Part shown: piece by piece, positions 1 to 64,000 of the stretch | Numbering within the stretch: position 1 is the stretch's first letter | How the letters are laid out: the number at the start of each line of letters is the position of its first letter | Source: Octopus bimaculoides | Taxonomy: Eukaryota | NCBI RefSeq assembly: GCF_001194135.2 | Contig: NC_068988.1 | Coordinates: 73,705,027-73,769,026, forward strand | Direction of reading: 5' to 3' | DNA: 64,000 nt | Translations under genes and position numbers: made by a program | The notes under the pieces: generated by a model | What the model saw: only the letters and a program-made list of their open reading frames with translations | Told to the model about the DNA's origin: nothing | The model's database searches: none

Positions 1-510
1 ACTTAGGGTTATTCCTGAAGTTCACTTTGTAGTCTTTGTTATAAAAGAAGACCAGGGTGCTCAGCATTCTACCCTCTGCTCTATCTTTTCTAACCCTTTG
101 GCAACTAGATTAAAAGATTTGTAAGCTTTATTTCTAGATTTCTATGCCTCAGAAATTCCGTTTTTCAGAGAAAGCATACACTTTATTTTATTTCCATACA
201 ACTTTGGAATTGTTACACACCTCACAGAACTTGATTATTTTTAAGATATTTAAAAGGTCCTCTTCAAATCTTGCTATGTCATTGTTATATAGTGGATTCT
301 TGCATATTCTGATGTCAAATTTGTCTTTTGAAGAAATAAACAGGCTATGTCAATTCTTATAAACCTTTCTGCTTCCCCCCTGCACACATTCCATATATTT
401 CTCAGATGGAATTGAGATGGTTTTAGCCAGAACGGCAAAATCGTGTTTATCCATATAGGGGTCTATTTTTAAGCAAAGGAGCTATATTAATTTCTGTTGA
501 ATATCCAAGA
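1..510 (-). mobile_element. Decayed Penelope-like retroelement ORF fragment
   Basis: Manual minus-strand translation gives stop-broken peptides DIARFEEDLLNILKIIKF and FYNKDYKVNFRNNPK, resembling the region N-terminal to and entering the RT of Penelope-like elements. Recognition by eye only. Confidence 0.45.
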
Positions 511-735
511 AGCAATGAATTATAAAATTCAATATGTAAATATTAAGTATTCTTTAATACATTATAATTAAAGGACTCATAATTGCCAGAACTGTTTCAC
601 ATTTCCACTCTTTCAGCTGGTAATTCCACCTTGCTTTCTCTTAAATGTGTGTATACACAGACACAGACACACACACACATACACACACACACATATATAT
701 GTATATATACATACACACACACATATATGTATGCA

Positions 736-1641
736 TCTCCTAATATAATAATGAGCCTAGTGTTTTTATATATTTGCCCAAAATCACGCAGGGGGAATAT
801 AAGAAAGAGTGGTATAAGTAAAGGGAGATGGGAGAAAATAGTAATTCAGTGAAGAAGTATTGAGAGTAATAGCCTTGTCTGAGAGGGAGTGAGAGAAAGT
901 AATAGCAATGAGAGAGAGAGGAAGTGGCAAAGAGCACAACGTGCATCTTCTGTTTTTCTCCGTCACAACATATGAATGAGAAAGGAAGAGGTGAAAAAAA
1001 AAATCAGCATTTCAACTCTGTGAGTATATATGTGTGTATGTAAAAGGAGATGTGTGTGTGTGTGTGTGTGTGCAATGGAAATGGGAAGGTGAACGTTCAA
1101 CGCTGAAAAGAAAAATCAAACAGCATTTCAACTCTGTGTGAGTATATGTGTGTACATGTACAAGGGAAGTATGTGAATGTATGTGAACATTGACAAGTGT
1201 ATTAATTTGATTTACCATCCATATCTACTATTATAGTATTCTTGTGTATTTCTCTGTCACAACATATGAATGAGAAAGGAAGGGGTGATAGATGAATAAG
1301 GAAGGAAGGGATGATGGCAAACTTGGTAGTGGAATGATGAAAGTTCTATGGTGAAAAAAAAATCAAACAGCATTTCAACTTTGCGTGAGTATGTGTGTAT
1401 ATAAAAGGGAATCGTGTGTGTGTGTGTGTGTGTGCAATGGAAGTGGGATGGTGAACATTCAATGCTGAAAAGAAAAATCATACAGCATTTCAACTTTGTG
1501 TGAGTATATGTGTGTGTGTGTATGTACAAGGGAAGTATGTGAATGTTTGTATCTGTGATTATTATATACCTTAATTTATACCTTATTTATATATAAAATA
1601 CTACAATTAACCGTTATTTTTGATGGCATGGGACCAACTAG
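736..1641 (+). mobile_element. Non-autonomous Helitron
   Basis: 5' TC start (tctcctaatataataatgag), 3' imperfect hairpin ccgttatttttgatgg then CTAG, inserted between A and T with no TSD. The paralogous empty site atgtatgca|tatataagaat is at 44347/44348. Contains two related tandem units of about 300 bp with (GT)n. Confidence 0.8.
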
Positions 1642-2089
1642 TATATAAGAATATGTATGTGTGTAAATAAGGAACATCATTTCTTTCAAACGTATTACCA
1701 TCAAAATATGAATACATTTAAACTTAATCTTACCTACTTAGCAGGAGGATCAGGGAATACTAATTGTCATCTATACTATAATGGAGAAAGCTGATTATTA
1801 ATTAGGTATGTAACAATTACTAAAAGTACTAAAAGAAAGCAATTATTAAAAGGTTGACCATCTTGAATGAAGAAGAGACAATACAGGACATGTGGGGACA
1901 TATAACATATAAAAGATGAATGATATGCAGTTGAAGATGAGCCGACCACCCCCCGGCCCCACTCCGGGATGGTTACGCTTTTACAATTAATTCAAATGTT
2001 TCTATAAAATTCCTTTTTTTTCTTTTACAACGTTCATTGTTTATTCACAGTTCCATTTTTTTCTAATAGTTAATTCTCAATAATTTTAC

Positions 2090-3390
2090 TTACCACTTGA
2101 TGTCTTTATCTCATCATATTCTACCACTGGGGTGCAGGGTTCATTCTCACCAGTGGATTTACATCCGATGGAAATGCTTCTTTTAGTGTCCTATATCTTT
2201 CTTCATTTACCAAAATACACTTCATGTCTTTATTGTAACTTTCTGTTAATTTTACTTTTGTAATACCTTTCATTTTCATTATTTTTCTTTCAATTTTCTG
2301 ATTAGTGCAATATGTTACAAAGTATATTTTGTTTCTATATTATGTGCACCTTGTGTGTCTGTATGTCAGTGTGTTTGTGTGTCTGTGTGTCTGTACGTCT
2401 GTGTGTTTATTTGGTGATTCCGTTCTGCTTGTGATGTTTTTTCTTTTTGGTGAACCTATGGGTGTGTTGCTTCTGCTTACTGTTGTTGCCTGTCTTAATG
2501 GGTATGTTTCTTCTTGTGTCTTATGTTTCTTTTGCTGTAGTTCCTCCGTGGGTAGTGTATTCCTCCTCTCTCTCTTTTTTAATGTCTGTAAACTTTGTGT
2601 TCTGTTCCATGTCTCGGGTCTTTCACCCCAATTCCATTTCACATTCCTGTGCTTCCATCTCTGCAACCTCTTTGACTTGTTTGAGACACCTTTTTTTGAT
2701 ATGTCCCCTCTCCACACAAGAAAAGCAGGTAGGGAGCCTTCCCTCCAATATTACTTCCAATTTCACCCCATTGGACAGCTCTATTGTCTCCGGTATTCCA
2801 GCATTGTCTATTTTGTTGACCCAGAAAAACATCTCCAGCTCGTAACCCCAGCAGTTTATTTGTTGGGTCCAGGTTACCTGGAGGATGCTAATGGTCTCAT
2901 CTCCCATGTCAAGGACCGCCTCCATCAGTCACTCAGGCTCAATCCTGCCTATCCTAACCCTGGCAGCACGCTTGCCCAGGTATGTAGGCAGGAGAGTCCA
3001 CTTGTCCGAATGTAACAGCACAGCGGAGTACTCCCTTGCCTCCTCTTTGGAGACAAAGATGACCACCACTGTGCCGTACCTTCTACCTCTTGTATGAAAG
3101 GTAATAACATCTTTAATATCCTCTAGGCACTTTTCCACCTTTTCCTGTGTTGCCATATCTATTCTTCTCTTGCTTCTCGAGAATGCTCTGTATATTATCT
3201 CTTTCTTTTCCATTTCCTTCAATTCTTCTTCTGGCAGGGAGGGAGGCAACTTTATGTTAGACTCCTCTCTCTGTAACCTATCTTGGTGTTTATCAATGAG
3301 CTCTTCCTTGAAGTCCACTTCATATTGCTTCAGCAAACTTGGGTCCACAGCTTCCTGTCTTCCCATTACTGCAGCATAACTCGTCTCCAT
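2090..3390 (-). pseudogene. L1/Tx1-type LINE ORF1 (gag-like, CCHC zinc knuckle), broken by in-frame stops
   Basis: ORFs 2929-3390 and 2623-2925 share a frame and are separated by one TGA. They contain CFSCVERGHIKKRC (CX2CX4HX4C). Further acidic/basic low-complexity peptide continues to about 2090. Confidence 0.65.
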
Positions 3391-3757
3391 TTGAGATACC
3401 TTTTTACGTAAAAATCAATTACAGACACAAGCCAACCAATACAGATGTCCAATGGGTTTCATAATTTAGTTTACATGTGATGTATTAGTGTTGAATTTTG
3501 ATTTGATTTTTCTAATTTTTTTTTAAGTGACATTCCTATACAAAGATATACTGCCGTCGACTATTTTTTTAATTTTGTGTCTTAAGTATAAGAGGTACCA
3601 GATGTAATGTGCAAGAGAGAAAGCTAAGCTTTCTCTCTTGCACATTACACAAATGGTCTTGCACATATGGTCATATGACTGTGTATGGACGAGGTCAGCA
3701 GCATAAAGAAGTGTCAATCTCTAATTGTGGAAAAGGTAAACCAAGGAAGGCATGGAA

Positions 3758-4270
3758 TCATCATCATTTAAGTCCATTATCCATGCTGGCATGGGTTGGA
3801 CGGTTTGACCAGGGCTGGTGAGATGGAAGGCTGCACCAGACTCCAGTCTGATTTGGCATCATTTTCTATGGCTGGATGCCTTTCCTAATGCCAACCACTC
3901 CAAGAGTGTAATGGGTACTTTTACATGCCACCAGCACTGGTACCATTTGTGTGACACCAGTATCTGTCACGACTGCAATTTTGCTCAGCTTGATGGGTCT
4001 TCTCAAGCATGACATGATGCCAAAGGTTTCGGTCATTGCCTCAGTGAGGGCCAACACTCGAAAGGAACTCAACCACTTTGCCTCTGTGAGGCCCAACGCT
4101 CGAAAGAAACTCAGCCACTTTGCCTCCATGAAGCCCAATGCTTGAACGGTGCTCTTTACATGCCACCAGCATGGGTGTCAGTTATGTGACACCAACACCA
4201 GCCATGACTACAATTTCACTTGGCTTGACAGGTCTTCTCAAGTACAGCATATCACTAAAGGTCTCAGTCA
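3758..4270 (-). mobile_element. RTE LINE 3' end (GAT tail), with about 44-bp tandem repeats
   Basis: catcatcatttaagtccattatccatgctggcatgggttggacgg... is the reverse complement of the 3' end of the RTE copies at 10225 and 48922. Three ccactttgcctc...cccaac units at 4030-4140. Confidence 0.85.
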
Positions 4271-4274
4271 CTAG

Positions 4275-4780
4275 TCATTGCCTCGGTGAGATTCAAAGTT
4301 CGAAGATCATGCTTCATCACTTCATCCCATGTTTTCCTGGGTCTACCTCTATCACAGATTCCTTCCAAAGTTAGAGATCAGTACTACTTTACATGGCTGT
4401 CCTCATTCATATGCATCACATGATGATACCAAAACAGTCGTCTCTCTTGCACAACACATCTGATGCCTCTTATGCCTAATTCTTCTCTCAAGATGCTTAC
4501 ACTCTGTCAAACATGCACACAGACATTGCACATCCAGCAAAGCATACTGGCTTCATTTTTTTCAAGCGTACACATGTCCTCAGCTGTCACAGCCCATGTT
4601 TCACTGCCATGTAGCATGGCTGTTCTCATACAGGCATCATACAATCTGCCTTTCACTCTGGGAGAGAAGCTTTTGTTGCCAGTAGAGGTAGGAGCTCTCT
4701 GAACTTTGCCCAGCCTAATCTTATTCTTACAGCTATGCTCTCGGAGCATCCACCTCCAGGATGAGTTGATGAAATATGAT
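4275..4780 (-). mobile_element. RTE LINE ORF2 C-terminal fragment
   Basis: ORF track 4507-4914 gives RVKGRLYDACMRTAMLHGSETWAVTAEDM, the same family as 10326-11003. Confidence 0.9.
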
Positions 4781-4869
4781 CTTTGGATGTTGAGTCTCAC
4801 GGAAGCAATAACAAAGCGACTGAGACTTTTGGTGATTTGCAGTGCTTCAGAAGACATGTCAAGCTGAGT

Positions 4870-5055
4870 GAAATCATAGTTGTAACCAGTGCTGATAAAA
4901 GGCACCCAGTACACTCTGTGGAAGAGTCAGCATTAGGAAGGGCATCCAGCTGTAGAAAGCAGAGTGAAGATGAGTGCAGCCCTTCAGCTGCCAGTTCCAG
5001 TCAAAATGTCTAATCCATGCCAGCATGGAAAACTGATGCTAAATGATGATGATGT
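4870..5055 (+). mobile_element. RTE LINE 3' end fragment
   Basis: aaaggcacccagtacactctgtggaagagtcagcattaggaagggcatccagctgtagaaa...taaatgatgatgatg. Confidence 0.8.
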
Positions 5056-7179
5056 AATGTATATAGTGAGTTGCAATGGCCTCTTATGAATGCATGGTCA
5101 ACCAACAAATTTTACTTATGACATTTACAACTTTCATGTTTACACTGAAATATGTATATTACATTAGCTGTTTGAAATATCTTCTGTGTTACACTAGTTT
5201 ACAATTTTTATTCAGGCATTTTTATAATATATTCTAACTATACGTTTGTAGCTAGATGTAGTACATGTTCCATTCTGTTTTTATGAGTTCTTAAATATCA
5301 GTCTATAACCAGAGGTGGTTTGCATATTTTTAGTAAGTGCTGCATAAGTTGGATGGGTTGTGTCATCTGGGTGATGTATTGTAGTCTAGAGAGGTGTGTA
5401 CTTGACATTGTGTTCCCAGATGGCTAATTTCCACAATACCTTTATTAAATTTATTTTTGGTTGATATGTGACAATTTATGAATATTTGTCAGTTGTCTCA
5501 TTTAATCAATTATTTAGACTTATGAAGTCAGTTTATATTTCTGTAACATTCGTGTAACAGAATTATGCAAGAGAATTATACATTTCAAATTGTCTCATTG
5601 TATAAACAATAGTTGTATTTACTAATATATATAAAGGAAATTTGTACAATTAATGTGTGTACTGCAATGTGATTTGAATTACTGAAGCTTACCAGTTTTG
5701 CTTTGATCTCATTTGAAAATGAATATATGAACTGTTTTCTCCACATGAAATGTGTTGGTTTATTTTGTTGATTAGTTATCAGCAAACGCTGATATTTAAG
5801 GAGCAGTTCTTGCAGTTGGATAGATATGGTATATTTAAGTGAATAAATTACTCAGAGACCACCCACATAAAAAGCAATTGCCAAATTATTGTTAACAATT
5901 GAAAGCAGCATGGATTAAAAACATAATACAAAATTATCATGCAGTGAAGCAAGTTTAATCATTCGATGATTATATTAATTATTCCAGGAAAAAAGGGAGA
6001 CAATTATAAATGCTTCAATCTTTTAAAACCTTTACAGTGCAGTAGCCTTCATTGCACTGCCAAAATAGTGATGAAATTAACAACATAGACATGCTTTAGT
6101 CTTATTAGAACTCCTAAGTGAAGTACAGATTGATTAAGTCTAATGAGATTGGCACATGTTCATCACTGCCTTCCATATTTGCTAGAATAATTTAAATAAT
6201 ATTAGTTATTCACTAATATTGTCATTTCCTAAACTCTTAAATTCCTGTAGTGTTTTCTCTATATAAATCTCCTAATCTTGTTTGGAACTAGATTTTGATG
6301 AAATGCAGCTAATCCAGAGTTGAATTTGTATTCCAGCAGTCCTGTAACTTGGAAGCTGCATAACTAAAATCCGAAAAAGTATTCTTCTGAGATATATCTT
6401 TGCCTTCTCCATTGCAACGACTGTGGTATTGTCCTGTTGACATGCATCCTTTGTGGTCTCATAATTCAAACTGATAAAAATCTCTTCAGAAAAAAGAAAA
6501 TACTCAACGAGATTTGCTTCTGAGTTTAAATATTTTGAAGGATTCATCAATACAATGATCAGTCTACTTCTGCTCCAATTAACCTGGATATAAATTCCAG
6601 TCACATCACTTATATGTAACAGACAATACTGAAAGATCACTCTGATTATTTTTTTCAAGCACAAATTATTTTCCATAAATAAATCATTAATAAGTAATGA
6701 CATTATTAAATAATATCACCAAATTCTATCTCATCACTTAAGGTACTGATGTGTAAAAACTGAGCAAAGCAAATCTGAAGAAATTCACAAAAAATAAACA
6801 CATGTGTAAGTCTTTTGACAGGAAGTTTTTTTCTCAAATGAGGTTAAGCTTTGTTTCTCATACAGAAGAGTGGTCAGTTCCATGGGCCCAAAATGATTTC
6901 TTGAGATGCAGTTACATATTGTTCAAAACTTGATGACAGCTGTAGTTACTTCAATAAGATAACACTAAAGGCCAGGGTTGTTTATAATGCAAAGAGTTTA
7001 GATGATACATTATGTCACCTTGTGTGTTTATATGCATGTACCTTAAGATACTGTGGGCAACAAAGCCAATTCTTCTGATGCTATGTGAAAGAGAGTTTAT
7101 GCAGTTTAGTTAGGGTGAGAGGGTGGAATTAGTATATAATGTATGGAAAGTTGGACGTTTATTGATGTTCAAGAACTCA

Positions 7180-7335
7180 GTCCACTCGGTAAGGTGGTTG
7201 GTGTTAGGAAGGGCATCCAACAATAAAAACCCTGCCAAAAGACAGTGAAGCCTGGTTCAGTCTTCTGCCTAGCCAGTACCTGTCAAATCATCCCACCCAT
7301 GCCAGCATAGAAAACGGACATTAAATAATGATGAA

Positions 7336-7345
<10 letters not shown>
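7180..7345 (+). mobile_element. RTE LINE 3' end fragment with expanded (GAT)n tail
   Basis: ggtgttaggaagggcatcc...aaacggacattaaataatgatgaagatgatgatgat. Confidence 0.8.
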
Positions 7346-7366
<21 letters not shown>

Positions 7367-7663
7367 CTTATTCTAAATACTCACAATTTTAATAGATATT
7401 ATGGTCTAATGACTTCAATGTGTTAAATAAAGTCTACCTATGAATATGCATATAGTTCTTAATAATTTATGCATTTAGTTTTATTTTGTGACTCAATATG
7501 TCTTGTTTTATGAGTGTGAAATTTGTTATTTGATAGGTTTTATTTACTAGTGGTTATTTTATTTATTATATAAGGTCGATAAAAGAGTGGTATAACACAG
7601 TAATGTAAGAATGCTGGAAAATTTTAGTATAACATTTAATTAGTTCTTGTGGAACCAAAATTC

Positions 7664-8592
7664 TTACCTCCACCTTAGCAAAGGCAGAGGTATTGTTTTC
7701 AGTCATGTTTGTTTGGTTGTTTGGCCATGGACAAGATATCTCAAGAACCACTGGATGGATTCAGATGAAACTTTCAGGGATGTTTGGCCTCGTGACTGGT
7801 ACAAACTGATTAGATTTTGAGATTGATCCAGTACTGGACAAGGATTCTGGATTATTTGTTATATTTACTTTACATGATTACGATCTTAAGCTGACTTTCA
7901 AGTCTTTCTCAATTATTTAAGCTGTTTCCAAAGTTTTATTTTTGTTTTTCTATTATTAATTTTACTTGCGTCGCTATCTTAGTAGAAACTGGTGGATAAA
8001 GAAATCAAACTACATAAACAACGGCAGCAAGACCATTCAGAAATTAATAACACTAACATATTTTTATAATATATATATATATATATTATACATACATATT
8101 AACACTTTACAGTATATTCACATATATACATGCATCTATACATTGATCTAAAACAACAAGAATACTAAAGGAAGGCCAGAACTTAAGAGAAGAGAAAACC
8201 AAAAGGTCTCATGCAATTCGTTTTAAAATTCCTGAGTAGAACTTATTATTATTACGTGCGCCTTTGAAACTATTTTGAATGGTAAATTTAACTTTGGCTT
8301 CTATTAGATAAGGATAAACTATTTATTACTGTTACTAAATTTTCTACAGCCACCTTCACATTCCATGACTACCATTGGGATCAATCAGGTACTGGACAAG
8401 GATTCTGGATTATTTTTCTGTTTTTTTTTTACTTAATTTTTGAGAGCAGTTGGGCTCGTTTTTAGTATTCTTGTTTGTGAGAGCAGTTGAGTTTGTTTCA
8501 GATATTCTCATTAAAAATCACCTCTGGCTAATCGATGAGAGGACGTTGGTGTTGCTTTGGCAGAGGTTTGCATTCTCTGAGTGCTCTTGTTT
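7664..8592 (+). mobile_element. DINE-1/HINE-like (Helentron-associated) non-autonomous element
   Basis: 5' acctccacc...ggcagaggt and 3' ggcagaggt followed by hairpin gcattctctgagtgc and a T-run. Internal repeat gtactggacaaggattctggattattt occurs twice (about 7830 and 8390). Confidence 0.55.
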
Positions 8593-8948
8593 TTAATGTA
8601 ATGTGAGAGAGTGTGTTTGCATTGTCAGCATAGAATTGTCTGTTGATCCAAGATATTGAGTATATAGAGATTGAAAAGAATAGTAGATAAAAAAGATCTT
8701 TGAGATGCCATTTAGGAACTGTTGGATCTAGGATGTTATGTTGCTAAATGACTCTCTTAACAACCAGACAGATGAATAGAATAAATGAGTGCTACACAGA
8801 AATTAAGTAAACACAATAGTTTAACAATAATATTTTATGTATTAGATACAGCAAAACAAATATAAAATCATAATTAGAATATAACAGAAAACAAATTTCT
8901 TCACTATAAATTATAATTTTAACATTAAGTTCATAATTACAAAAATTA

Positions 8949-9000
8949 TCAGTCAGTATTAATCAGTTCTTTCTTCTTCGATGACTGGCCTGAAAGGTAG
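8949..9000 (-). CDS. MPC1: Mitochondrial pyruvate carrier 1, last coding exon (C-TAC...GAC-TGA: (F)YLSGQSSKKKELINTD*)
   Basis: Acceptor atttgtttttatttttacag| at 9001. Phase 2 completes TT|C from the 133-nt exon. TGA at 8949-8951. Confidence 0.8.
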
Positions 9001-9861
9001 CTGTAAAAATAAAAACAAATTAAATTTTAATTGAAAATATCCCTGCATTTGTTCTTTTCATTAAAATTAGGAATTTTGTTGTTCATGTCGGCAAAAGTTA
9101 GTAATCTGTTTAATTTTGATTGCCTATACAATCAGCTAATAGATTTTAAATATAAATTCTCTTTCCACTAGATGTCTATATTATGAGACTTGTAACTTTT
9201 TGATATGTGTGTGTGTTTATAGGTCTCTCTTAAAACTGAGCCTCTAGTAATCTGTCTAAATTAGGGATTGTTTTTAGCCAATAATACCATATTTGGTATT
9301 ATAACATAGTCTGCTTCAATGTGTTTCAATGAAAAGTCTATAAGTTGGTAATAAGATATCATATGCACTAAGCAACATCACTTCTAATTTGCTTCAATAA
9401 TCTAAAAATTCAGTTTATAATTAAAGAAATTTTTTATTTGATTGAACTGGACAATTGCAACATAATGTTCTCAGAGTGCCTCATTTACTTTAACAATGAA
9501 GTATCAAAATCATATAGAATTGAGTTTAGGTGTAAAATAGGACTTGACATAGATGATCAAACCAATTCTTAAATGATACTGAGTGCAAACTTTATTAGCA
9601 ACTATGTGTTACAACAGGGCACATATCTTTGCTTTGCAAATGCTGCTTAGTGGATAATCGATTTCACTCATATTTCAAGATTGAGTATTTACTGCTAAAA
9701 ATAATTCAGCTGTAATGCGTTATCCAGCAATTTGCAAATTTAAATATTCAAAAATGCCTTCTCAACCAAACTAGCATAGAAAATGGATACTGAACAGAAA
9801 AAGAAAGTTTATAAATTCAGTTAAATAAACTAAATTAAATTAAAGAAAAAAAAAAACTTAC

Positions 9862-9994
9862 AAATGATTGACAAATCTTGTTCCCTGGGTCAGCTGTGCA
9901 GAAACATTGGTAAAATGACAAGCAAAGAGAAGAAGATTTCTGGGTTGAACTTTCCAGGCAAATCTCATAAAAAGTAATGAATAAATTGTGAGAG
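9862..9994 (-). CDS. MPC1: Mitochondrial pyruvate carrier 1, 133-nt exon: (A)[43 protein letters not shown]
   Basis: ctttttattttcag| acceptor and |gtaagt donor. The peptide matches the MPC1 family motif FMRFAxKVQPRNxLLFACHxTN. Confidence 0.97.
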
Positions 9995-11178
9995 CTGAAA
10001 ATAAAAAGTTGTTTTAAATACACAAATGAATATTTCAGTGTATGTTATTGAAAAATCTTACCTAGTGTTATCTGGATAAAATAATTTTAGTAGTGGTTAT
10101 TATTGCTATTTTTCTAAGTGATTTCTCTAACATTCTGACTGTTAATGTCAAGTGTCTTTCAGCAATCAAGAAAGTTTAACCTTTGTTGCTAAGGTGTGCC
10201 TTAATTTTTACACTATATTTTGATTGCAGGAGAAATACCTAGCCAAAGATAAACCTCTGTACCTGGCTTTCGTTGACATGGAGAAAGCTTTTGACAGGGT
10301 CCTCCACTCCCTTATCTGGTGATCAATGAGGAAACTAGGGATAGATGAATGGTTAGTGAGAGCTGTGCGAGCCATGTACAGGGATGCTGTCAATAAGGTG
10401 AGGGTTGGCAATAAGTACAGTGAAGAATTCCGGGTAGAGGCAGGGGTCCACCAAGGTTCAGTCCTCAGCCCCCTCCTATTTATCATAGTCCTCCAGGCAA
10501 TAACACAGGAATTCAAGACAGGATGCCCCTGGGAGCTCCTCTATGCTGATGACCTTGCCCTAATTGCTGAGTCACTATCAGAACTAGAGGAGAAGTTCCA
10601 GGTGTGGAAGCAAGGACTAGAATCGAAGGGCCTTAGAGTCAACCTAGCTAGAACCAAAATCTTAATAAGTAGGAAGGTAGACAAAACACAAACTCCTTCA
10701 GGTAGATGGCCCTGCTCAATCTGTAGAAAAGGCGTAGGTAGAAACTCCATAAGATGTACCCAGTGTAAGCTATGGACACATAAGAGGTGCAGCAATATCA
10801 AAGGAAGGCTAACTAGCAAGATAGTTTTTGTATGTGGCAGATGCTCAGGAGCAATAAACACTGAAAATGTGCAGAAAACAACCTTTGCCACATTCAAGGG
10901 AGAAAAACTAGAAGTAGTTGATAGCTTCCGTTATCTAGGTGATCAAGTTAGTAGCGGGGGAGGGTGCGCTGAAAGTGTAGTTGCTAGAATAAGAACAGCC
11001 TGAGCAAAGTTGAGAGAGCTCTTACCTCTGCTGGTGACAAAGGGCCTCTCTCTCAGAGTAAAAGGCAGACTGTATGACGCATGTGTACGAACAGCCATGC
11101 TACATGGCAGTGAAACATGGGTTGTGACTGCTGAGGACATGCGTAAACTTGCAAGAAATGAAGTCAGTATGCTCCAAT

Positions 11179-11322
11179 CATCATCATCATCGTTTAACGT
11201 CCGCTTTCCATGCTAGCATGGGTTGGACAATTTGTCTGAGGACTGGTGAACCAGATGGCTACACCAGGCTCCAATCTGATTTGGCAGAGTTTCTACAGCT
11301 GGATGCCCTTCCTAACGCCAAT
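11179..11322 (-). mobile_element. Antisense RTE 3'-end fragment inserted inside the RTE ORF2
   Basis: catcatcatcgtttaacgtccgctttcc...cctaacgccaat interrupts atgctccaat|ggatgtgtaatg; caat occurs on both sides. Confidence 0.8.
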
Positions 11323-11374
11323 GGATGTGTAATGTCAGTGTGCATACTCGACAGAGTGTAAGTACCTTGAGAGA

Positions 11375-11910
11375 NNNNNNNNNNNNNNNNNNNNNNNNNN
11401 NNNNNNNNNNNNNNNNNNNNNNNNNNNNNNNNNNNNNNNNNNNNNNNNNNNNNNNNNNNNNNNNNNNNNNNNNNNNNNNNNNNNNNNNNNNNNNNNNNNN
11501 NNNNNNNNNNNNNNNNNNNNNNNNNNNNNNNNNNNNNNNNNNNNNNNNNNNNNNNNNNNNNNNNNNNNNNNNNNNNNNNNNNNNNNNNNNNNNNNNNNNN
11601 NNNNNNNNNNNNNNNNNNNNNNNNNNNNNNNNNNNNNNNNNNNNNNNNNNNNNNNNNNNNNNNNNNNNNNNNNNNNNNNNNNNNNNNNNNNNNNNNNNNN
11701 NNNNNNNNNNNNNNNNNNNNNNNNNNNNNNNNNNNNNNNNNNNNNNNNNNNNNNNNNNNNNNNNNNNNNNNNNNNNNNNNNNNNNNNNNNNNNNNNNNNN
11801 NNNNNNNNNNNNNNNNNNNNNNNNNNNNNNNNNNNNNNNNNNNNNNNNNNNNNNNNNNNNNNNNNNNNNNNNNNNNNNNNNNNNNNNNNNNNNNNNNNNN
11901 NNNNNNNNNN
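11375..11910. other. Assembly gap (N run); others at 13347-14118, 18961-19252, 20643-20661, 61940-62599
   Basis: Runs of n in the sequence. Confidence 1.
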
Positions 11911-12805
11911 AAATAGCACCATTTGAGTGTGATCGTTACCAGCGTCACCTTACTGGCACTTGTGCTGGTGGCACATTAGAAAACATTCGAGCGAGGTTGT
12001 TGTCAGTGCCGCTGGACTGGCTCCTGTGCAGGTAGCATGTAAAAGACACCATTTTGAGAATCCAGCTGTAGAAGCTCTGCCAGATCAGATTGGAGCCTGG
12101 TGCAGCCATCCAGTTCGCCAGTCCTCAGTCAAATCGTCCAACCCATGCTAGCATGGAAAGTGGACGTTAAACGATGGTGATGATGATGATGATAGCTTTC
12201 ATGGCCAATTTTCAAGTCTTATAAGCATTCTATGTAAGAGAATTGTGTTCTCAACAAAAGTGCTTTTATTTATCTAATTGTTTTATGTAGGGTCTTGTGT
12301 CAAAACAGCTTCTTGCTGTAAACACACAATCAGCTAAAATAAAATGGGGCACTTAGAACCATACAGTTTTGAAACTTCCTTGAACTTGTAAATCACATTC
12401 ATCATTAGGAGGTTACTCACAGCTCATAGGTTCCTGAGAAACTTAAGCTGAGAAACTTAAGCTGCATATTTTTTAAATATAGCTAATTGATTAGATGTAA
12501 TGTGTTGTTTGATAAGCTTCTGGTTAAGGTGTTCAACTCTCTTATAGCCTAACTGCATTTGGCTCATATAAATATACTTAATGGATGATTTGTTTCTTTT
12601 TACTGGCTGTTATCATCATCATCATCAAATATCCACCTTCCTTGCTGGCATGGGTAGGTGTCACTAATTTAGAAGTATGTTTATTGACTAGTGTTACATT
12701 ATTCCATTAATTTTTTTCACTATTTTGATGTTTTTAGGAAAATCTAAAGAATTTTTCAAAGTATACATTTTTTAACTGTCATTTTTCATTTGTGTGACAT
12801 TTACC

Positions 12806-12852
<47 letters not shown>

Positions 12853-13123
12853 ATAATGAAGATGCATTATCAAACTGGGCTTGTCACAGGAAATGGAGAA
12901 CAATGCATTTAGATCTCAGTATATCTAGCAGGACATCCCCTTCTTTATGCATGTACCTGATGTAACACAAACTACAAAGATTGATGCAACACTATTAGAT
13001 GCATAAAATCCAACCCATAATGGATAGTTGCAGGATTGGTCGAAACAATTGTCATACTGAATAAAGACTAGTGCGAAATCTAGCTTCTGTTTACTTCATC
13101 AATTACTATTATTTTATATATAT

Positions 13124-14480
13124 CATCATCATCATCATCGTTTAACGTCCGCTTTCCATGCTAGCATGGGTTGGACGATTTGACTGAGGACTGGTGAAAC
13201 CGGATGGCAACACCAGGCTCCAATCTAATTTGGCAGAGTTTCTACAGCTGGATGCCCTTCCTAACGCCAACCACTCAGAGAGTGTAGTGGGTGCTTTTAC
13301 GTGTCACCCGCACGAAAACGGCCACGCTCGAAATGGTGTCTTTTATNNNNNNNNNNNNNNNNNNNNNNNNNNNNNNNNNNNNNNNNNNNNNNNNNNNNNN
13401 NNNNNNNNNNNNNNNNNNNNNNNNNNNNNNNNNNNNNNNNNNNNNNNNNNNNNNNNNNNNNNNNNNNNNNNNNNNNNNNNNNNNNNNNNNNNNNNNNNNN
13501 NNNNNNNNNNNNNNNNNNNNNNNNNNNNNNNNNNNNNNNNNNNNNNNNNNNNNNNNNNNNNNNNNNNNNNNNNNNNNNNNNNNNNNNNNNNNNNNNNNNN
13601 NNNNNNNNNNNNNNNNNNNNNNNNNNNNNNNNNNNNNNNNNNNNNNNNNNNNNNNNNNNNNNNNNNNNNNNNNNNNNNNNNNNNNNNNNNNNNNNNNNNN
13701 NNNNNNNNNNNNNNNNNNNNNNNNNNNNNNNNNNNNNNNNNNNNNNNNNNNNNNNNNNNNNNNNNNNNNNNNNNNNNNNNNNNNNNNNNNNNNNNNNNNN
13801 NNNNNNNNNNNNNNNNNNNNNNNNNNNNNNNNNNNNNNNNNNNNNNNNNNNNNNNNNNNNNNNNNNNNNNNNNNNNNNNNNNNNNNNNNNNNNNNNNNNN
13901 NNNNNNNNNNNNNNNNNNNNNNNNNNNNNNNNNNNNNNNNNNNNNNNNNNNNNNNNNNNNNNNNNNNNNNNNNNNNNNNNNNNNNNNNNNNNNNNNNNNN
14001 NNNNNNNNNNNNNNNNNNNNNNNNNNNNNNNNNNNNNNNNNNNNNNNNNNNNNNNNNNNNNNNNNNNNNNNNNNNNNNNNNNNNNNNNNNNNNNNNNNNN
14101 NNNNNNNNNNNNNNNNNNTTCTAATGTTCAGCTTTTCTCTCAAGATACTTACACTCTGACGGGTATTCACATTGACATTACACATCCAACGGAGCATACT
14201 GGCTTCATTCCTTGCAAGCTTACGTATGTCCTCAGCAGTTACAGCCCATGTTTCACTGCCATGTAGCATGGCTGTTCGTACGCATGCGTCATACAGTCTG
14301 CCTTTTACTCTGAGTGAGAGTCCCTTTGTCGCCAGCAGGGGTAAGAGCTCTCTAAACTTTGCCCAGGCTATTCTTATTCTAGCAGCTACACTTTCAGCGC
14401 ACCCACCCTCACTACTAACTTGGTCGCCCAGATAGCGGAAGCTATCGACTACCTCTAGTTTTTCACCCTGGAATGAGATA
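13124..14480 (-). mobile_element. 5'-truncated RTE-clade LINE, spans an N gap
   Basis: ORF 13343-14497 GEKLEVVDSFRYLGDQVSSEGGCAESVAARIRIAWAKFRELLPLL; catcatcatcgtttaacgtcc tail at 13124. Confidence 0.95.
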
Positions 14481-14499
14481 GAAGTTGAGTCATTCATTT

Positions 14500-16420
14500 C
14501 TATTTTTCCATGAAAATATAACTAACCTTTTTCAAAACATTATATCAACAAAAATAGATATTGGTTCTGAAGCCAACTTCTCTGTCCTCTTCCTCTAGCA
14601 CTATCCCTAGCTTCATCTCCACTATGTCCACCACAAGATTCCCTACCATCCACCCCAACAATCCACTTCATTCTCCCCCTCTTAACACCAAACTTAATGC
14701 TATGTTCCATCTTCCACACCTGACAAAATCATTTCATCCAATGATCTCATTAGATCCCAATTACTCTACAAAACCTACATTTAAAAAATCATATACCGAC
14801 TTTCAAATGAAGGGAGAGAATTCGAGACTTCCAGCTGACATTAGAGCCCCTAAACAACAATACTTGTTTGAAAAAGTGAATAACATCACATCTAGCCAAC
14901 TTGAAGCTACCATAAACACCTATTGGATGAACATCAGCAAAGGCAGAGGATACATGGACACTATTAAATGCAGCTCCATCATAAGAAACAGTAAACTTCC
15001 TAAATGCATAAACCAGGACCAACTTAAAAATTAGCCATACTGATTCTAGTATTAACAGATCTTCTATAAATTCTTTTGCCTCCTATCTAAAAATCTCAAA
15101 CCACTACTTCAATGCTTCCCAGGAGATGTTGAAAGCTCCACCAAAGCCATCAACAAACTGAGAAATCTCAACCCTTCCATACTTAGAAAAAATAACTACC
15201 CTTATAGCTTAGATGTTGTTTTCCTATGCACTTCTAACACCCCCACCCCATTATTAGCTTACTAATCAAACAAATTGGCTCCTCTCACAACCTTAACTTG
15301 AGGGTCACCACTCCAGATAACATTGAACTGTTAACTACTATAATGAACAACACTGTCTTCCAGTCTGTTTACAAATAAATCTTTAGATGCCAGTGGGGTC
15401 AAGCTTGTCAGGTCTACTAGCCATCGCATACACGGACCAGTTAAAATGCAGGGTGCTTGATATTTGTCACTTCTGCACCTTTTTTCACTAAATATATAGA
15501 TGACACTTTCATCATAAGACTCTCTTGCAAAGAGACCCTCAAATATACAAAATAAATAATATTGATGACTACATAAAATTTGAAGTGAAACACCCAAATA
15601 ACACTGTTTCCTTATCACTGCTTGATTTCAGATCTTAAATGTGCATCACAATTCATCCCTACTCATGAGAGCCAAAACAACCTACATAAGAAATCAGATC
15701 CACAAGATATGCAATAAATGCAGTGAGGTAGAAAGCAAAAAGACCAGATCCATGCAATTCTAAAATGTCCTTAAGGAGAATGGTTATCCATGCTCTTTCA
15801 CCAAATGCCAGGACATCATCAGACCAACTAAGAAAATCCATACATCCATCCATGCTCTTTCAACAAATGCCAAGACATCATCAGACCAACTAAGAAAACC
15901 TATACATTCAATAATAACATATGTATTTTTAAACTGTCACACTTTAATGGGAAAATAATGGCTGCAATTCACCAGGCAATCTGTAGACAAGATTGAATAC
16001 ACAGTTGGTACACCCTGTACCCTTTGTGAGGAGGTTTCTAACTAAAAATAGAGCAACACACAACAATGCCATATGCACATTGTCCAACTGCCCAATAAAC
16101 AATGAAAATATATGTCTGCAGTCTTATGAGGTGTATAAAATCACATGTAGTATATACAATGAATCCTACATTAAAAATATTGTCAGACAAGTACACATCT
16201 GGGTTAAAGAATATTTCTATGCTAATGCTTCTTCTATCAAAAGTCTTCTACAAAAATAAATACCACACCCAAGATATCCAAGTTTTTGTTGGCTCCATGA
16301 AACACAAACTGGGAACTTAAGGATAAAAGAAGCCATCATTATTAGCAAAACAAAACACCATATTAACAATGGAACCAACAGCACACTACCATGCATACAC
16401 TACAGAGTAGGAAAGCTTTG
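14500..16420 (+). mobile_element. Decayed Penelope-like element (RT remnants plus GIY-YIG endonuclease)
   Basis: YSLDVVFL RT-like motif near 15205. VYKITCSIYNESYI..VRQVHIWVKE (16130-16210) and IKEAIIISKTKHHINN (about 16322) match the Penelope GIY-YIG pattern. Confidence 0.75.
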
Positions 16421-17254
16421 ATTTCTTTTTCTTGAAGAGGTGTCTTAAGCTCAAATTATTGAAATGCAAGATAAAAGTACAAACTATTGACTTATCTTAT
16501 TTTTATAACTCACATTACTTTGATTTTTCAAAAGCATCAAAACATTTAAGACAGAAGGATGAAAGAGGGACAAACAGACAGAAAATGAAACAAAACCAGA
16601 GAAGTTGTTTGTAAGATATTTTGTTACATCATTTTATATACGTTTCATTGGCAAAAAATGATTAGCCACATAACATAAGTTACGTAATCAAAATGAATTG
16701 TCAAATCTTCAGCAATGTGTAACCTTTATACATAACATTACTAGATTATTGAATTGTTGACAGAAATAGCTACACTGTCACTATCCCTACTATGATTATC
16801 TATAAGATAGTTATTTCTTTCAACAATTCAATAATGTTACATATAAAGGTTAAACATCTCTGAAGATTTAACAATACGTTTTGATTATGTAATTTACATC
16901 ATGTAACTAATAATAATTTGTTGTTAATGAAATGTATATAATTTTCCATATGTACTCTGTTATGCCTGAACTCTAGGTTCATACTAAATGTTACCAGTAC
17001 AATAATATATATGAATATATGTGGAGTTTTAAATATTGGTTATTTGTCATGTAATTTAAGTTTTAAACTGCACAGCATGTATATATAACTAAATACACAC
17101 ACTCACACACACACACCACACACATACATTTATTGATGTAAGATATGTGTTGCTTCTTATTCCTACATTTACATTTAAAAATAGTTTGGCTGTGGTATCC
17201 TTGGGTTGCAACTATTATTTCCTATTTGCTTACCCCTAGAAAATATGAAAAATG

Positions 17255-17450
17255 GCTAATCTTTGCTTCAAACCCCCAAAACATTCCTTTCAACACACAG
17301 CTATGATGCTCCCCTATTACTTCTGCTCATGATCATTGATGCACATATTGTCAGCCACTGAGGGACATGCTCAAGTGGTTATAATCAAGCAACTGACAAG
17401 CAAATCTGTGGTATTGAGCAGAATATTTGCTATAACAATATTACTGCTTC
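17255..17450 (-). repeat. Fragment of the interspersed repeat found at 42828-43992 and 45313-45655
   Basis: gacaagcaaatctgtggtattgagcagaatatttgct is the reverse complement of agcaaatattctgctcaataccacagatttgcttgtc. Confidence 0.8.
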
Positions 17451-18619
17451 AGCAGTAATATTACAATTCAGTGCTGAATCTATCTGAAATGTAATGGAAA
17501 ATAGGTCAGTTTCAAAACATTGATATCCAGGTTACAAAAGCAAAGTTTTAAGGAAATAGTAGTCTTTTCTTTTGAGTTCTCAATAGAAGCAAATAGGAAA
17601 TAACACTTACTGACTAAAAACAAAAAAAATTGCTACACTGTTGCATTATATTTTCCTAATAATATTGCTTAGATAGCTATTTTACTTTATAAGGAGTATT
17701 CTATATAAAACAGCTGTATTTTACAACAAATGCTTTTCTACCCAGCTAAGTTTTATGCAATATAAGAGGTTTCAATGGCTCGCATAGATCACTGGGTTAA
17801 TTAATAGTTATTTAAATAATTTACGTCAAACTATAAAACAACACAAATAAATTCAACCCAAAGAATAAATCAGATACAATACTGAATAAAAGTAATAAAG
17901 TTACACATAAAGTGAAATGCAAACTAAATGTACCATCTACAGAATGCATGAGTAAGGACGTTTCCATGCAACCCTTTAGCCTGCTAGAAACAGTAGATAA
18001 ATATTCCACAAATTTCTGCCTACCCTCATAAAATAGTTGAATACACTAGATATAATATATGGGATGGCTACAGCTAAAAGGTAGGTCAGCTGATAAGGAT
18101 CTGTTAGAGAAATCCATAGCAGCTGAATATGAGTACACCATGAAATAAAGTACCGAGTATGGAAACAATATGAAGTGCTGACTATGATGAAATAAGAAAC
18201 AATTACTTCAAAAGATAAATATATTTCCAGAACTTAAGCACATTTATACAGATAACACAAACATAAACAATTCATAACAGATATTTCCTTTCTTGCATTC
18301 ATAGACCTGAGTTAATTGAAACTCATAAAATACACAGCAACAACAAAACCAATTTCACCACGCATACAACACTGCAAATCTAAACATAGTGAAATACAAC
18401 ACCAATAGCCAAAAAGATACTTCTATGAAACTAAAGAATTTTTCCATCACACATGACATTCAGGTTGCTATTAGAAAACAAAATTACATGTATCCAGAAA
18501 GTTTGCTGCAGGAAAATTCGCCTCAGGATTTTTGGCCATAGGAAAGTTCACCATATAGGAAATTTTGCTGCAAGACAAAAGATGAATTGCTCCCCTTGGT
18601 ATATAATCATTTCAACCAA

Positions 18620-20478
18620 TCTTAATATATAAAGCTGAAGTTGTGTGTCTATGTGAAGCCTTTTTAAAAGTTTATAGAAATCTACATTTTCCACTTTTTC
18701 GTAAAATTTTTTACATCAATGGAATTTTCTCGATGTGAACTTTCCAGTGCAGTAATTAGATTTTTTAAATTCCGTTTACTTTGTGTGATTTAAGGGAGAT
18801 TTAGCTGTTGTTTCTAGCAACTTTTATATTTCTTCCCTTCTACCTGGAACAGCATTCTTACACACGCGCTCAACTGAGAGAGAAAGTGATACATACAACG
18901 TCATAGATTAAACTTTCTTCTCAGTATTCTTTACCTATTTTTCATAACATTGATACGGAANNNNNNNNNNNNNNNNNNNNNNNNNNNNNNNNNNNNNNNN
19001 NNNNNNNNNNNNNNNNNNNNNNNNNNNNNNNNNNNNNNNNNNNNNNNNNNNNNNNNNNNNNNNNNNNNNNNNNNNNNNNNNNNNNNNNNNNNNNNNNNNN
19101 NNNNNNNNNNNNNNNNNNNNNNNNNNNNNNNNNNNNNNNNNNNNNNNNNNNNNNNNNNNNNNNNNNNNNNNNNNNNNNNNNNNNNNNNNNNNNNNNNNNN
19201 NNNNNNNNNNNNNNNNNNNNNNNNNNNNNNNNNNNNNNNNNNNNNNNNNNNNGGTGGGGGACAATTTTCGGAAATTCCACTTAAATTCTTCTTAACTTCC
19301 AGGAAAATGAATATTTTTTCGTGAAATTTTCTACAAATATACCTTGATATATGTACATTTCGAGCATGTAGGAAATTTGAAGGAAACAACTGCAGGTTAT
19401 TTTTGAGAAGTGTTCCCCACTCGGTGGTGTTTTGGAGCAAGTCGTCCATATTTGTTTCATTTTTCTCTATTATGCGCGTATGTGCATCTGTAGATTTCTA
19501 ATGAAGTAATAGGCGGTGAAGAGAAGCCGTCATAAGAAAAATTTTAACTACCTCTATTCCTTTCTCCCCCTCTCTCTACCTCTTCCTTTCTCGCTCTCTC
19601 AAACACATACACGTGCAAGTACACAATCATTCAGTAAAATAGAACTTATGTTCATCAATGTTTTGTAAATATACCACGATTTTCACTAGGGTGTTAGGGT
19701 TGGGGTTAGGGTCTAGGGTTAGGATTAGTGTTACGGTTACGGTTTAAGGGTCAGGGTTAGGGTTTAGGGTTTAGGATCAATGTTACGTTTCCGGTTTTAG
19801 GGTCAGGGTTAGGGTTTTAGGTTAATGTTAGGGTTAGTATTAGGATTAGGTTTAGGATTAGGGCTGGGTAATTGTGCGGGTGTTAATCTGAAAAATTACA
19901 GATATGTGAAAAGTACCGACCCTGCTACCTATTATGACTTTTGTTGTTCTGTTTAATATATACATAGATTATGCCTCCAAAGAAGAGAGTTTGCTGGGGA
20001 AAGAAAGCAACCGGTTTAAAATGACAGCAACAGACTGCAGCAATTCACCACATTCCAGAAACTACTTCGAACATAATGCAAAATGGTGCATCAACATCTT
20101 CTGCCCAATCTGATAGAATTCTGGCAAAACTGTGTAGCAACAGATCGCCAGCAATTGCTTCATCACAAATTGCCGTCCTAGCTCCTGCGAAAAGGGATTA
20201 CCCTGCTATGTATAATCAGGGCAGCGCAAAAAGTTGTTTTGCACAAGCATTTCTATAGCCAATTAGATGGATGAAATTTACGTATGCTTAATAATGTTAC
20301 GCAAAACAGCCTTCGGACCTTCCCTATTAATTTCATCGTCTTCTGAATTATGAACATATTTACATCATAAGGGTTTTTTCTTTGTAAGGCTTTCTTTTTT
20401 AGCTGATTTTCACCTAGCAAGACTTATCGTAGATGGCGTAATAAGTCACACCCGAACAAGGTCGGGTTATACTGCTAG
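18620..20478 (+). mobile_element. Non-autonomous Helitron nested in the left MULE TIR
   Basis: Starts a|tcttaatatataaagctgaag and ends cccgaacaaggtcggg (hairpin) ttatactgCTAG|t. Removing it restores the TIR (caaccaa|taaggg...ataatttcttaactcatttaaaatttctttattca) to match the right TIR. Confidence 0.85.
19687..19864 (+). repeat. Degenerate telomere-like (TTAGGG)n array
   Basis: ttagggttggggttagggtctagggttaggatt...gggtcagggttagggtttagggtttagg. Confidence 0.8.
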
Positions 20479-22971
20479 TAAGGGATAAAATAATTTCTTA
20501 ACTCATTTAAAATTTCTTTATTCATTCAACAATATTTTTTTGTGTAGCAAAATTGTTTGTGGCAAACTTTCAGGATATGATATCATCATCATCATCATGA
20601 TACAATAACTATCTATCTTTATATATGTATGTGTGTGTGTGTNNNNNNNNNNNNNNNNNNNGGGGGGGGTTCTAGGTGATTGAATCAAGTCTAGCACTTA
20701 TTTGAATCTGGTACTAATTATATTATTGATCTTAATTTAACAAACCACTCAGTTGTGAGATGGAATGAAACAATATAAACAATAGATGCAGATGCACACG
20801 AGTAAGTACACATACACTCACTATAGTTATGTATATATTTAACATGTCTTTTTTCAGAGTTAAACATTAGAAAATAAATAAAAATGTATAAATTTATTTT
20901 AAAATATATGAAACTCTTAAAATTGACAAAAAGTCATTTAAAATGTATGCAAATCTAACCAATGCTTCATAAATAAAGTGCTTTCTGCATCGGACTGTAA
21001 TGAAGCATTTTTTGCTGAAGTCTTTCATTGATATCAATACATATTTTCTTCATTAAGACTGCATCTCCTTGATCTAAATCACTCTTTTTCGCTAATGTCT
21101 CTTCCTTTTTAAATTCGTAATAAGTTTCCACAAATTTGGGTGCATATTAGTAATGGAGATTTGCATTGCATTGTGGAACCCTTCTATGCTATTGTTTGTT
21201 CTCATCATATTATTCTAGGTTCTTTCAAAAACATTCCACAATTCAATAGGAAAAGTTGGCTACATTCTTCATCTTTGCTCACCTTGACCTAGTTTTCCTC
21301 CTATATAGTGAGCTTCAAAATATGATACAAATTCTTGGGGCAAATCCTCATCATCAGTTAGTTCAAGAAAACCATCAATAACATCCTGCACTGGAAGAAA
21401 TGCTAATGCAGTGAAGCATTTGATTTTGTTGTTAAATCCTGTATCTGTTTGATAGTGAGAATTTAAACCTAAATCCACAATGTGGTGATAGATATTCTTA
21501 ACCATATGAAATAAACAACCTGTAATATTTGTTGTTGGAAATATATCACAAAAAGCATTGATAGTTGCTTTCTCGAAATCAACCATTAAGGTTTCAGGCT
21601 CTAATGATGGGTGTAAGTCATTCAAAGTGCTAAAAAGTCTTCTGTACTTTGTGATTTACTAGGTAGCAAAACAAAAAGACGAATTATGCTAATATTTTGT
21701 ATAACAATATCTAATGTGAACAACTGATAATATATATCTCCAAGCCCAATCCTTATTATTCTCAGGGACATCTAAGAACCCAGCTTGTGTGCAAAACGCT
21801 CAAATTCTCTCTGGATTACCTTCACCACTATCATATAATAAAAACTTCTCACCATTTTCAAGAAATCTATATTCTTCAGGTATTATATACCCACTTCTTC
21901 TGGTTGAGATCAGGGAGCTTGGTTTTTCGTTTGCTTCCAACCTCTAATATTGCAAGATAATTGCAATGACATCAGCATCAGTGACAACGCATTATCATCT
22001 GAACTAGATGAAATTTCTGCAATTAATGGACTGTGCAGAAGTTTGTGAATTAGTGGCTGGTGATTTCAATTTTGTTTTTGCAATGGAAACTTTTGGTTTT
22101 GAAGGATGAGAAGGATGGCAATGTTCGCTGAATGTTTTACATATTGATAAATTATTTTCCAGCACTCTTGCTTTACATTTTCTATTTTCACATTTCTAAT
22201 GTTTTTTCACTGTATTTTCTATCTATCCTATAAACAAAGTTAAGATCATCAACTAATTTTACACCGCCTCTGATAGTTCCCACTTGATAGACCATTGTAA
22301 TGGGTTGGCTGCACCAAAAAATACTGTCAAGTGAATAAAGAAATTTTAAATGAGTTAAGAAATTACATTACCCACTTCTTATTGGTTGAAACAATTATAT
22401 ACCAAGGGGAGCAATTCATCTTTTGTCTTGTGGCAAACTTTCCTATGGCCAAAAATCCTGCGGCAAACTTTCTTAGAACCAAAATTACAAACCCAACACA
22501 GAAGCCCTCATATCTAAAATAACAATTTGATAAGATAGCCCAAGCCATGGAGAAGGCCTCATAATGTATATAAAAATCATGCATTTCAGTACGATAGATA
22601 TCATAAATTAAACTCAACTGATACCATGGCATAATACACGTTAAAAATGCAAAAGCCAACAATAAATTTAAGAAGCAAATAATCTGAAACTCCTTTCTAC
22701 AATTAACAACTTAATAAAACTGGTATATGCTGACAGCAAACAACACTACGTGTATTAACATAATAAACATATATATGCCAGCTCTAATCCCACCAGGTTA
22801 CTCATCCCGTACACAACAGCTCAACTCACACCAAAATACTATCAGTGGTGGAAATTTCAATGTACAAATCCAGGTACAAAAACGATAACATAAGGGGTGA
22901 CTACTTTGTAATTCTACATATTTGGTATCAATTGATAGGCGAATTCTCTCCCTTATTAAAACAGATTTATT

Positions 22972-23278
22972 ATTTTTTTATGCACCCTTCCGAAGCTTAG
23001 CCAGGCTCATGGACCCGGTTTCTATGGCGTACGTGCCCCCACCACCCAGCTGGACTGGACACCAGTCTATCGCAGCGTTACTCAAGAAACAGGAAGAAAG
23101 AGTGAGAGAAAGTTGTGGCAAAAGAGTACAACAGGGGTCGCCACCACCCCCTGCCGGAGCTTCGTGGAGCTTTAGATGTCTTTGCTCAATAAACACACAC
23201 AACGCCTGGTCTGGGAATCGAAACCGCAATCCTCTGACCGCGAGTCCGCTGCCCTAACCACTGGGCCATTGCGCCTCC
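22972..23278 (-). mobile_element. tRNA-derived SINE, apparently full length
   Basis: The reverse complement starts ggaggcgcaatggcccagtggttagggcagcggactcgcggtc...ggtttcgattccc (A and B boxes), followed by a non-tRNA body and an A-rich tail; CpGs are retained. Confidence 0.85.
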
Positions 23279-24143
23279 AATTAAAACAGATAATGCCATA
23301 AAATTTATTCAATGGAAGAAGATGCAGTAAATGCTTTCTATCACTATTATTATTATTCAATATAACAAATATGGAGAAAGTTCTAACCTAGAACAACTTA
23401 CCACCATTCCTTCTCAATTGGTGTCTGCATCTTCTAAATTCAAACACTGTGCATGAACATTTGGAAAATTTCTTGCTAGTATTCCAGATCTCATGAGTTT
23501 CATGATGCATTAGAATTTACTGCAGATTGTGGCAAAGAAATATTTTCTAAAGGACATTTAGATTAAACCAGTTAATAAGGTTTTGTGAAACATCAACTTT
23601 ATATATAATTTGCAAGCAACAGCAAATAGAATCCATAAATCAATTTCAAAAAATGTCATCATTACAGTATATTTCAGAAATATCATTGGGTATAAGGTTC
23701 CAACTACTTAAAAACAAAATGCTTGACTTAGAAATAGTAGAATAAAAAGCCAGAATATAAAATTAGCTCAAAAGCTAGCATTCATAACAATATTTTTATA
23801 AATACTACTACAGTTATAAAGGAGCATATCAAACAAATTATTTCAGCAGTTGCTTCTCCAAAGTGTTTTTATGGAGAGTATACATACAAACACAGAAAAT
23901 ATCTATCAAGAGATGCCATATGCTACAAGGTTGAGAAAAAAATATTTCAGGTGTGTAAATCAGATAGCCAATAGCCTAAATATTAATTTCTTCACATTTA
24001 TCAAATTCTTTAAATTTAACAAAGCATTGTTTCTCTTAAGAGTTCATTTCCCTTGTTAATGTTAAGAAACCATTGTTTGACAATAAACCATTCAGAAAAA
24101 ATATTTCAAAACCACAGGATTTGTGAAGTTGACATACTATATG

Positions 24144-24456
24144 TTGGACAATTATATAAACAGTAGTCACTGCTGAAATCTAATACTTGGCCAGGAGTTC
24201 ATGTCTCAAAAACTTTCAGTTAGATTTAGTTCAATGGCTTTGAAGATTCCTAGTGTTGACAAATTTTACTTGCCAGAAGATTCAACTAGTCCGTTAAATG
24301 ATGATGATACTAGTTGAATCTTCTGGCAAGTAAAATTTGTCAACACTAGGAATCTTCAAAGCCACTGAATTTAAATCTAACTGAAAGATTTTGAGACATG
24401 AACTCCTGGCCAAGTATTAGATTTCTGCAGTGACTACTGTTTATATAACTGTCCAA
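24144..24456. repeat. Long near-perfect inverted repeat (arms about 147 bp, 18-nt loop)
   Basis: 24144-24290 is the reverse complement of 24309-24456 with about 5-6 differences; loop ccgttaaatgatgatgat. Confidence 0.97.
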
Positions 24457-26294
24457 ATTATTCACTAATTTGATACAAATGCCAAACCTATTGTTATAAT
24501 AGCTCAAAGGAATTCTATGGACAAGTAAACTTTCATCAGAAAAGAGGTAAACTACTTATTTGAAGTTTTCATAGAATCAAATAATTCTCCAAGAAGAGCC
24601 CAAGTTGTTGTAATGAAAAATGAAAATTGCAAAAAAATAATTTGTTACTGATTTTTTAACCAGTGTCAACACTTAATGTATTTTTATTGTCTATTACTGA
24701 TGAGTTACTATATTGCAACATTTTTATTTTCCCATAGTTGACATGAAACGTGTCTATAGCTACCAGATCACCCTTACATTGCTTTACAAGGTTTGAGACA
24801 ATTGTATCACTATACAATGTATGCATTTGGCCTTATTAACAGAGTAGCATGTTTTCAACAAGTGATAAACCAGATTATCTCACAGAATAATCTTACATCT
24901 ACTTATTTGAATTTACATGACATTATTCATCATCCTCATTTTACGTTTGTTTTTACATGCAGCATGGATAGAACAAATTATTGTATATAATAATTCCATT
25001 AGAAACCAATATAACTATCTAGCAAACAACGCATTTCAGTTTCCTCTGTTATTTCATTCAAGACTACAAAATAACACCTGTTCCTCATAGAGTTTCTACT
25101 TAAATTGCCCTTAATTACTAGTTCTAAATAGGAACTTGTAAAACGTCATTGGGTTGCTAGTTCATTACAATAAATAGAGGAGGCATTTTTCTGAGAAAGT
25201 AAAACCCATAAAGAAATGTATCATTTTTCCTATTCTTTAAGAAGCAGTTACTGCTTTCAAAACTACTAAAATCGATGAAGAAAATGCTTACCATCATGCT
25301 CATGACAATTCCATTTGCTGTTAAGATCAAAGCAACAAACATTGTTTTTGCCACACATTACCACCCACTCTTTGCAAAAGTAAACTGTAGGATTCTTCTA
25401 TTGAAAAAGAACCCGCTGTAATTGTTGAGTGCATATGTAAATGGCAACACACCCAAATTTTGGAGACTAAAAAAGCATACAATTTGAGTTTGACGAATTG
25501 CATAAACACAAAATAAAGACTCACAAGATATTATACTGGAGGGTCAAACTTTCTCATATAATTTTGACATTTTCTGCAGATGAGGGAAAGAGAAGGTGTA
25601 AACTGATGTCGTGTAAAATGTGCTGTTCAACTCAACCAGTCTGAAAATTTCTTCAGTGCATTCCTGATAAACTATGCCAACTACATGTGAGAAGATTGTT
25701 GCATTATGTAAAAGCAAAAAAACTTCCATTCTCTAAGGATGCTTTTCAAATCTGTTAAAACTAATTAATATGCTGCAAATTAAAACCTAAAATTTACAAT
25801 CCTACAGATTGTAAGCAGCCAGTATCTCAAAATGAACAACTCTCGAATTGGAACACCCAGTGTTATCCAGTGACAGAAGAGCTGTTTACACCTAACCCAG
25901 TAAGAAATTTTCTAAATCAACAAAGAATTGTACAAAGTAGAAGCATTATTTGCAATATTAGAGGAAACGGAAATACAGAAAAAAAAAAAACACTTAGACT
26001 ATGGTTAGTACTGTTAGTTTTTAAAGTAACAAAAATTTTCCTGAAACTTGTCTGAAAATAGTTTAAGAGCACCTAATCCAATTTTTGTTTTCTGCTCTCA
26101 ACCATTGAGACTACTCATGGCTGTTTTAACATTTTCTAGCTGACATTTCTCTACCTTCTAGTTAACTTAAACAAGCCTGTTCTCATTAAAAATAAAAAAA
26201 GCACAATCATGCAAAAACAACCCTTTAGTACAAAAAACTGAACTGCTGGAATGTAACAACAAATTTGCCTGTTTGGAAAAATAATGAATTAGTA

Positions 26295-27240
26295 GATATT
26301 GTTTTTCCATGCTGGCATGGGTTGGAAAAGCTCCAATGTCATTTTTGCCATTATTTCTATAGCTAGACCCCCTTCCTAATGACAACTACTTTACAGTGTA
26401 CAGGGTGCTTTTGTTTTTGTACCATCAGCACTAGTGAAGTTACCATGTAGCTTGCAAGACAGAAAAGAACAGGGGGGAAAGGGGGAAAAATCCTACTATT
26501 GAGAGGAAGTAATTGGGAGAGAAAGTAGGTGGTGGGTGGCTGTTGAAAGGCTAAAATACAATAGAGGGACAAGCACAGGTGGCTTGCTACAGAGGAGATA
26601 AATGACTGAAGGAGATAAGAGGAAGGTAGTGATGGGGTAGTAGAGCAAACTCTCAAGGAACAAGAAGGTGAGCGTAAGAGAAAATATGTATAGTGAGTCA
26701 TGAGAGGAAATGAGGAAGTGGAAGCTTTCATAAGTGTTAAGCAGGAGTAAACAGGTAGAGGTAGGGGTAGAGGTAGATGATGGGAGATAGTATTGTAGAG
26801 GGTAAGGTGGGAGATATAGGAGTGGCTCAGGAAAGAGAAAAGAACAGTAAGAAGTGGGATGATGTGCGTGGTGTAGGTGTAGGAGCAATGGAAAGAGAGA
26901 TATGGGGATACATAAGGGGCTAATGTAGATGGGTCATGATTGTAGACATGGGAGGGGATAAGAGAGGTGTTTAGAATGGAGAATAGTAGAGGGGAGAAAC
27001 AACAATGACTGAAGGCCCAGGAATGAGGTAACTGGTTGAAATAGTGGGGCAGGGACAATGCGGACTGAGAGTGGCTCTTGGGAGGAGGTTACTGTTAGGG
27101 AGGGGATAGATTGTAATATGTGCTCACAAGTGGGTACAGCAGCCAAATAGTATCATAGGCGGAAGAGGGGTGAAAATTGGGCGGAGGAGAATGCTTGATG
27201 TCTCAGAGAGAGAGGAGGGAGGAGGAGTGACGGGGTTTCA
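26295..27240. repeat. RTE 3'-end remnant (minus, 26295-26460) joined to a purine-rich low-complexity tract
   Basis: tttccatgctggcatgggttgg...gacccccttcctaatgacaac followed by about 780 bp of G/A-rich sequence. Similar tracts at 39380-40030 and, pyrimidine-rich, at 46480-47190 and 59240-59640. Confidence 0.6.
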
Positions 27241-27487
27241 CACATACAAGCACATCACAATGTCTGACAACTCCACCAATTGCTGACTTGAGCTCAGATC
27301 TTAACAACACTTTCAACTTATCTGATTCTTCATTCCATAACAATATCGTTTCTCAAGAGGGAAAACTCTTTAACAAACGGTGATAATAAGGTTAATTTAC
27401 AGGGTTCTGTGATACCTATCATTGCTATTAAACTTTATAATTCTAACAGACCTATTAAACAGGTTTAAAAAATTCAATTCGTAACTT

Positions 27488-27519
<32 letters not shown>

Positions 27520-27529
27520 TTATTATTAT

Positions 27530-27700
27530 TTGGGTGAAATGCTTAACAGTATTTCATCTATCTTCAAATGCCACTGGGACTGACTTTGCCTTTCATCCTT
27601 TCCAGGTCGATAAAACAAGTACCAGTGAAACACTAGGATTGATGTAGTCAACTAGTCCCCTCCTGCCAAATTTCAGTAGAAAGGATTATCATTATCATTA
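27530..27700 (+). mobile_element. SINE remnant (second family; also 42630-42810 minus and 45670-45890 plus)
   Basis: Shared gactttgcctttcatcctttc.gggtcgataaaa.aagtaccag core. The 45670 copy retains ggtggtaagctggcagaatc...gggttcaaattc (A/B-box like). Confidence 0.7.
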
Positions 27701-28297
27701 CTATTATTATGTTAAATCTAATTTCAGGTTGGTGTTATGCTATACAATCTCAAAGTTTATTGTTTTTCTCAAAAGAAAGTGAATGTTGTGATTCTATTCT
27801 GAAAGTCTGTAGTGCTTTCTCCTATAAACCTCTCATTCCAATTAAAAACTATATATTTTCATGAAATACAATTAGTCTAGTATAAAAGTTATAAAAATAT
27901 GACTATCAAATGAAATTGGGCAAAATTTACTGTTCAATATTATGAAAGTTGTCAAAATAACCAATTCCTGAGCATTGATTTCCTAATTAAGTCGCAAATA
28001 AATAATAATGAATAAATAATTAATAAATAAAGCCACTGAATTCTAACTCACCACTTGAGGTACTAACAACCATTAAGCTTAAAAGTTGAAAGAAAAAAAT
28101 CCAAAGAAATTTACTTCATAAAATTAAATTTATAAAATAGTGCAAACAGGAAGTCATTTGACAAGATCTTTCCAAAATGAGTCTAAACTTAGTTCCTCAT
28201 ACAAAAGATTACTTAGTTCCAGTTTTTGATACCCAAATTAATAACATCATTTGATCTGAGGTTGTGAGTGGTTCAGGATTTAGCAACAGGGCTTTAA

Positions 28298-28509
28298 CCC
28301 TTTAGCATTTAAACCAGCCATGTCTAACCCAAATATTTTATATGTTCAAAACTAGCCAGATCTGGCCTCTCACATCTACCCTAGAATGTCATTCTAAAAA
28401 TAAACAATTACATCAAAATCTCAAAACTACAAGATAATGCATGATTAATTCCAAACAATGTGAATAAATAAGCATTATATTTGACAGAGTCAATCTGAAT
28501 ACAAAAGTG
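28298..28509. mobile_element. piggyBac-like MITE
   Basis: TTAA|ccctttagcattt ... aatacaaaagtg|TTAA; the right terminus is a degenerate aatgctaaaggg. Confidence 0.65.
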
Positions 28510-29620
28510 TTAAGACTGTAACATGGAATTGGTTAGTTCTCTTCCTTAAGCTAAATAGTGTTGTACCTCATTTGTTGAATAACGTCATGGTACTCAGTTT
28601 CTATTATCAAAACTTATGACAAAAGCACCACATCTCAAATCCCTAAACATTCCAAACAATCAAACAGACCCACATACAAAAAGAACTTTCAGTACAATAC
28701 TATTGACATACACCTAAAACACATCAGGCTTGAAAGAATCACTACACTCACCAACATCAACAATTGTTCATATTAATACTGCTATCAAGAAGAAACCTGA
28801 AAACTTGTTAGTAACAAATAAGGAATATATTCAAGAATATTATTAAGAAAACTGCTTAGAATAAAGTGTTCCACTCAACTACTACTAAAATAATAGCTTG
28901 CAGAAGACTAGAAAAAAATTTTGAAACATTGGCAATAGGAATTTTCATTTTCTAAAGAAAGCAAATGGTTAACAAAATATGAAATATATAAACTGGAGAA
29001 AATTCTTATTTTAATAAGTTTAAAGGTAGCTGAAGCTTCATTCTATTGCTATTCCAAGTTTCACAAATTAGAAATCAATCATATATTGAATACATTCTTT
29101 CTCTTTTGACTACTTACTCCAATATACACATATTCAATTTATAGTGATTATAAATTATAAGTGATTATAAATGATAAGAGGAGATTAAACAAATGTGTCC
29201 AGTCACAATAATGCATAACACACTGGATCCAGAGATATTGCTTAGTTTCATATATTGAAGGAATCTATGACAAAGAAAATTACATGTTAAAATATGTAGT
29301 GCTTTTATATGTTTTTAAAACCTCTACATCAGCTTTATTTAGCAATCTAATAAATATCTCCTGGGTGTTATGGAAAACAAAGAATAAAATCCAATTTGGA
29401 ATCTAATTCTTACTGAAAATTTTTTAAAACTCCATTTTGCAGCTATTATACAACTAGAGGTACTCTCATCGGATGGTTATCGAGCCAGCTTTGAGAAAGA
29501 ACATTATCTCTAATACTAATTTCAAAGGAATATTTATGATACATTCAAAAGAAAGCATAACTAGTTCTTATATTGAGAAAGATTAAGCGCTATAGATATG
29601 TAGCTGAACATGTGAAAGTA

Positions 29621-30462
29621 CAGGGTGTTCAGGCTATATTTGGTGATTTTTTTATGACTCCTATTTTCAAGAAACAGCTTGATGTATTAGCGAAAAGTGA
29701 ACAGCGTTGGAGAGCATAAACATTTAAGTTGTAGTTGAGAAAAAGTTAGCTGACATGGAGGACTGAAAGCTATCTGAATATTGGAAAAGAGTTACCTGTG
29801 TCATGATGATTTGTGCTGGGTATCAAAATGCCAACATCATAACTGCTGCTCAATGCTCTGTGAACACGGTAAACATCGTCCAATGTGATGTCCCATGTAC
29901 CATGGAAACCAAGGTCCTCCAAACTGTGTTCTTTGGGTGTGTCTCCAGTGAGGATAACGCTATGCCACCCCACATCTTTGAATAGGGCCTTAAACTCAAT
30001 TCAGACAGCTATGCAAAGCTGCTGAAGACTGTGGTCACATCCTGGCTGAAGAAAGTTACTACTGGAAGGCCATATGTGTGGCAGCAGGATTCAGTTCCTT
30101 CACATACCTCCAAAATGAGTCAGAAGTGGTTGTCAGAGAATTTCTACAGCTTCACCAACACCAATTTCTGGCCTCCTAATTCCCCCAATTGTAATCCCAT
30201 GGATTACCATGTGTGAGGTGCAGGCCAAGACATGGAGGTGTCCAAAGATTTTCCCAGGGACATAGCGAAGAATGCATGCACCACATTCTGGAATTGTCTT
30301 GAGGCCACAGTGGAAGCTGAGGTCAGCTACTTTGAATGTTAGCTCCCAGTCATAATCTAGTTGATACTTTTTGATTTCTTTTAAATGCTTTTATTTTCAG
30401 ATGGGAAATGGTCTTCTCTTTTTTCTTTTATGCAAACTGTCAAATATAGCCTGAACATCCTG
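29621..30462 (+). mobile_element. Internally deleted Tc1/mariner-superfamily transposon
   Basis: TIR TA|cagggtgttcaggctatatt versus aatatagcctgaacatcctg. Transposase remnant WQQDSVPSHTS...WPPNSPNCNPMDYHV. Confidence 0.9.
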
Positions 30463-30638
30463 CAAATACTTTTTTTTTTTTTGGTACTGACAAAGAAATT
30501 TTGTTTTATTACAATGGTGTCATATGAAAGGTGAGTAAAAAAAATATTGTCACGAAAAAAATTATTTCAATGTATTCAAGCTAGTTCAAGTATAATATCT
30601 AATCTATGGTTGTGTGATTAAAATGTTAACTTCAAAAT

Positions 30639-33600
30639 TGTTGTGGAAGGATTCCAACCACCCACTAAGTGACTGAAAGTGAATGACACATTGCTATAAA
30701 ATAAATAACTGTCAGTATTTCATGGTAAAGCAGTTCACTGTGAGCCATTGGCAGAGAGTGCTTAACCTTGTGTAACAGTAATCGTAGTGCATCATGTGAA
30801 CAGTTTCTTTCCCACTGCTTCATCAAATTATTTATCCAACACCAGGATATAAAAGTGGCAATGAGTTATTCAAAGCTTGCAGTGGAAGTTAATTTTTTTT
30901 TTATATACAAAACCAAAGAAAAAAAACATTAACATGGAGGTACAGTTACAACAGCAAGAGCAGCAACAACAACAGCAGCTGCAACAGCAACTACAACAGC
31001 AACACTAACAGTTGCTGGAATTAATGTTGAAGAAGTCTGAAAATACTTCAGATTCTTACTCGCCAGACAGCATAGCAAATTCAATTGAAGAATTCAGCTA
31101 TAAACCAGAAGAAGGGATTACCTTCTCTGCATGATACAAAAAAATCTTCAAAGAACAAAGTAAAAATTGGACAGACAAGAAAAAAGTATGACTACTTTTA
31201 AGAAAGTTATCCCCTGCCAAACACAAAAAATATAGTAACTATATTCTGCCAAAGAAACCAGGTGAGATCTGTTTTATTGAATATTTTCAGTGACAGAAGT
31301 TCCCTGTTCAGTACTCGCTGGCAGTGTTTAAATTTGGTCAAAAAAGATGAAGATTTCTTCACCTATGCCGGGGTTGTTAACAGAGAGTGTGAAAAATTCA
31401 AATTAAATGAATTAACCCTGGACATGTTCAAACATCTAATTTTTGTTCAAGGGCTAACTGCAAACAAAGATGCAGATATACGTTCCCAGATATTAATAAA
31501 ATTAGAACTGGACCAAAAATTAACTCTACAAGTAGTAGCAGGAGAATGCCAGAGGATTATAAATCTAAGACATGATGCAGATAAAATTGATGAAAAAGAT
31601 TGCTCTCATATTCATGCATATCGACCAGTAATGGATAAGAAAAAAGAGAAAAAATGTCAAGACCAAATTCATGTTGAGTGCTGTGGTCTACATTTTAAAA
31701 GCAACTGTCCGTTTAAAAATATAAAATGCTTCAAGTGTGGTAAGATAGGTCATAAAAAATCACACTGTAAAGCAAAACCTAAAAAATGGTTCATCAGAAA
31801 ATATCATGTAAACAGGTTATCAGTGACAAGAAATACGAACGAGCCTCAAAGGAAATTTGTGAATGTAAAAATTAATAACACAAACGTAAAGTTACAATTG
31901 GATACAAGCAGTGATATCTCGATAATTAATGCAGATACATGGGAAAAAATCAGGAGACCTAGATTAAAAGAAACTTTGAAAATTGCCCACAGTGTTTCAG
32001 GAAAAAAATTACATTTTAAGAGTGAAATGATAAGTGATGTTACATTTCATGGAAAAACCTCAAAAGCCAAAGTTTTCGTATTGAATAATAAGACAAATTT
32101 ATTTAAAACAGACTGGATGGAATTATGTCACTTATGGGACTTCCCTATAAATCTTTTCTGCAAAAACATGAAGGGCTTTTCCACCAGTTGTCAGACAAAT
32201 TAAAAAAAAAAATTTAAAAAGATCTTTCCTGAAATTTTGTCTGACGAATTAGGTTTGTGCACCAAAACAAAGGTGAAGTTTCAAGTAAAAGAAAAGGTTA
32301 CACTGGTATTTAAACCAAAACGAATTGTACCTTTCATACCATTGAAACAAGTCAACATTGGATACACTTGAAAAGCATAGAGCTACTGAAAAAAATTGAT
32401 TATGCTGAATGGGCATCCCCAACAGTTTACATGATAAAAAAAAAACAATAAAATCCAGTTATGCGCGGATTTTCATCTAGTTTAAATGAGTGTTTGATGA
32501 CACATAATTACCTGCTACCAAGTCCAGAAGAAATTTCTACAAAGTTAAATGAAGGAAAATTTTTTTTCAAAGTTGGACCTATCTGAAGCATACCTACAGG
32601 TACAAGGTGAAGAGGGGTGTTCAAAACTATTAACAATAAACACTCACAGAGGAGTATTCAATAGACTTCCTTTTGGTGTAAAGGTAGCACCAGGTATTTT
32701 CCAGCAAGTTATGGACACTATGCTAGCAGGTTGGGATTTCACAATAGCCTACCTGGATGACATGCTCATTAAAAGTGAATGCTGGGACCAGCATGTAAAA
32801 CATGTAAAATATGTGTTCAGAAAAATTAGGGATTATGACTTCACTTTGAGTGAGGAGAAGTGTGAATTCTCCTTACTGAAAATAAAATATTTAGGGCAAA
32901 TCATTGACAAAAATGGATGTCAACCAAATTCATCAAGGGCATTAACAGTATGCCCCCTCCAAGAAATATATCTACCTTACAAGTTTTTTGGGAACAGGCA
33001 AATTATTACCAAAATTATATACCAAATATGCATAAGGTAGGAGCTCCACTAAATAATCTACTAAAAAAAATGTAAAATGGAATTGGTCTGAAAAATTGTT
33101 AGAAGGCAGTCAAAGAAATTAAAGAAATATTAACATCTGATTTGTCATTAGCACATTTCAATCCCACAGTGGAGATTGTAGTAGCTTCAGATGTCTTTGA
33201 GTACAGTATTGGAGCAGTAATGCTACATAAATATAGATGGTAACATAAAGACTGTGGTTCATGCTTCACATTCTCTGCCACCAGCAGAGAAAAATTACAG
33301 CCAAATCGAAAAAGAGGCTCTAGTGATTATTTTTGCCACAAAAAAATTGCACAGACTTTTACACAGTAGAAGTTTTCCACTACAGACTGATCATCATCTG
33401 TTATTATCTATATATGGGCCGAAGAAAGGAATCCCCACCCATACTGCTAATAGGTTGCAACGCTGGGGTACTATACACTGTTTATCAAGACTGATTTTTT
33501 TAAATGCTGAACCATTTGAAGATACCATGATTATTGCGTTGCAAGCGTAAAGTGAAATTTAAAATGTTTTGTGTAGTGTCATATGTGAACTGCCAGTTAC

Positions 33601-35674
33601 ATTACAAGACATAAAATTAAAAGTAGAAAATGATCAATTCATTAAGGCAAGGCTAACACCTCAGACATAGGAAAACACTCTTAAATTGAAGATGCTCTCA
33701 CTCAGCAAGAATAAAACCCAGGTAAACTAAATATGGCATACATCAAGAACTATGTCAGATCTATCAAAACACATATTCAAACTTCCACATTATCTATTTA
33801 TGACCTAATTATAATTTCAAAATTACCAATAAGGCAAACACACCCTTATTTTAGGTCAATCTTTCTACTAAACTATCAAAGATAATATGCTCTAACTTGG
33901 AATGCCAACAGACTGGGGTACAGACTAGATGTTGACTCAAAGACATTGATAAAGTTGGCCTAGATTTCATTGTGGGGTTACTCATAGCCATATGCAGCAG
34001 TTTAAGCGATTTTGACACCCAAGGAGTAGCATTCAAGTGTCTCTGGAAGATGAACATATAAAGTGTATCTAATCACACTAGAATAGTATCTAGGCATGTA
34101 TCAAAGTAATACACATGCAAAATTTCAACCTATTACATCAATTATTCTCAGAGATATTGTGACCTAAAGATTGAGAAAAACGTTGGAAATGGTTGATTTT
34201 CCAACAATGTCCAACTACACAAGGATAATATCCACATATTAGCGAAATATTTGCAGTTTTGCACAGTCTAATAATGCCCAGAGGCATATCCATTGCTATT
34301 TTTCTGAGATTTTGCTATCTGAAATCTGGGGTGTTAATCTTGCCTTTAAAAAAATGAAAGAAATGCTGAGGGCTAAAAGAGATAAAAATATGCGTTTTTC
34401 TGAACACAACACAAATTCAAATCCATTCTTAACATGTGACAATGTGTTGATGTACGCACAAAGAGTCATAGTGCCAGCCACACTGCAGAAGTGATTACTA
34501 AAGGAATTTCACATTGGTCACCTAGGGATTTCAAGAATGAAATTGTTAATGAGAAGTTATATATATTGGCCAACAATGGACCGTAACATTGAAGAACTAG
34601 TGAAAGCATACAAAGGCTGTGCCCTAGCTGCAAAAGCACCTACCACTAAAAGGCAACCGTAGCCAAAAACAGATATTCCATGGTCCAGACTACATGTTGA
34701 TTATGCAGATCCACTCAAGGGTTCATATTACCTTGTTGTGGTGGACAGTTTTTCAAAGTGACCTGAAGTGCATAAGTGTAAAAAGACAACACATGTGGTT
34801 ACAGTAAGTTTTGTACACAAATTGTTCACCAGATATGGCATTCCTGACACCATCATGTCCAATAATGGAACTCAATTTACTTCAGATGAGTTCAGAAAAT
34901 TTTGTAAAATGTTCATAATTGAACATGTGACCACTCTGCTGTATCATCCTAGGTCAAATGGCCAAGGGGAGCATTTTGTTGACACTTCCAAGAGGGCCTT
35001 AAAAAAGGTCAACAATGAAGTAATGGACTACCTTGTACTTCAAACAATTTCTAAGAATGTACTGAGTAACACCTAATCTGAATACTCCATCTGGAATGTT
35101 GCCTGAAGAATTGATGTTTGCTAGAAAGGTCAGATCTATCTTTCATAAGCTAATACTGAGTGAAAATGGGAAAAAGGTGAACAACAAATATACTTCAAAA
35201 TTTTTTAAGTTAGGTGACAAAGTATTTTTTAAAACCTATAGATATGATAAAGAAAACTGGGAGGATGGTGTAATTATTAAACAAACTGGAAGAATGTTAT
35301 TCCTGGTAAAAGGAAAAAAAGACATATTAACCAACTTAAAAAAAGATTCACAGAAAAGCAGTTACGAGAAATGAAATCCCTATGGAAGTATTTCATGACA
35401 TGTTTGAGGTACCAAACCCAAAGAATTTGAAATTACATGTTCTAGCACCAGAAAATGGAAAAAAAACAGAAACACTGGAATTGAACCCTAAGCGTAAGAG
35501 ATATTAAAACTCTGAGTGGAGTTTAATTCACAAAAGGGGAGAAATTAGGGGAGACTAAATCTAAAAAGGGCAGATGTTATGGAAGGATTCTGATCACCCC
35601 CAAGTGAATGAAAGTGGACTGACACATTGCTATAAAATAAAGAACTGTCAGCAGTTCATGGTAAAGCAGTTCAC
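30639..35674 (+). mobile_element. Decayed Ty3/Gypsy LTR retrotransposon (gag CCHC, protease, RT, RNase H, integrase)
   Basis: 5' LTR 30639 to about 30854 and truncated 3' LTR 35575-35674 (tgtt.tggaaggattc...ggtaaagcagttcac). PBS-like gtggcaatgag; PPT aaaaagggcaga. Motifs CFKCGKIGHKKSHC, LDTSSD, YLDD, EKEAL, integrase SNNGTQFTS. Many stops and frameshifts. Confidence 0.95.
33646..34345. mobile_element. TTAA-flanked non-autonomous DNA transposon (Kolobok-like termini) nested in the Gypsy pol
   Basis: TTAA|ggcaaggctaacacctcaga versus tctggggtgttaatcttgcct|TTAA. The Gypsy coding sequence resumes on both sides. Confidence 0.6.
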
Positions 35675-37298
35675 CAAGGATGAAGCATAAAAATGATTGA
35701 TATATTCACATTAGTATTTGCCAGAATGTATTAAGAATGAATAGAGATGTTATTGCTTAAATTCTTGCTGTTTTGCATGCACATAATGAAAAACCAAAGC
35801 TGAGAAACTGAATTTGTACGTGTTTAATATACAATCAAACTGAGTAAACTCAACCCAATCAACTAGCCCTCAACACTCCACAGACATCCCATACATTAAA
35901 CCTATATTAACTATGTATTGATCAAATCACTAGTGAGTGACTGAACTGAGCATTGAAGTTTCCTATAGTTTTAGAATTATTAATTCTTGGTTCATTTATC
36001 CTTAGTTAAATCTTTTAAGTTCTAAATGTTTCCTACAAATCTCTAAGGCAAGCTGATAAATAAGTATCTTCAACAAAGATGTTGCACATGAAAGATTTAC
36101 AGAAATAGACATTCTGAAAGTATCACCATATTTCTATAATGATACTAGTTAAGATGACAGACTCAACAGAACAAATTGAAATGCTGAACTTTGTAAGCTT
36201 ATTTATAAAGTAATATGATATTGCAAATGTAGTGAGAACTTAATGAAAGTCAAGAAACATAACTACCACATTTAGCAGCTGACTAATTCAGCTACACTGA
36301 GATTTTGCATAAAGAAGAATTCACTAATTCTGATAAAATTTGGGATTAGCAAATGTAATTTACACCATCTTCTATTAGTATATGGTTCACATATTTTTTT
36401 TTATATTGCAACTGCAAAACTTAACTGTAAATGCCAGCAACATCAGTTGAAATCACAGTAACCAAACATCTAGAATTTTTTAGATTGATAGCAAAAATTA
36501 ATAAATTCACTTCAACAATAACTAGGACAATTAATGTAAAATGATCTTAGCAAGGGTTATAGCAAAGTTCTTGTATAGCTTCAAAAAGCAACAAGAAGAA
36601 ATAATGCCTACAAGATAACAAGTGTAGTTATGGTGAATGGGCTTGTCGCCAATTAACTAGGTGAGTTTTTCTGTTGAGAATATTTAAGTGTGCTGCAGAT
36701 ACATGCAGAAATACTGAACACACTTGAGCTTTGTAAAGAACTACAGCCACCAAATGAAATAAATTGTAACAGTATATCTATGCATGTGAATATAATTCTA
36801 TTGCATTTCATTTTGTTTGTATAATCAATAGGTGAATAACATGCTGAATAATATTAGGTTACATAATCAATATGCAGATAATTTATAAGAAATGAAAAAA
36901 ATCTAAAAGTAAGAATATTTCTTTTGCTTGGTAATTATTGGTTAAAAAAAAAGGAGACTCTTTAGTTTCTACAGTGTTTGCGATATTTGTCCAGACACTG
37001 AAGCAAATCAGGCAAACACACAACAAAAACAATGACACCTAATATTTGAATAAAAAATCTTACTATTTCTTACTGATGTATGCAACATGTTACAGCTTAC
37101 TCTTCTCAAAAATGATAAAAAGATAAAACATTAGTAGAAAACATTCCTTTGAAATGCTACCATAATTAAATAACTACAGAATTTGTAAGTTTCTAGAAAT
37201 AAGTATTTTATTAAAATATTTCATATTATAAGAAAAGAAACAAGATATTACAAAACAAATTATTAATGTCAAACATTATTTAAAAATTATGTCCTTAC

Positions 37299-37379
37299 CA
37301 GTTGTCATCTTCCCACTGATGAAATCTGGATCTTTTTTAATGTCTGCTATGGCAGCCAGTGGAAGGCCCCAGTTGGCAA
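37299..37379 (-). CDS. MPC1: Mitochondrial pyruvate carrier 1, 81-nt exon: (V)[26 protein letters not shown]
   Basis: tcttattttattgttccag| acceptor and G|gtaagg donor; phase 1 at both ends joins GTT(V) and GCT(A). Matches MPC1 ANWGLPxAAIxDxKKxPxxISGxMT. Confidence 0.97.
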
Positions 37380-40104
37380 CTGGAACAATAAAATAAGATA
37401 TAATAACAATGTTATGATACAGCATAAAATTGGCAATGGACATCATCATCATCATCATTTTGAATGAGTTTTTCCATGTTGGCATGGGATGGACAAGCTT
37501 CTCCAGTACAGTATCTTGCTATTTGTTATATGGTCATTTGTCATCATCTATTTGTAGAATCCAATTATCCAACATCATAGGCCAAGAAAGAAGTTTCTAT
37601 GTGGTTGCTTGACCTGCTAAAATTAGCTTCCAAATATCCCACAAATTACACCCTCCTGTCTTAAAAAAAGGGACACAGTGGATAACAGAATCCTGGACTT
37701 ACAAAAGAGATGGGATGATCATATCTGGAAACCCTTTCATCATTGATCAAGAGCAGCCTGGAGGTTACCTTCACTTGGATTGTTTAGCACATCTTTACTC
37801 AGCCTCAGACATACTATATATCTGTACAGCACAGTCACCGAACTTGTATGTTGTTTCATCTACTACCGAAATTTTGTTTTTTATTATAGCTCATCTGTGA
37901 ACCGTCATTCTTGCATGTAAATGTTATACATCCACCAGAGCATACCTGCTTCATTTTTCCTTTCCAGCAAGCACACATTTTTCTCATTGAGTGCCCATGT
38001 TTCTACACATGGGCATCATACAACCTGCCCTGCACTTAGAGAAAGAAACCCTTTATTTCTTTCAGAATAGTCACCTGAACTTTTTCAACCCTACAACACC
38101 CATTGCAGCCTAATAAAGTCACCTAGGAATTAGAAGCTCTTGATAGTATTCAGTGATCTTCCTGGACAGTTTAAAAAATTCAGTTAACGAGTGCTCTTAC
38201 TACTACTAACTATTTTTGAGCACTCGTTACACAAACCTTCTTCACAGTATTAGTTTTTATTCAGTTACTGCTGTCCTAGATGGATGACCTTCACTACTAC
38301 TTGTCTCCTCTGTGATTAAGGCAGAACCTTTTGTTTTTTACACTGCTCAGTTTGTTCAGAGTACTCAACTTCCTAGATGGATTGCCTTCAATACAGCTTG
38401 GTAGTCACATCTTTCCATGATGGAGAGAGTAGATTTAGAGAGTTCTTAGTTTCTAAGAGGATGTAAAGGAAATGAGCAAAAACTGTTTCCATTATGAGAG
38501 AAGAGAGACTTGTAATGGTAGTCAGAAAATAACAGAGTCTCATTTCCCAGTTAGCTGGGAATTGAGGCTGTCGTCAATGATAGTGGGAGAATGTCTTTTT
38601 TTTCATTTGGACATTTGTTTTAAGAGATAAAGTCTTGTCAGATTCTAGCAAAATTGTTCAAGAATATTTCATGAACAAAATTGATTGATATTAATTCTGC
38701 AAACAGTAAATCTAGAATTTTTCTGAGTGAAAGTTCTAAATAAAAACAATAAATGTAAATATTGTTCACTTAGTTAATCTTTTCCCATCCATTTCTTGCA
38801 GTACTATAACATCTGATCTACACTTTACATCACTCAGTCATTCATCAATGACAGAAAGATGTTTTTCTTCATTTGGACACTCCTTTCATCAATGTTAAAG
38901 GTTTTTTTGGAAGCTAATGAAAATGTTCAAGAATATTAAACTTATATCCCATACTAAATCAACTCCAGTCTTCAAAGATTTTTTTGTGGCCAATATCTAT
39001 ACAATATCACCATCTTTATGCACACTTCATGCAGTTTGTCTTTTCACATGGTGAGAGAAGTTTCTTTTTAATTTTTAAGAAAAGTAATAGATCTTTGAAT
39101 GCTTCAACACACTTAGCAGATAGTTTCTGTTATTTAAATGATCTAAGAAAATATCTAAATAACAGAAACAATCTTAATACATTTAGTGAGCTTTCTAAGC
39201 AGTTCATGTACTTCATTTTATGGGTGATTCATGCCCCAAAGTCTGCTTAACATGGTTTCTACAGTTGAATGTTCTTCCTAATGCCAACCACTTCACAGTT
39301 TCTTTCATTGTGCTGCTTTTGTGGAACTAGTATTAATGATGTTACCATGAAGCTTGCAACACTAAAATTCTCTTTGACTAAATGGGGCTACAGTAGAGAA
39401 AGAGATAAGAAATACAGGTGCATAAGAAATTCAGGTATGAGTGTATGGGAAGAGTGAGATATGACTGGAGATAGGGAATGGGTGTGAGATGAATATAATG
39501 AAGGACAGTGTTGAGGGATGATAAGTAGAGATGATAAGAAAGAGTAGGTGGAAAAAAGAAACTGGGTAGGGTTGAGGGGTAGACATAGAGACTGGTGGAT
39601 AAGGAGTGAGAAGTGACCTTTGATACATGAGTTTGGGGAGATAGGGGAGAGTAAGAAATTAAATAATGCAGAAAGGAGAATAATAATAACTATTAAAGTC
39701 AGGGAGAGGATGAGAGAAAGAGTGGAAGAGATGACATATTCAGTAGGCTGCAAAGTGAGTGGGTGGAGAAGCAGGCATACTACATGAGAAGAGTGAAAAA
39801 TGTATAGTAGTGAAGAAGGAAAGACAATTTCATGGCTGAGGAGTATGATCAATATAAAATGTGGGTAGAAAGACAGTAATAAGAATAAAGGCTGGATATC
39901 AAGTGAAACTGTTCTGGTAGTGACCTTATGAAGTATGCAGTTCTGCTCACATTTAATAACAGCAACACAACACTGCAGGTTAAGAGATGATGGTTAGTAG
40001 GAGTGACATGAGGAGGAAATGGGGTGAGAGGAAATTGTGTGTTTGTGTGTGTGTGTGTGTACACACACACACACACATTGTGCTTCCAGAATCTCAGTTT
40101 CACT

Positions 40105-42170
40105 GAGATGGGCGGGTTGACATCTCACCTCATTCTAGTTCTTCCCCTGGAGACCTGGAGATCTGGACCAAACCTGACTAAGCTATCGGATGTATTGGAC
40201 CATACGGACCTATCTCTAAAGGCGCTGAGTTGCAGGCCTAATTTTCTTTTGTTGATTTTTGCCCTTGTCACTGCCTCATACTCCCTTAGAGCAGTGCTGA
40301 TCAGGTCTATGTACCTGGTGTTCAACACTATGGGGGTGACATGGTTCTCCATGTCCTAGTTCATGTAGAATGCCCCTTAATGCCTCCGGTTTCTGCAGTA
40401 GTGGTTCTGGAGTGAGCACATACAGAAGAGACAGAGACAACTTTCACAGACCAAGCACATGACACTGAATGGTTCCAATAGGTGAGAATTTACTCACACT
40501 ACCAAACAAACATTGCAGTACATTGCAGCAATCTGGGCATGGGAGATGGGACCAAAAACAGTTGCCATGAGAACAGCTGTCAAGTATTGGTGGTTGACCC
40601 TATCAAAAGCTTTTGATTGATCCAAATTGATCAGAGCCCCACTCACTCCAGGTTCATTACCCAGCCTTTCTATAATGTATCACATGAGGTGGAGCATATT
40701 GTAGATAAATCTGCTTGGGATGGTGCATATTGCCAATCAGTCCCTCAACAAGTGCCAACTTCTTCATTAACACTTATGTCAGAATTTTGAAATCTGCATT
40801 TAACAAAATTATAAGCCTAAAACTATTTATTTGATCCCTTTTGTTTGGGTCCTTTCTCAGTAGTGCTATGGCTTTTGGTTCATAGAACTAGGAATTCTCC
40901 CATTCTACAACTTGTAAATATCTGCCAAGAGACCTCCAAGCATGTGACATATAAATATAAATTTATATGTTGTAGGATAGACCATCCAAACCAGGAAATT
41001 TGCCTCACTCACACCTCCTGCAGCCAATCTTGTATGTTCATGGTTGTTTTCAATTTTGCACAACACTGCTTCACTTGCCAAGAGTTGCAATAGACCATCA
41101 AAGTAGGTACTAAAGTCCATCCAGTGTTCCAGTTCCCCAATTGTTCCAAACAGTTGTATGAAGAGCTGCTCAAGTAACATGCACCCATTTTGGTCACCAA
41201 AGACCAAATCAAGGCTTTGTTGTCATGTTGTGCTCCTACTGCTTGGGCACATTAAGTGGCTTTCATTCTCTTGCGTCCTAGAGCAAAACAACTCAGACTT
41301 CCTGCTTAGCAATGAAGAATTGGTTAAAGGCTAATCTTTCTGCAGGCACATCAGATGTAATGCCTTTCCTAAGCGCCTCTTCAAAGTTTCTATTTTCTAC
41401 TGTTTTCTTCTATCGTTACTGCCTTACTAAACCCAATTGATTCTATTCTAATCACCTTTTCTGGTGCAAGCTACCATTTGTTGCTGACAACTGACCCCCC
41501 TCCCATCAATGCCCACTTAACTAATTCGTTAATTCAATCTCTGTAACATTAGTACACCAGGAGTGATACATTCATATAACTGGGTCCCTGCCTTCAGGGG
41601 CCTATCTAGGTTGACTGTACAAATCACAAATTTGTGGTTTGTGTAGTAGGAAATTTTAAATAGTGAACAACCCATGCCATCTTTAACTACAAATGTATAA
41701 AATACTCCATCTAGATACGACCTTAATGACCCAATGTGGTTTTTCCATGTCCACATTGGCACATTTGGGAAATTCAGTGCGTACCTGTCAGACAATCAGA
41801 AATGTCAGAAGAGGCTGGGAAAGGCTCTTACACCCTTCTTCTATCAGCTAGCCCTGTACAATCCAAATGTGGATCGAAGATGGCATTCCAGTCACCCACT
41901 AGCACTAAATATTGGGACACACCCTGGAAAAACCCCAGATGCCTAAAGAAATTCAACTGTCATGCCCCTGTCAGAGCATAAACAGCTTACTAGTTGGAAG
42001 TGACCTCCTTCACTACTGTTCCCATTCAGGACCATCAACTTACCTTCTGGGTCCATGAAAATGTTCTGTACCATGAGATACATACCTGAAATAATACTGC
42101 AGTTTCCCCACCCCACCCCTATTCCCAATTGACATGGAAATAAACAATCTTGTACTCACTGAAAATGAAT
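40105..42170 (-). mobile_element. Decayed L1/Tx1-like ORF2 fragments (RT 40105-40830, endonuclease about 41620-42170) with a probable RTE-like piece between
   Basis: SKAFDRVNHQYL near 40600. ORF 40125-40352 IDLISTALREYEAVTRAKIN...FGPDLQ follows the RT catalytic region. The middle fragment is only weakly recognisable. Confidence 0.6.
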
Positions 42171-42827
42171 ATTTCACTTTGGCCACCGCATCTGAGGTCA
42201 TTGAGCAGGTGGTCCTGTTTCCAAGACAACCTGGCATTCCCATTGCTTATTCTAAATAAGGTTATGTTTGGCAGCAGAGGAGGAGGGTGAAAGGAATCTG
42301 TGGAGGAACAGATGTTTCATTCCTCATATAGCAGAGTATTTCCAAAATCAGTTCTTTTGTTCCAAGAGCTGTCATCTCCTTTGATTTGAGAAACCATGTT
42401 TTTTTGTTTTAAAATATTGAATTTTGCCAATTTAAGTTCCTAAATTCATGAATATTTCACAGAGCCAACTCACTGCAGGGAAAGCAAGTTGGTTTATTAA
42501 ATTTGATAGTACAAGAATACAAATAACAATCTTTGAAACAACAAAATTAAACAAAACTCATAAATTTTGGACAGATGTTGTTCCTTTCCTCCTCCTTCTC
42601 CTTCTGTAACAATAACAACAATTTCAAATTTTGGCACAAGGCCAGCAATTTCGAGGGAAGGGATAAGTTAATTACATTATTTTATTGACCTCCGAAAGAA
42701 TGAAAGGCAAAGTAGACCTAAACAGAATTTGAACTCAGATCACAAAGATGGATGAAATGCAACTAAGCATTTTGCCTGCCATGCTAATGGTTTTGCCAGC
42801 TCACCACCGAACAATGATGATGATGAT

Positions 42828-43378
42828 GATGCTCTGATGCAGCACCAGGCAATGGCTCTCATGGTTTCTGATCTTAATTGATAGGAAGTATTAACATGTA
42901 CATGCTTTGTCTTGGTTTAAAAGATGGGCTACAGCAAATATTCTGCTTAATATCACAGATGTGCTTGTCAGTTGTTTGACCTTAACCAGTTGAGCATGTC
43001 CCTTGGTGACTGATAGTATATCCATCTCTGATCATGTGCAGGAGTAGTGGGGAAGCATCACAGCCACATGTTAGGAGGAATTCTTTGGGACTTGAATAAT
43101 TCACCTCTGGAAACATGAGTGTTTCATTCATCATCCTTAAACAACCCTTATTCAGGGACCTTTTGAGTGGGATGGGCTACTTGACCTAAGAAAATTCTAA
43201 CTGGCTCCACCTGCAAGATCATGTGTTGTTCATCTTGATATGAGGTTACCATGTTGTGTACATATGGTTGTGATGCATATGCCTGGTGTACCTTTATCAG
43301 ATAGGTGGTCATGATAGGTATACTGGGCTCCGAATATTTGTACCCATGTTGCTTTGATGGCATGCACTGCTCCCTCAT

Positions 43379-43438
<60 letters not shown>

Positions 43439-43992
43439 TATGCCCTGATGCAGTACCAAGCAGTGGCTTTCATGGCTTCTCATCTTAACTGATTGGAAGT
43501 GTTATCATGGACATTGTGTTGTATTGGTATAAAAGGTGGGCTACAGCAAATATTCTGCTCAATACCACAGATTTGCTTGTCAGTTGTTTAGCCTTAACCA
43601 GTTGAGCATGTCCCTTAGTGCATCTCTGATCACGAGCAGAGGTAGTGGGGGAACATTATAGCCATGTGTTGAAAGGAATTCTTTGGGATCTGGATAATTC
43701 ACCTTTGGAAACATGGGTATTTCGTTCAACATCCTTAACCCTTATTCAGGGACCTTTTGAGTGGGATGGGCTACTCGGCCTGAAGAAAATTTTAACTAAG
43801 CCCCATTTGCAAAGTCATGCACTGTTAATCTTGATATGAGATCACCATATCATGTATATATGGTTGCAACGCATGTGCCTGGTGTACCCTTATCAGACAG
43901 GTAGTCATGATGGGTATACTGGGCTTCATATATTTTACCCCAGTGTCACTGCTCTCTCACTCAATAATAATGATAATAATAATATTAATAAT
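42828..43992 (+). repeat. Two head-to-tail copies of a 550-600 bp (TAA)n-tailed interspersed repeat; a third partial copy at 45313-45655
   Basis: Copies start atgc(t/c)ctga at about 42828, 43440 and 45313. They share ttgtcagttg..ttaaccagttgagcatgtccctt and gggaccttttgagtgggatgggctact, and end in aataataat runs. Confidence 0.85.
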
Positions 43993-44177
43993 AGGATTAT
44001 GACATTGGTACTTGGGTGTGGAATGTCATCATCATCAAATTCATTTAATGTCCATTGTCCATGCTGGCATGGATTGGACAGTTTGACACTAGAAGGCTGC
44101 GCCAGGCTCCAATCTGATTTGGCATGGTTTTCTATGGCTGGATGCCCTTCCTAACGCCAAACACTCCAAGAGTGGTT

Positions 44178-45149
44178 GCAATGAATTACGAAATTCAATA
44201 TGTAAATGTTAAGTATTCTTTAATACATTATAATCAAAGGACTCATAATTGCCAGAACCGTTTCACATTTCCACACTTTCTGCTAGTAATTCAACCTTGC
44301 TTTATCTTAAATGCGTGTATACATACACACACACACATATGTATGCATATATAAGAATGTGTATGTGTGTAAATAGGGAACATCTTTTCTTTCAAACATA
44401 TTACCATCAAGATATGAGTATAATTAATCTTATCTGCTTAGCAAGAGGATCAGAGAATACTCATTGTCATAAATATAATAGTTAATGCCAGGTTTAAAAA
44501 TCATGCAATAGTTAAGTCTAATGGGCTTCATAATTTAGTTTACATGTGATGTATTAGAGTGTTGAATTTTGATTTGATTTTACTTCTAAATTTTTTTTTG
44601 GGGGGGGGGGTGACATTCCTATACAAAGATATACTGCCATTGACTACTTTTTCAATTTTGTTCCTTATGTATAAGAGGTACCAGATGTAATGTGCAAGAG
44701 AGAAAGCTAAGCTGGTATGGGCATATGATTGTGTATGGATGAAGACAGCTGCATAAAGAAGTGCCAATCTCTAATTGTGGAAGAAGTAGACCCAGGAGGG
44801 CATGGGATCATCATCATCATCATCATCATCATTTAACGTCCATTATCCATGCTGGCATGGGTTGGACGGTTTGACCAAGGCTGGTGAGATGGAAGGCTGC
44901 ACCAGACTCCAGTCTGATTTGGCATGATTTTCTATGGCTGGATGCCTTTCTTAAGGCCAATCACTCCAAGAGTATAATGGGTACTTTTACATGCCACCAG
45001 CATGGATGCCATTTGCATGACACCAGTATCTGCCACAACTGATAGGCCTCCTTTTCAAGCACGACAAAATGCCAAAGGTCTTGTTCATTGCCTCTGTGAG
45101 GCCCAACACTCAAAAGAAACTCAGCCACTTTGCCTCCATGGGGCCCAAC
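44178..45149. repeat. Uninterrupted paralog of 512-4140, including the RTE tail at the same junction
   Basis: See 512-4140; the RTE tail starts after gcatgg(a/g)atcatcatc in both copies. Confidence 0.9.
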
Positions 45150-45277
45150 ATAGTGAACAACCAATTATCAAAGTTTATGATGTGTGGAAAGAGACGCTGT
45201 GAGACCTCTGACAACAGGCTGCTGTCCACTTTCACAGAATCAACCAGAGCAAACAAGACTGAGTGCTCTGAGAATAA

Positions 45278-45317
<40 letters not shown>

Positions 45318-45957
45318 GCTCTGAAGAAATATCAGGCAGTGGCTCCCATGGCTTCTGATCTTAACTGATTGGAAGTGCTCACATGCACATGTTTTTTCTT
45401 GGTGTAAGATGGACTACGGCAAGTATTTTGTTCAATATCACAGATTTGCTTGTCAGTTGCTTAATCTTAACCAGCATGTCCTTTAGTGTCTGACAATATA
45501 TGCATGTTTGATCATGAGCAAGAGTAGTGAGAAGAGCATCACAGCTAGGTATTGGGAGGAATTGTTTGGAGTTTGCATGATTCACCTTGGAAACAAGGGT
45601 GTTTCATTCATCATCCTTAAACAACCTTTATTTTGGGATCTTTTGAGTGGGACTATTATTATTTAATGCCATAAGGTGGTAAGCTGGCAGAATCATTTAC
45701 ATATTGGACAAAATGCTTTGCAGCAATTCGTCCGTCTTTGCATTCTGGGTTCAAATTCTGTTATAGTCAACTTTTGCCTTTCATCTTTTTGGGAGCGATA
45801 AAATAAGTACCAGTCATTCACTGAACTTGATATAATTAACTAGTGCCCTCAATACAAATTTTCAGGCTTTATGCATATAGTAGAAAAAATTATCATTTAA
45901 CGTCATTCCTGGAGTTATTCATTTCTATATTAAATATTAATATAATAATAAACTTAC

Positions 45958-45973
45958 CTGGTCCCCAAAAGTG
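45958..45973 (-). CDS. MPC1: Mitochondrial pyruvate carrier 1, 16-nt micro-exon CACTTTTGGGGACCAG (HFWGP+G)
   Basis: tttttttttcttttgtag|CACTTTTGGGGACCAG|gtaagt supplies exactly the invariant HFWGP missing from the 81-nt exon, in the correct phase. Confidence 0.95.
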
Positions 45974-47569
45974 CTACAAAAGAAAAAAAAATTCCTGAAT
46001 ATATATTAAAATGATTTTAAGTGGTAGAAACAATTCAAAACTTCTTGAGAAACTGATAGTCAAAGATGATGACTACTTAAATATGAAATAATTAATAGGA
46101 GTCTAATAAAAGCATTTTATACATGTATGGATAGCACAAATAATCATATTTATAAATTAAAAAATAAAAATAAAGATATTTTGAATATATGTTATATCAA
46201 AACAGTCTTTGAAAACGTTCTAAGAAATTTTCTAAGCATACTGAAGAAAAGAAAAAGCAATATCTATAAGATAGCAAGGAATGTTCAATTTCTTGCTATC
46301 TTATAGATATTGCTTTTTCTTTCACTAAACTTATAAATAACAATGAATATCATCAGTTTAGTAGACACAAATTATGAAGCTACATGCTGCCATTGAACAA
46401 ACTATTCAAAAAGATGAGTAACTGGATTATTATATCCCCACAGAAAACAAAACAATAAAGTTGAGAAAATGATATAACACAACTCTTTATTCAGCCACCT
46501 CCCTGACACTTTTTCACCTGACATGTATCATGCTATTTTTTTGACAACTTCTCTCCCACATTTTAATTCCTCTCACATCATATATCTCCTATACTACTCA
46601 TACCATTGCACACTAGTTGTCTTCTCTCCTTTTGTCTCCCTGCATCTACCCCTCAATATCATCCCACATTTTTTTATAATTTGTAATTTTGCAACTTGAG
46701 ATATTTATATCTTGTCTCTCTCCAAAGGGGCATCTGAAACATTAGACTTCACATCATGAAATATATCCAACTGTTTGAATTATTTGTATTAACTTTTTGC
46801 CAACACAGAACAGTCAGGACATTTGTCTCTCAGTTACGTATATGCAATGAACTTTATTTGACTGTTTTATTATTTCACTAATTTTTCTTTAGCCAACCTT
46901 TGCTATTGATTACAAGGATAATCCAATATAAAGTCACAAACCTTTAAACTGTAAGGTCTTCCCTTCATTCTCATCACTTTCCCTCCTCCTTTACTCACTC
47001 TGTCCCTTTCCTTTCTTTTTCTTTCTTTCTCACCCCTCCCTAATTCTTCAATCCCTCTGCTCCCTACTTCTCTCCTCTCCTTCCATGTGACCAGTGTTCT
47101 GCCAAGCTTGACGTTTCCTTCTTGATTCAACTACCATCCGTATAAGATTCTTTCCCATGACTTATATCTCTTATTTTCCTACCGTAAGGCTTCACTTCTA
47201 CACACACTGGTTTAATTTAATTCATCCTTAGTCGAAAGACACCTGTTGTTAATGTCCTGTTGTTTGCATTTGTAATTGTGTACTATTTTTCCATTTTTTT
47301 CGTCCTTGTTTTCGTATACATTTGCTTGCTTTCTTCCAAATAATCTAGTGTTCTTAACTTAGATTTTCTTAGGGCTGGCCAGACTGGAGCAGTCTCAAGT
47401 GTAACTGGCCAAAACTGCAACAACGATCTGGAACACGACTGATGACAGAAAGCTCCAAATGACCTGTCCTTGTCTTTTCCTGTCTTTTTTTGTATCGCCT
47501 AACTGCCCAGATGTTTTGTTGTCGCCTGTTACATCCTTGTTCCATTTTTTGATTTGTTTATATATAATA

Positions 47570-48443
47570 TAGGGGGCAGTGAATAAACTGTCATCTAAAT
47601 TACGCAAAAATGAAAATAACACTGACATCTCATTTTAAGAGATATATTGACCAAAATTACATAAAAATATCTTGAAATACTAAAGAGTAAATTGACTCAA
47701 TAAAATCACCATTGGCTTCAACCATGGCCTCCACACGACTTCAGAATCTCCTGCAACTCTTCTGGATGGTCTCCTTGTTTAAGTTGGTGAATGCTGCCAT
47801 AATCCTTGCTTTCAGTTCATCCTTGGTGTCACAAGAAGTTTTGTTGGTCTCTCACCCAACTGTGCCCCACACATAATAATCAAGGGGGTTGCAGTCTGGG
47901 GAGTTAGGTGGCCAGATGTTAGGGGTGCTGTGGTTAAAGAAATTGTATGGCAGCCATGACTGGGTTCTCCTGCTTGTGTGGCATGGTGCAGAGTTTTGTT
48001 GTCAGACATAGGGTCTTTCAGCATCCACCCTCTTGACCCAGAGCAGCACTACCTCCACCAGGCACTGGATGTAGGCCTCTGTGTTGTGTCTAAATCCATG
48101 TGGGGAGATGAATGAAGGCATAACGTCGCCATCACTAGTGATCACTCCAAACACCATGATGTTGACTGGATGCTTGATTTTTATCACTTTCAGATTGCAC
48201 TGTCCTCAGATTGACACCAGAACACTCTGAAATGTTCATATTGGAGCTTCCAGCATCAATGCCCAGAGTACAGCATGTCATTTCCAAATTTCTAGCAGAG
48301 TGAAATGCATCATAGTGGTGTTTTCCTCACAGACGTTGCCCAACTGACCCTACTAAACTGTGTAGTTGACAAAATCAAAAACAAACAATGCGCAGGCACA
48401 AAATTAAAAATATACAATGGCAAATAATTTACTCACTGCACCC

Positions 48444-48445
<2 letters not shown>
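47570..48445 (-). mobile_element. Internally deleted Tc1/mariner-superfamily transposon
   Basis: TIR-like ends agggggcagtgaataaact and aatttactcactgcaccctg. Remnant KHPVNIMVFGVITSDGDVMP, and in another frame WPPNSPDCNPLDYYVWG (47865-47915). Confidence 0.85.
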
Positions 48446-48477
<32 letters not shown>

Positions 48478-48563
48478 AGGATAAGATCATTATTTAAAAT
48501 ACTGATCCTATCAGGTGGCCAGCATGGGAATAAAAACCTCAAAAGGTAATAATTATTATTAAA

Positions 48564-48880
48564 ATTATAATTAAGAGGATCTAGGAGATACCACCATGCT
48601 TGAAATAACAGCCAAAACTTGACTCTAAAACCACATTAAATGATCATACAGCACCAGGAGAGAACACAAAAAGACAAAATAAACTAGTTTCTTAGGCTGT
48701 CCAGACTGGAGCAGTCTCGAACATAACTGGTCGAAACTGCAACAACTGCCCCAAGAAACTAGTTTATATTGTCTTTTTGTCTTCTCTCCTGGTGCTCTAT
48801 GAACATTTAATGTGGTTTTAGAGTCAAGTTTTGGCTGCTGTTTCAAGCATTGTGGTATCTCTTAGATACCCTTAATTATA

Positions 48881-48882
<2 letters not shown>
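48564..48882. repeat. Fold-back element (arms about 133 bp, loop about 52 nt)
   Basis: attataattaag...aaactagtttcttagg mirrored by cccaagaaactagttt...cttaattataat, roughly 90% identical by eye. Confidence 0.9.
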
Positions 48883-48921
<39 letters not shown>

Positions 48922-48923
<2 letters not shown>

Positions 48924-50635
48924 CCAATCCTTTATTTGGTGGCCAATGAGGAAACTAAGGATAGATGAATGGTTAGTGAGAGCTGTACAAGCTATGTACA
49001 GGGATGCTGTCAGTAGGGTGAGGGTTGGCAACGAGTATAGTGAAGAATTCTGGGTAGGAGTAGGGGTCCACCAAGGATCAGTCCTCAGCCCCCTCTTATT
49101 CATCATAGTCCTCCAGACAATAACAGAGGAATTCAAGACAGGATGCCTCTGGGAGCTTCTCTATGTTGATGACCTTGCTCTAAATGCTGAGTCACTATCA
49201 GAACTAGAGGAGAAGTTTCAGGTGTGGAAGCAAGGATTAGAATCGAAGGGCCTTAGAGTCAACCTAGCTAAAACCAAAGTCTTAATAAGTAGGAAAGGCA
49301 GACAAATGACAAATCCCTTCAGGTAGATGGCCCTGCTCGATCTGTAGAAAAGGTGTAGGCAGAAACTCCATAAGATGTACCTATTGTAAGCTATGGACAC
49401 ATAAGAGGTGCAGCAATATCAAAGGAAGGCTAACTGGAAAGATAGTTTTTGTATGTGGCAAATACTCAGGAGCAATAAACACTGAAAATGTGCAGAAAAC
49501 AACTTCTGTCACATGTCAGGGGGAAAAACTAGAAGTAGTTGATAGCTCCCATTACCTGGGTGACCAAGTCAGCAGTGGGGGTGGATGCTCTGAGAGTGTA
49601 GCTGCTAGAATAAGAATAGCCTGGACAAAGTCCAGAGAGTCCCTACCTCTGCTGGTAACAAAGGGCCTCTCACTCAGAGTAAAATGTAGACAGTATGACG
49701 CATGTGTATGAACAGTCATGCTACATGGCAGTGAAACATGGGCCGTGACTGCTAAGGACATGCGTAAGCTTGCAAGGAATGAAGCCAGTGTGCTCCGCTG
49801 GATGAGTAATGTCAGCGTGCATACACAACAGAGTGTAAGCACCCTAAGAAAAAAGTTGGACATAAGAAGCATCAGATGTGGTGTGCAAGAGAGACGACTG
49901 TGCTGGTATAGTCATGTGTTGCATATGGATGAGGACAGCTGTGTGAAAAAGTGTCACACCCAAGCAGTAGAGGAAGGAGTAGATCCAAAAGGACCTAGGA
50001 TGAGGTGGTGAAGCACGACCTTCGAACACTGGGCCTCAAGAAGGTGATAACAAGTGACTGAGACTTTGGAGATATGATGTGCTTGAGAAGACCCAGCAAG
50101 CCAAGTGAGACTGTAACTGTGGCCTATGCCAGTGCAGCATAACCAGCCCATTTAAGAGTACCCTTCAATCATTGAGCAATAAACTGCGCTTGCAAAGACC
50201 TGTTGAGTCAAGTGAAGTCATTGTTGTGGCTGATGCCAGTACCACCTGATTGGCACCCATGCCGGTGGCACATACAAAGTACCAATTTGTGTGTGGTCAT
50301 TGCCAGTGCCACCTGACTGGTCCTGTGCCAGTGGCACATAAAAAGCACCATTCGAGCATGGTCGTTACCAGTCCCACCTGACTGGCTTCCATGCTGGTGG
50401 CACATAAGCACCATTCAAATGTGGTCAATGCCAGTACCACCTGACTGGCCTTCGTGCCAGTGGCATGTAAAAAGCACCACTACACTTTCAGAGTGGTTGG
50501 CGTGAGGAAGGGCATCCAGCTGTAGAAACTTTGCCAGATCAGATTGTAGCCTGGTTCAGCTTTCTGGCTTGCCAGCCCTCAGTCAAAGTATCCAAAGCAT
50601 GGAAAGCAGACATTAAATGACAATGATGATGATGA
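48922..50635 (+). mobile_element. 5'-truncated RTE-clade LINE with complete 3' end and about 60-bp tandem repeats in the 3' UTR
   Basis: ORFs 48850-49326, 49490-49711 and 49718-50011 (GVHQGSVLSPLLF, LLYVDDL); GAT tail at about 50630; follows a (GA)n tract. Confidence 0.95.
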
Positions 50636-50691
50636 AATAGAAAATTTCTATTTGTAAATCTCTCAATGAGAGATATTCAGTAACAATATTC

Positions 50692-50822
50692 TAGGGTAAA
50701 GATTATTTGCCAACATAATGTGTTGTCCTGGTTTAGGACGAATGTTACCGTTATTTAGCCCCAGGAAACATCATCTGGTGACCAGGACTGCCACATTATG
50801 TTGGCAAATAATCTTTACTCTA
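50692..50822. mobile_element. Small MITE with about 40-bp TIRs and TA flanks
   Basis: tagggtaaagattatttgccaacataatgtg..gtcctggt versus accaggactgccacattatgttggcaaataatctttactcta. Confidence 0.8.
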
Positions 50823-50854
50823 TATAACATATATATTACATATGTATTCTTTTA

Positions 50855-51205
50855 CTTGTTTCAGTCATTTGACTGCAGCCATGCTGGAGCACCACCTATA
50901 GTCAAACAAATCGACCCCATGATTCATTTTTTGTAAGCCTAGTACTTATTCTATCTGTCTCTTTTGCCAAACTGCTAAGTTACAGGGATGTAAACACACC
51001 AGCATCGGTTGTCAAGCGATGGTGGGGTCAAACACAGACACACAAATACATACCTATATATATAAATACACACACACACACACATAATGGGCTTCTTTCA
51101 GTTTCCGTCCATCAAATCCACTCACAAGGCTTTGGTTAGCCCAAGGTACCACACAGTGGGATTGAACCCAGAGCCATGTGGTTGGAGAGCAAGCTTCTTA
51201 CCACA
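50855..51205 (-). mobile_element. tRNA-derived SINE, most abundant family here (also 53380-53715 plus, 58868-59235 minus, 60667-61070 plus)
   Basis: Shared head gtggctatgtggtaag...ggttccgagttcattccc, core ccttgtgagtggatttggtagacggaaactgaaagaag, internal microsatellite, and 3' gcagtcaaatgactgaaacaagta. Confidence 0.9.
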
Positions 51206-51214
51206 CAACTTATT

Positions 51215-51436
51215 TATAAGCTTAAAGCTTATAAGCAATCATCAAACACTGACTAAGGTAAATAGTCTAATATTGGGACACATAAGCCATCAATGGAAAA
51301 AAGTCGGGTTTGCCATACACATGGGACTCACACCAACACCTCTATGTATTTGTGGTCAAGGGCTTATATGCCCCAATATTACACAGTTTACCTTACTCAA
51401 TGCACGATGATCGCTTATAAGCTTTAAGCTTATAAA

Positions 51437-51468
<32 letters not shown>

Positions 51469-51750
51469 GTTACAGGAATGTAAAATTCAGCACCATTTAC
51501 CAAATAATCGCAGAAAACACACATGGAAAAGTTGTTTACAAAAAAACAACATTATGAAAATATAGTCCTTAAATCTGACAGAAAAACCCAGGATGTACAT
51601 TAGCGTAATGGTTAGCATGCTTGTCGCGAATACATAGAGGTGTGAGTTCAAGTCCCATGTGTATGGCAAACCCTACTCTTTTCCGTCAAGGGCTTATATA
51701 CCCCAATATTAGACTATTTACCTTAGTCAATACATGGTGATCACTTAAAA
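51215..51750. repeat. tRNA-headed element (51594-51750 plus) with an inverted partial copy and a second 3' copy forming a fold-back at 51215-51437
   Basis: tagcgtaatggttagcatgc (A box) and gagttcaagtccc (B box). 51297-51351 is the reverse complement of 51619-51673. Arms atttataagcttaaagcttataagc / gcttataagctttaagcttataaat. Confidence 0.75.
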
Positions 51751-52214
51751 ATATTATCAATAATATTAATGTGCCAACTTTTTGTTTTTATACATACCTG
51801 TTGTGTGTATCACAGTTACTTCAAAGGAAGAAGTAAGTGGCAAAGTGGGAGAGAGGAAATGAGAGAGAGTGAGAGAGAGTGAGTGGTGACAGCGTTCGTT
51901 GTGTGGTTTTAAACATCAGTATTTTCAGAGTAGAGTGATACATACATCGCAAGAAAAGGAGATACATAGACCAAAAGAAAAGCAGATACATATATCTAAA
52001 GAAAGATAGATACATAGATACATACACACATTGTTAAATTAAAAGCGGGAGAGAGGAGGGACACAGACGAAGTGAGAGAAGTGAGAGACAGTAGACACAT
52101 AGATCGAAAGAAAAGTTGATACATAGATACATAGATTGTTAAATGAAAGACAAATAACTACAGCAAATATTGAATGTCACTTTCACTTTTCATTACCACA
52201 TGAGGATAAAATTA

Positions 52215-52985
52215 ACTCACAAGTGGCTGAGTACTCCACAAACATGCATACTGTTAATGTAGGTCTCAGCCTCACACAGAATATGACAAGGCTGGCCCCT
52301 TTCAATTACAGCTACAACTCATTTTGGCCAGTTGAGTGGACTGGAGCAAGATAAGCCTTCAAGTGGTTGGAAGAAAACAAAAAAAAGATCCTATATAGGG
52401 GCAGGAGAATCTTTCAAGTTGTTAGGGTCACTATGGGTGTTAATCCGGTCCTAACAGTGGCATTTGTGGGTCTCACAGATCTGGAGGCCAGTAAACACTG
52501 ATGTACAGGCTGTTGTTATGAAACTGAGTGTGAGTCGAGGGTAAAATCACTACACAATGGAATAGCAATTATTTCATCTCCGCTTTCACTGCTTATACTA
52601 AACACATGACATTTTTGCCTTACAATATAGAACATTTCCTTTTCTTTCACTCTATTTAAAAAATGGCAGTCTGTTGCTTATGATAATGTCCTGTTTATCT
52701 CATCAATGGAACAGTCTGCTTGTAATATTAACGTGCAAGTGGCTGAGTACTCCACAGACATGCACCACCATAACATAGTTGTGAGGGAGATACAGCCTCA
52801 CACAGAATGTGACAATGCTGGCCCCTTTGAATTACAGCTACAACCATTTTTGAAAGCTGAGTGGACTGCAGCAAGGTGAAGTAGAGTACCTTGCTCAAGA
52901 ATACTATGTGCCACCAGGAATCATACTCATGACTTTACGATCATGAGCCAAGTACCCCTAACCACTGAGCCATGCACCTTCACTC
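52215..52985 (-). mobile_element. Two remnants of a third SINE family (52215-52355 and 52735-52985)
   Basis: Shared caagtggctgagtactccaca.acatgca...cagcctcacacagaat.tgaca..gctggcccct; tRNA-like head reverse complement cctaaccactgagccatgcacc. Confidence 0.7.
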
Positions 52986-53426
52986 TTTTAACTGTAGGAA
53001 AAAGGAGTGAAGCGATAGAGACAGAGAAAGGAAAGCATCAGTCATTTGAAATGACAATTAGACTGAAATATGATCGATCTTTTCTAGCTTCTTTACTTTT
53101 AATAATGAAGAAGAGGGAAAGACATTTAGTAATGACTAGAGGAAAAGTCTTGCAGGTGTTTATGTTTTCATTCTGGGAGGTCTAGAATGATCGAGTGTTA
53201 GTTCTCTTTTCTTTCCCCCATTCCCGGTACTTATTCGCTTTCTTTTATAGTTCTTTATGTCTTTGAGTTGGGGGGAAGGATCATATTGTTTTTTTGGGGC
53301 ATGTTTAACATTTTCCCTACAAACAAGCCCCACTTCCTTCCATTTTTTTTTCATACAAAAACTAATTATAGCTTTGGGCTGACCAAAGCCTTGAGTGGAC
53401 TTGGTAGATGGAAACTGAAAAAACCC

Positions 53427-53494
<68 letters not shown>

Positions 53495-54074
53495 TGTATG
53501 TACGTATGTATTTATGCATATGTGTTTGTGTCAGTATGTCTCCCCACCACCATCGATTGACAACTGATGTTGGTGTGTTTGCATCTCCGTAACTTAGCTC
53601 ATACAATAAGCACCAGGCTTACAGGGAATAAGTCCAGTGGGCGATTTCTTCAACTAAAGGGCGGTGCTCTAGCATGGCCACCATCAAATGACTGAAACAA
53701 GTAAAAGAATAAAAGAATACTAGAAGAACGTTCCATACCACTAAACCAAGAAGGTTTTTTGAATATGTACGATGTATTTTAAGGCTAAATTGTAAGTCTG
53801 TTTTCATTTGCATAGCCAAGATATTTTGGTTGGATTATATAGTTATTGGTTTTACACATCTTTCTATATTCTGTAACTGTCGCAATATAGAAACATTTCC
53901 CATGGCACCAGCACACAATTTACAGATGCTTACATCTTTTGTGTTTTCCATGAAGTTTTCGCAGGTCCAGCTAGTTACTATTATTTACATAAGTGTAAAA
54001 TTCAGCACCATTTACCAAATAATTGCATATATATATATAGTAACTGTCCTTTTAAGTGGTCCTTTTGTTCATTT

Positions 54075-54500
54075 GGCAGACCTGGTGGGGGTGGGGGCAT
54101 AAGCAGAGATGATTGTTGCTGTGCTATTCTGCAAAACTAGTCTAGGCTTAAGTACCCTATCACATACTCTGACTACTTCAATCACTTTATTTACCCATTT
54201 CTCAGCTATAAGTATGTTAACAACTCCTAGCCCATCACTGTTGCCCTCCCAGAAGAGTTTATACATATGCCTTTTACCAATGAGGAACCTGGCTGAAGCT
54301 CCCCTTCCACTGAACTTCTTGGATGCAGCACACAACACATCTCCTTTCAAGCATATCAACAATATCACTAGACCTATCTTTCAATTTGCCTACACTGACA
54401 GTACCAAATCTGAGGGAATGTATGGGGAGGCAGGAGATAACATGGGGAGGAGGAACTGTGGCTATCAGCATCTGAAAAGAAGGTTGTAATGAGCATTTGC
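54075..54500 (-). mobile_element. RTE LINE apurinic-endonuclease domain fragment
   Basis: RFGTVSVGKLKDRSSDIVDMLERR, CCIQEV, KLFWEGN and IISAYAP across frames. Confidence 0.85.
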
Positions 54501-55556
54501 CAACAGACACATCATAGCAGTTGTCCTCACATTTAATCCACCATCATTCATGTTACACTTGCTACCTCCATTGGATGTGTGGGTGCTATATCAGCACTAC
54601 TTACAGCAGTGTTTGTACAGATACCAGTAAATATATATGTTGGTTAACTGATTAATTATTATCACTGCCATTGGTTGTGGATACCATATACTGGCAGTAG
54701 TATAAAGCAGTGTTAATATAAATGCACCGGGAACATCCAATGCCAAGTTCTAATAAACTGCAATAGTGATACATATGTAGGAACTAAATATTTATGCTGG
54801 TGCTTACCTTAATTTTCACTACATAATATACATATATAATTATTCACAAGGAAATTGGAGCAAGCAAGTTATTTTATTACATAAATTTACAATTGTTTCT
54901 TTGACATTTGATCTCAATAGTATTGCAATATTATTATATAATATATGCAACTATAGATTCTTGAGATATCAATATACTGATACAATCGATCATTGACTCT
55001 TATGTTATGTATAAAATCCATTGGTTTCTGTATCTTGAATTATCAACAATTTATATCTATAGCCAGTAGGTGTGTTTATATGATTAAATTTGCATATCAC
55101 AAGAAAAATAAGTAAATAAATAAATCACAATTCAAATAGGATGCAAAAGAGAGGTAAAAAAGAGCAACTCAGTAGATAATAATGTTTTGTCACCAGAAGA
55201 TATATAAATCATTTGACTTGCTAATACTCAGTGTTTTCTTTAATCATTTTCTTTTAAAAAAAGAGAGAGGAAAAGAAAAAAACATCTATTTCATCAGCTA
55301 TTTAGAAACTGTAGACATAGTTCTGTACCATTATCACAATGTGGTGTAGGTGTATGTGTGTGAGAGAGGGAGGCAGCTATCTAAATACATGTTAACACAG
55401 AGGCCAAATGTCAACCCCCACTAAATACAGAAACCACACACCCAGATAAACGACAAAGATAAGTTTATTAATGTATTAAAGGGCATGCCTTACTTACTAA
55501 GGAGAGGAAGAAAAAAGAGGTAAACAGAAATTTTGTTTACTTATTTTAACAAAGTT

Positions 55557-55905
55557 ATCATCATCATTTAACATCTGCTTTCCATGCTGGCATGGGTTAG
55601 ATGGTTTAACTGAAACTGGTAAGCTGTAGGGCTACACCAGGTTCAAATCTCATCTTGTATGGTTTCAACACCAACCACTCCACAAGTGTAATGGGTGCTT
55701 TTTATGTGCCAGTTACGTAACGCCAGCATCAGCCGGCTGACAGGTCTTCTCAAGCATGGTATGTCGCCAAAGGTCTTGGTCACTTAGCATTGCCTCCATG
55801 AGGCCCAATGTTCGAAAGGTGCTTTTTACGTGCCAGTTATGTGACACCAGCATCAGCCACGACTATGATTTCACTTGGCTTCACAAGTCTTCTCAAGTCA
55901 AGTAC
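55557..55905 (-). mobile_element. RTE LINE 3' end fragment
   Basis: atcatcatcatttaacatctgctttccatgctggcatggg... Confidence 0.8.
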
Positions 55906-56230
55906 AAAATCAGGTTCAAAATAAAGAATGACTTTACTTGTGCATCTAAAAACTTAATTTACATTATAACTTGTTTGGGATGTAAACAGAACTATTTAGG
56001 ACAAATAGGAATGACATTAAGACAAAAAACAACACTGCATAGTGAACAACTTTGCTTCTTAAGATACAAATACTGCTCAGCAAACACATATATAGATGTG
56101 CTAGGAATTTTCAACCTAACTTTAAAATATTCCCTTTATAGCAATGTAGTAGAACAACTTCTGAACAACAGCAGATAAATAAAGAGACTACATTCATAGA
56201 AAAATATCGACTATGCCTAAATATGAACAT
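55905..56230 (+). mobile_element. Penelope-type GIY-YIG endonuclease remnant
   Basis: FTCASKNLIYIITCLGCKQNYLGQIGMTLRQKTTLH. Confidence 0.75.
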
Positions 56231-58096
56231 CAGTTTTATTCAATCAATTCAATCTGATTAATTCTATTTTATTTATATATAACTAATCTACATATAATTA
56301 ATTCACTTTACCTTCACAAAATAGGGGAAATATTGATAATTGAAATTATCAGCCAAGAAAATAGTGTTGCTGTAGGTCAAATTGACCTTGGCAACATGCG
56401 AAACAAGCAACAAGGCACATTTAGCAACATCTGAGCTATGCCATAAGGTACTTACTTAGGACAATCTACTGAAAATAAAAGATCCTTATAAACAAGAGCA
56501 GTCTTTTCTCAATGATCACTAGATTGCAAAATTTTGGCAAACAAAAGAGAAATTAAGAACAAATAAGACTGATTTTCTTTAAAGTAAGTTTGAAATTCTT
56601 CTTAAAAAATTAGGTTGTAAAAACAAAAAGGAGGAGAAGCATTTCTATAGAGTTTCTAAAAATCATAAGGAACTATCACGAAAAACAATAGCGTAGGTTT
56701 TGTTTGTTTGTTTTTTTTAATACCACAAATATATTACAATATATTTAGTCTTTTTGAGGTGGTGTTAGCAGTGAGTTGACTATGCTTTAACTGAAGAGAT
56801 TTAATAGGGTTGAAACATGCCAAGGCTTTTCACTCCGCTACTGCATATCTCAAATTAATTTTGGTCAATTAAAAGTATGAGAGTTCCTTCCCATGTCCCT
56901 TTTGAGAATAGCTTTCGTTAATCCTAATTTGTAACATGTGCTTCCCTATATTTTCATTATAAAGAAAGCAGTCTTGTGAAATTTTCCATTATTAAAGCAT
57001 ATTTAGCTTACTCAATATTTCAACCATACAAATTCAATTAAAAACATTTTATATTTCAAAAATCACAATCCCACAACTATGTCTTTAAAAAGACTGATTC
57101 AGATCTAAGTCATATAATGCTTTGAAAATAAATTTACTTGTTAAATTAGCTGATTTGCTTAATTAATAGTACATCATTACATTTTCTGTACTGTTTTTCT
57201 TCTAATCTTGCAACAATTTTCCTTAACTACATATCTCACTTTAAGTTCTGACTTTTCAATATCTGACCAACTCTTTCTCAAAGTAGCCAGTAACAAATCT
57301 GATTAGTTGTCCTAAGCACCAGTAACCATAATAATATCCTTGTTTTAGTAATAATTCTTCAAGCAAAGTCTCCTACCTGTAATATGAATAACTTTCCTTG
57401 CTTGCTAAATATTATGATGTATACAAACTTCTGTTGCAATAAATGGTGAAATATTAAACTGACTCAAAAATTCTTTGTGAAAACATTCTGAAACTATGCA
57501 TAACTATCAATAATCTAAGTCTTTGATGAAAAAAAAGCTCAGAGAAAATTTCTAATAACTTATGAATAATAACAAGTATGTTTATAATTTTCAAAATAGG
57601 GCTGCATATCATAAGTTTTCAGATATACCCAAAACATTTATCCTGAAAAATTAAAATTAAATATACAGTGGCAATAGATAACATAATAATTGAGGATGAT
57701 GTTCTAGTACATCACATTTCTTTTATAGTGTTTTACATAGAAATAAAATGACAAGAGTAATGTAGAAGTGTAATATCAATAAATGTTAACACAAACAATA
57801 AAGATATTCCCCAGAATACTGTGTAATAAGTATTTTATAAGATGTTCAAAGAATTAGGTTAATTGATCAAAACAGTGGAAAATACGCACAATACTGAAGA
57901 GTTTTAAATGACAGCATATGAAATCAACTAATCTCCCTCAAAGTACCTCATAAATATCCAAAAATGGTACTGACATGTCAAATCTCCAGACAGTATGCTT
58001 ACAACAAAGAATGGATACTTGTAGCTTGATTACCATTTAAAAAGTATTCAAATCAGGTTAACAGAAATATTTTATTAAAATATTGAAAATACTCAC

Positions 58097-58100
58097 AGTA
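58097..58100 (-). CDS. MPC1: Mitochondrial pyruvate carrier 1, 4-nt micro-exon TACT (completes S/C codon plus Thr)
   Basis: ttattttctttttcatatgatgttgttaaatggtcaacag|TACT|gtgagt gives xx|T-ACT-CAC = (S)TH. As I recall it, human MPC1 has a 4-nt TACG exon at this position (exons 71/4/97/133/25 nt, summing to 109 aa). A 4-nt exon cannot be proven from genomic sequence alone. Confidence 0.8.
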
Positions 58101-58299
58101 CTGTTGACCATTTAACAACATCATATGAAAAAGAAAATAAAGGAAATTATCAAACAAATATTGATAGAATTTAGCATTGTTGAGAAATTTTTAGCAAAGA
58201 ATGGACTCTCTACCAGTGGCATGCAAAGAAGTTGAACCACTCCCATACTACCCACTTCAGAAAAATTCTTAGCATTAAGTGGCAAGAAAAAATTCTTAC

Positions 58300-58319
58300 C
58301 ACAGAAGTACTTCTTTCAT
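58300..58319 (-). CDS. MPC1: Candidate alternative first coding segment of MPC1 (MKEVLLC)
   Basis: agcATGAAAGAAGTACTTCTGTG|gtaag is phase 2, 199 nt upstream of the 4-nt exon, and gives a 101-aa protein. The N-terminus does not resemble canonical KEFRDYLMS. Confidence 0.35.
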
Positions 58320-58811
58320 GCTGAACTGTCCAGCATCGACACAATCTTGGTGCAGTCACATCTGCACAGGACAGGTCGTGTAGTTTGCATGCCAGATCAC
58401 TGGCTCCTAAAGAAACTTTTGAGTCTGATAAATGTTTCTGAGGAGGCTAAAAAATATGCTGCAAAGATGAGTAGCATTCTAGTATTAATTATTCTACTAC
58501 ATTAGAATATAATAATTGTTTCCGTTAAGATGGTTAAGATATATAAATAAATATAACTTCTGTAGTGGAAGATTATAACATAGCACAGAATTTTGTCAGT
58601 GAACAGGTTGCAGTCTCAAAGCGACAAAAATATTTTGGCAAATTAAATTTAAATGTTGAAGTGAATCTAATGGTTTTTGTATGTTTCTTAAATGGCTTAT
58701 TAACACCTTCCGTGCTGCAATTGTATAGTAAAATTGTTTCTTTAATATTGTTTTCAGTACATTACTCATACTGAGTAATTAACATGTGCAACTGTTGGTC
58801 CATAGATCAAC

Positions 58812-58850
<39 letters not shown>

Positions 58851-59654
58851 CACACACACACACACACACAGACTGCGGCCATGCTGGGGCACCACCTTGA
58901 AGGGTTTTAGCCAAACAAATCGACCCCAGGACTTATTTCTTAAGCCTAATACTTATTCTACTGGTCTCTTTTGCTGAACTATTAAGTTACAGGAATGTAA
59001 ACACAGCAACACCAGTTGTCAAGTGGGGGACAAACACACACACAAAGATATACATACATAGACACACACACACACATACAACCGGCATCCTTCAGTTTCC
59101 ATCTACCAAATCCGTTCATAAAGCTTTGATCGGCCCAAGGCTATAGAAGATACTTGCCCAAGGTACCATGCAGTGGCACTGAACCCAGAGCCATGTAGTT
59201 GGGAAGCTAGCTTCTTACCACACAGCTACGCCTGCACCTACATATATTTTGGACAACACCTGAGCACACATATTACAACCTTCATATCTCTCTTTTCTTT
59301 ACTCTACCATCACATCTATGCTCTGATCCTTGTTACTTGTGAATATACCCGGCACTTAACCATCTTTCTCCTGCTCTCTCTGACACTTTTGTTGTTTCCC
59401 ACTCTCTCTCACTCTTCCCTCTGGCTGAGCAGCCACATATCTCCTCTACAGCAGCACACCTATTTCTGCCCTCATTCTTGGTTGCTTTCTCTCTCTCTCT
59501 TGCTGGGTAACCATGTACCTCCTCTATACCAAGACACCTATTTCTGCCAACCTATTTCTCTGTCACCCTCTAACCTTTCATCATCTGACACAAGTTCCCC
59601 TCCTCAAATGCCCCTGCCCTCTCATAATTCCTTTTCTTGTGTGTTACTCAGTGA

Positions 59655-59945
59655 CCCTGCCAGTTCTGGTGCTATGTAAAAAGCATCCAGTCCACACTAT
59701 AAAGTGGTTGGCATGTGGAAAGGCATCCAGCTGTAAAAATCATGCCAAAACTAACCTTGCCTGTGCTAGTGCCACGTAAAAAGCACTGAGTCCACTCTGT
59801 GGAGTAGTTGCTGTTAGGAAGGGCATCCAACCATAAAAATGCTGCCAAAATAGACAGAGTAGCAAAGGGTAGTTTTTCTACCTGTGAAACGTCCTACCCA
59901 TACATGCATGGTAGATGGATGTTAAACAATGATGATGATGATAAT
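59655..59945 (+). mobile_element. RTE LINE 3' end fragment
   Basis: ggaaaggcatccagctgtaaaaatc...ggatgttaaacaatgatgatgatg. Confidence 0.75.
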
Positions 59946-59981
59946 AATATATACACACACACACACGCATATAATATGTAT

Positions 59982-61244
59982 ATTACATGGAAAAATGCGA
60001 GCAAGAGAAATGTTCTTAAGGTTATAAATCTGGAAAAGTACAGGACAAGTTATTACACTTGGAAAAGTTCAGGCAAGTTATTACATCTGGTAAAGTACAA
60101 ACAAGAAAATTTTTACTTAAGATATTGCAGCTAAGGATAAGAATTTCAAATAAAATATTTAGATTTAGAAAATATTAGCCTTTATTAAAACTAAAAATTT
60201 TATTACAATTTATTACTTCTATTTGTTATTACTTGTTACTTCTATTAAAAATTAAAAATAACCTAAATATTTTTTGCACTTTAAAAAAATTCATTATTTT
60301 AATTATTAATTAATAATTAGAAATTTGAAAATAGGTTATAAAAAAATAATAGTAGTACATAATTAGTTAGAAAAATTCAAAAATTAGTTATATATTACAG
60401 TAAAATCTACCTATAACAACAAATTCACCGTAAAGTTTGCTTGAATTTAAGTTATCACCAAGTCTTCACATTTTTAGTCTTGAACAACACCTAGTTTTTA
60501 CATAATGAATTTTCCTACCATATATTTGATTCTACTTTGCATAAAACTTTAGCTATATTGGTACTTCTGGCTCTCATTTTTTAAGTATTCTAGTGTGTCA
60601 ATATTTTAACAAAATGATACCTTTTTTTTAAGTTTCTTTGTAAATTAAAATCAAATAATTTTCAATAGGCGCAGGAGTGGCTATGTGGTAAGTAGCTTGC
60701 TTACCAACCACATGGTTCCGAGTTCATTCCCACTGCGTGGCACCTTGGGCAAGTGTCTTCTACTATAGCCTCGGGCTAACCAATGCCTTGTGAGTGGATT
60801 TGGTAGACGGAAACTGAAAGAAGCCCGTCGTATATATATATATATATATATATATAAATGCATGTTTGTGTGTCTGTGTTTGTTCCCCCACCATTGCTTG
60901 ACAACCGATGATGGTGTGTTTACATCCCTGTAACTTAGCGGTTCTGCAAAAAAGACCGATAGAATAAGTACTAGGCTTACAAAGAATAAGTTCTGGGGTC
61001 GATTTGCTTGACTAAAGACGATGCTCCAGCACGGCCGCAGTCAAATGACTGAAACAAGTATAAGAGTAATATTCAAATTTTATCCTTAGCTGCAATATTT
61101 TAAGTAAAAAAGTTTCTTGTTCTGTACTTTACCAGATGTAATAATTTGTCCCAAACTTTTCCAAGTGTAATAACTTAACCTGTACTTTTTCAGATTTATA
61201 ACCTTAAGAATATCATTTCTCTTGCTTGCATTTTTCCATGTAAT
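59982..61244. repeat. Inverted repeat pair (59982-60151 and 61071-61244) enclosing AT-rich DNA and a SINE
   Basis: attacatggaaaaatgc...tgcagctaaggataa mirrored by ttatccttagctgca...gcatttttccatgtaat. Confidence 0.9.
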
Positions 61245-61383
61245 CCATATTTTTTCCAGGCTATGCTATTATGCTAATTAATAATGTGTCAATTAGCTGT
61301 GTTTTTCCTTACCTCAATGATGCCGGTGACATCTATTAAAAGTCCCCTAGAACTATATTCATAAAAAAAGTATAGAACTATAT

Positions 61384-61939
61384 TGTTACGAACGCCCACA
61401 CGCGAAGCACCTCGACGAAGAGAGAACTCGCGCGCGCGCGAAGGTCGACACTCAGTGAGTCGGGATGTTCGCCACGACTAAGCTCCGGCTGGAGCACGCA
61501 ACGATGACAACAGGCAAAAGGAGGAGGATGAAATAACACGGAGACCATACGTTGGGTAGTGGAACTAACTTTTTCTTCTTTTTAGCAAACAAAACATTAC
61601 ATCATCAATACATGGCATAACATTGCGTAACAATAAATTCAATAGCATATAACAATAGCGCATGCAACATAATCAAAGGTTTACAATCATTACATAAGCA
61701 AGAGTTCGTACATCAAGTCCATTAAAAGTTCTTTTACTTCTTTGTTTTCTTTTCAGTTAAACAACATGTAACAAAGTTCTTTCTTTTTTTCTCTTTTAAG
61801 TTAACATCACAGTTAACAGTTCTTTTAACACATGTAACGACAAGTACATTTTTCTTGGGAGAATATTTACACAAACCTTTACCGTAATAATTTCCTTTCT
61901 TTCAAAACTCTCACTATAATCCACAAGTAGTGACCAACT
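61384..61939. mobile_element. Probable LTR end of a young LTR retrotransposon running into the gap
   Basis: Abrupt CpG-rich sequence starting tgttacgaac (TG.. / ..CA terminus) with a (CG)n run. No second LTR or coding domain is visible. Confidence 0.5.
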
Positions 61940-63059
61940 NNNNNNNNNNNNNNNNNNNNNNNNNNNNNNNNNNNNNNNNNNNNNNNNNNNNNNNNNNNNN
62001 NNNNNNNNNNNNNNNNNNNNNNNNNNNNNNNNNNNNNNNNNNNNNNNNNNNNNNNNNNNNNNNNNNNNNNNNNNNNNNNNNNNNNNNNNNNNNNNNNNNN
62101 NNNNNNNNNNNNNNNNNNNNNNNNNNNNNNNNNNNNNNNNNNNNNNNNNNNNNNNNNNNNNNNNNNNNNNNNNNNNNNNNNNNNNNNNNNNNNNNNNNNN
62201 NNNNNNNNNNNNNNNNNNNNNNNNNNNNNNNNNNNNNNNNNNNNNNNNNNNNNNNNNNNNNNNNNNNNNNNNNNNNNNNNNNNNNNNNNNNNNNNNNNNN
62301 NNNNNNNNNNNNNNNNNNNNNNNNNNNNNNNNNNNNNNNNNNNNNNNNNNNNNNNNNNNNNNNNNNNNNNNNNNNNNNNNNNNNNNNNNNNNNNNNNNNN
62401 NNNNNNNNNNNNNNNNNNNNNNNNNNNNNNNNNNNNNNNNNNNNNNNNNNNNNNNNNNNNNNNNNNNNNNNNNNNNNNNNNNNNNNNNNNNNNNNNNNNN
62501 NNNNNNNNNNNNNNNNNNNNNNNNNNNNNNNNNNNNNNNNNNNNNNNNNNNNNNNNNNNNNNNNNNNNNNNNNNNNNNNNNNNNNNNNNNNNNNNNNNNA
62601 GATTGGTACCATGAAATTCCTCAAACTGAGCTCAATCATTTAAGCTTAATTGAAATTTTTAAATAAAGAAGTTAATTACACTTAACTTTTTTGATACAAA
62701 TTTTTGTTGCATGGGACCAAAACTATGAAATTCTTCACGCTTTCTTCTATCATTGAAGCTAAGATAAATATATTTTGCTTTTAAAATAAAAAAGTTATTT
62801 AGATCTAAACTTGATTGGTGGTATTACTTACTCTCCTATAACGCTGTTACAAATTTTGATGTAAACTTTTTTTCTACTGGACCAAATCTCAATTTTTTTA
62901 ATGCCAAGATGTAGCTACGGACCAGTCCACTTCAAAAATGTTAATGGTTTTCCATTTGGTTAAGAACTGAATTAGCAACAAGCTCTGAAAGATGCTGCAT
63001 GTGACTAAATTGTGGCCTTAAGAATATTATTCAACTATAGTAGTAGTTGAATGATACAT

Positions 63060-63870
63060 CACCATTAAGGAAGATTGAACTAAAGAAAATCAACCAGTTT
63101 ACCTACTTAAGGTGCACTATCTTATCAGATACCAAAATTGACAAGGAGGTTGACAATAAGAGTGGCCAAGGAAAACAGTGAATTTGTTAGACTGTATAAA
63201 AGAGACTGGAACAATAACCATCAGAAGAAAGGGGCCAAGTTCAATGTATACAGAGCCATCATTCTCACTACCCTCTTGTACAGCTTCGAGTTGTGGGAGA
63301 TCTATTGGCACCACATATGACTCCTTAAGCAATTTCAAAGCACTGCTTTCACATCATCCTCAGCATCCACTGGATGGTCCTAGAGTGGGTGAAGATTGCC
63401 AGCATTAAAACAACTCTGCTGAATCCACAGCTACTCTAGGCAGGTGAAATCACTAGAATGGAAGAGGATCAACTTCCCAAGATCATGTTCTATGGCAAAT
63501 TTTCATCTGATCACTGAGATAGATGAGCATCAAAGAAAAGGTACAAGGACTCCAGAAAAAATGCCCTGGCACCTGCCACAATAATCACAACCAGTGGTCT
63601 GTTCTTCCTGCCAACCATAAAGCCTGGCATCTCACTGTCTTCCAAGCAACAGCTTCCTTTGAAAATATCCACAGGACCATCCCTGCAGACAAAAGAAAAA
63701 GGAGGAAAAACAAGGACACTACAACCAATTCTGATCAGCCTATCTTCCAATGCAGCCTTGGCAGTCATGCCTGTGTGTCTAAAATCAGACATGTCAGGCA
63801 TCAGAAATCCTGCAACAGACAGAGGCATCCTCCTCCAACAATCTTTGCTTGCGAAGCAAAGTCGAGAGAA
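63060..63870 (+). mobile_element. Decayed RTE (BovB-like) ORF2 C-terminal fragment
   Basis: NQFTYL, KFNVYRAIILTTLLYSFELW, and C-terminal CSLGSHACVSKIRHVRHQKSC zinc-finger-like motif. Confidence 0.75.
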
Positions 63871-63956
63871 GATATATACATTTTTTTATAGACATGTATA
63901 CATACATAAATATATACATACACACATATACAAACCTATACATATGTATAAATTTA

Positions 63957-64000
<44 letters not shown>

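What the first reader, a model, noticed from the sequence alone, without database searches (positions are those of the whole stretch)
45958..45973. Second, 16-nt micro-exon carrying the invariant HFWGP motif: tandem non-3n micro-exons
Seen: textbook splice sites flank a 16-nt exon lying between 12.1-kb and 8.6-kb introns. 16+81 nt equals the 97-nt single exon I recall for human MPC1, so an extra intron splits it here. The 4-nt, 16-nt and combined 20-nt units are all non-multiples of 3, so any skipping destroys the frame. Inference: these could act as a splicing on/off (NMD) switch for mitochondrial pyruvate import, and automated annotation is likely to mispredict this gene.
Basis: partly seen in the sequence, partly recalled or inferred. 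Interest (0 to 1): 0.75.

Follow-up and report, generated by a model that had tools for sequence, protein, structure and literature searches.

The report
Ancient 16-nt MPC1 coding micro-exon
The 16-base exon is a real coding piece of the octopus mitochondrial pyruvate carrier gene next to a 4-base exon, but the pair is an ancient arrangement shared with fungi, a coral-like animal and amphioxus that gene predictors often miss, not an octopus novelty or a shown on/off switch.

Summary
Window 45958-45973 (minus strand) reads tag|CACTTTTGGGGACCAG|gtaagt. It is the only HFWGP-coding site in the window. It joins in frame to the 81-nt exon at 37379-37299.

The window is Octopus bimaculoides. The full-length MPC1 protein models of O. 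bimaculoides and O. sinensis can be spliced from the genome only by using this exon plus the 4-nt exon TACT at 58100-58097.

A bat MPC1 gene has exons of 71, 4, 97, 133 and 22 nt.

The 16|81 intron is not an octopus addition. The same 4+16 tandem occurs in Argonauta, Patella, amphioxus, a coral-like contig and Mortierella fungi. It is fused to 97 nt in a bat, a nemertean and a sponge.

Annotation errors are common. Examples are the "MQHFWGP", "CRY" and intron-start models.

The NMD-switch idea has no support here. Skipping does create early stop codons. However, every octopus model that reaches upstream keeps the 16-nt exon. The human 4-bp MPC1 exon is published as constitutively included even when NMD is inhibited.

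Verdict: a real, ordinary constitutive micro-exon with unexpectedly deep conservation.

The parts
45958..45973 (-). 16-nt coding micro-exon CACTTTTGGGGACCAG. It encodes His26-Pro30 (HFWGP) plus the first base of the Val31 codon of MPC1.
   Evidence: unique in the window, 0 in shuffles; exact protein mapping
45949..46017 (-). Conservation island around the 16-nt exon (-44 to +9). It is the only colinear stretch alignable to Argonauta hians in 2 kb around the exon (82.6% over 69 nt). It holds the pyrimidine tract, AG and the GTAAGT donor.
58097..58100 (-). 4-nt coding micro-exon TACT (caacag|TACT|gtgagtat). With the AG that ends exon 1 it completes AGT ACT = Ser24-Thr25.
   Evidence: The flanks tcaacagTACTgtgagtatt are identical in Patella.
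58077..58164 (-). 'Exon island' of the 4-nt exon. The pyrimidine-rich tract is displaced to about -46..-27, followed by a spacer, AG, TACT and GTGAGTAT. It is the only Argonauta-alignable stretch in 800 nt (77% over 92 nt).
   Evidence: human counterpart described in PMC9929638
45974..58096 (-). Intron between the 4-nt and 16-nt exons, 12,123 nt.
37380..45957 (-). Intron between the 16-nt and 81-nt exons, 8,578 nt, phase 1 (CCA G|TT).
37299..37379 (-). 81-nt exon encoding (V)[26 protein letters not shown].
9862..9994 (-). 133-nt exon ([20 protein letters not shown]...FVNHF).
8949..9000 (-). Last coding exon part (49 nt, YLSGQSSKKKELINTD) plus the TGA stop.
57947..57976 (-). Coding part (MSVPFLDIYE) of the alternative upstream exon of RefSeq isoform X1. 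It is spliced directly to the 16-nt exon and lies 121 nt downstream of the 4-nt exon.
37380..37458 (-). Intronic (ATG)n-led open frame just upstream of the 81-nt exon. The orthologous stretch is used as a false N-terminus in the O. vulgaris model CAI9727223.1, which therefore lacks HFWGP.

Best explanation
This is a constitutive protein-coding micro-exon of the mitochondrial pyruvate carrier subunit MPC1 of Octopus bimaculoides (minus strand). It supplies the invariant HFWGP residues. It lies in tandem with a 4-nt micro-exon: exon 1 ...TGC AG | TACT | CAC TTT TGG GGA CCA G | TT GCC....

Both units must be spliced in to keep the frame. Omitting either gives a stop codon within about 40 codons.

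Shown: the sequence, the frame, the splice signals, exact agreement with full-length protein models, and conservation of the exon and its proximal flanks.

Inferred: inclusion is constitutive. Recognition of the 16-nt exon rests on unusually strong sites, namely a 14-nt pyrimidine run and a perfect CAG|GTAAGT donor. The 4-nt exon uses an 'exon island' with a displaced pyrimidine tract and probably distal branch points, as shown experimentally for the human gene.

The 4+16 tandem is an inherited arrangement. It is present in Mortierella fungi, a coral-like cnidarian, amphioxus, a limpet and octopods. The 16|81 intron was later lost in some lineages (a mammal, a nemertean, a sponge), giving the 97-nt exon.
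For: - Unique HFWGP-coding site with AG/GT flanks.
- The window is 100% identical to O. bimaculoides CM046608.1.
- P0126 (O. bimaculoides) and P0122 (O. sinensis) map exactly as 71, 4, 16, 81, 133 and 49 nt.
- The reassembled protein hits Pfam MPC at 118.5 bits and human MPC1 structures at E = 5.5e-42.
- HFWGP is invariant in 9 aligned species.
- A cephalopod-like transcript contig carries TGC AGT ACT CAC TTC TGG GGA CCA GTT contiguously.
- The Argonauta exon differs only at a synonymous site and at the last base (G to A), which matches its V-to-I change.
- The same 16-nt exon occurs in Patella and Branchiostoma, in contigs 100%, 96% and 95% identical to Mortierella proteins, and in a contig 93% identical to Pocillopora.
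- The 4-nt exon is present in a bat, Tubulanus, Branchiostoma and a sponge.
- The human 4-bp exon is constitutive, with no skipped product under cycloheximide (PMC9929638).
Against: - I examined no octopus RNA reads or cDNA. Inclusion is inferred from protein models and from a transcript of another cephalopod-like species.
- RefSeq lists short isoforms around the 4-nt exon (X1, X3, X4). These could be real alternative or unproductive products.
- The taxa of the metagenome contigs are inferred from protein identity.
- With the few taxa sampled, strict parsimony does not by itself exclude parallel intron gains.
Confidence: 0.85

Rival explanations
1. One reading: regulated skipping of the 4-nt and/or 16-nt exon acts as an unproductive-splicing (NMD) on/off switch for mitochondrial pyruvate import in octopus.
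For: All three skipping outcomes shift the frame and give stop codons 171-181 nt upstream of the last exon junction. RefSeq isoform X3 and the O. vulgaris and Argonauta 'MQHFWGP' models correspond exactly to exon 1 joined to the 16-nt exon without the 4-nt exon.
Against: - No model skips the 16-nt exon while keeping upstream exons.
- Four-nucleotide exons are commonly lost by aligners and predictors, so the 'MQ' models are more simply artefacts. The same kind of error appears in Patella, a sponge, corals, Mortierella and many vertebrate models.
- In human and mouse cells the 4-bp exon is fully included and no skipped RNA appears with cycloheximide (PMC9929638).
- The arrangement is conserved across animals and fungi, as expected for plain coding sequence.
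Confidence: 0.07
2. The 16|81 intron is a lineage-specific gain, in molluscs or cephalopods, with independent gains elsewhere. It would have split an ancestral 97-nt exon.
For: A bat, the nemertean Tubulanus and the sponge Halichondria have an unsplit 97-nt exon. Counting events on these few taxa alone does not favour ancestry.
Against: The intron has the identical position and phase (CCN G/A|TT) in octopods, Patella, Branchiostoma, a coral-like contig, an unidentified AT-rich eukaryote and three Mortierella-like contigs. Ancestry needs fewer improbable events than many exact parallel insertions. This rests on established knowledge that intron loss is common and exact parallel gain is rare.
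Confidence: 0.06
3. The short RefSeq products (MQHFWGP..., MSVPFLDIYEHFWGP..., MHFWGP...) are real N-terminally truncated MPC1 isoforms. They would arise by skipping the 4-nt exon or by alternative upstream exons, so the micro-exon region would control the N-terminal helix rather than on/off expression.
For: The ATG CAG at the end of exon 1 becomes in frame with HFWGP when the 4-nt exon is omitted, and this is conserved in three octopods. An alternative exon with its own ATG and a GT donor exists at 57976-57947.
Against: These are computational models, and the ATG arises trivially from Leu (TTA/CTA) followed by Cys (TGC). The truncated proteins would lack the conserved SKEF(K/R)xYL segment seen in all full-length orthologues. 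No transcript evidence was available.
Confidence: 0.1
4. The match is a chance pseudo-exon, and HFWGP is encoded elsewhere.
For: None beyond the small size of the match.
Against: It is the only HFWGP-coding site in the window, with 0 in shuffles. The sequence upstream of the 81-nt exon reads YFIV, not HFWG. There is an orthologous island in Argonauta, and the protein models map exactly.
Confidence: 0.01

Closest known systems
Human MPC1 4-bp micro-exon (exon 2) and its 'exon island' (Koh, Shin & Kim 2023, PMC9929638)
   Same: It is the same gene and the same place, between an exon 1 ending ...AG and the HFWGP codons. It is also non-3n. The octopus has the orthologous 4-nt exon (TACT versus CACG) with a displaced pyrimidine tract and a strong GTRAGT donor.
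   Different: The finding itself is the neighbouring 16-nt exon, which mammals do not have as a separate exon. The paper compares only mammals and does not describe a tandem pair.
Mammalian MPC1 97-nt exon 3
   Same: It encodes the same residues: 16 + 81 = 97 nt, with the same outer boundaries and phases.
   Different: In octopus it is split by an 8.6-kb phase-1 intron after CCA G. The split form also occurs in amphioxus, a limpet, a coral-like contig and Mortierella.
Unproductive splicing / poison-exon AS-NMD regulation, e.g. of SR protein genes (own knowledge)
   Same: Omission would create premature stop codons well upstream of the last junction.
   Different: Known cases show regulated alternative isoforms and usually long ultraconserved flanks. 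Here no skipped isoform of the 16-nt exon is on record, and the conserved flanks are only about 45-65 nt.
Neural 3-27-nt micro-exons controlled by SRRM4/eMIC (Irimia et al. 2014; own knowledge)
   Same: Very short exons with strong splice sites and conserved proximal introns.
   Different: Those are mostly multiples of 3, alternative and tissue-specific. This one is non-3n and encodes an invariant core motif, so it must be constitutive for function.
Conserved, frequently misannotated micro-exons in plants (Yu et al. 2022, Nat Commun; own knowledge, not checked here)
   Same: Ancient coding micro-exons that gene predictors skip or replace with shifted splice sites.
   Different: A different kingdom and different genes. 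Here the evidence is for animals and fungi.

Membership tests
Mitochondrial pyruvate carrier family (Pfam PF03650, MPC), MPC1 orthologue | Whole-protein match to the MPC profile above the curated cut-off | tested here: met
   118.5 bits against a cut-off of 27, E = 1.9e-34
Mitochondrial pyruvate carrier family (Pfam PF03650, MPC), MPC1 orthologue | Closer to MPC1 than to MPC2 | tested here: met
   Human MPC1 chains score E = 5.5e-42; MPC2 chains score about 1e-6
Mitochondrial pyruvate carrier family (Pfam PF03650, MPC), MPC1 orthologue | Pyruvate transport activity as a heterodimer with MPC2 | not testable with these tools
   Needs a transport assay or complementation
Coding micro-exon (30 nt or less, canonical GT-AG) | Length of 30 nt or less, with AG acceptor and GT donor directly flanking | tested here: met
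   16 nt, tag|...|gtaagt
Coding micro-exon (30 nt or less, canonical GT-AG) | Present in the mature mRNA or protein | tested here: met
   Full-length and short protein models of two Octopus species map exactly through it. A contiguous transcript exists in a cephalopod-like species. Direct O. bimaculoides reads were not available.
Coding micro-exon (30 nt or less, canonical GT-AG) | Orthologous exon conserved in other species | tested here: met
   O. sinensis, Argonauta, Patella, Branchiostoma, a coral-like contig and Mortierella-like contigs
AS-NMD regulatory switch | Skipping yields a premature stop more than 50 nt upstream of the last exon junction | tested here: met
   171-181 nt upstream
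AS-NMD regulatory switch | A skipped isoform exists in transcripts | tested here: not met
   No model skips the 16-nt exon while keeping upstream exons. The only 4-nt-skipped models are of a kind explained by prediction error. This was tested on protein models only.
AS-NMD regulatory switch | Inclusion varies with tissue or condition and rises or falls with NMD inhibition | not testable with these tools
   No octopus RNA-seq access. In human and mouse cells the 4-bp exon shows no skipping with cycloheximide.
MPC1 4-bp micro-exon 'exon island' (Koh et al. 2023) | 4-nt exon between an exon 1 ending AG and the HFWGP codons | tested here: met
   TACT at 58100-58097. It is the only candidate conserved across three octopods.
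MPC1 4-bp micro-exon 'exon island' (Koh et al. 2023) | Conserved upstream segment of about 65 nt with a pyrimidine tract displaced from the 3' splice site, plus a strong 5' splice site | tested here: met
   Tract at about -46..-27, GTGAGTAT donor, Argonauta-conserved from -64 to +20
MPC1 4-bp micro-exon 'exon island' (Koh et al. 2023) | Distal branch points and autonomous exon definition in minigenes | not testable with these tools
   Needs lariat mapping or minigene assays

The most novel reading that the evidence does not exclude
The two frame-breaking micro-exons have been kept side by side since before animals and fungi diverged because their splicing acts as a gate on MPC1 output. In octopus, the 4-nt-skipped and alternative-exon models (X1, X3, X4) would then be real regulated unproductive or truncated isoforms that tune mitochondrial pyruvate entry.
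Probability: 0.07. Interest if true: 0.7.

Novelty: new member of a known kind. Interest (0 to 1): 0.35.

Why it matters
The exon itself is ordinary coding sequence and is already contained in RefSeq models.

What is useful is the context. MPC1 carries a 4-nt and a 16-nt exon in tandem, and the pair is shared by Mortierella fungi, a coral-like cnidarian, amphioxus and molluscs. That makes it one of the oldest and shortest conserved exon pairs one could point to.

It is also a clean natural test case for how spliceosomes define exons too short for ordinary exon definition. The human 4-bp island is already being developed as a splice-modulating tool, and comparative versions could help define its minimal elements.

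It is also a practical warning. In the 360 MPC1 representatives collected here, 84 lack the expected Ser-Thr before HFWGP. Many of those show the signature of a missed 4-nt exon. N-termini of MPC1 in databases should therefore not be trusted without micro-exon-aware checking.

Tried and rejected
1. I looked for exon 1 inside the window by regex and tblastn. It is not there. It lies about 14.9 kb beyond the window end (virtual coordinates 78960-78890).
2. A second candidate 4-nt exon exists in O. bimaculoides (cag|CACA|gtcgtc) and another in O. sinensis (cag|CACT|gtgatg). I rejected both because they are not orthologous and lack conserved flanks.
3. The Lemmus MPC1 locus turned out to be an intronless copy, useless for intron positions.
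4. Look-ups for Oryx (P0241) and Dendronephthya (P0170) found no record.
5. The second homologue search, with the N-terminal half, returned mostly short fragments and no squid or Nautilus. No decapodiform, Nautilus, bivalve or annelid genomic locus could be obtained.
6. My first depth-first spliced mapper gave spurious 1-2-nt exons and then timed out. I replaced it with a fewest-exons breadth-first mapper with a 3-nt minimum exon.
7. Long ORFs in the window are artefacts of masked N runs or retroelement fragments, not genes related to the finding.
8. Literature searches for micro-exon plus MPC1, pyruvate carrier or octopus found only the human 4-bp study.

Full report
**What is at the coordinates.** On the minus strand the window reads ...attcaggaatttttttttcttttgtag|CACTTTTGGGGACCAG|gtaagtttatt.... 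The 16 nt are window 45973..45958. They are preceded by a 14-nt uninterrupted pyrimidine run and AG. They are followed by GTAAGT, so the donor is the full consensus CAG|GTAAGT. The exon reads CAC TTT TGG GGA CCA G, which is H-F-W-G-P plus one base.

A degenerate search for AG + HFWGP codons + R + GT finds this one site on either strand. It found none in 100 dinucleotide-preserving shuffles. tblastn with MPC1 finds no other HFWGP in the window.

**The gene around it.** tblastn and exact spliced mapping place the following MPC1 exons on the minus strand:
- an 81-nt exon at 37379-37299;
- a 133-nt exon at 9994-9862;
- a 49-nt terminal coding part at 9000-8952, followed by TGA.

The 16-nt exon's last G joins TT of the 81-nt exon to give Val31, and the frame continues as [27 protein letters not shown]. 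Directly upstream of the 81-nt exon the genome reads ...[12 protein letters not shown], not HFWG. HFWGP must therefore come from a separate exon.

**Source of the window.** The window is 100% identical over an 801-nt test stretch to Octopus bimaculoides chromosome CM046608.1 (GCA_001194135.2). All exons fall at a constant offset. The reassembled protein matches Pfam MPC at 118.5 bits. It matches solved human MPC1 structures at E = 5.5e-42, far better than MPC2.

**The 4-nt partner.** Exon 1 is not in the window. In the chromosome it lies about 14.9 kb beyond the window end and finishes ...GAC TAC TTA TGC AG|gtgaga. The full-length proteins of O. bimaculoides (XP_014773940.1) and O. sinensis (XP_029640322.1) read ...DYLCSTHFWGP. 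The Ser-Thr can only come from AG + TACT.

The fewest-exon exact mapping of both proteins uses caacag|TACT|gtgagtat. That site is window 58100-58097 in O. bimaculoides, with the orthologous site in O. sinensis. In each of O. bimaculoides, O. sinensis and Argonauta hians there is exactly one ag|TACT|gtgagtat between exon 1 and the 16-nt exon, at the orthologous place. In Argonauta it sits in the only alignable stretch of the surrounding 800 nt, from -64 to +20.

A transcript contig from a public RNA run has a cephalopod-like N-terminus. It carries TGC AGT ACT CAC TTC TGG GGA CCA GTT as one contiguous piece. The tandem 4-nt and 16-nt exons are therefore real.

**Conservation of the 16-nt exon.** O. 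sinensis has the identical exon and flanks. Argonauta has CACTTTTGGGGTCCAA. Its final A gives ATT (Ile), exactly as in the Argonauta protein (HFWGPIANWG). Only -44 to +9 around the exon aligns between Argonauta and the window within 2 kb.

**Is the intron an octopus extra?** No. I mapped annotated proteins exactly onto their genomes and obtained these exon sizes (nt):
- Branchiostoma belcheri: 77, 4 (CACG), 16, 81, 133, 46.
- Patella vulgata, as annotated: 75, 16, 81, 134.
- Tubulanus polymorphus: 77, 4 (TACT), 97, 133, 55.
- The bat Phyllostomus discolor: 71, 4 (CACG), 97, 133, 22.
- The sponge Halichondria panicea, as annotated: 51, 97, 133, 13.

A scan of metagenome contigs then found the same ag|CAYTTYTGGGGNCCN(G/A)|gt exon in six genomic contigs:
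- One is 100% identical over 76 residues to Mortierella alpina MPC1. Two are 95-96% identical to other Mortierella species.
- One is 93% identical to the coral Pocillopora.
- Two come from an AT-rich unidentified eukaryote closest to the sponge protein.

In the coral-like contig, exon 1 ends TTA TGC AG|gtaggt. It is followed by cag|CACG|gtaagt and cag|CATTTTTGGGGACCGG|gtaagt. In a Mortierella-like contig, exon 1 (MASWASQLGQKVTSPEFKKYLM + AG|gtaaac) is followed by tatag|CACC|gtaagt and then the 16-nt exon. This reproduces the ...YLMSTHFWGP of the Dissophora protein.

The 4+16 tandem is therefore shared by fungi and animals. The simplest reading is ancestry, with loss of the 16|81 intron in the bat, nemertean and sponge lineages. 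This last step is an inference. It rests on the identical position and phase, and on the general rarity of exact parallel gains. Few taxa were sampled, and the contig taxa are inferred from identity.

**Annotation.**
- The 'MQHFWGP' models are exactly the last 6 nt of exon 1 (ATG CAG) joined to the 16-nt exon, with the 4-nt exon left out. They are O. bimaculoides X3, O. vulgaris CAI9727222.1 and Argonauta GAB1600434.1. Adding TACT restores a full Argonauta protein, MATIAHRLLASVKSKEFRTYLCSTHFWGP....
- O. vulgaris CAI9727223.1 starts in the intron before the 81-nt exon and lacks HFWGP.
- Patella's 'CRY' is TGC AG|G TAT, read through a GTATGT donor. A tcaacag|TACT|gtgagtatt with flanks identical to octopus lies in its intron.
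- The sponge model starts in intron 1. The true exon 1 (MMAVRRAINKLKSKETREYFM + AG|gtaagc) and a cacag|CACA|gtaagt exon are visible.
- Among the 360 representatives collected, 276 have ST before HFWGP and 84 do not. Thirteen of those show R + Y/W/S/C/F/L, as expected from reading AG|GTnn. Twenty-six show Q directly before H. The sample is not unbiased, because one search favoured short models.

**Mechanism.** Shown: the frame, the signals and the conservation. Skipping the 4-nt, the 16-nt or both exons gives stop codons ending at nt 120, 108 and 114 of the CDS. These are 171-181 nt before the last junction, so such RNAs would be NMD candidates.

Inferred: inclusion is constitutive. Every octopus model that reaches upstream contains the 16-nt exon. 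The exon encodes an invariant motif. For the neighbouring 4-bp exon, human and mouse cells show complete inclusion and no skipped RNA even with cycloheximide (PMC9929638).

That study also found a core 'exon island' made of 67 bp upstream plus the 5' splice site. It has a pyrimidine-rich region and branch points unusually far upstream. The octopus 4-nt island has the same layout: a tract at about -46..-27, a roughly 26-nt spacer, then AG, TACT and GTGAGTAT. The versions in the limpet, nemertean, amphioxus and bat share this layout. The 16-nt exon instead has a conventional adjacent tract and a perfect donor.

**Comparison and novelty.** The exon is contained in RefSeq models, and the 4-bp exon is published for human. 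That paper compares only mammals. My literature searches found no description of the 16-nt exon or of the tandem pair. I therefore file it as a new member of a known kind, namely constitutive non-3n coding micro-exons. The added observation is very deep conservation and frequent misannotation. The NMD-switch idea remains untested speculation, and the only relevant experimental data point the other way.

Noticed in passing
L005 (Patella vulgata) 1071-1075 and 2214-2217: The RefSeq Patella MPC1 model reads ...YLCRY by running 4 nt past a TGCAG|GTATGT donor. An unused tcaacag|TACT|gtgagtatt, with flanks identical to octopus, lies about 200 nt upstream of its 16-nt exon. The true protein is probably ...YLCSTHFWGP.
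   Followed up: partly
L010 (Halichondria panicea) about 2860-3051: The sponge model's N-terminus (MSLTIGCIKLQLPFHST) is intron read-through. A conserved exon 1 (MMAVRRAINKLKSKETREYFM + AG|gtaagc) and a 4-nt exon, ttccacag|CACA|gtaagtag, are present upstream.
   Followed up: partly
protein set (analysis): 84 of 360 MPC1 cluster representatives lack Ser-Thr before HFWGP. The recurrent forms are M/C-R-[YWSCFL]-HFWGP and ...Q-HFWGP. They occur in vertebrate, coral, Mortierella, chytrid and hemichordate models and look like missed 4-nt exons. The sample is biased, so this is not a true error rate.
   Followed up: partly
P0188 (Oppiella nova model): The mite model reads ...SYLCRYVANWGIPIAA, so it has no HFWGP at all. 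This is the pattern expected if both micro-exons were missed, and it hints that the 16|81 intron also exists in a chelicerate. The locus could not be fetched.
   Followed up: no
L061, L072, L073, L077, L083, L086 (metagenome contigs): Six contigs of unidentified eukaryotes, some from root- or fungus-associated samples, carry a single 20-nt exon ag|GYACN CAYTTYTGGGGACCN|gt(y)(n)gt. The 4- and 16-nt units are fused and both outer boundaries are shifted by one base relative to animals.
   Followed up: no
window 57947-57976 (minus): An alternative upstream coding exon (MSVPFLDIYE, donor GAG|gtactt) is used by RefSeq isoform X1. It sits 121 nt downstream of the 4-nt exon. It could reflect use of a downstream donor, or retained sequence, rather than a separate promoter.
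   Followed up: partly
window 10326-11003 (+) and 31262-32203 (+): Retroelement fragments lie inside the 27-kb MPC1 intron. One is a reverse-transcriptase plus PHD-finger ORF. The other is a weak gag zinc-knuckle and aspartyl-protease-like ORF.
   Followed up: partly
window 11375-11910, 13347-14118, 18961-19252, 20643-20661, 61940-62599: Runs of N (2,279 bases in all) are present in the window. They create several spurious long ORFs in the ORF list.
   Followed up: yes
L003 vs L002 (O. bimaculoides vs O. sinensis): The introns flanking the 4-nt exon differ more than two-fold between the two Octopus species: 20.8 vs 8.3 kb and 12.1 vs 5.9 kb. Part of the first includes N runs. The 16|81 intron is similar in the two species, 8.6 vs 8.8 kb.
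   Followed up: no
window 50233-50465; 43380-43440; 53433-53516: An approximately 64-66-nt tandem repeat (3.3-3.6 copies), a (TAA)n microsatellite and a (TATG)n microsatellite lie in the 12.1-kb and 8.6-kb introns.
   Followed up: no
L006 (Lemmus lemmus): A 75-residue 'MPC1' model is encoded without introns, so it is probably a truncated processed retrocopy.
   Followed up: no

Follow-up and report, generated by a model that had tools for sequence, protein, structure and literature searches.

The mitochondrial pyruvate carrier gene MPC1 of Octopus bimaculoides is predicted to contain a coding exon of four nucleotides. We assign positions 58100..58097 (TACT) of the analysed window, a stretch of 64,000 nt that carries MPC1 on its minus strand, to a constitutive exon 2 of this gene, orthologous to human MPC1 exon 2 (TACG), with a probability of about 0.9; inclusion of exactly TACT in octopus mRNA is what we infer from the reading frame, the splice sites and the comparison with other lineages. 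An exon of this type has been described before in human MPC1, and the octopus exon is a further case. The depth of conservation of the MPC1 4-nt exon appears to be unreported so far: in the searchable literature, neither such an age nor the conserved acceptor design was described, and only the human study of Koh, Shin and Kim (2023, PMC9929638) was found. If our reading is true, this exon would rank among the shortest and oldest constitutive exons on record, and it would stand for a feature that genome annotation systematically overlooks.

The window is the reverse complement of positions 24896..88895 of a longer locus (L007; GCA_001194135.2, CM046608.1), with 64,000 of 64,000 bases identical. 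The partial protein encoded in the window matched PF03650 proteins, the nearest being MPC1 of Octopus vulgaris (92% identity), and a tblastn search of the window with human MPC1 also recovered exons of 81 and 133 nt farther downstream. Exon 1 was absent from 58101..64000 when this part was searched with seven N-termini; it lies in the longer locus and includes ATGGCCAATG...GACTACTTATGCAG. Joining exon 1 to the five exons of the window gave a coding sequence of 118 residues, all identical to RefSeq XP_014773940.1. The layout is given below in transcript order; here and in what follows, a slash marks an exon border.

L007 9936..10006: exon 1, 14.9 kb past window position 64000, encoding MANVLFQRMLSSLKSKEFKDYLC; 3' end ...TTATGCAG/gtgaga, the last bases being ...TGC AG, two bases into a Ser codon
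L007 10007..30795, its 3' part being 58101..64000, minus strand: intron 1, 20,789 nt in total, a length that is an assembly estimate because 4,179 N lie inside
58101..58164, minus strand: upstream part of a conserved island, with the acceptor caacag, an AG-free spacer and a distal tract
58097..58100, minus strand: exon 2, the 4-nt micro-exon TACT, giving the third base of Ser24 (AG/T) and the whole Thr25 codon (ACT)
58077..58096, minus strand: downstream part of the conserved island, with the donor GTGAGTAT and conserved bases after it
45974..58096, minus strand: intron 2, 12,123 nt
45958..45973, minus strand: exon 3, the 16-nt micro-exon CACTTTTGGGGACCAG, giving His-Phe-Trp-Gly-Pro and the first base of Val
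37299..37379, minus strand: exon 4, 81 nt
9862..9994, minus strand: exon 5, 133 nt, where the protein reads up to ...VNHF
8949..9000, minus strand: exon 6, the 49 last coding nt (YLSGQSSKKKELINTD) and the TGA stop

Two ultra-short exons, of 4 and then 16 nt, are consecutive in this gene. On the minus strand the first reads ...ttcctttattttctttttcatatgatgttgttaaatggtcaacag/TACT/gtgagtattttc, with canonical borders directly abutting the four nucleotides (caacag/TACT/gtgagtat, an AG acceptor and a GT donor), and the junctions of the second are ttttgtag/CACTTTTGGGGACCAG/gtaagt (45973..45958). Exon 1 stops two bases into a codon and so does not itself encode Ser-Thr. When TACT was omitted, the frame shifted and a stop appeared at nt 118-120, within the 81-nt exon and 49 nt later. 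Moving the donor 4 nt into intron 1 gave AGG TGA, and shifting the acceptor of the 16-nt exon upstream by 4 nt gave AGG TAG. Since the omission and both shifted splice sites give stops, a separate 4-nt exon is required; the 118-residue MPC1 of O. bimaculoides needs TACT, and its gene model is thereby fixed. A cephalopod-like transcript assembly (so classed by its N-terminus; Logan SRR7548197) reads TGC AGT ACT CAC TTC TGG, which are the predicted codons. A first-pass annotation of the window had proposed that TACT is a 4-nt micro-exon of MPC1, bordered as CAG/TACT/GTGAGT behind a pyrimidine tract and 12,123 nt upstream of the next exon, that it supplies exactly the nucleotides needed for (S)-T-H-F-W-G-P, and that skipping it would shift the frame. 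All of this was borne out by the PF03650 matches, the identity with XP_014773940.1, the length of the intron 58096..45974, the exact joined frame and the stop just described.

The right protein is already present in the earlier RefSeq XP_014773940.1 and in the O. sinensis model. Current models of O. vulgaris, Argonauta and O. bimaculoides pass straight from exon 1 to the 16-nt exon. Another model of O. bimaculoides, XP_052826133.1 (MSVPFLDIYE-HFWGP...), takes as its first coding exon the segment 57975..57946 (minus strand, ATGTCAGTACCATTTTTGGATATTTATGAG/gtac), which follows the micro-exon at a distance of 122 nt, and the longest product recorded for the locus in GCA_001194135.2 starts with MSVPFLDIYE. 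As a conserved coding exon this segment was rejected, its ATG being ATC in O. sinensis and the region being unconserved in Argonauta; judged by sequence, it is unlikely to be a true coding exon. The N-terminus of a further O. vulgaris model is intron sequence upstream of the 81-nt exon (37380..37449, minus strand) that starts with an ATG run, and it looks like another pipeline workaround for the two micro-exons. We take the current RefSeq forms MSVPFLDIYE..., MQHFWGP... and MHFWGP... for artefacts or unproductive forms, although the models that skip TACT in O. bimaculoides, O. vulgaris and Argonauta could in principle be real skipped transcripts rather than failures of the aligner.

The same region is garbled well beyond octopods. 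Of 246 representatives from animals and fungi, 52 lacked STHFWGP; ten carried Arg followed by a residue with a T-initial codon, the signature of reading AG/GTxy into the intron, and nine began with the 16-nt exon or immediately ahead of it (MSTHFWGP). In the Patella model, AG/GTAT is read into the intron, which gives Arg-Tyr instead of Ser-Thr. About one in five representative animal and fungal MPC1 entries is wrong at the junction of exon 1 and the 16-nt exon. Proteins of Mortierellaceae (P0083, P0091, P0105, P0108, P0110, P0076 and P0067) vary widely in the residues immediately before HFWGP (REIGDS, RYT, RQQH, RT, STVSNTPWKCSLLT, and a start at ME-HFWGP), a variation consistent with gene predictors failing on a fungal 4-nt exon.

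It could be argued that TACT is used alternatively and that a substantial fraction of transcripts skips it, ...TTATGCAG being joined directly to CACTTTTGG to yield NMD substrates or an N-truncated protein. The model beginning with MQHFWGP (XP_014773944.1 in O. bimaculoides) occurs in three independent annotations (O. bimaculoides, O. vulgaris and Argonauta) and is exactly the mRNA lacking TACT, read from the ATG inside ...TTATGCAG. However, exons of 4 nt are routinely missed by gene predictors and short-read aligners, the errors in the 52 of 246 representatives are of the same class and include species without that ATG, and the truncated product would lose the conserved N-terminal 24 residues. 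In human and mouse cells, moreover, no skipped MPC1 form was detectable, even when NMD was blocked with cycloheximide (PMC9929638). We consider substantial skipping in octopus very unlikely and read TACT as constitutive.

The age of the exon was assessed by threading MPC1 proteins, annotated or corrected, exactly onto genomic loci; GT/GC-AG introns and any exon length were allowed, and the solutions with the fewest exons were retained. The exon lengths, the 4-nt exon and the number of solutions were as follows.

O. sinensis: 71-4-16-81-133-49; TACT; 3 solutions
Argonauta hians: 68-4-16-81-133-46; TACT; unique solution
Patella vulgata (limpet): 71-4-16-81-134; TACT; 1 solution
Tubulanus polymorphus (nemertean): 77-4-97-133-55; TACT; unique solution
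Branchiostoma belcheri (amphioxus): 77-4-16-81-133-46; CACG; 2 solutions
Ixodes scapularis (tick): 68-4-16-81-133-22; CACG; unique solution
Mortierella alpina (fungus): 68-4-16-217-67; CACT; unique solution
Rice: 96-55-136-34; no 4-nt exon; 1 solution

The borders are identical in O. sinensis (caacag/TACT/gtgagtat), and the single solution in Argonauta hians, a distant octopod, reads atcatcag/TACT/gtgagtat; in Patella, TACT has the caacag and gtgagtat flanks of octopus. The two further 4-nt sites that thread in O. sinensis have weak or GC donors, the alternative site in Branchiostoma has a GC donor, and all of these are without a pyrimidine tract. The Mortierella junctions are ATGAG/gtaggt ... 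ctcatag/CACT/gtaagt ... aatag/CACTTCTGGGGTCCTG/gtaagt. The 16-nt exon is common to O. sinensis, Argonauta, Patella, Branchiostoma, Ixodes and Mortierella, and the junction between the 16- and 81-nt parts is lost in Tubulanus and human, the human fusion following from the position of primer E3-as of Koh et al. in NWGLPIA. Rice MPC1 has an intron at neither micro-exon position.

The first-pass annotation had pointed to a human exon of 4 nt at the same codon and had taken the micro-exon for an ancient bilaterian one. Comparison of intron positions across orthologues gave the same 4-nt exon in molluscs, nemertean, tick and amphioxus, and in human according to published primers; the dating was correct but understated, the exon being present in Mortierella alpina as well. 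On these gene structures the 4-nt exon appears to predate the bilaterians and to be no younger than the common ancestor of animals and fungi, unless each of the two introns arose twice at the very same position. That the 4-nt and 16-nt exons have both existed since at least that ancestor, with an unusual acceptor design (possibly including a CAUG-containing element) kept throughout, seems to us probable. For intron evolution, this means two adjacent intron positions that are common to animals and a fungus and absent from rice.

The one intron that rice and animals have in common is a phase-1 intron after Met-Thr-x-Ala (ATGACAxxxG/gt), found at the same position in rice (L011 2864/2982) and in the window (37299/9994) and absent from Mortierella. 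Because of this distribution it is probably older than the introns of the micro-exon.

Human MPC1 exon 2 is 4 bp long (TACG) and lies between introns of >12 kb and about 3 kb (PMC9929638). We read the human junction from the primer table of that study, where the included form is ...GACTACCTCATGAG/TACG (CTC ATG AG/TACG) and the skipped form ...ATGAG/CACT, so that the human mRNA runs ATGAG/TACG/CACT (PMC9929638). The octopus exon agrees with it in gene, length, the Ser24/Thr25 codons and phase (AG/YACN/CAC, in octopus TGCAG/TACT/CACTTT), in its canonical AG/GT borders and kilobase-long flanking introns, and in a distal pyrimidine tract with a pyrimidine-poor spacer between it and the acceptor. 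The two differ in the last base (TACG in human, TACT in octopus) and in the donor (GTAAGAAA versus GTGAGTAT); the 16-nt and 81-nt parts are fused in human, whereas octopus keeps the 16-nt exon separate; and inclusion has been shown experimentally in human and mouse, whereas the octopus exon is predicted from sequence. A human fragment from -67 to +6 is enough to splice the 4 nt into a foreign transcript, and both the pyrimidine-rich region and the main branch points (-63, -68) are placed at an unusual distance upstream (PMC9929638). The conservation figure in that paper is confined to mammals (PMC9929638).

A block of similar extent stands out in octopods. The introns of O. bimaculoides and O. 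sinensis are 85-90% identical throughout, which makes that pair uninformative on conservation, and Argonauta was taken instead. Within 2.5 kb on either side of the exon, positions -64..+20 form the only collinear block between O. bimaculoides and Argonauta (77% over 92 nt), and the intron outside this block has diverged beyond detection. The block points to selection on the surroundings of the exon. It may be set beside the functional human core at -67..+6, and by analogy the octopus flanks appear to match the "exon island" that is sufficient for inclusion in human minigenes.

Within the block, the octopus acceptor has a 27-nt pyrimidine-poor spacer without AG, preceded by the pyrimidine tract ttcctttattttcttttt at about -45..-28; its pyrimidine fraction is 0.50 at -20..-3 versus 0.80 at -45..-21, and its AG-exclusion zone measures 103 nt. 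The same pattern was seen when the 4-nt exon acceptors of 8 loci were compared with the other MPC1 acceptors at these loci (Mann-Whitney tests, O. sinensis excluded): the pyrimidine fraction was 0.55 versus 0.73 at -20..-3 (p=0.008) and 0.71 versus 0.57 at -45..-21, and the median AG-exclusion zone was 72 versus 30 nt (p=0.001). On the other side of the exon, the donor GTRAGTAT is common to Octopus, Argonauta, Patella, Tubulanus and Branchiostoma. The 5' end of U1 snRNA can pair with such a donor at intronic positions +1 to +8, and pairing through +8 would compensate for an exon end, ACT or ACG, that departs from the consensus. The flanking introns measure 128 and 208 nt in Ixodes, 676 and 85 nt in Tubulanus, 176 and 372 nt in Mortierella, and 20.8 and 12.1 kb in octopus; the design of the exon island appears conserved across the eight lineages examined, over flanking introns of 85 nt to 20.8 kb.

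A short motif was also observed in the upstream flanks. In Argonauta, Patella, Tubulanus, Branchiostoma and Mortierella, and in human according to the published primers, the distal tract is directly followed by CATG at 23-47 nt from the acceptor; at this place octopus has CATATG (window 58124..58129, with an A at -26), and Ixodes has no such motif. The upstream flanks of Tubulanus and Branchiostoma both carry CATGTACAT. By background chance alone, CATG is expected in a 30-nt window with a probability of 0.12. The motif, a possible branch point or protein-binding site, is only a lead because it was chosen after the data had been seen.

A strong acceptor and a strong donor placed side by side, deep inside a very long stretch of intron, resemble recursive splice sites and RS-exons, and the 4-nt exon might be kept mainly as a stepping stone through which a 33-kb intron is removed in two pieces. 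The human island still works with an exon of 0 nt, i.e., as a recursive splice site (PMC9929638), and the octopus introns of 20.8 and 12.1 kb would be in keeping with such a role. Octopus, however, retains four coding bases between AG and GT that the frame requires and that stay in the mRNA, and the MPC1 4-nt exon persists beside introns of about 100 nt. Because it is kept beside introns of 85-372 nt too (Ixodes, Tubulanus and Mortierella), the removal of a long intron is not the main reason for its retention. A stepping stone is, in our judgement, an extremely unlikely account of what is better read as a coding exon.

Protein threading alone cannot separate TACT from every other site in octopus. 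The 32,916 nt that separate exon 1 from exon 3 (4,179 of them N) contain five AG/YACN/GY sites, and threading leaves all five standing because AGC/AGT and ACN are synonymous. A GT donor is present at two of the five, and a GTRAGT donor together with a pyrimidine tract at the TACT site only; in 300 first-order Markov simulations of the interval, YAG/YACN/GTRAGT arose by chance 0.017 times per interval. TACT was chosen because of its splice-site quality and conservation, which argue that it is no chance match. There is next to no chance that TACT is a look-alike and that the Ser/Thr bases come from another 4-nt exon in the 33-kb interval: the candidates (CACA/gtcgtc at 49902..49899 and the GC-donor sites at 54123, 53666 and 66775) give the same protein, and the 54123 site has an O. 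sinensis counterpart (L001 15498), but the donors that remain are weak or GC (gtcgtc, gcaaca, gccctt) and lack a pyrimidine tract, none of the sites lies in the block conserved in Argonauta, where threading returns the TACT site alone, and TACT occurs between the same caacag and gtgagtat flanks in Patella.

How a constitutive exon of this size might be recognized can be outlined as follows. Exon 1 would end two bases into the Ser codon, TACT would complete Ser and encode Thr, and the 16-nt exon would continue with His-Phe-Trp-Gly-Pro. As an exon of 4 nt has no room for exonic enhancers, its recognition signals must sit in the flanking introns. The strong donor GTGAGTAT would pair with U1 through +8, and the pyrimidine tract of the acceptor, presumably with the branch point of intron 1, would be displaced about 28-60 nt upstream. 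The long AG-free zone behind the acceptor would keep the 3' splice-site factors and U1 from sharing the same few nucleotides; on steric grounds, U1 and the 3' factors could not take their usual places on a 4-nt exon, and the 3' signals may have moved upstream in response. By analogy with the human experiments, the mode of recognition would be exon definition. If this is true, the orthologous exons form a natural comparative series on how an exon is defined that is too short for the usual binding of both splice sites. The human exon island has been explored as a tool for splicing modulation, and the eight lineages offer a comparative set for its essential intronic features.

Two other classes of very short exons invite comparison. 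Micro-exons controlled by SRRM3/SRRM4 through the eMIC domain are mostly 3-27 nt long and multiples of three, are alternatively included in neurons, and rely on an enhancer with UGC immediately before the acceptor. The octopus exon resembles them in being very short and dependent on intronic signals near the acceptor; it differs in its length of 4 nt, in the frame being destroyed by skipping and in its housekeeping carrier gene, and no TGC occurs in the 70 nt preceding its acceptor. The first-pass annotation had already pointed to the missing UGC and to a length that is not a multiple of three, and both hold; together they fit constitutive rather than eMIC-type regulation. Constitutive coding micro-exons of 1-15 nt in plants are conserved, often not multiples of three, and pervasively misannotated (Yu et al. 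2022, PMC8831610). They are likewise missed or garbled by annotation and differ in kingdom and genes; that paper makes no mention of MPC (Yu et al. 2022, PMC8831610).

The introns around the micro-exon are, as had been described, very long (20.8 and 12.1 kb) and contain remnants of transposable elements. Fragments of reverse transcriptase (RVT_1) lie at 48850..49326 (plus strand), in intron 2, and at 10326..11003 (plus strand), and a weak gag, zinc-knuckle and aspartyl-protease open reading frame lies in an MPC1 intron at 31262..32203 (plus strand). Collinearity with the O. sinensis intron (5,886 nt) breaks down over about 6 kb of intron 2 (roughly 53877..46864), and a tandem repeat with a unit of 63-66 nt in about 3.5 copies (50233..50465) falls inside this stretch. 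A degenerate interstitial TTAGGG telomere-like array of about 27 copies occupies 19693..19863, in the intron that separates exon 4 from exon 5.

In Tubulanus (L005 1..1704) and Ixodes (L008 1..1535), a CSTF2-like gene with RRM_1, CSTF2_hinge and CSTF_C domains adjoins MPC1 upstream in divergent orientation; its occurrence in both suggests that CSTF2-like and MPC1 form an old head-to-head gene pair.
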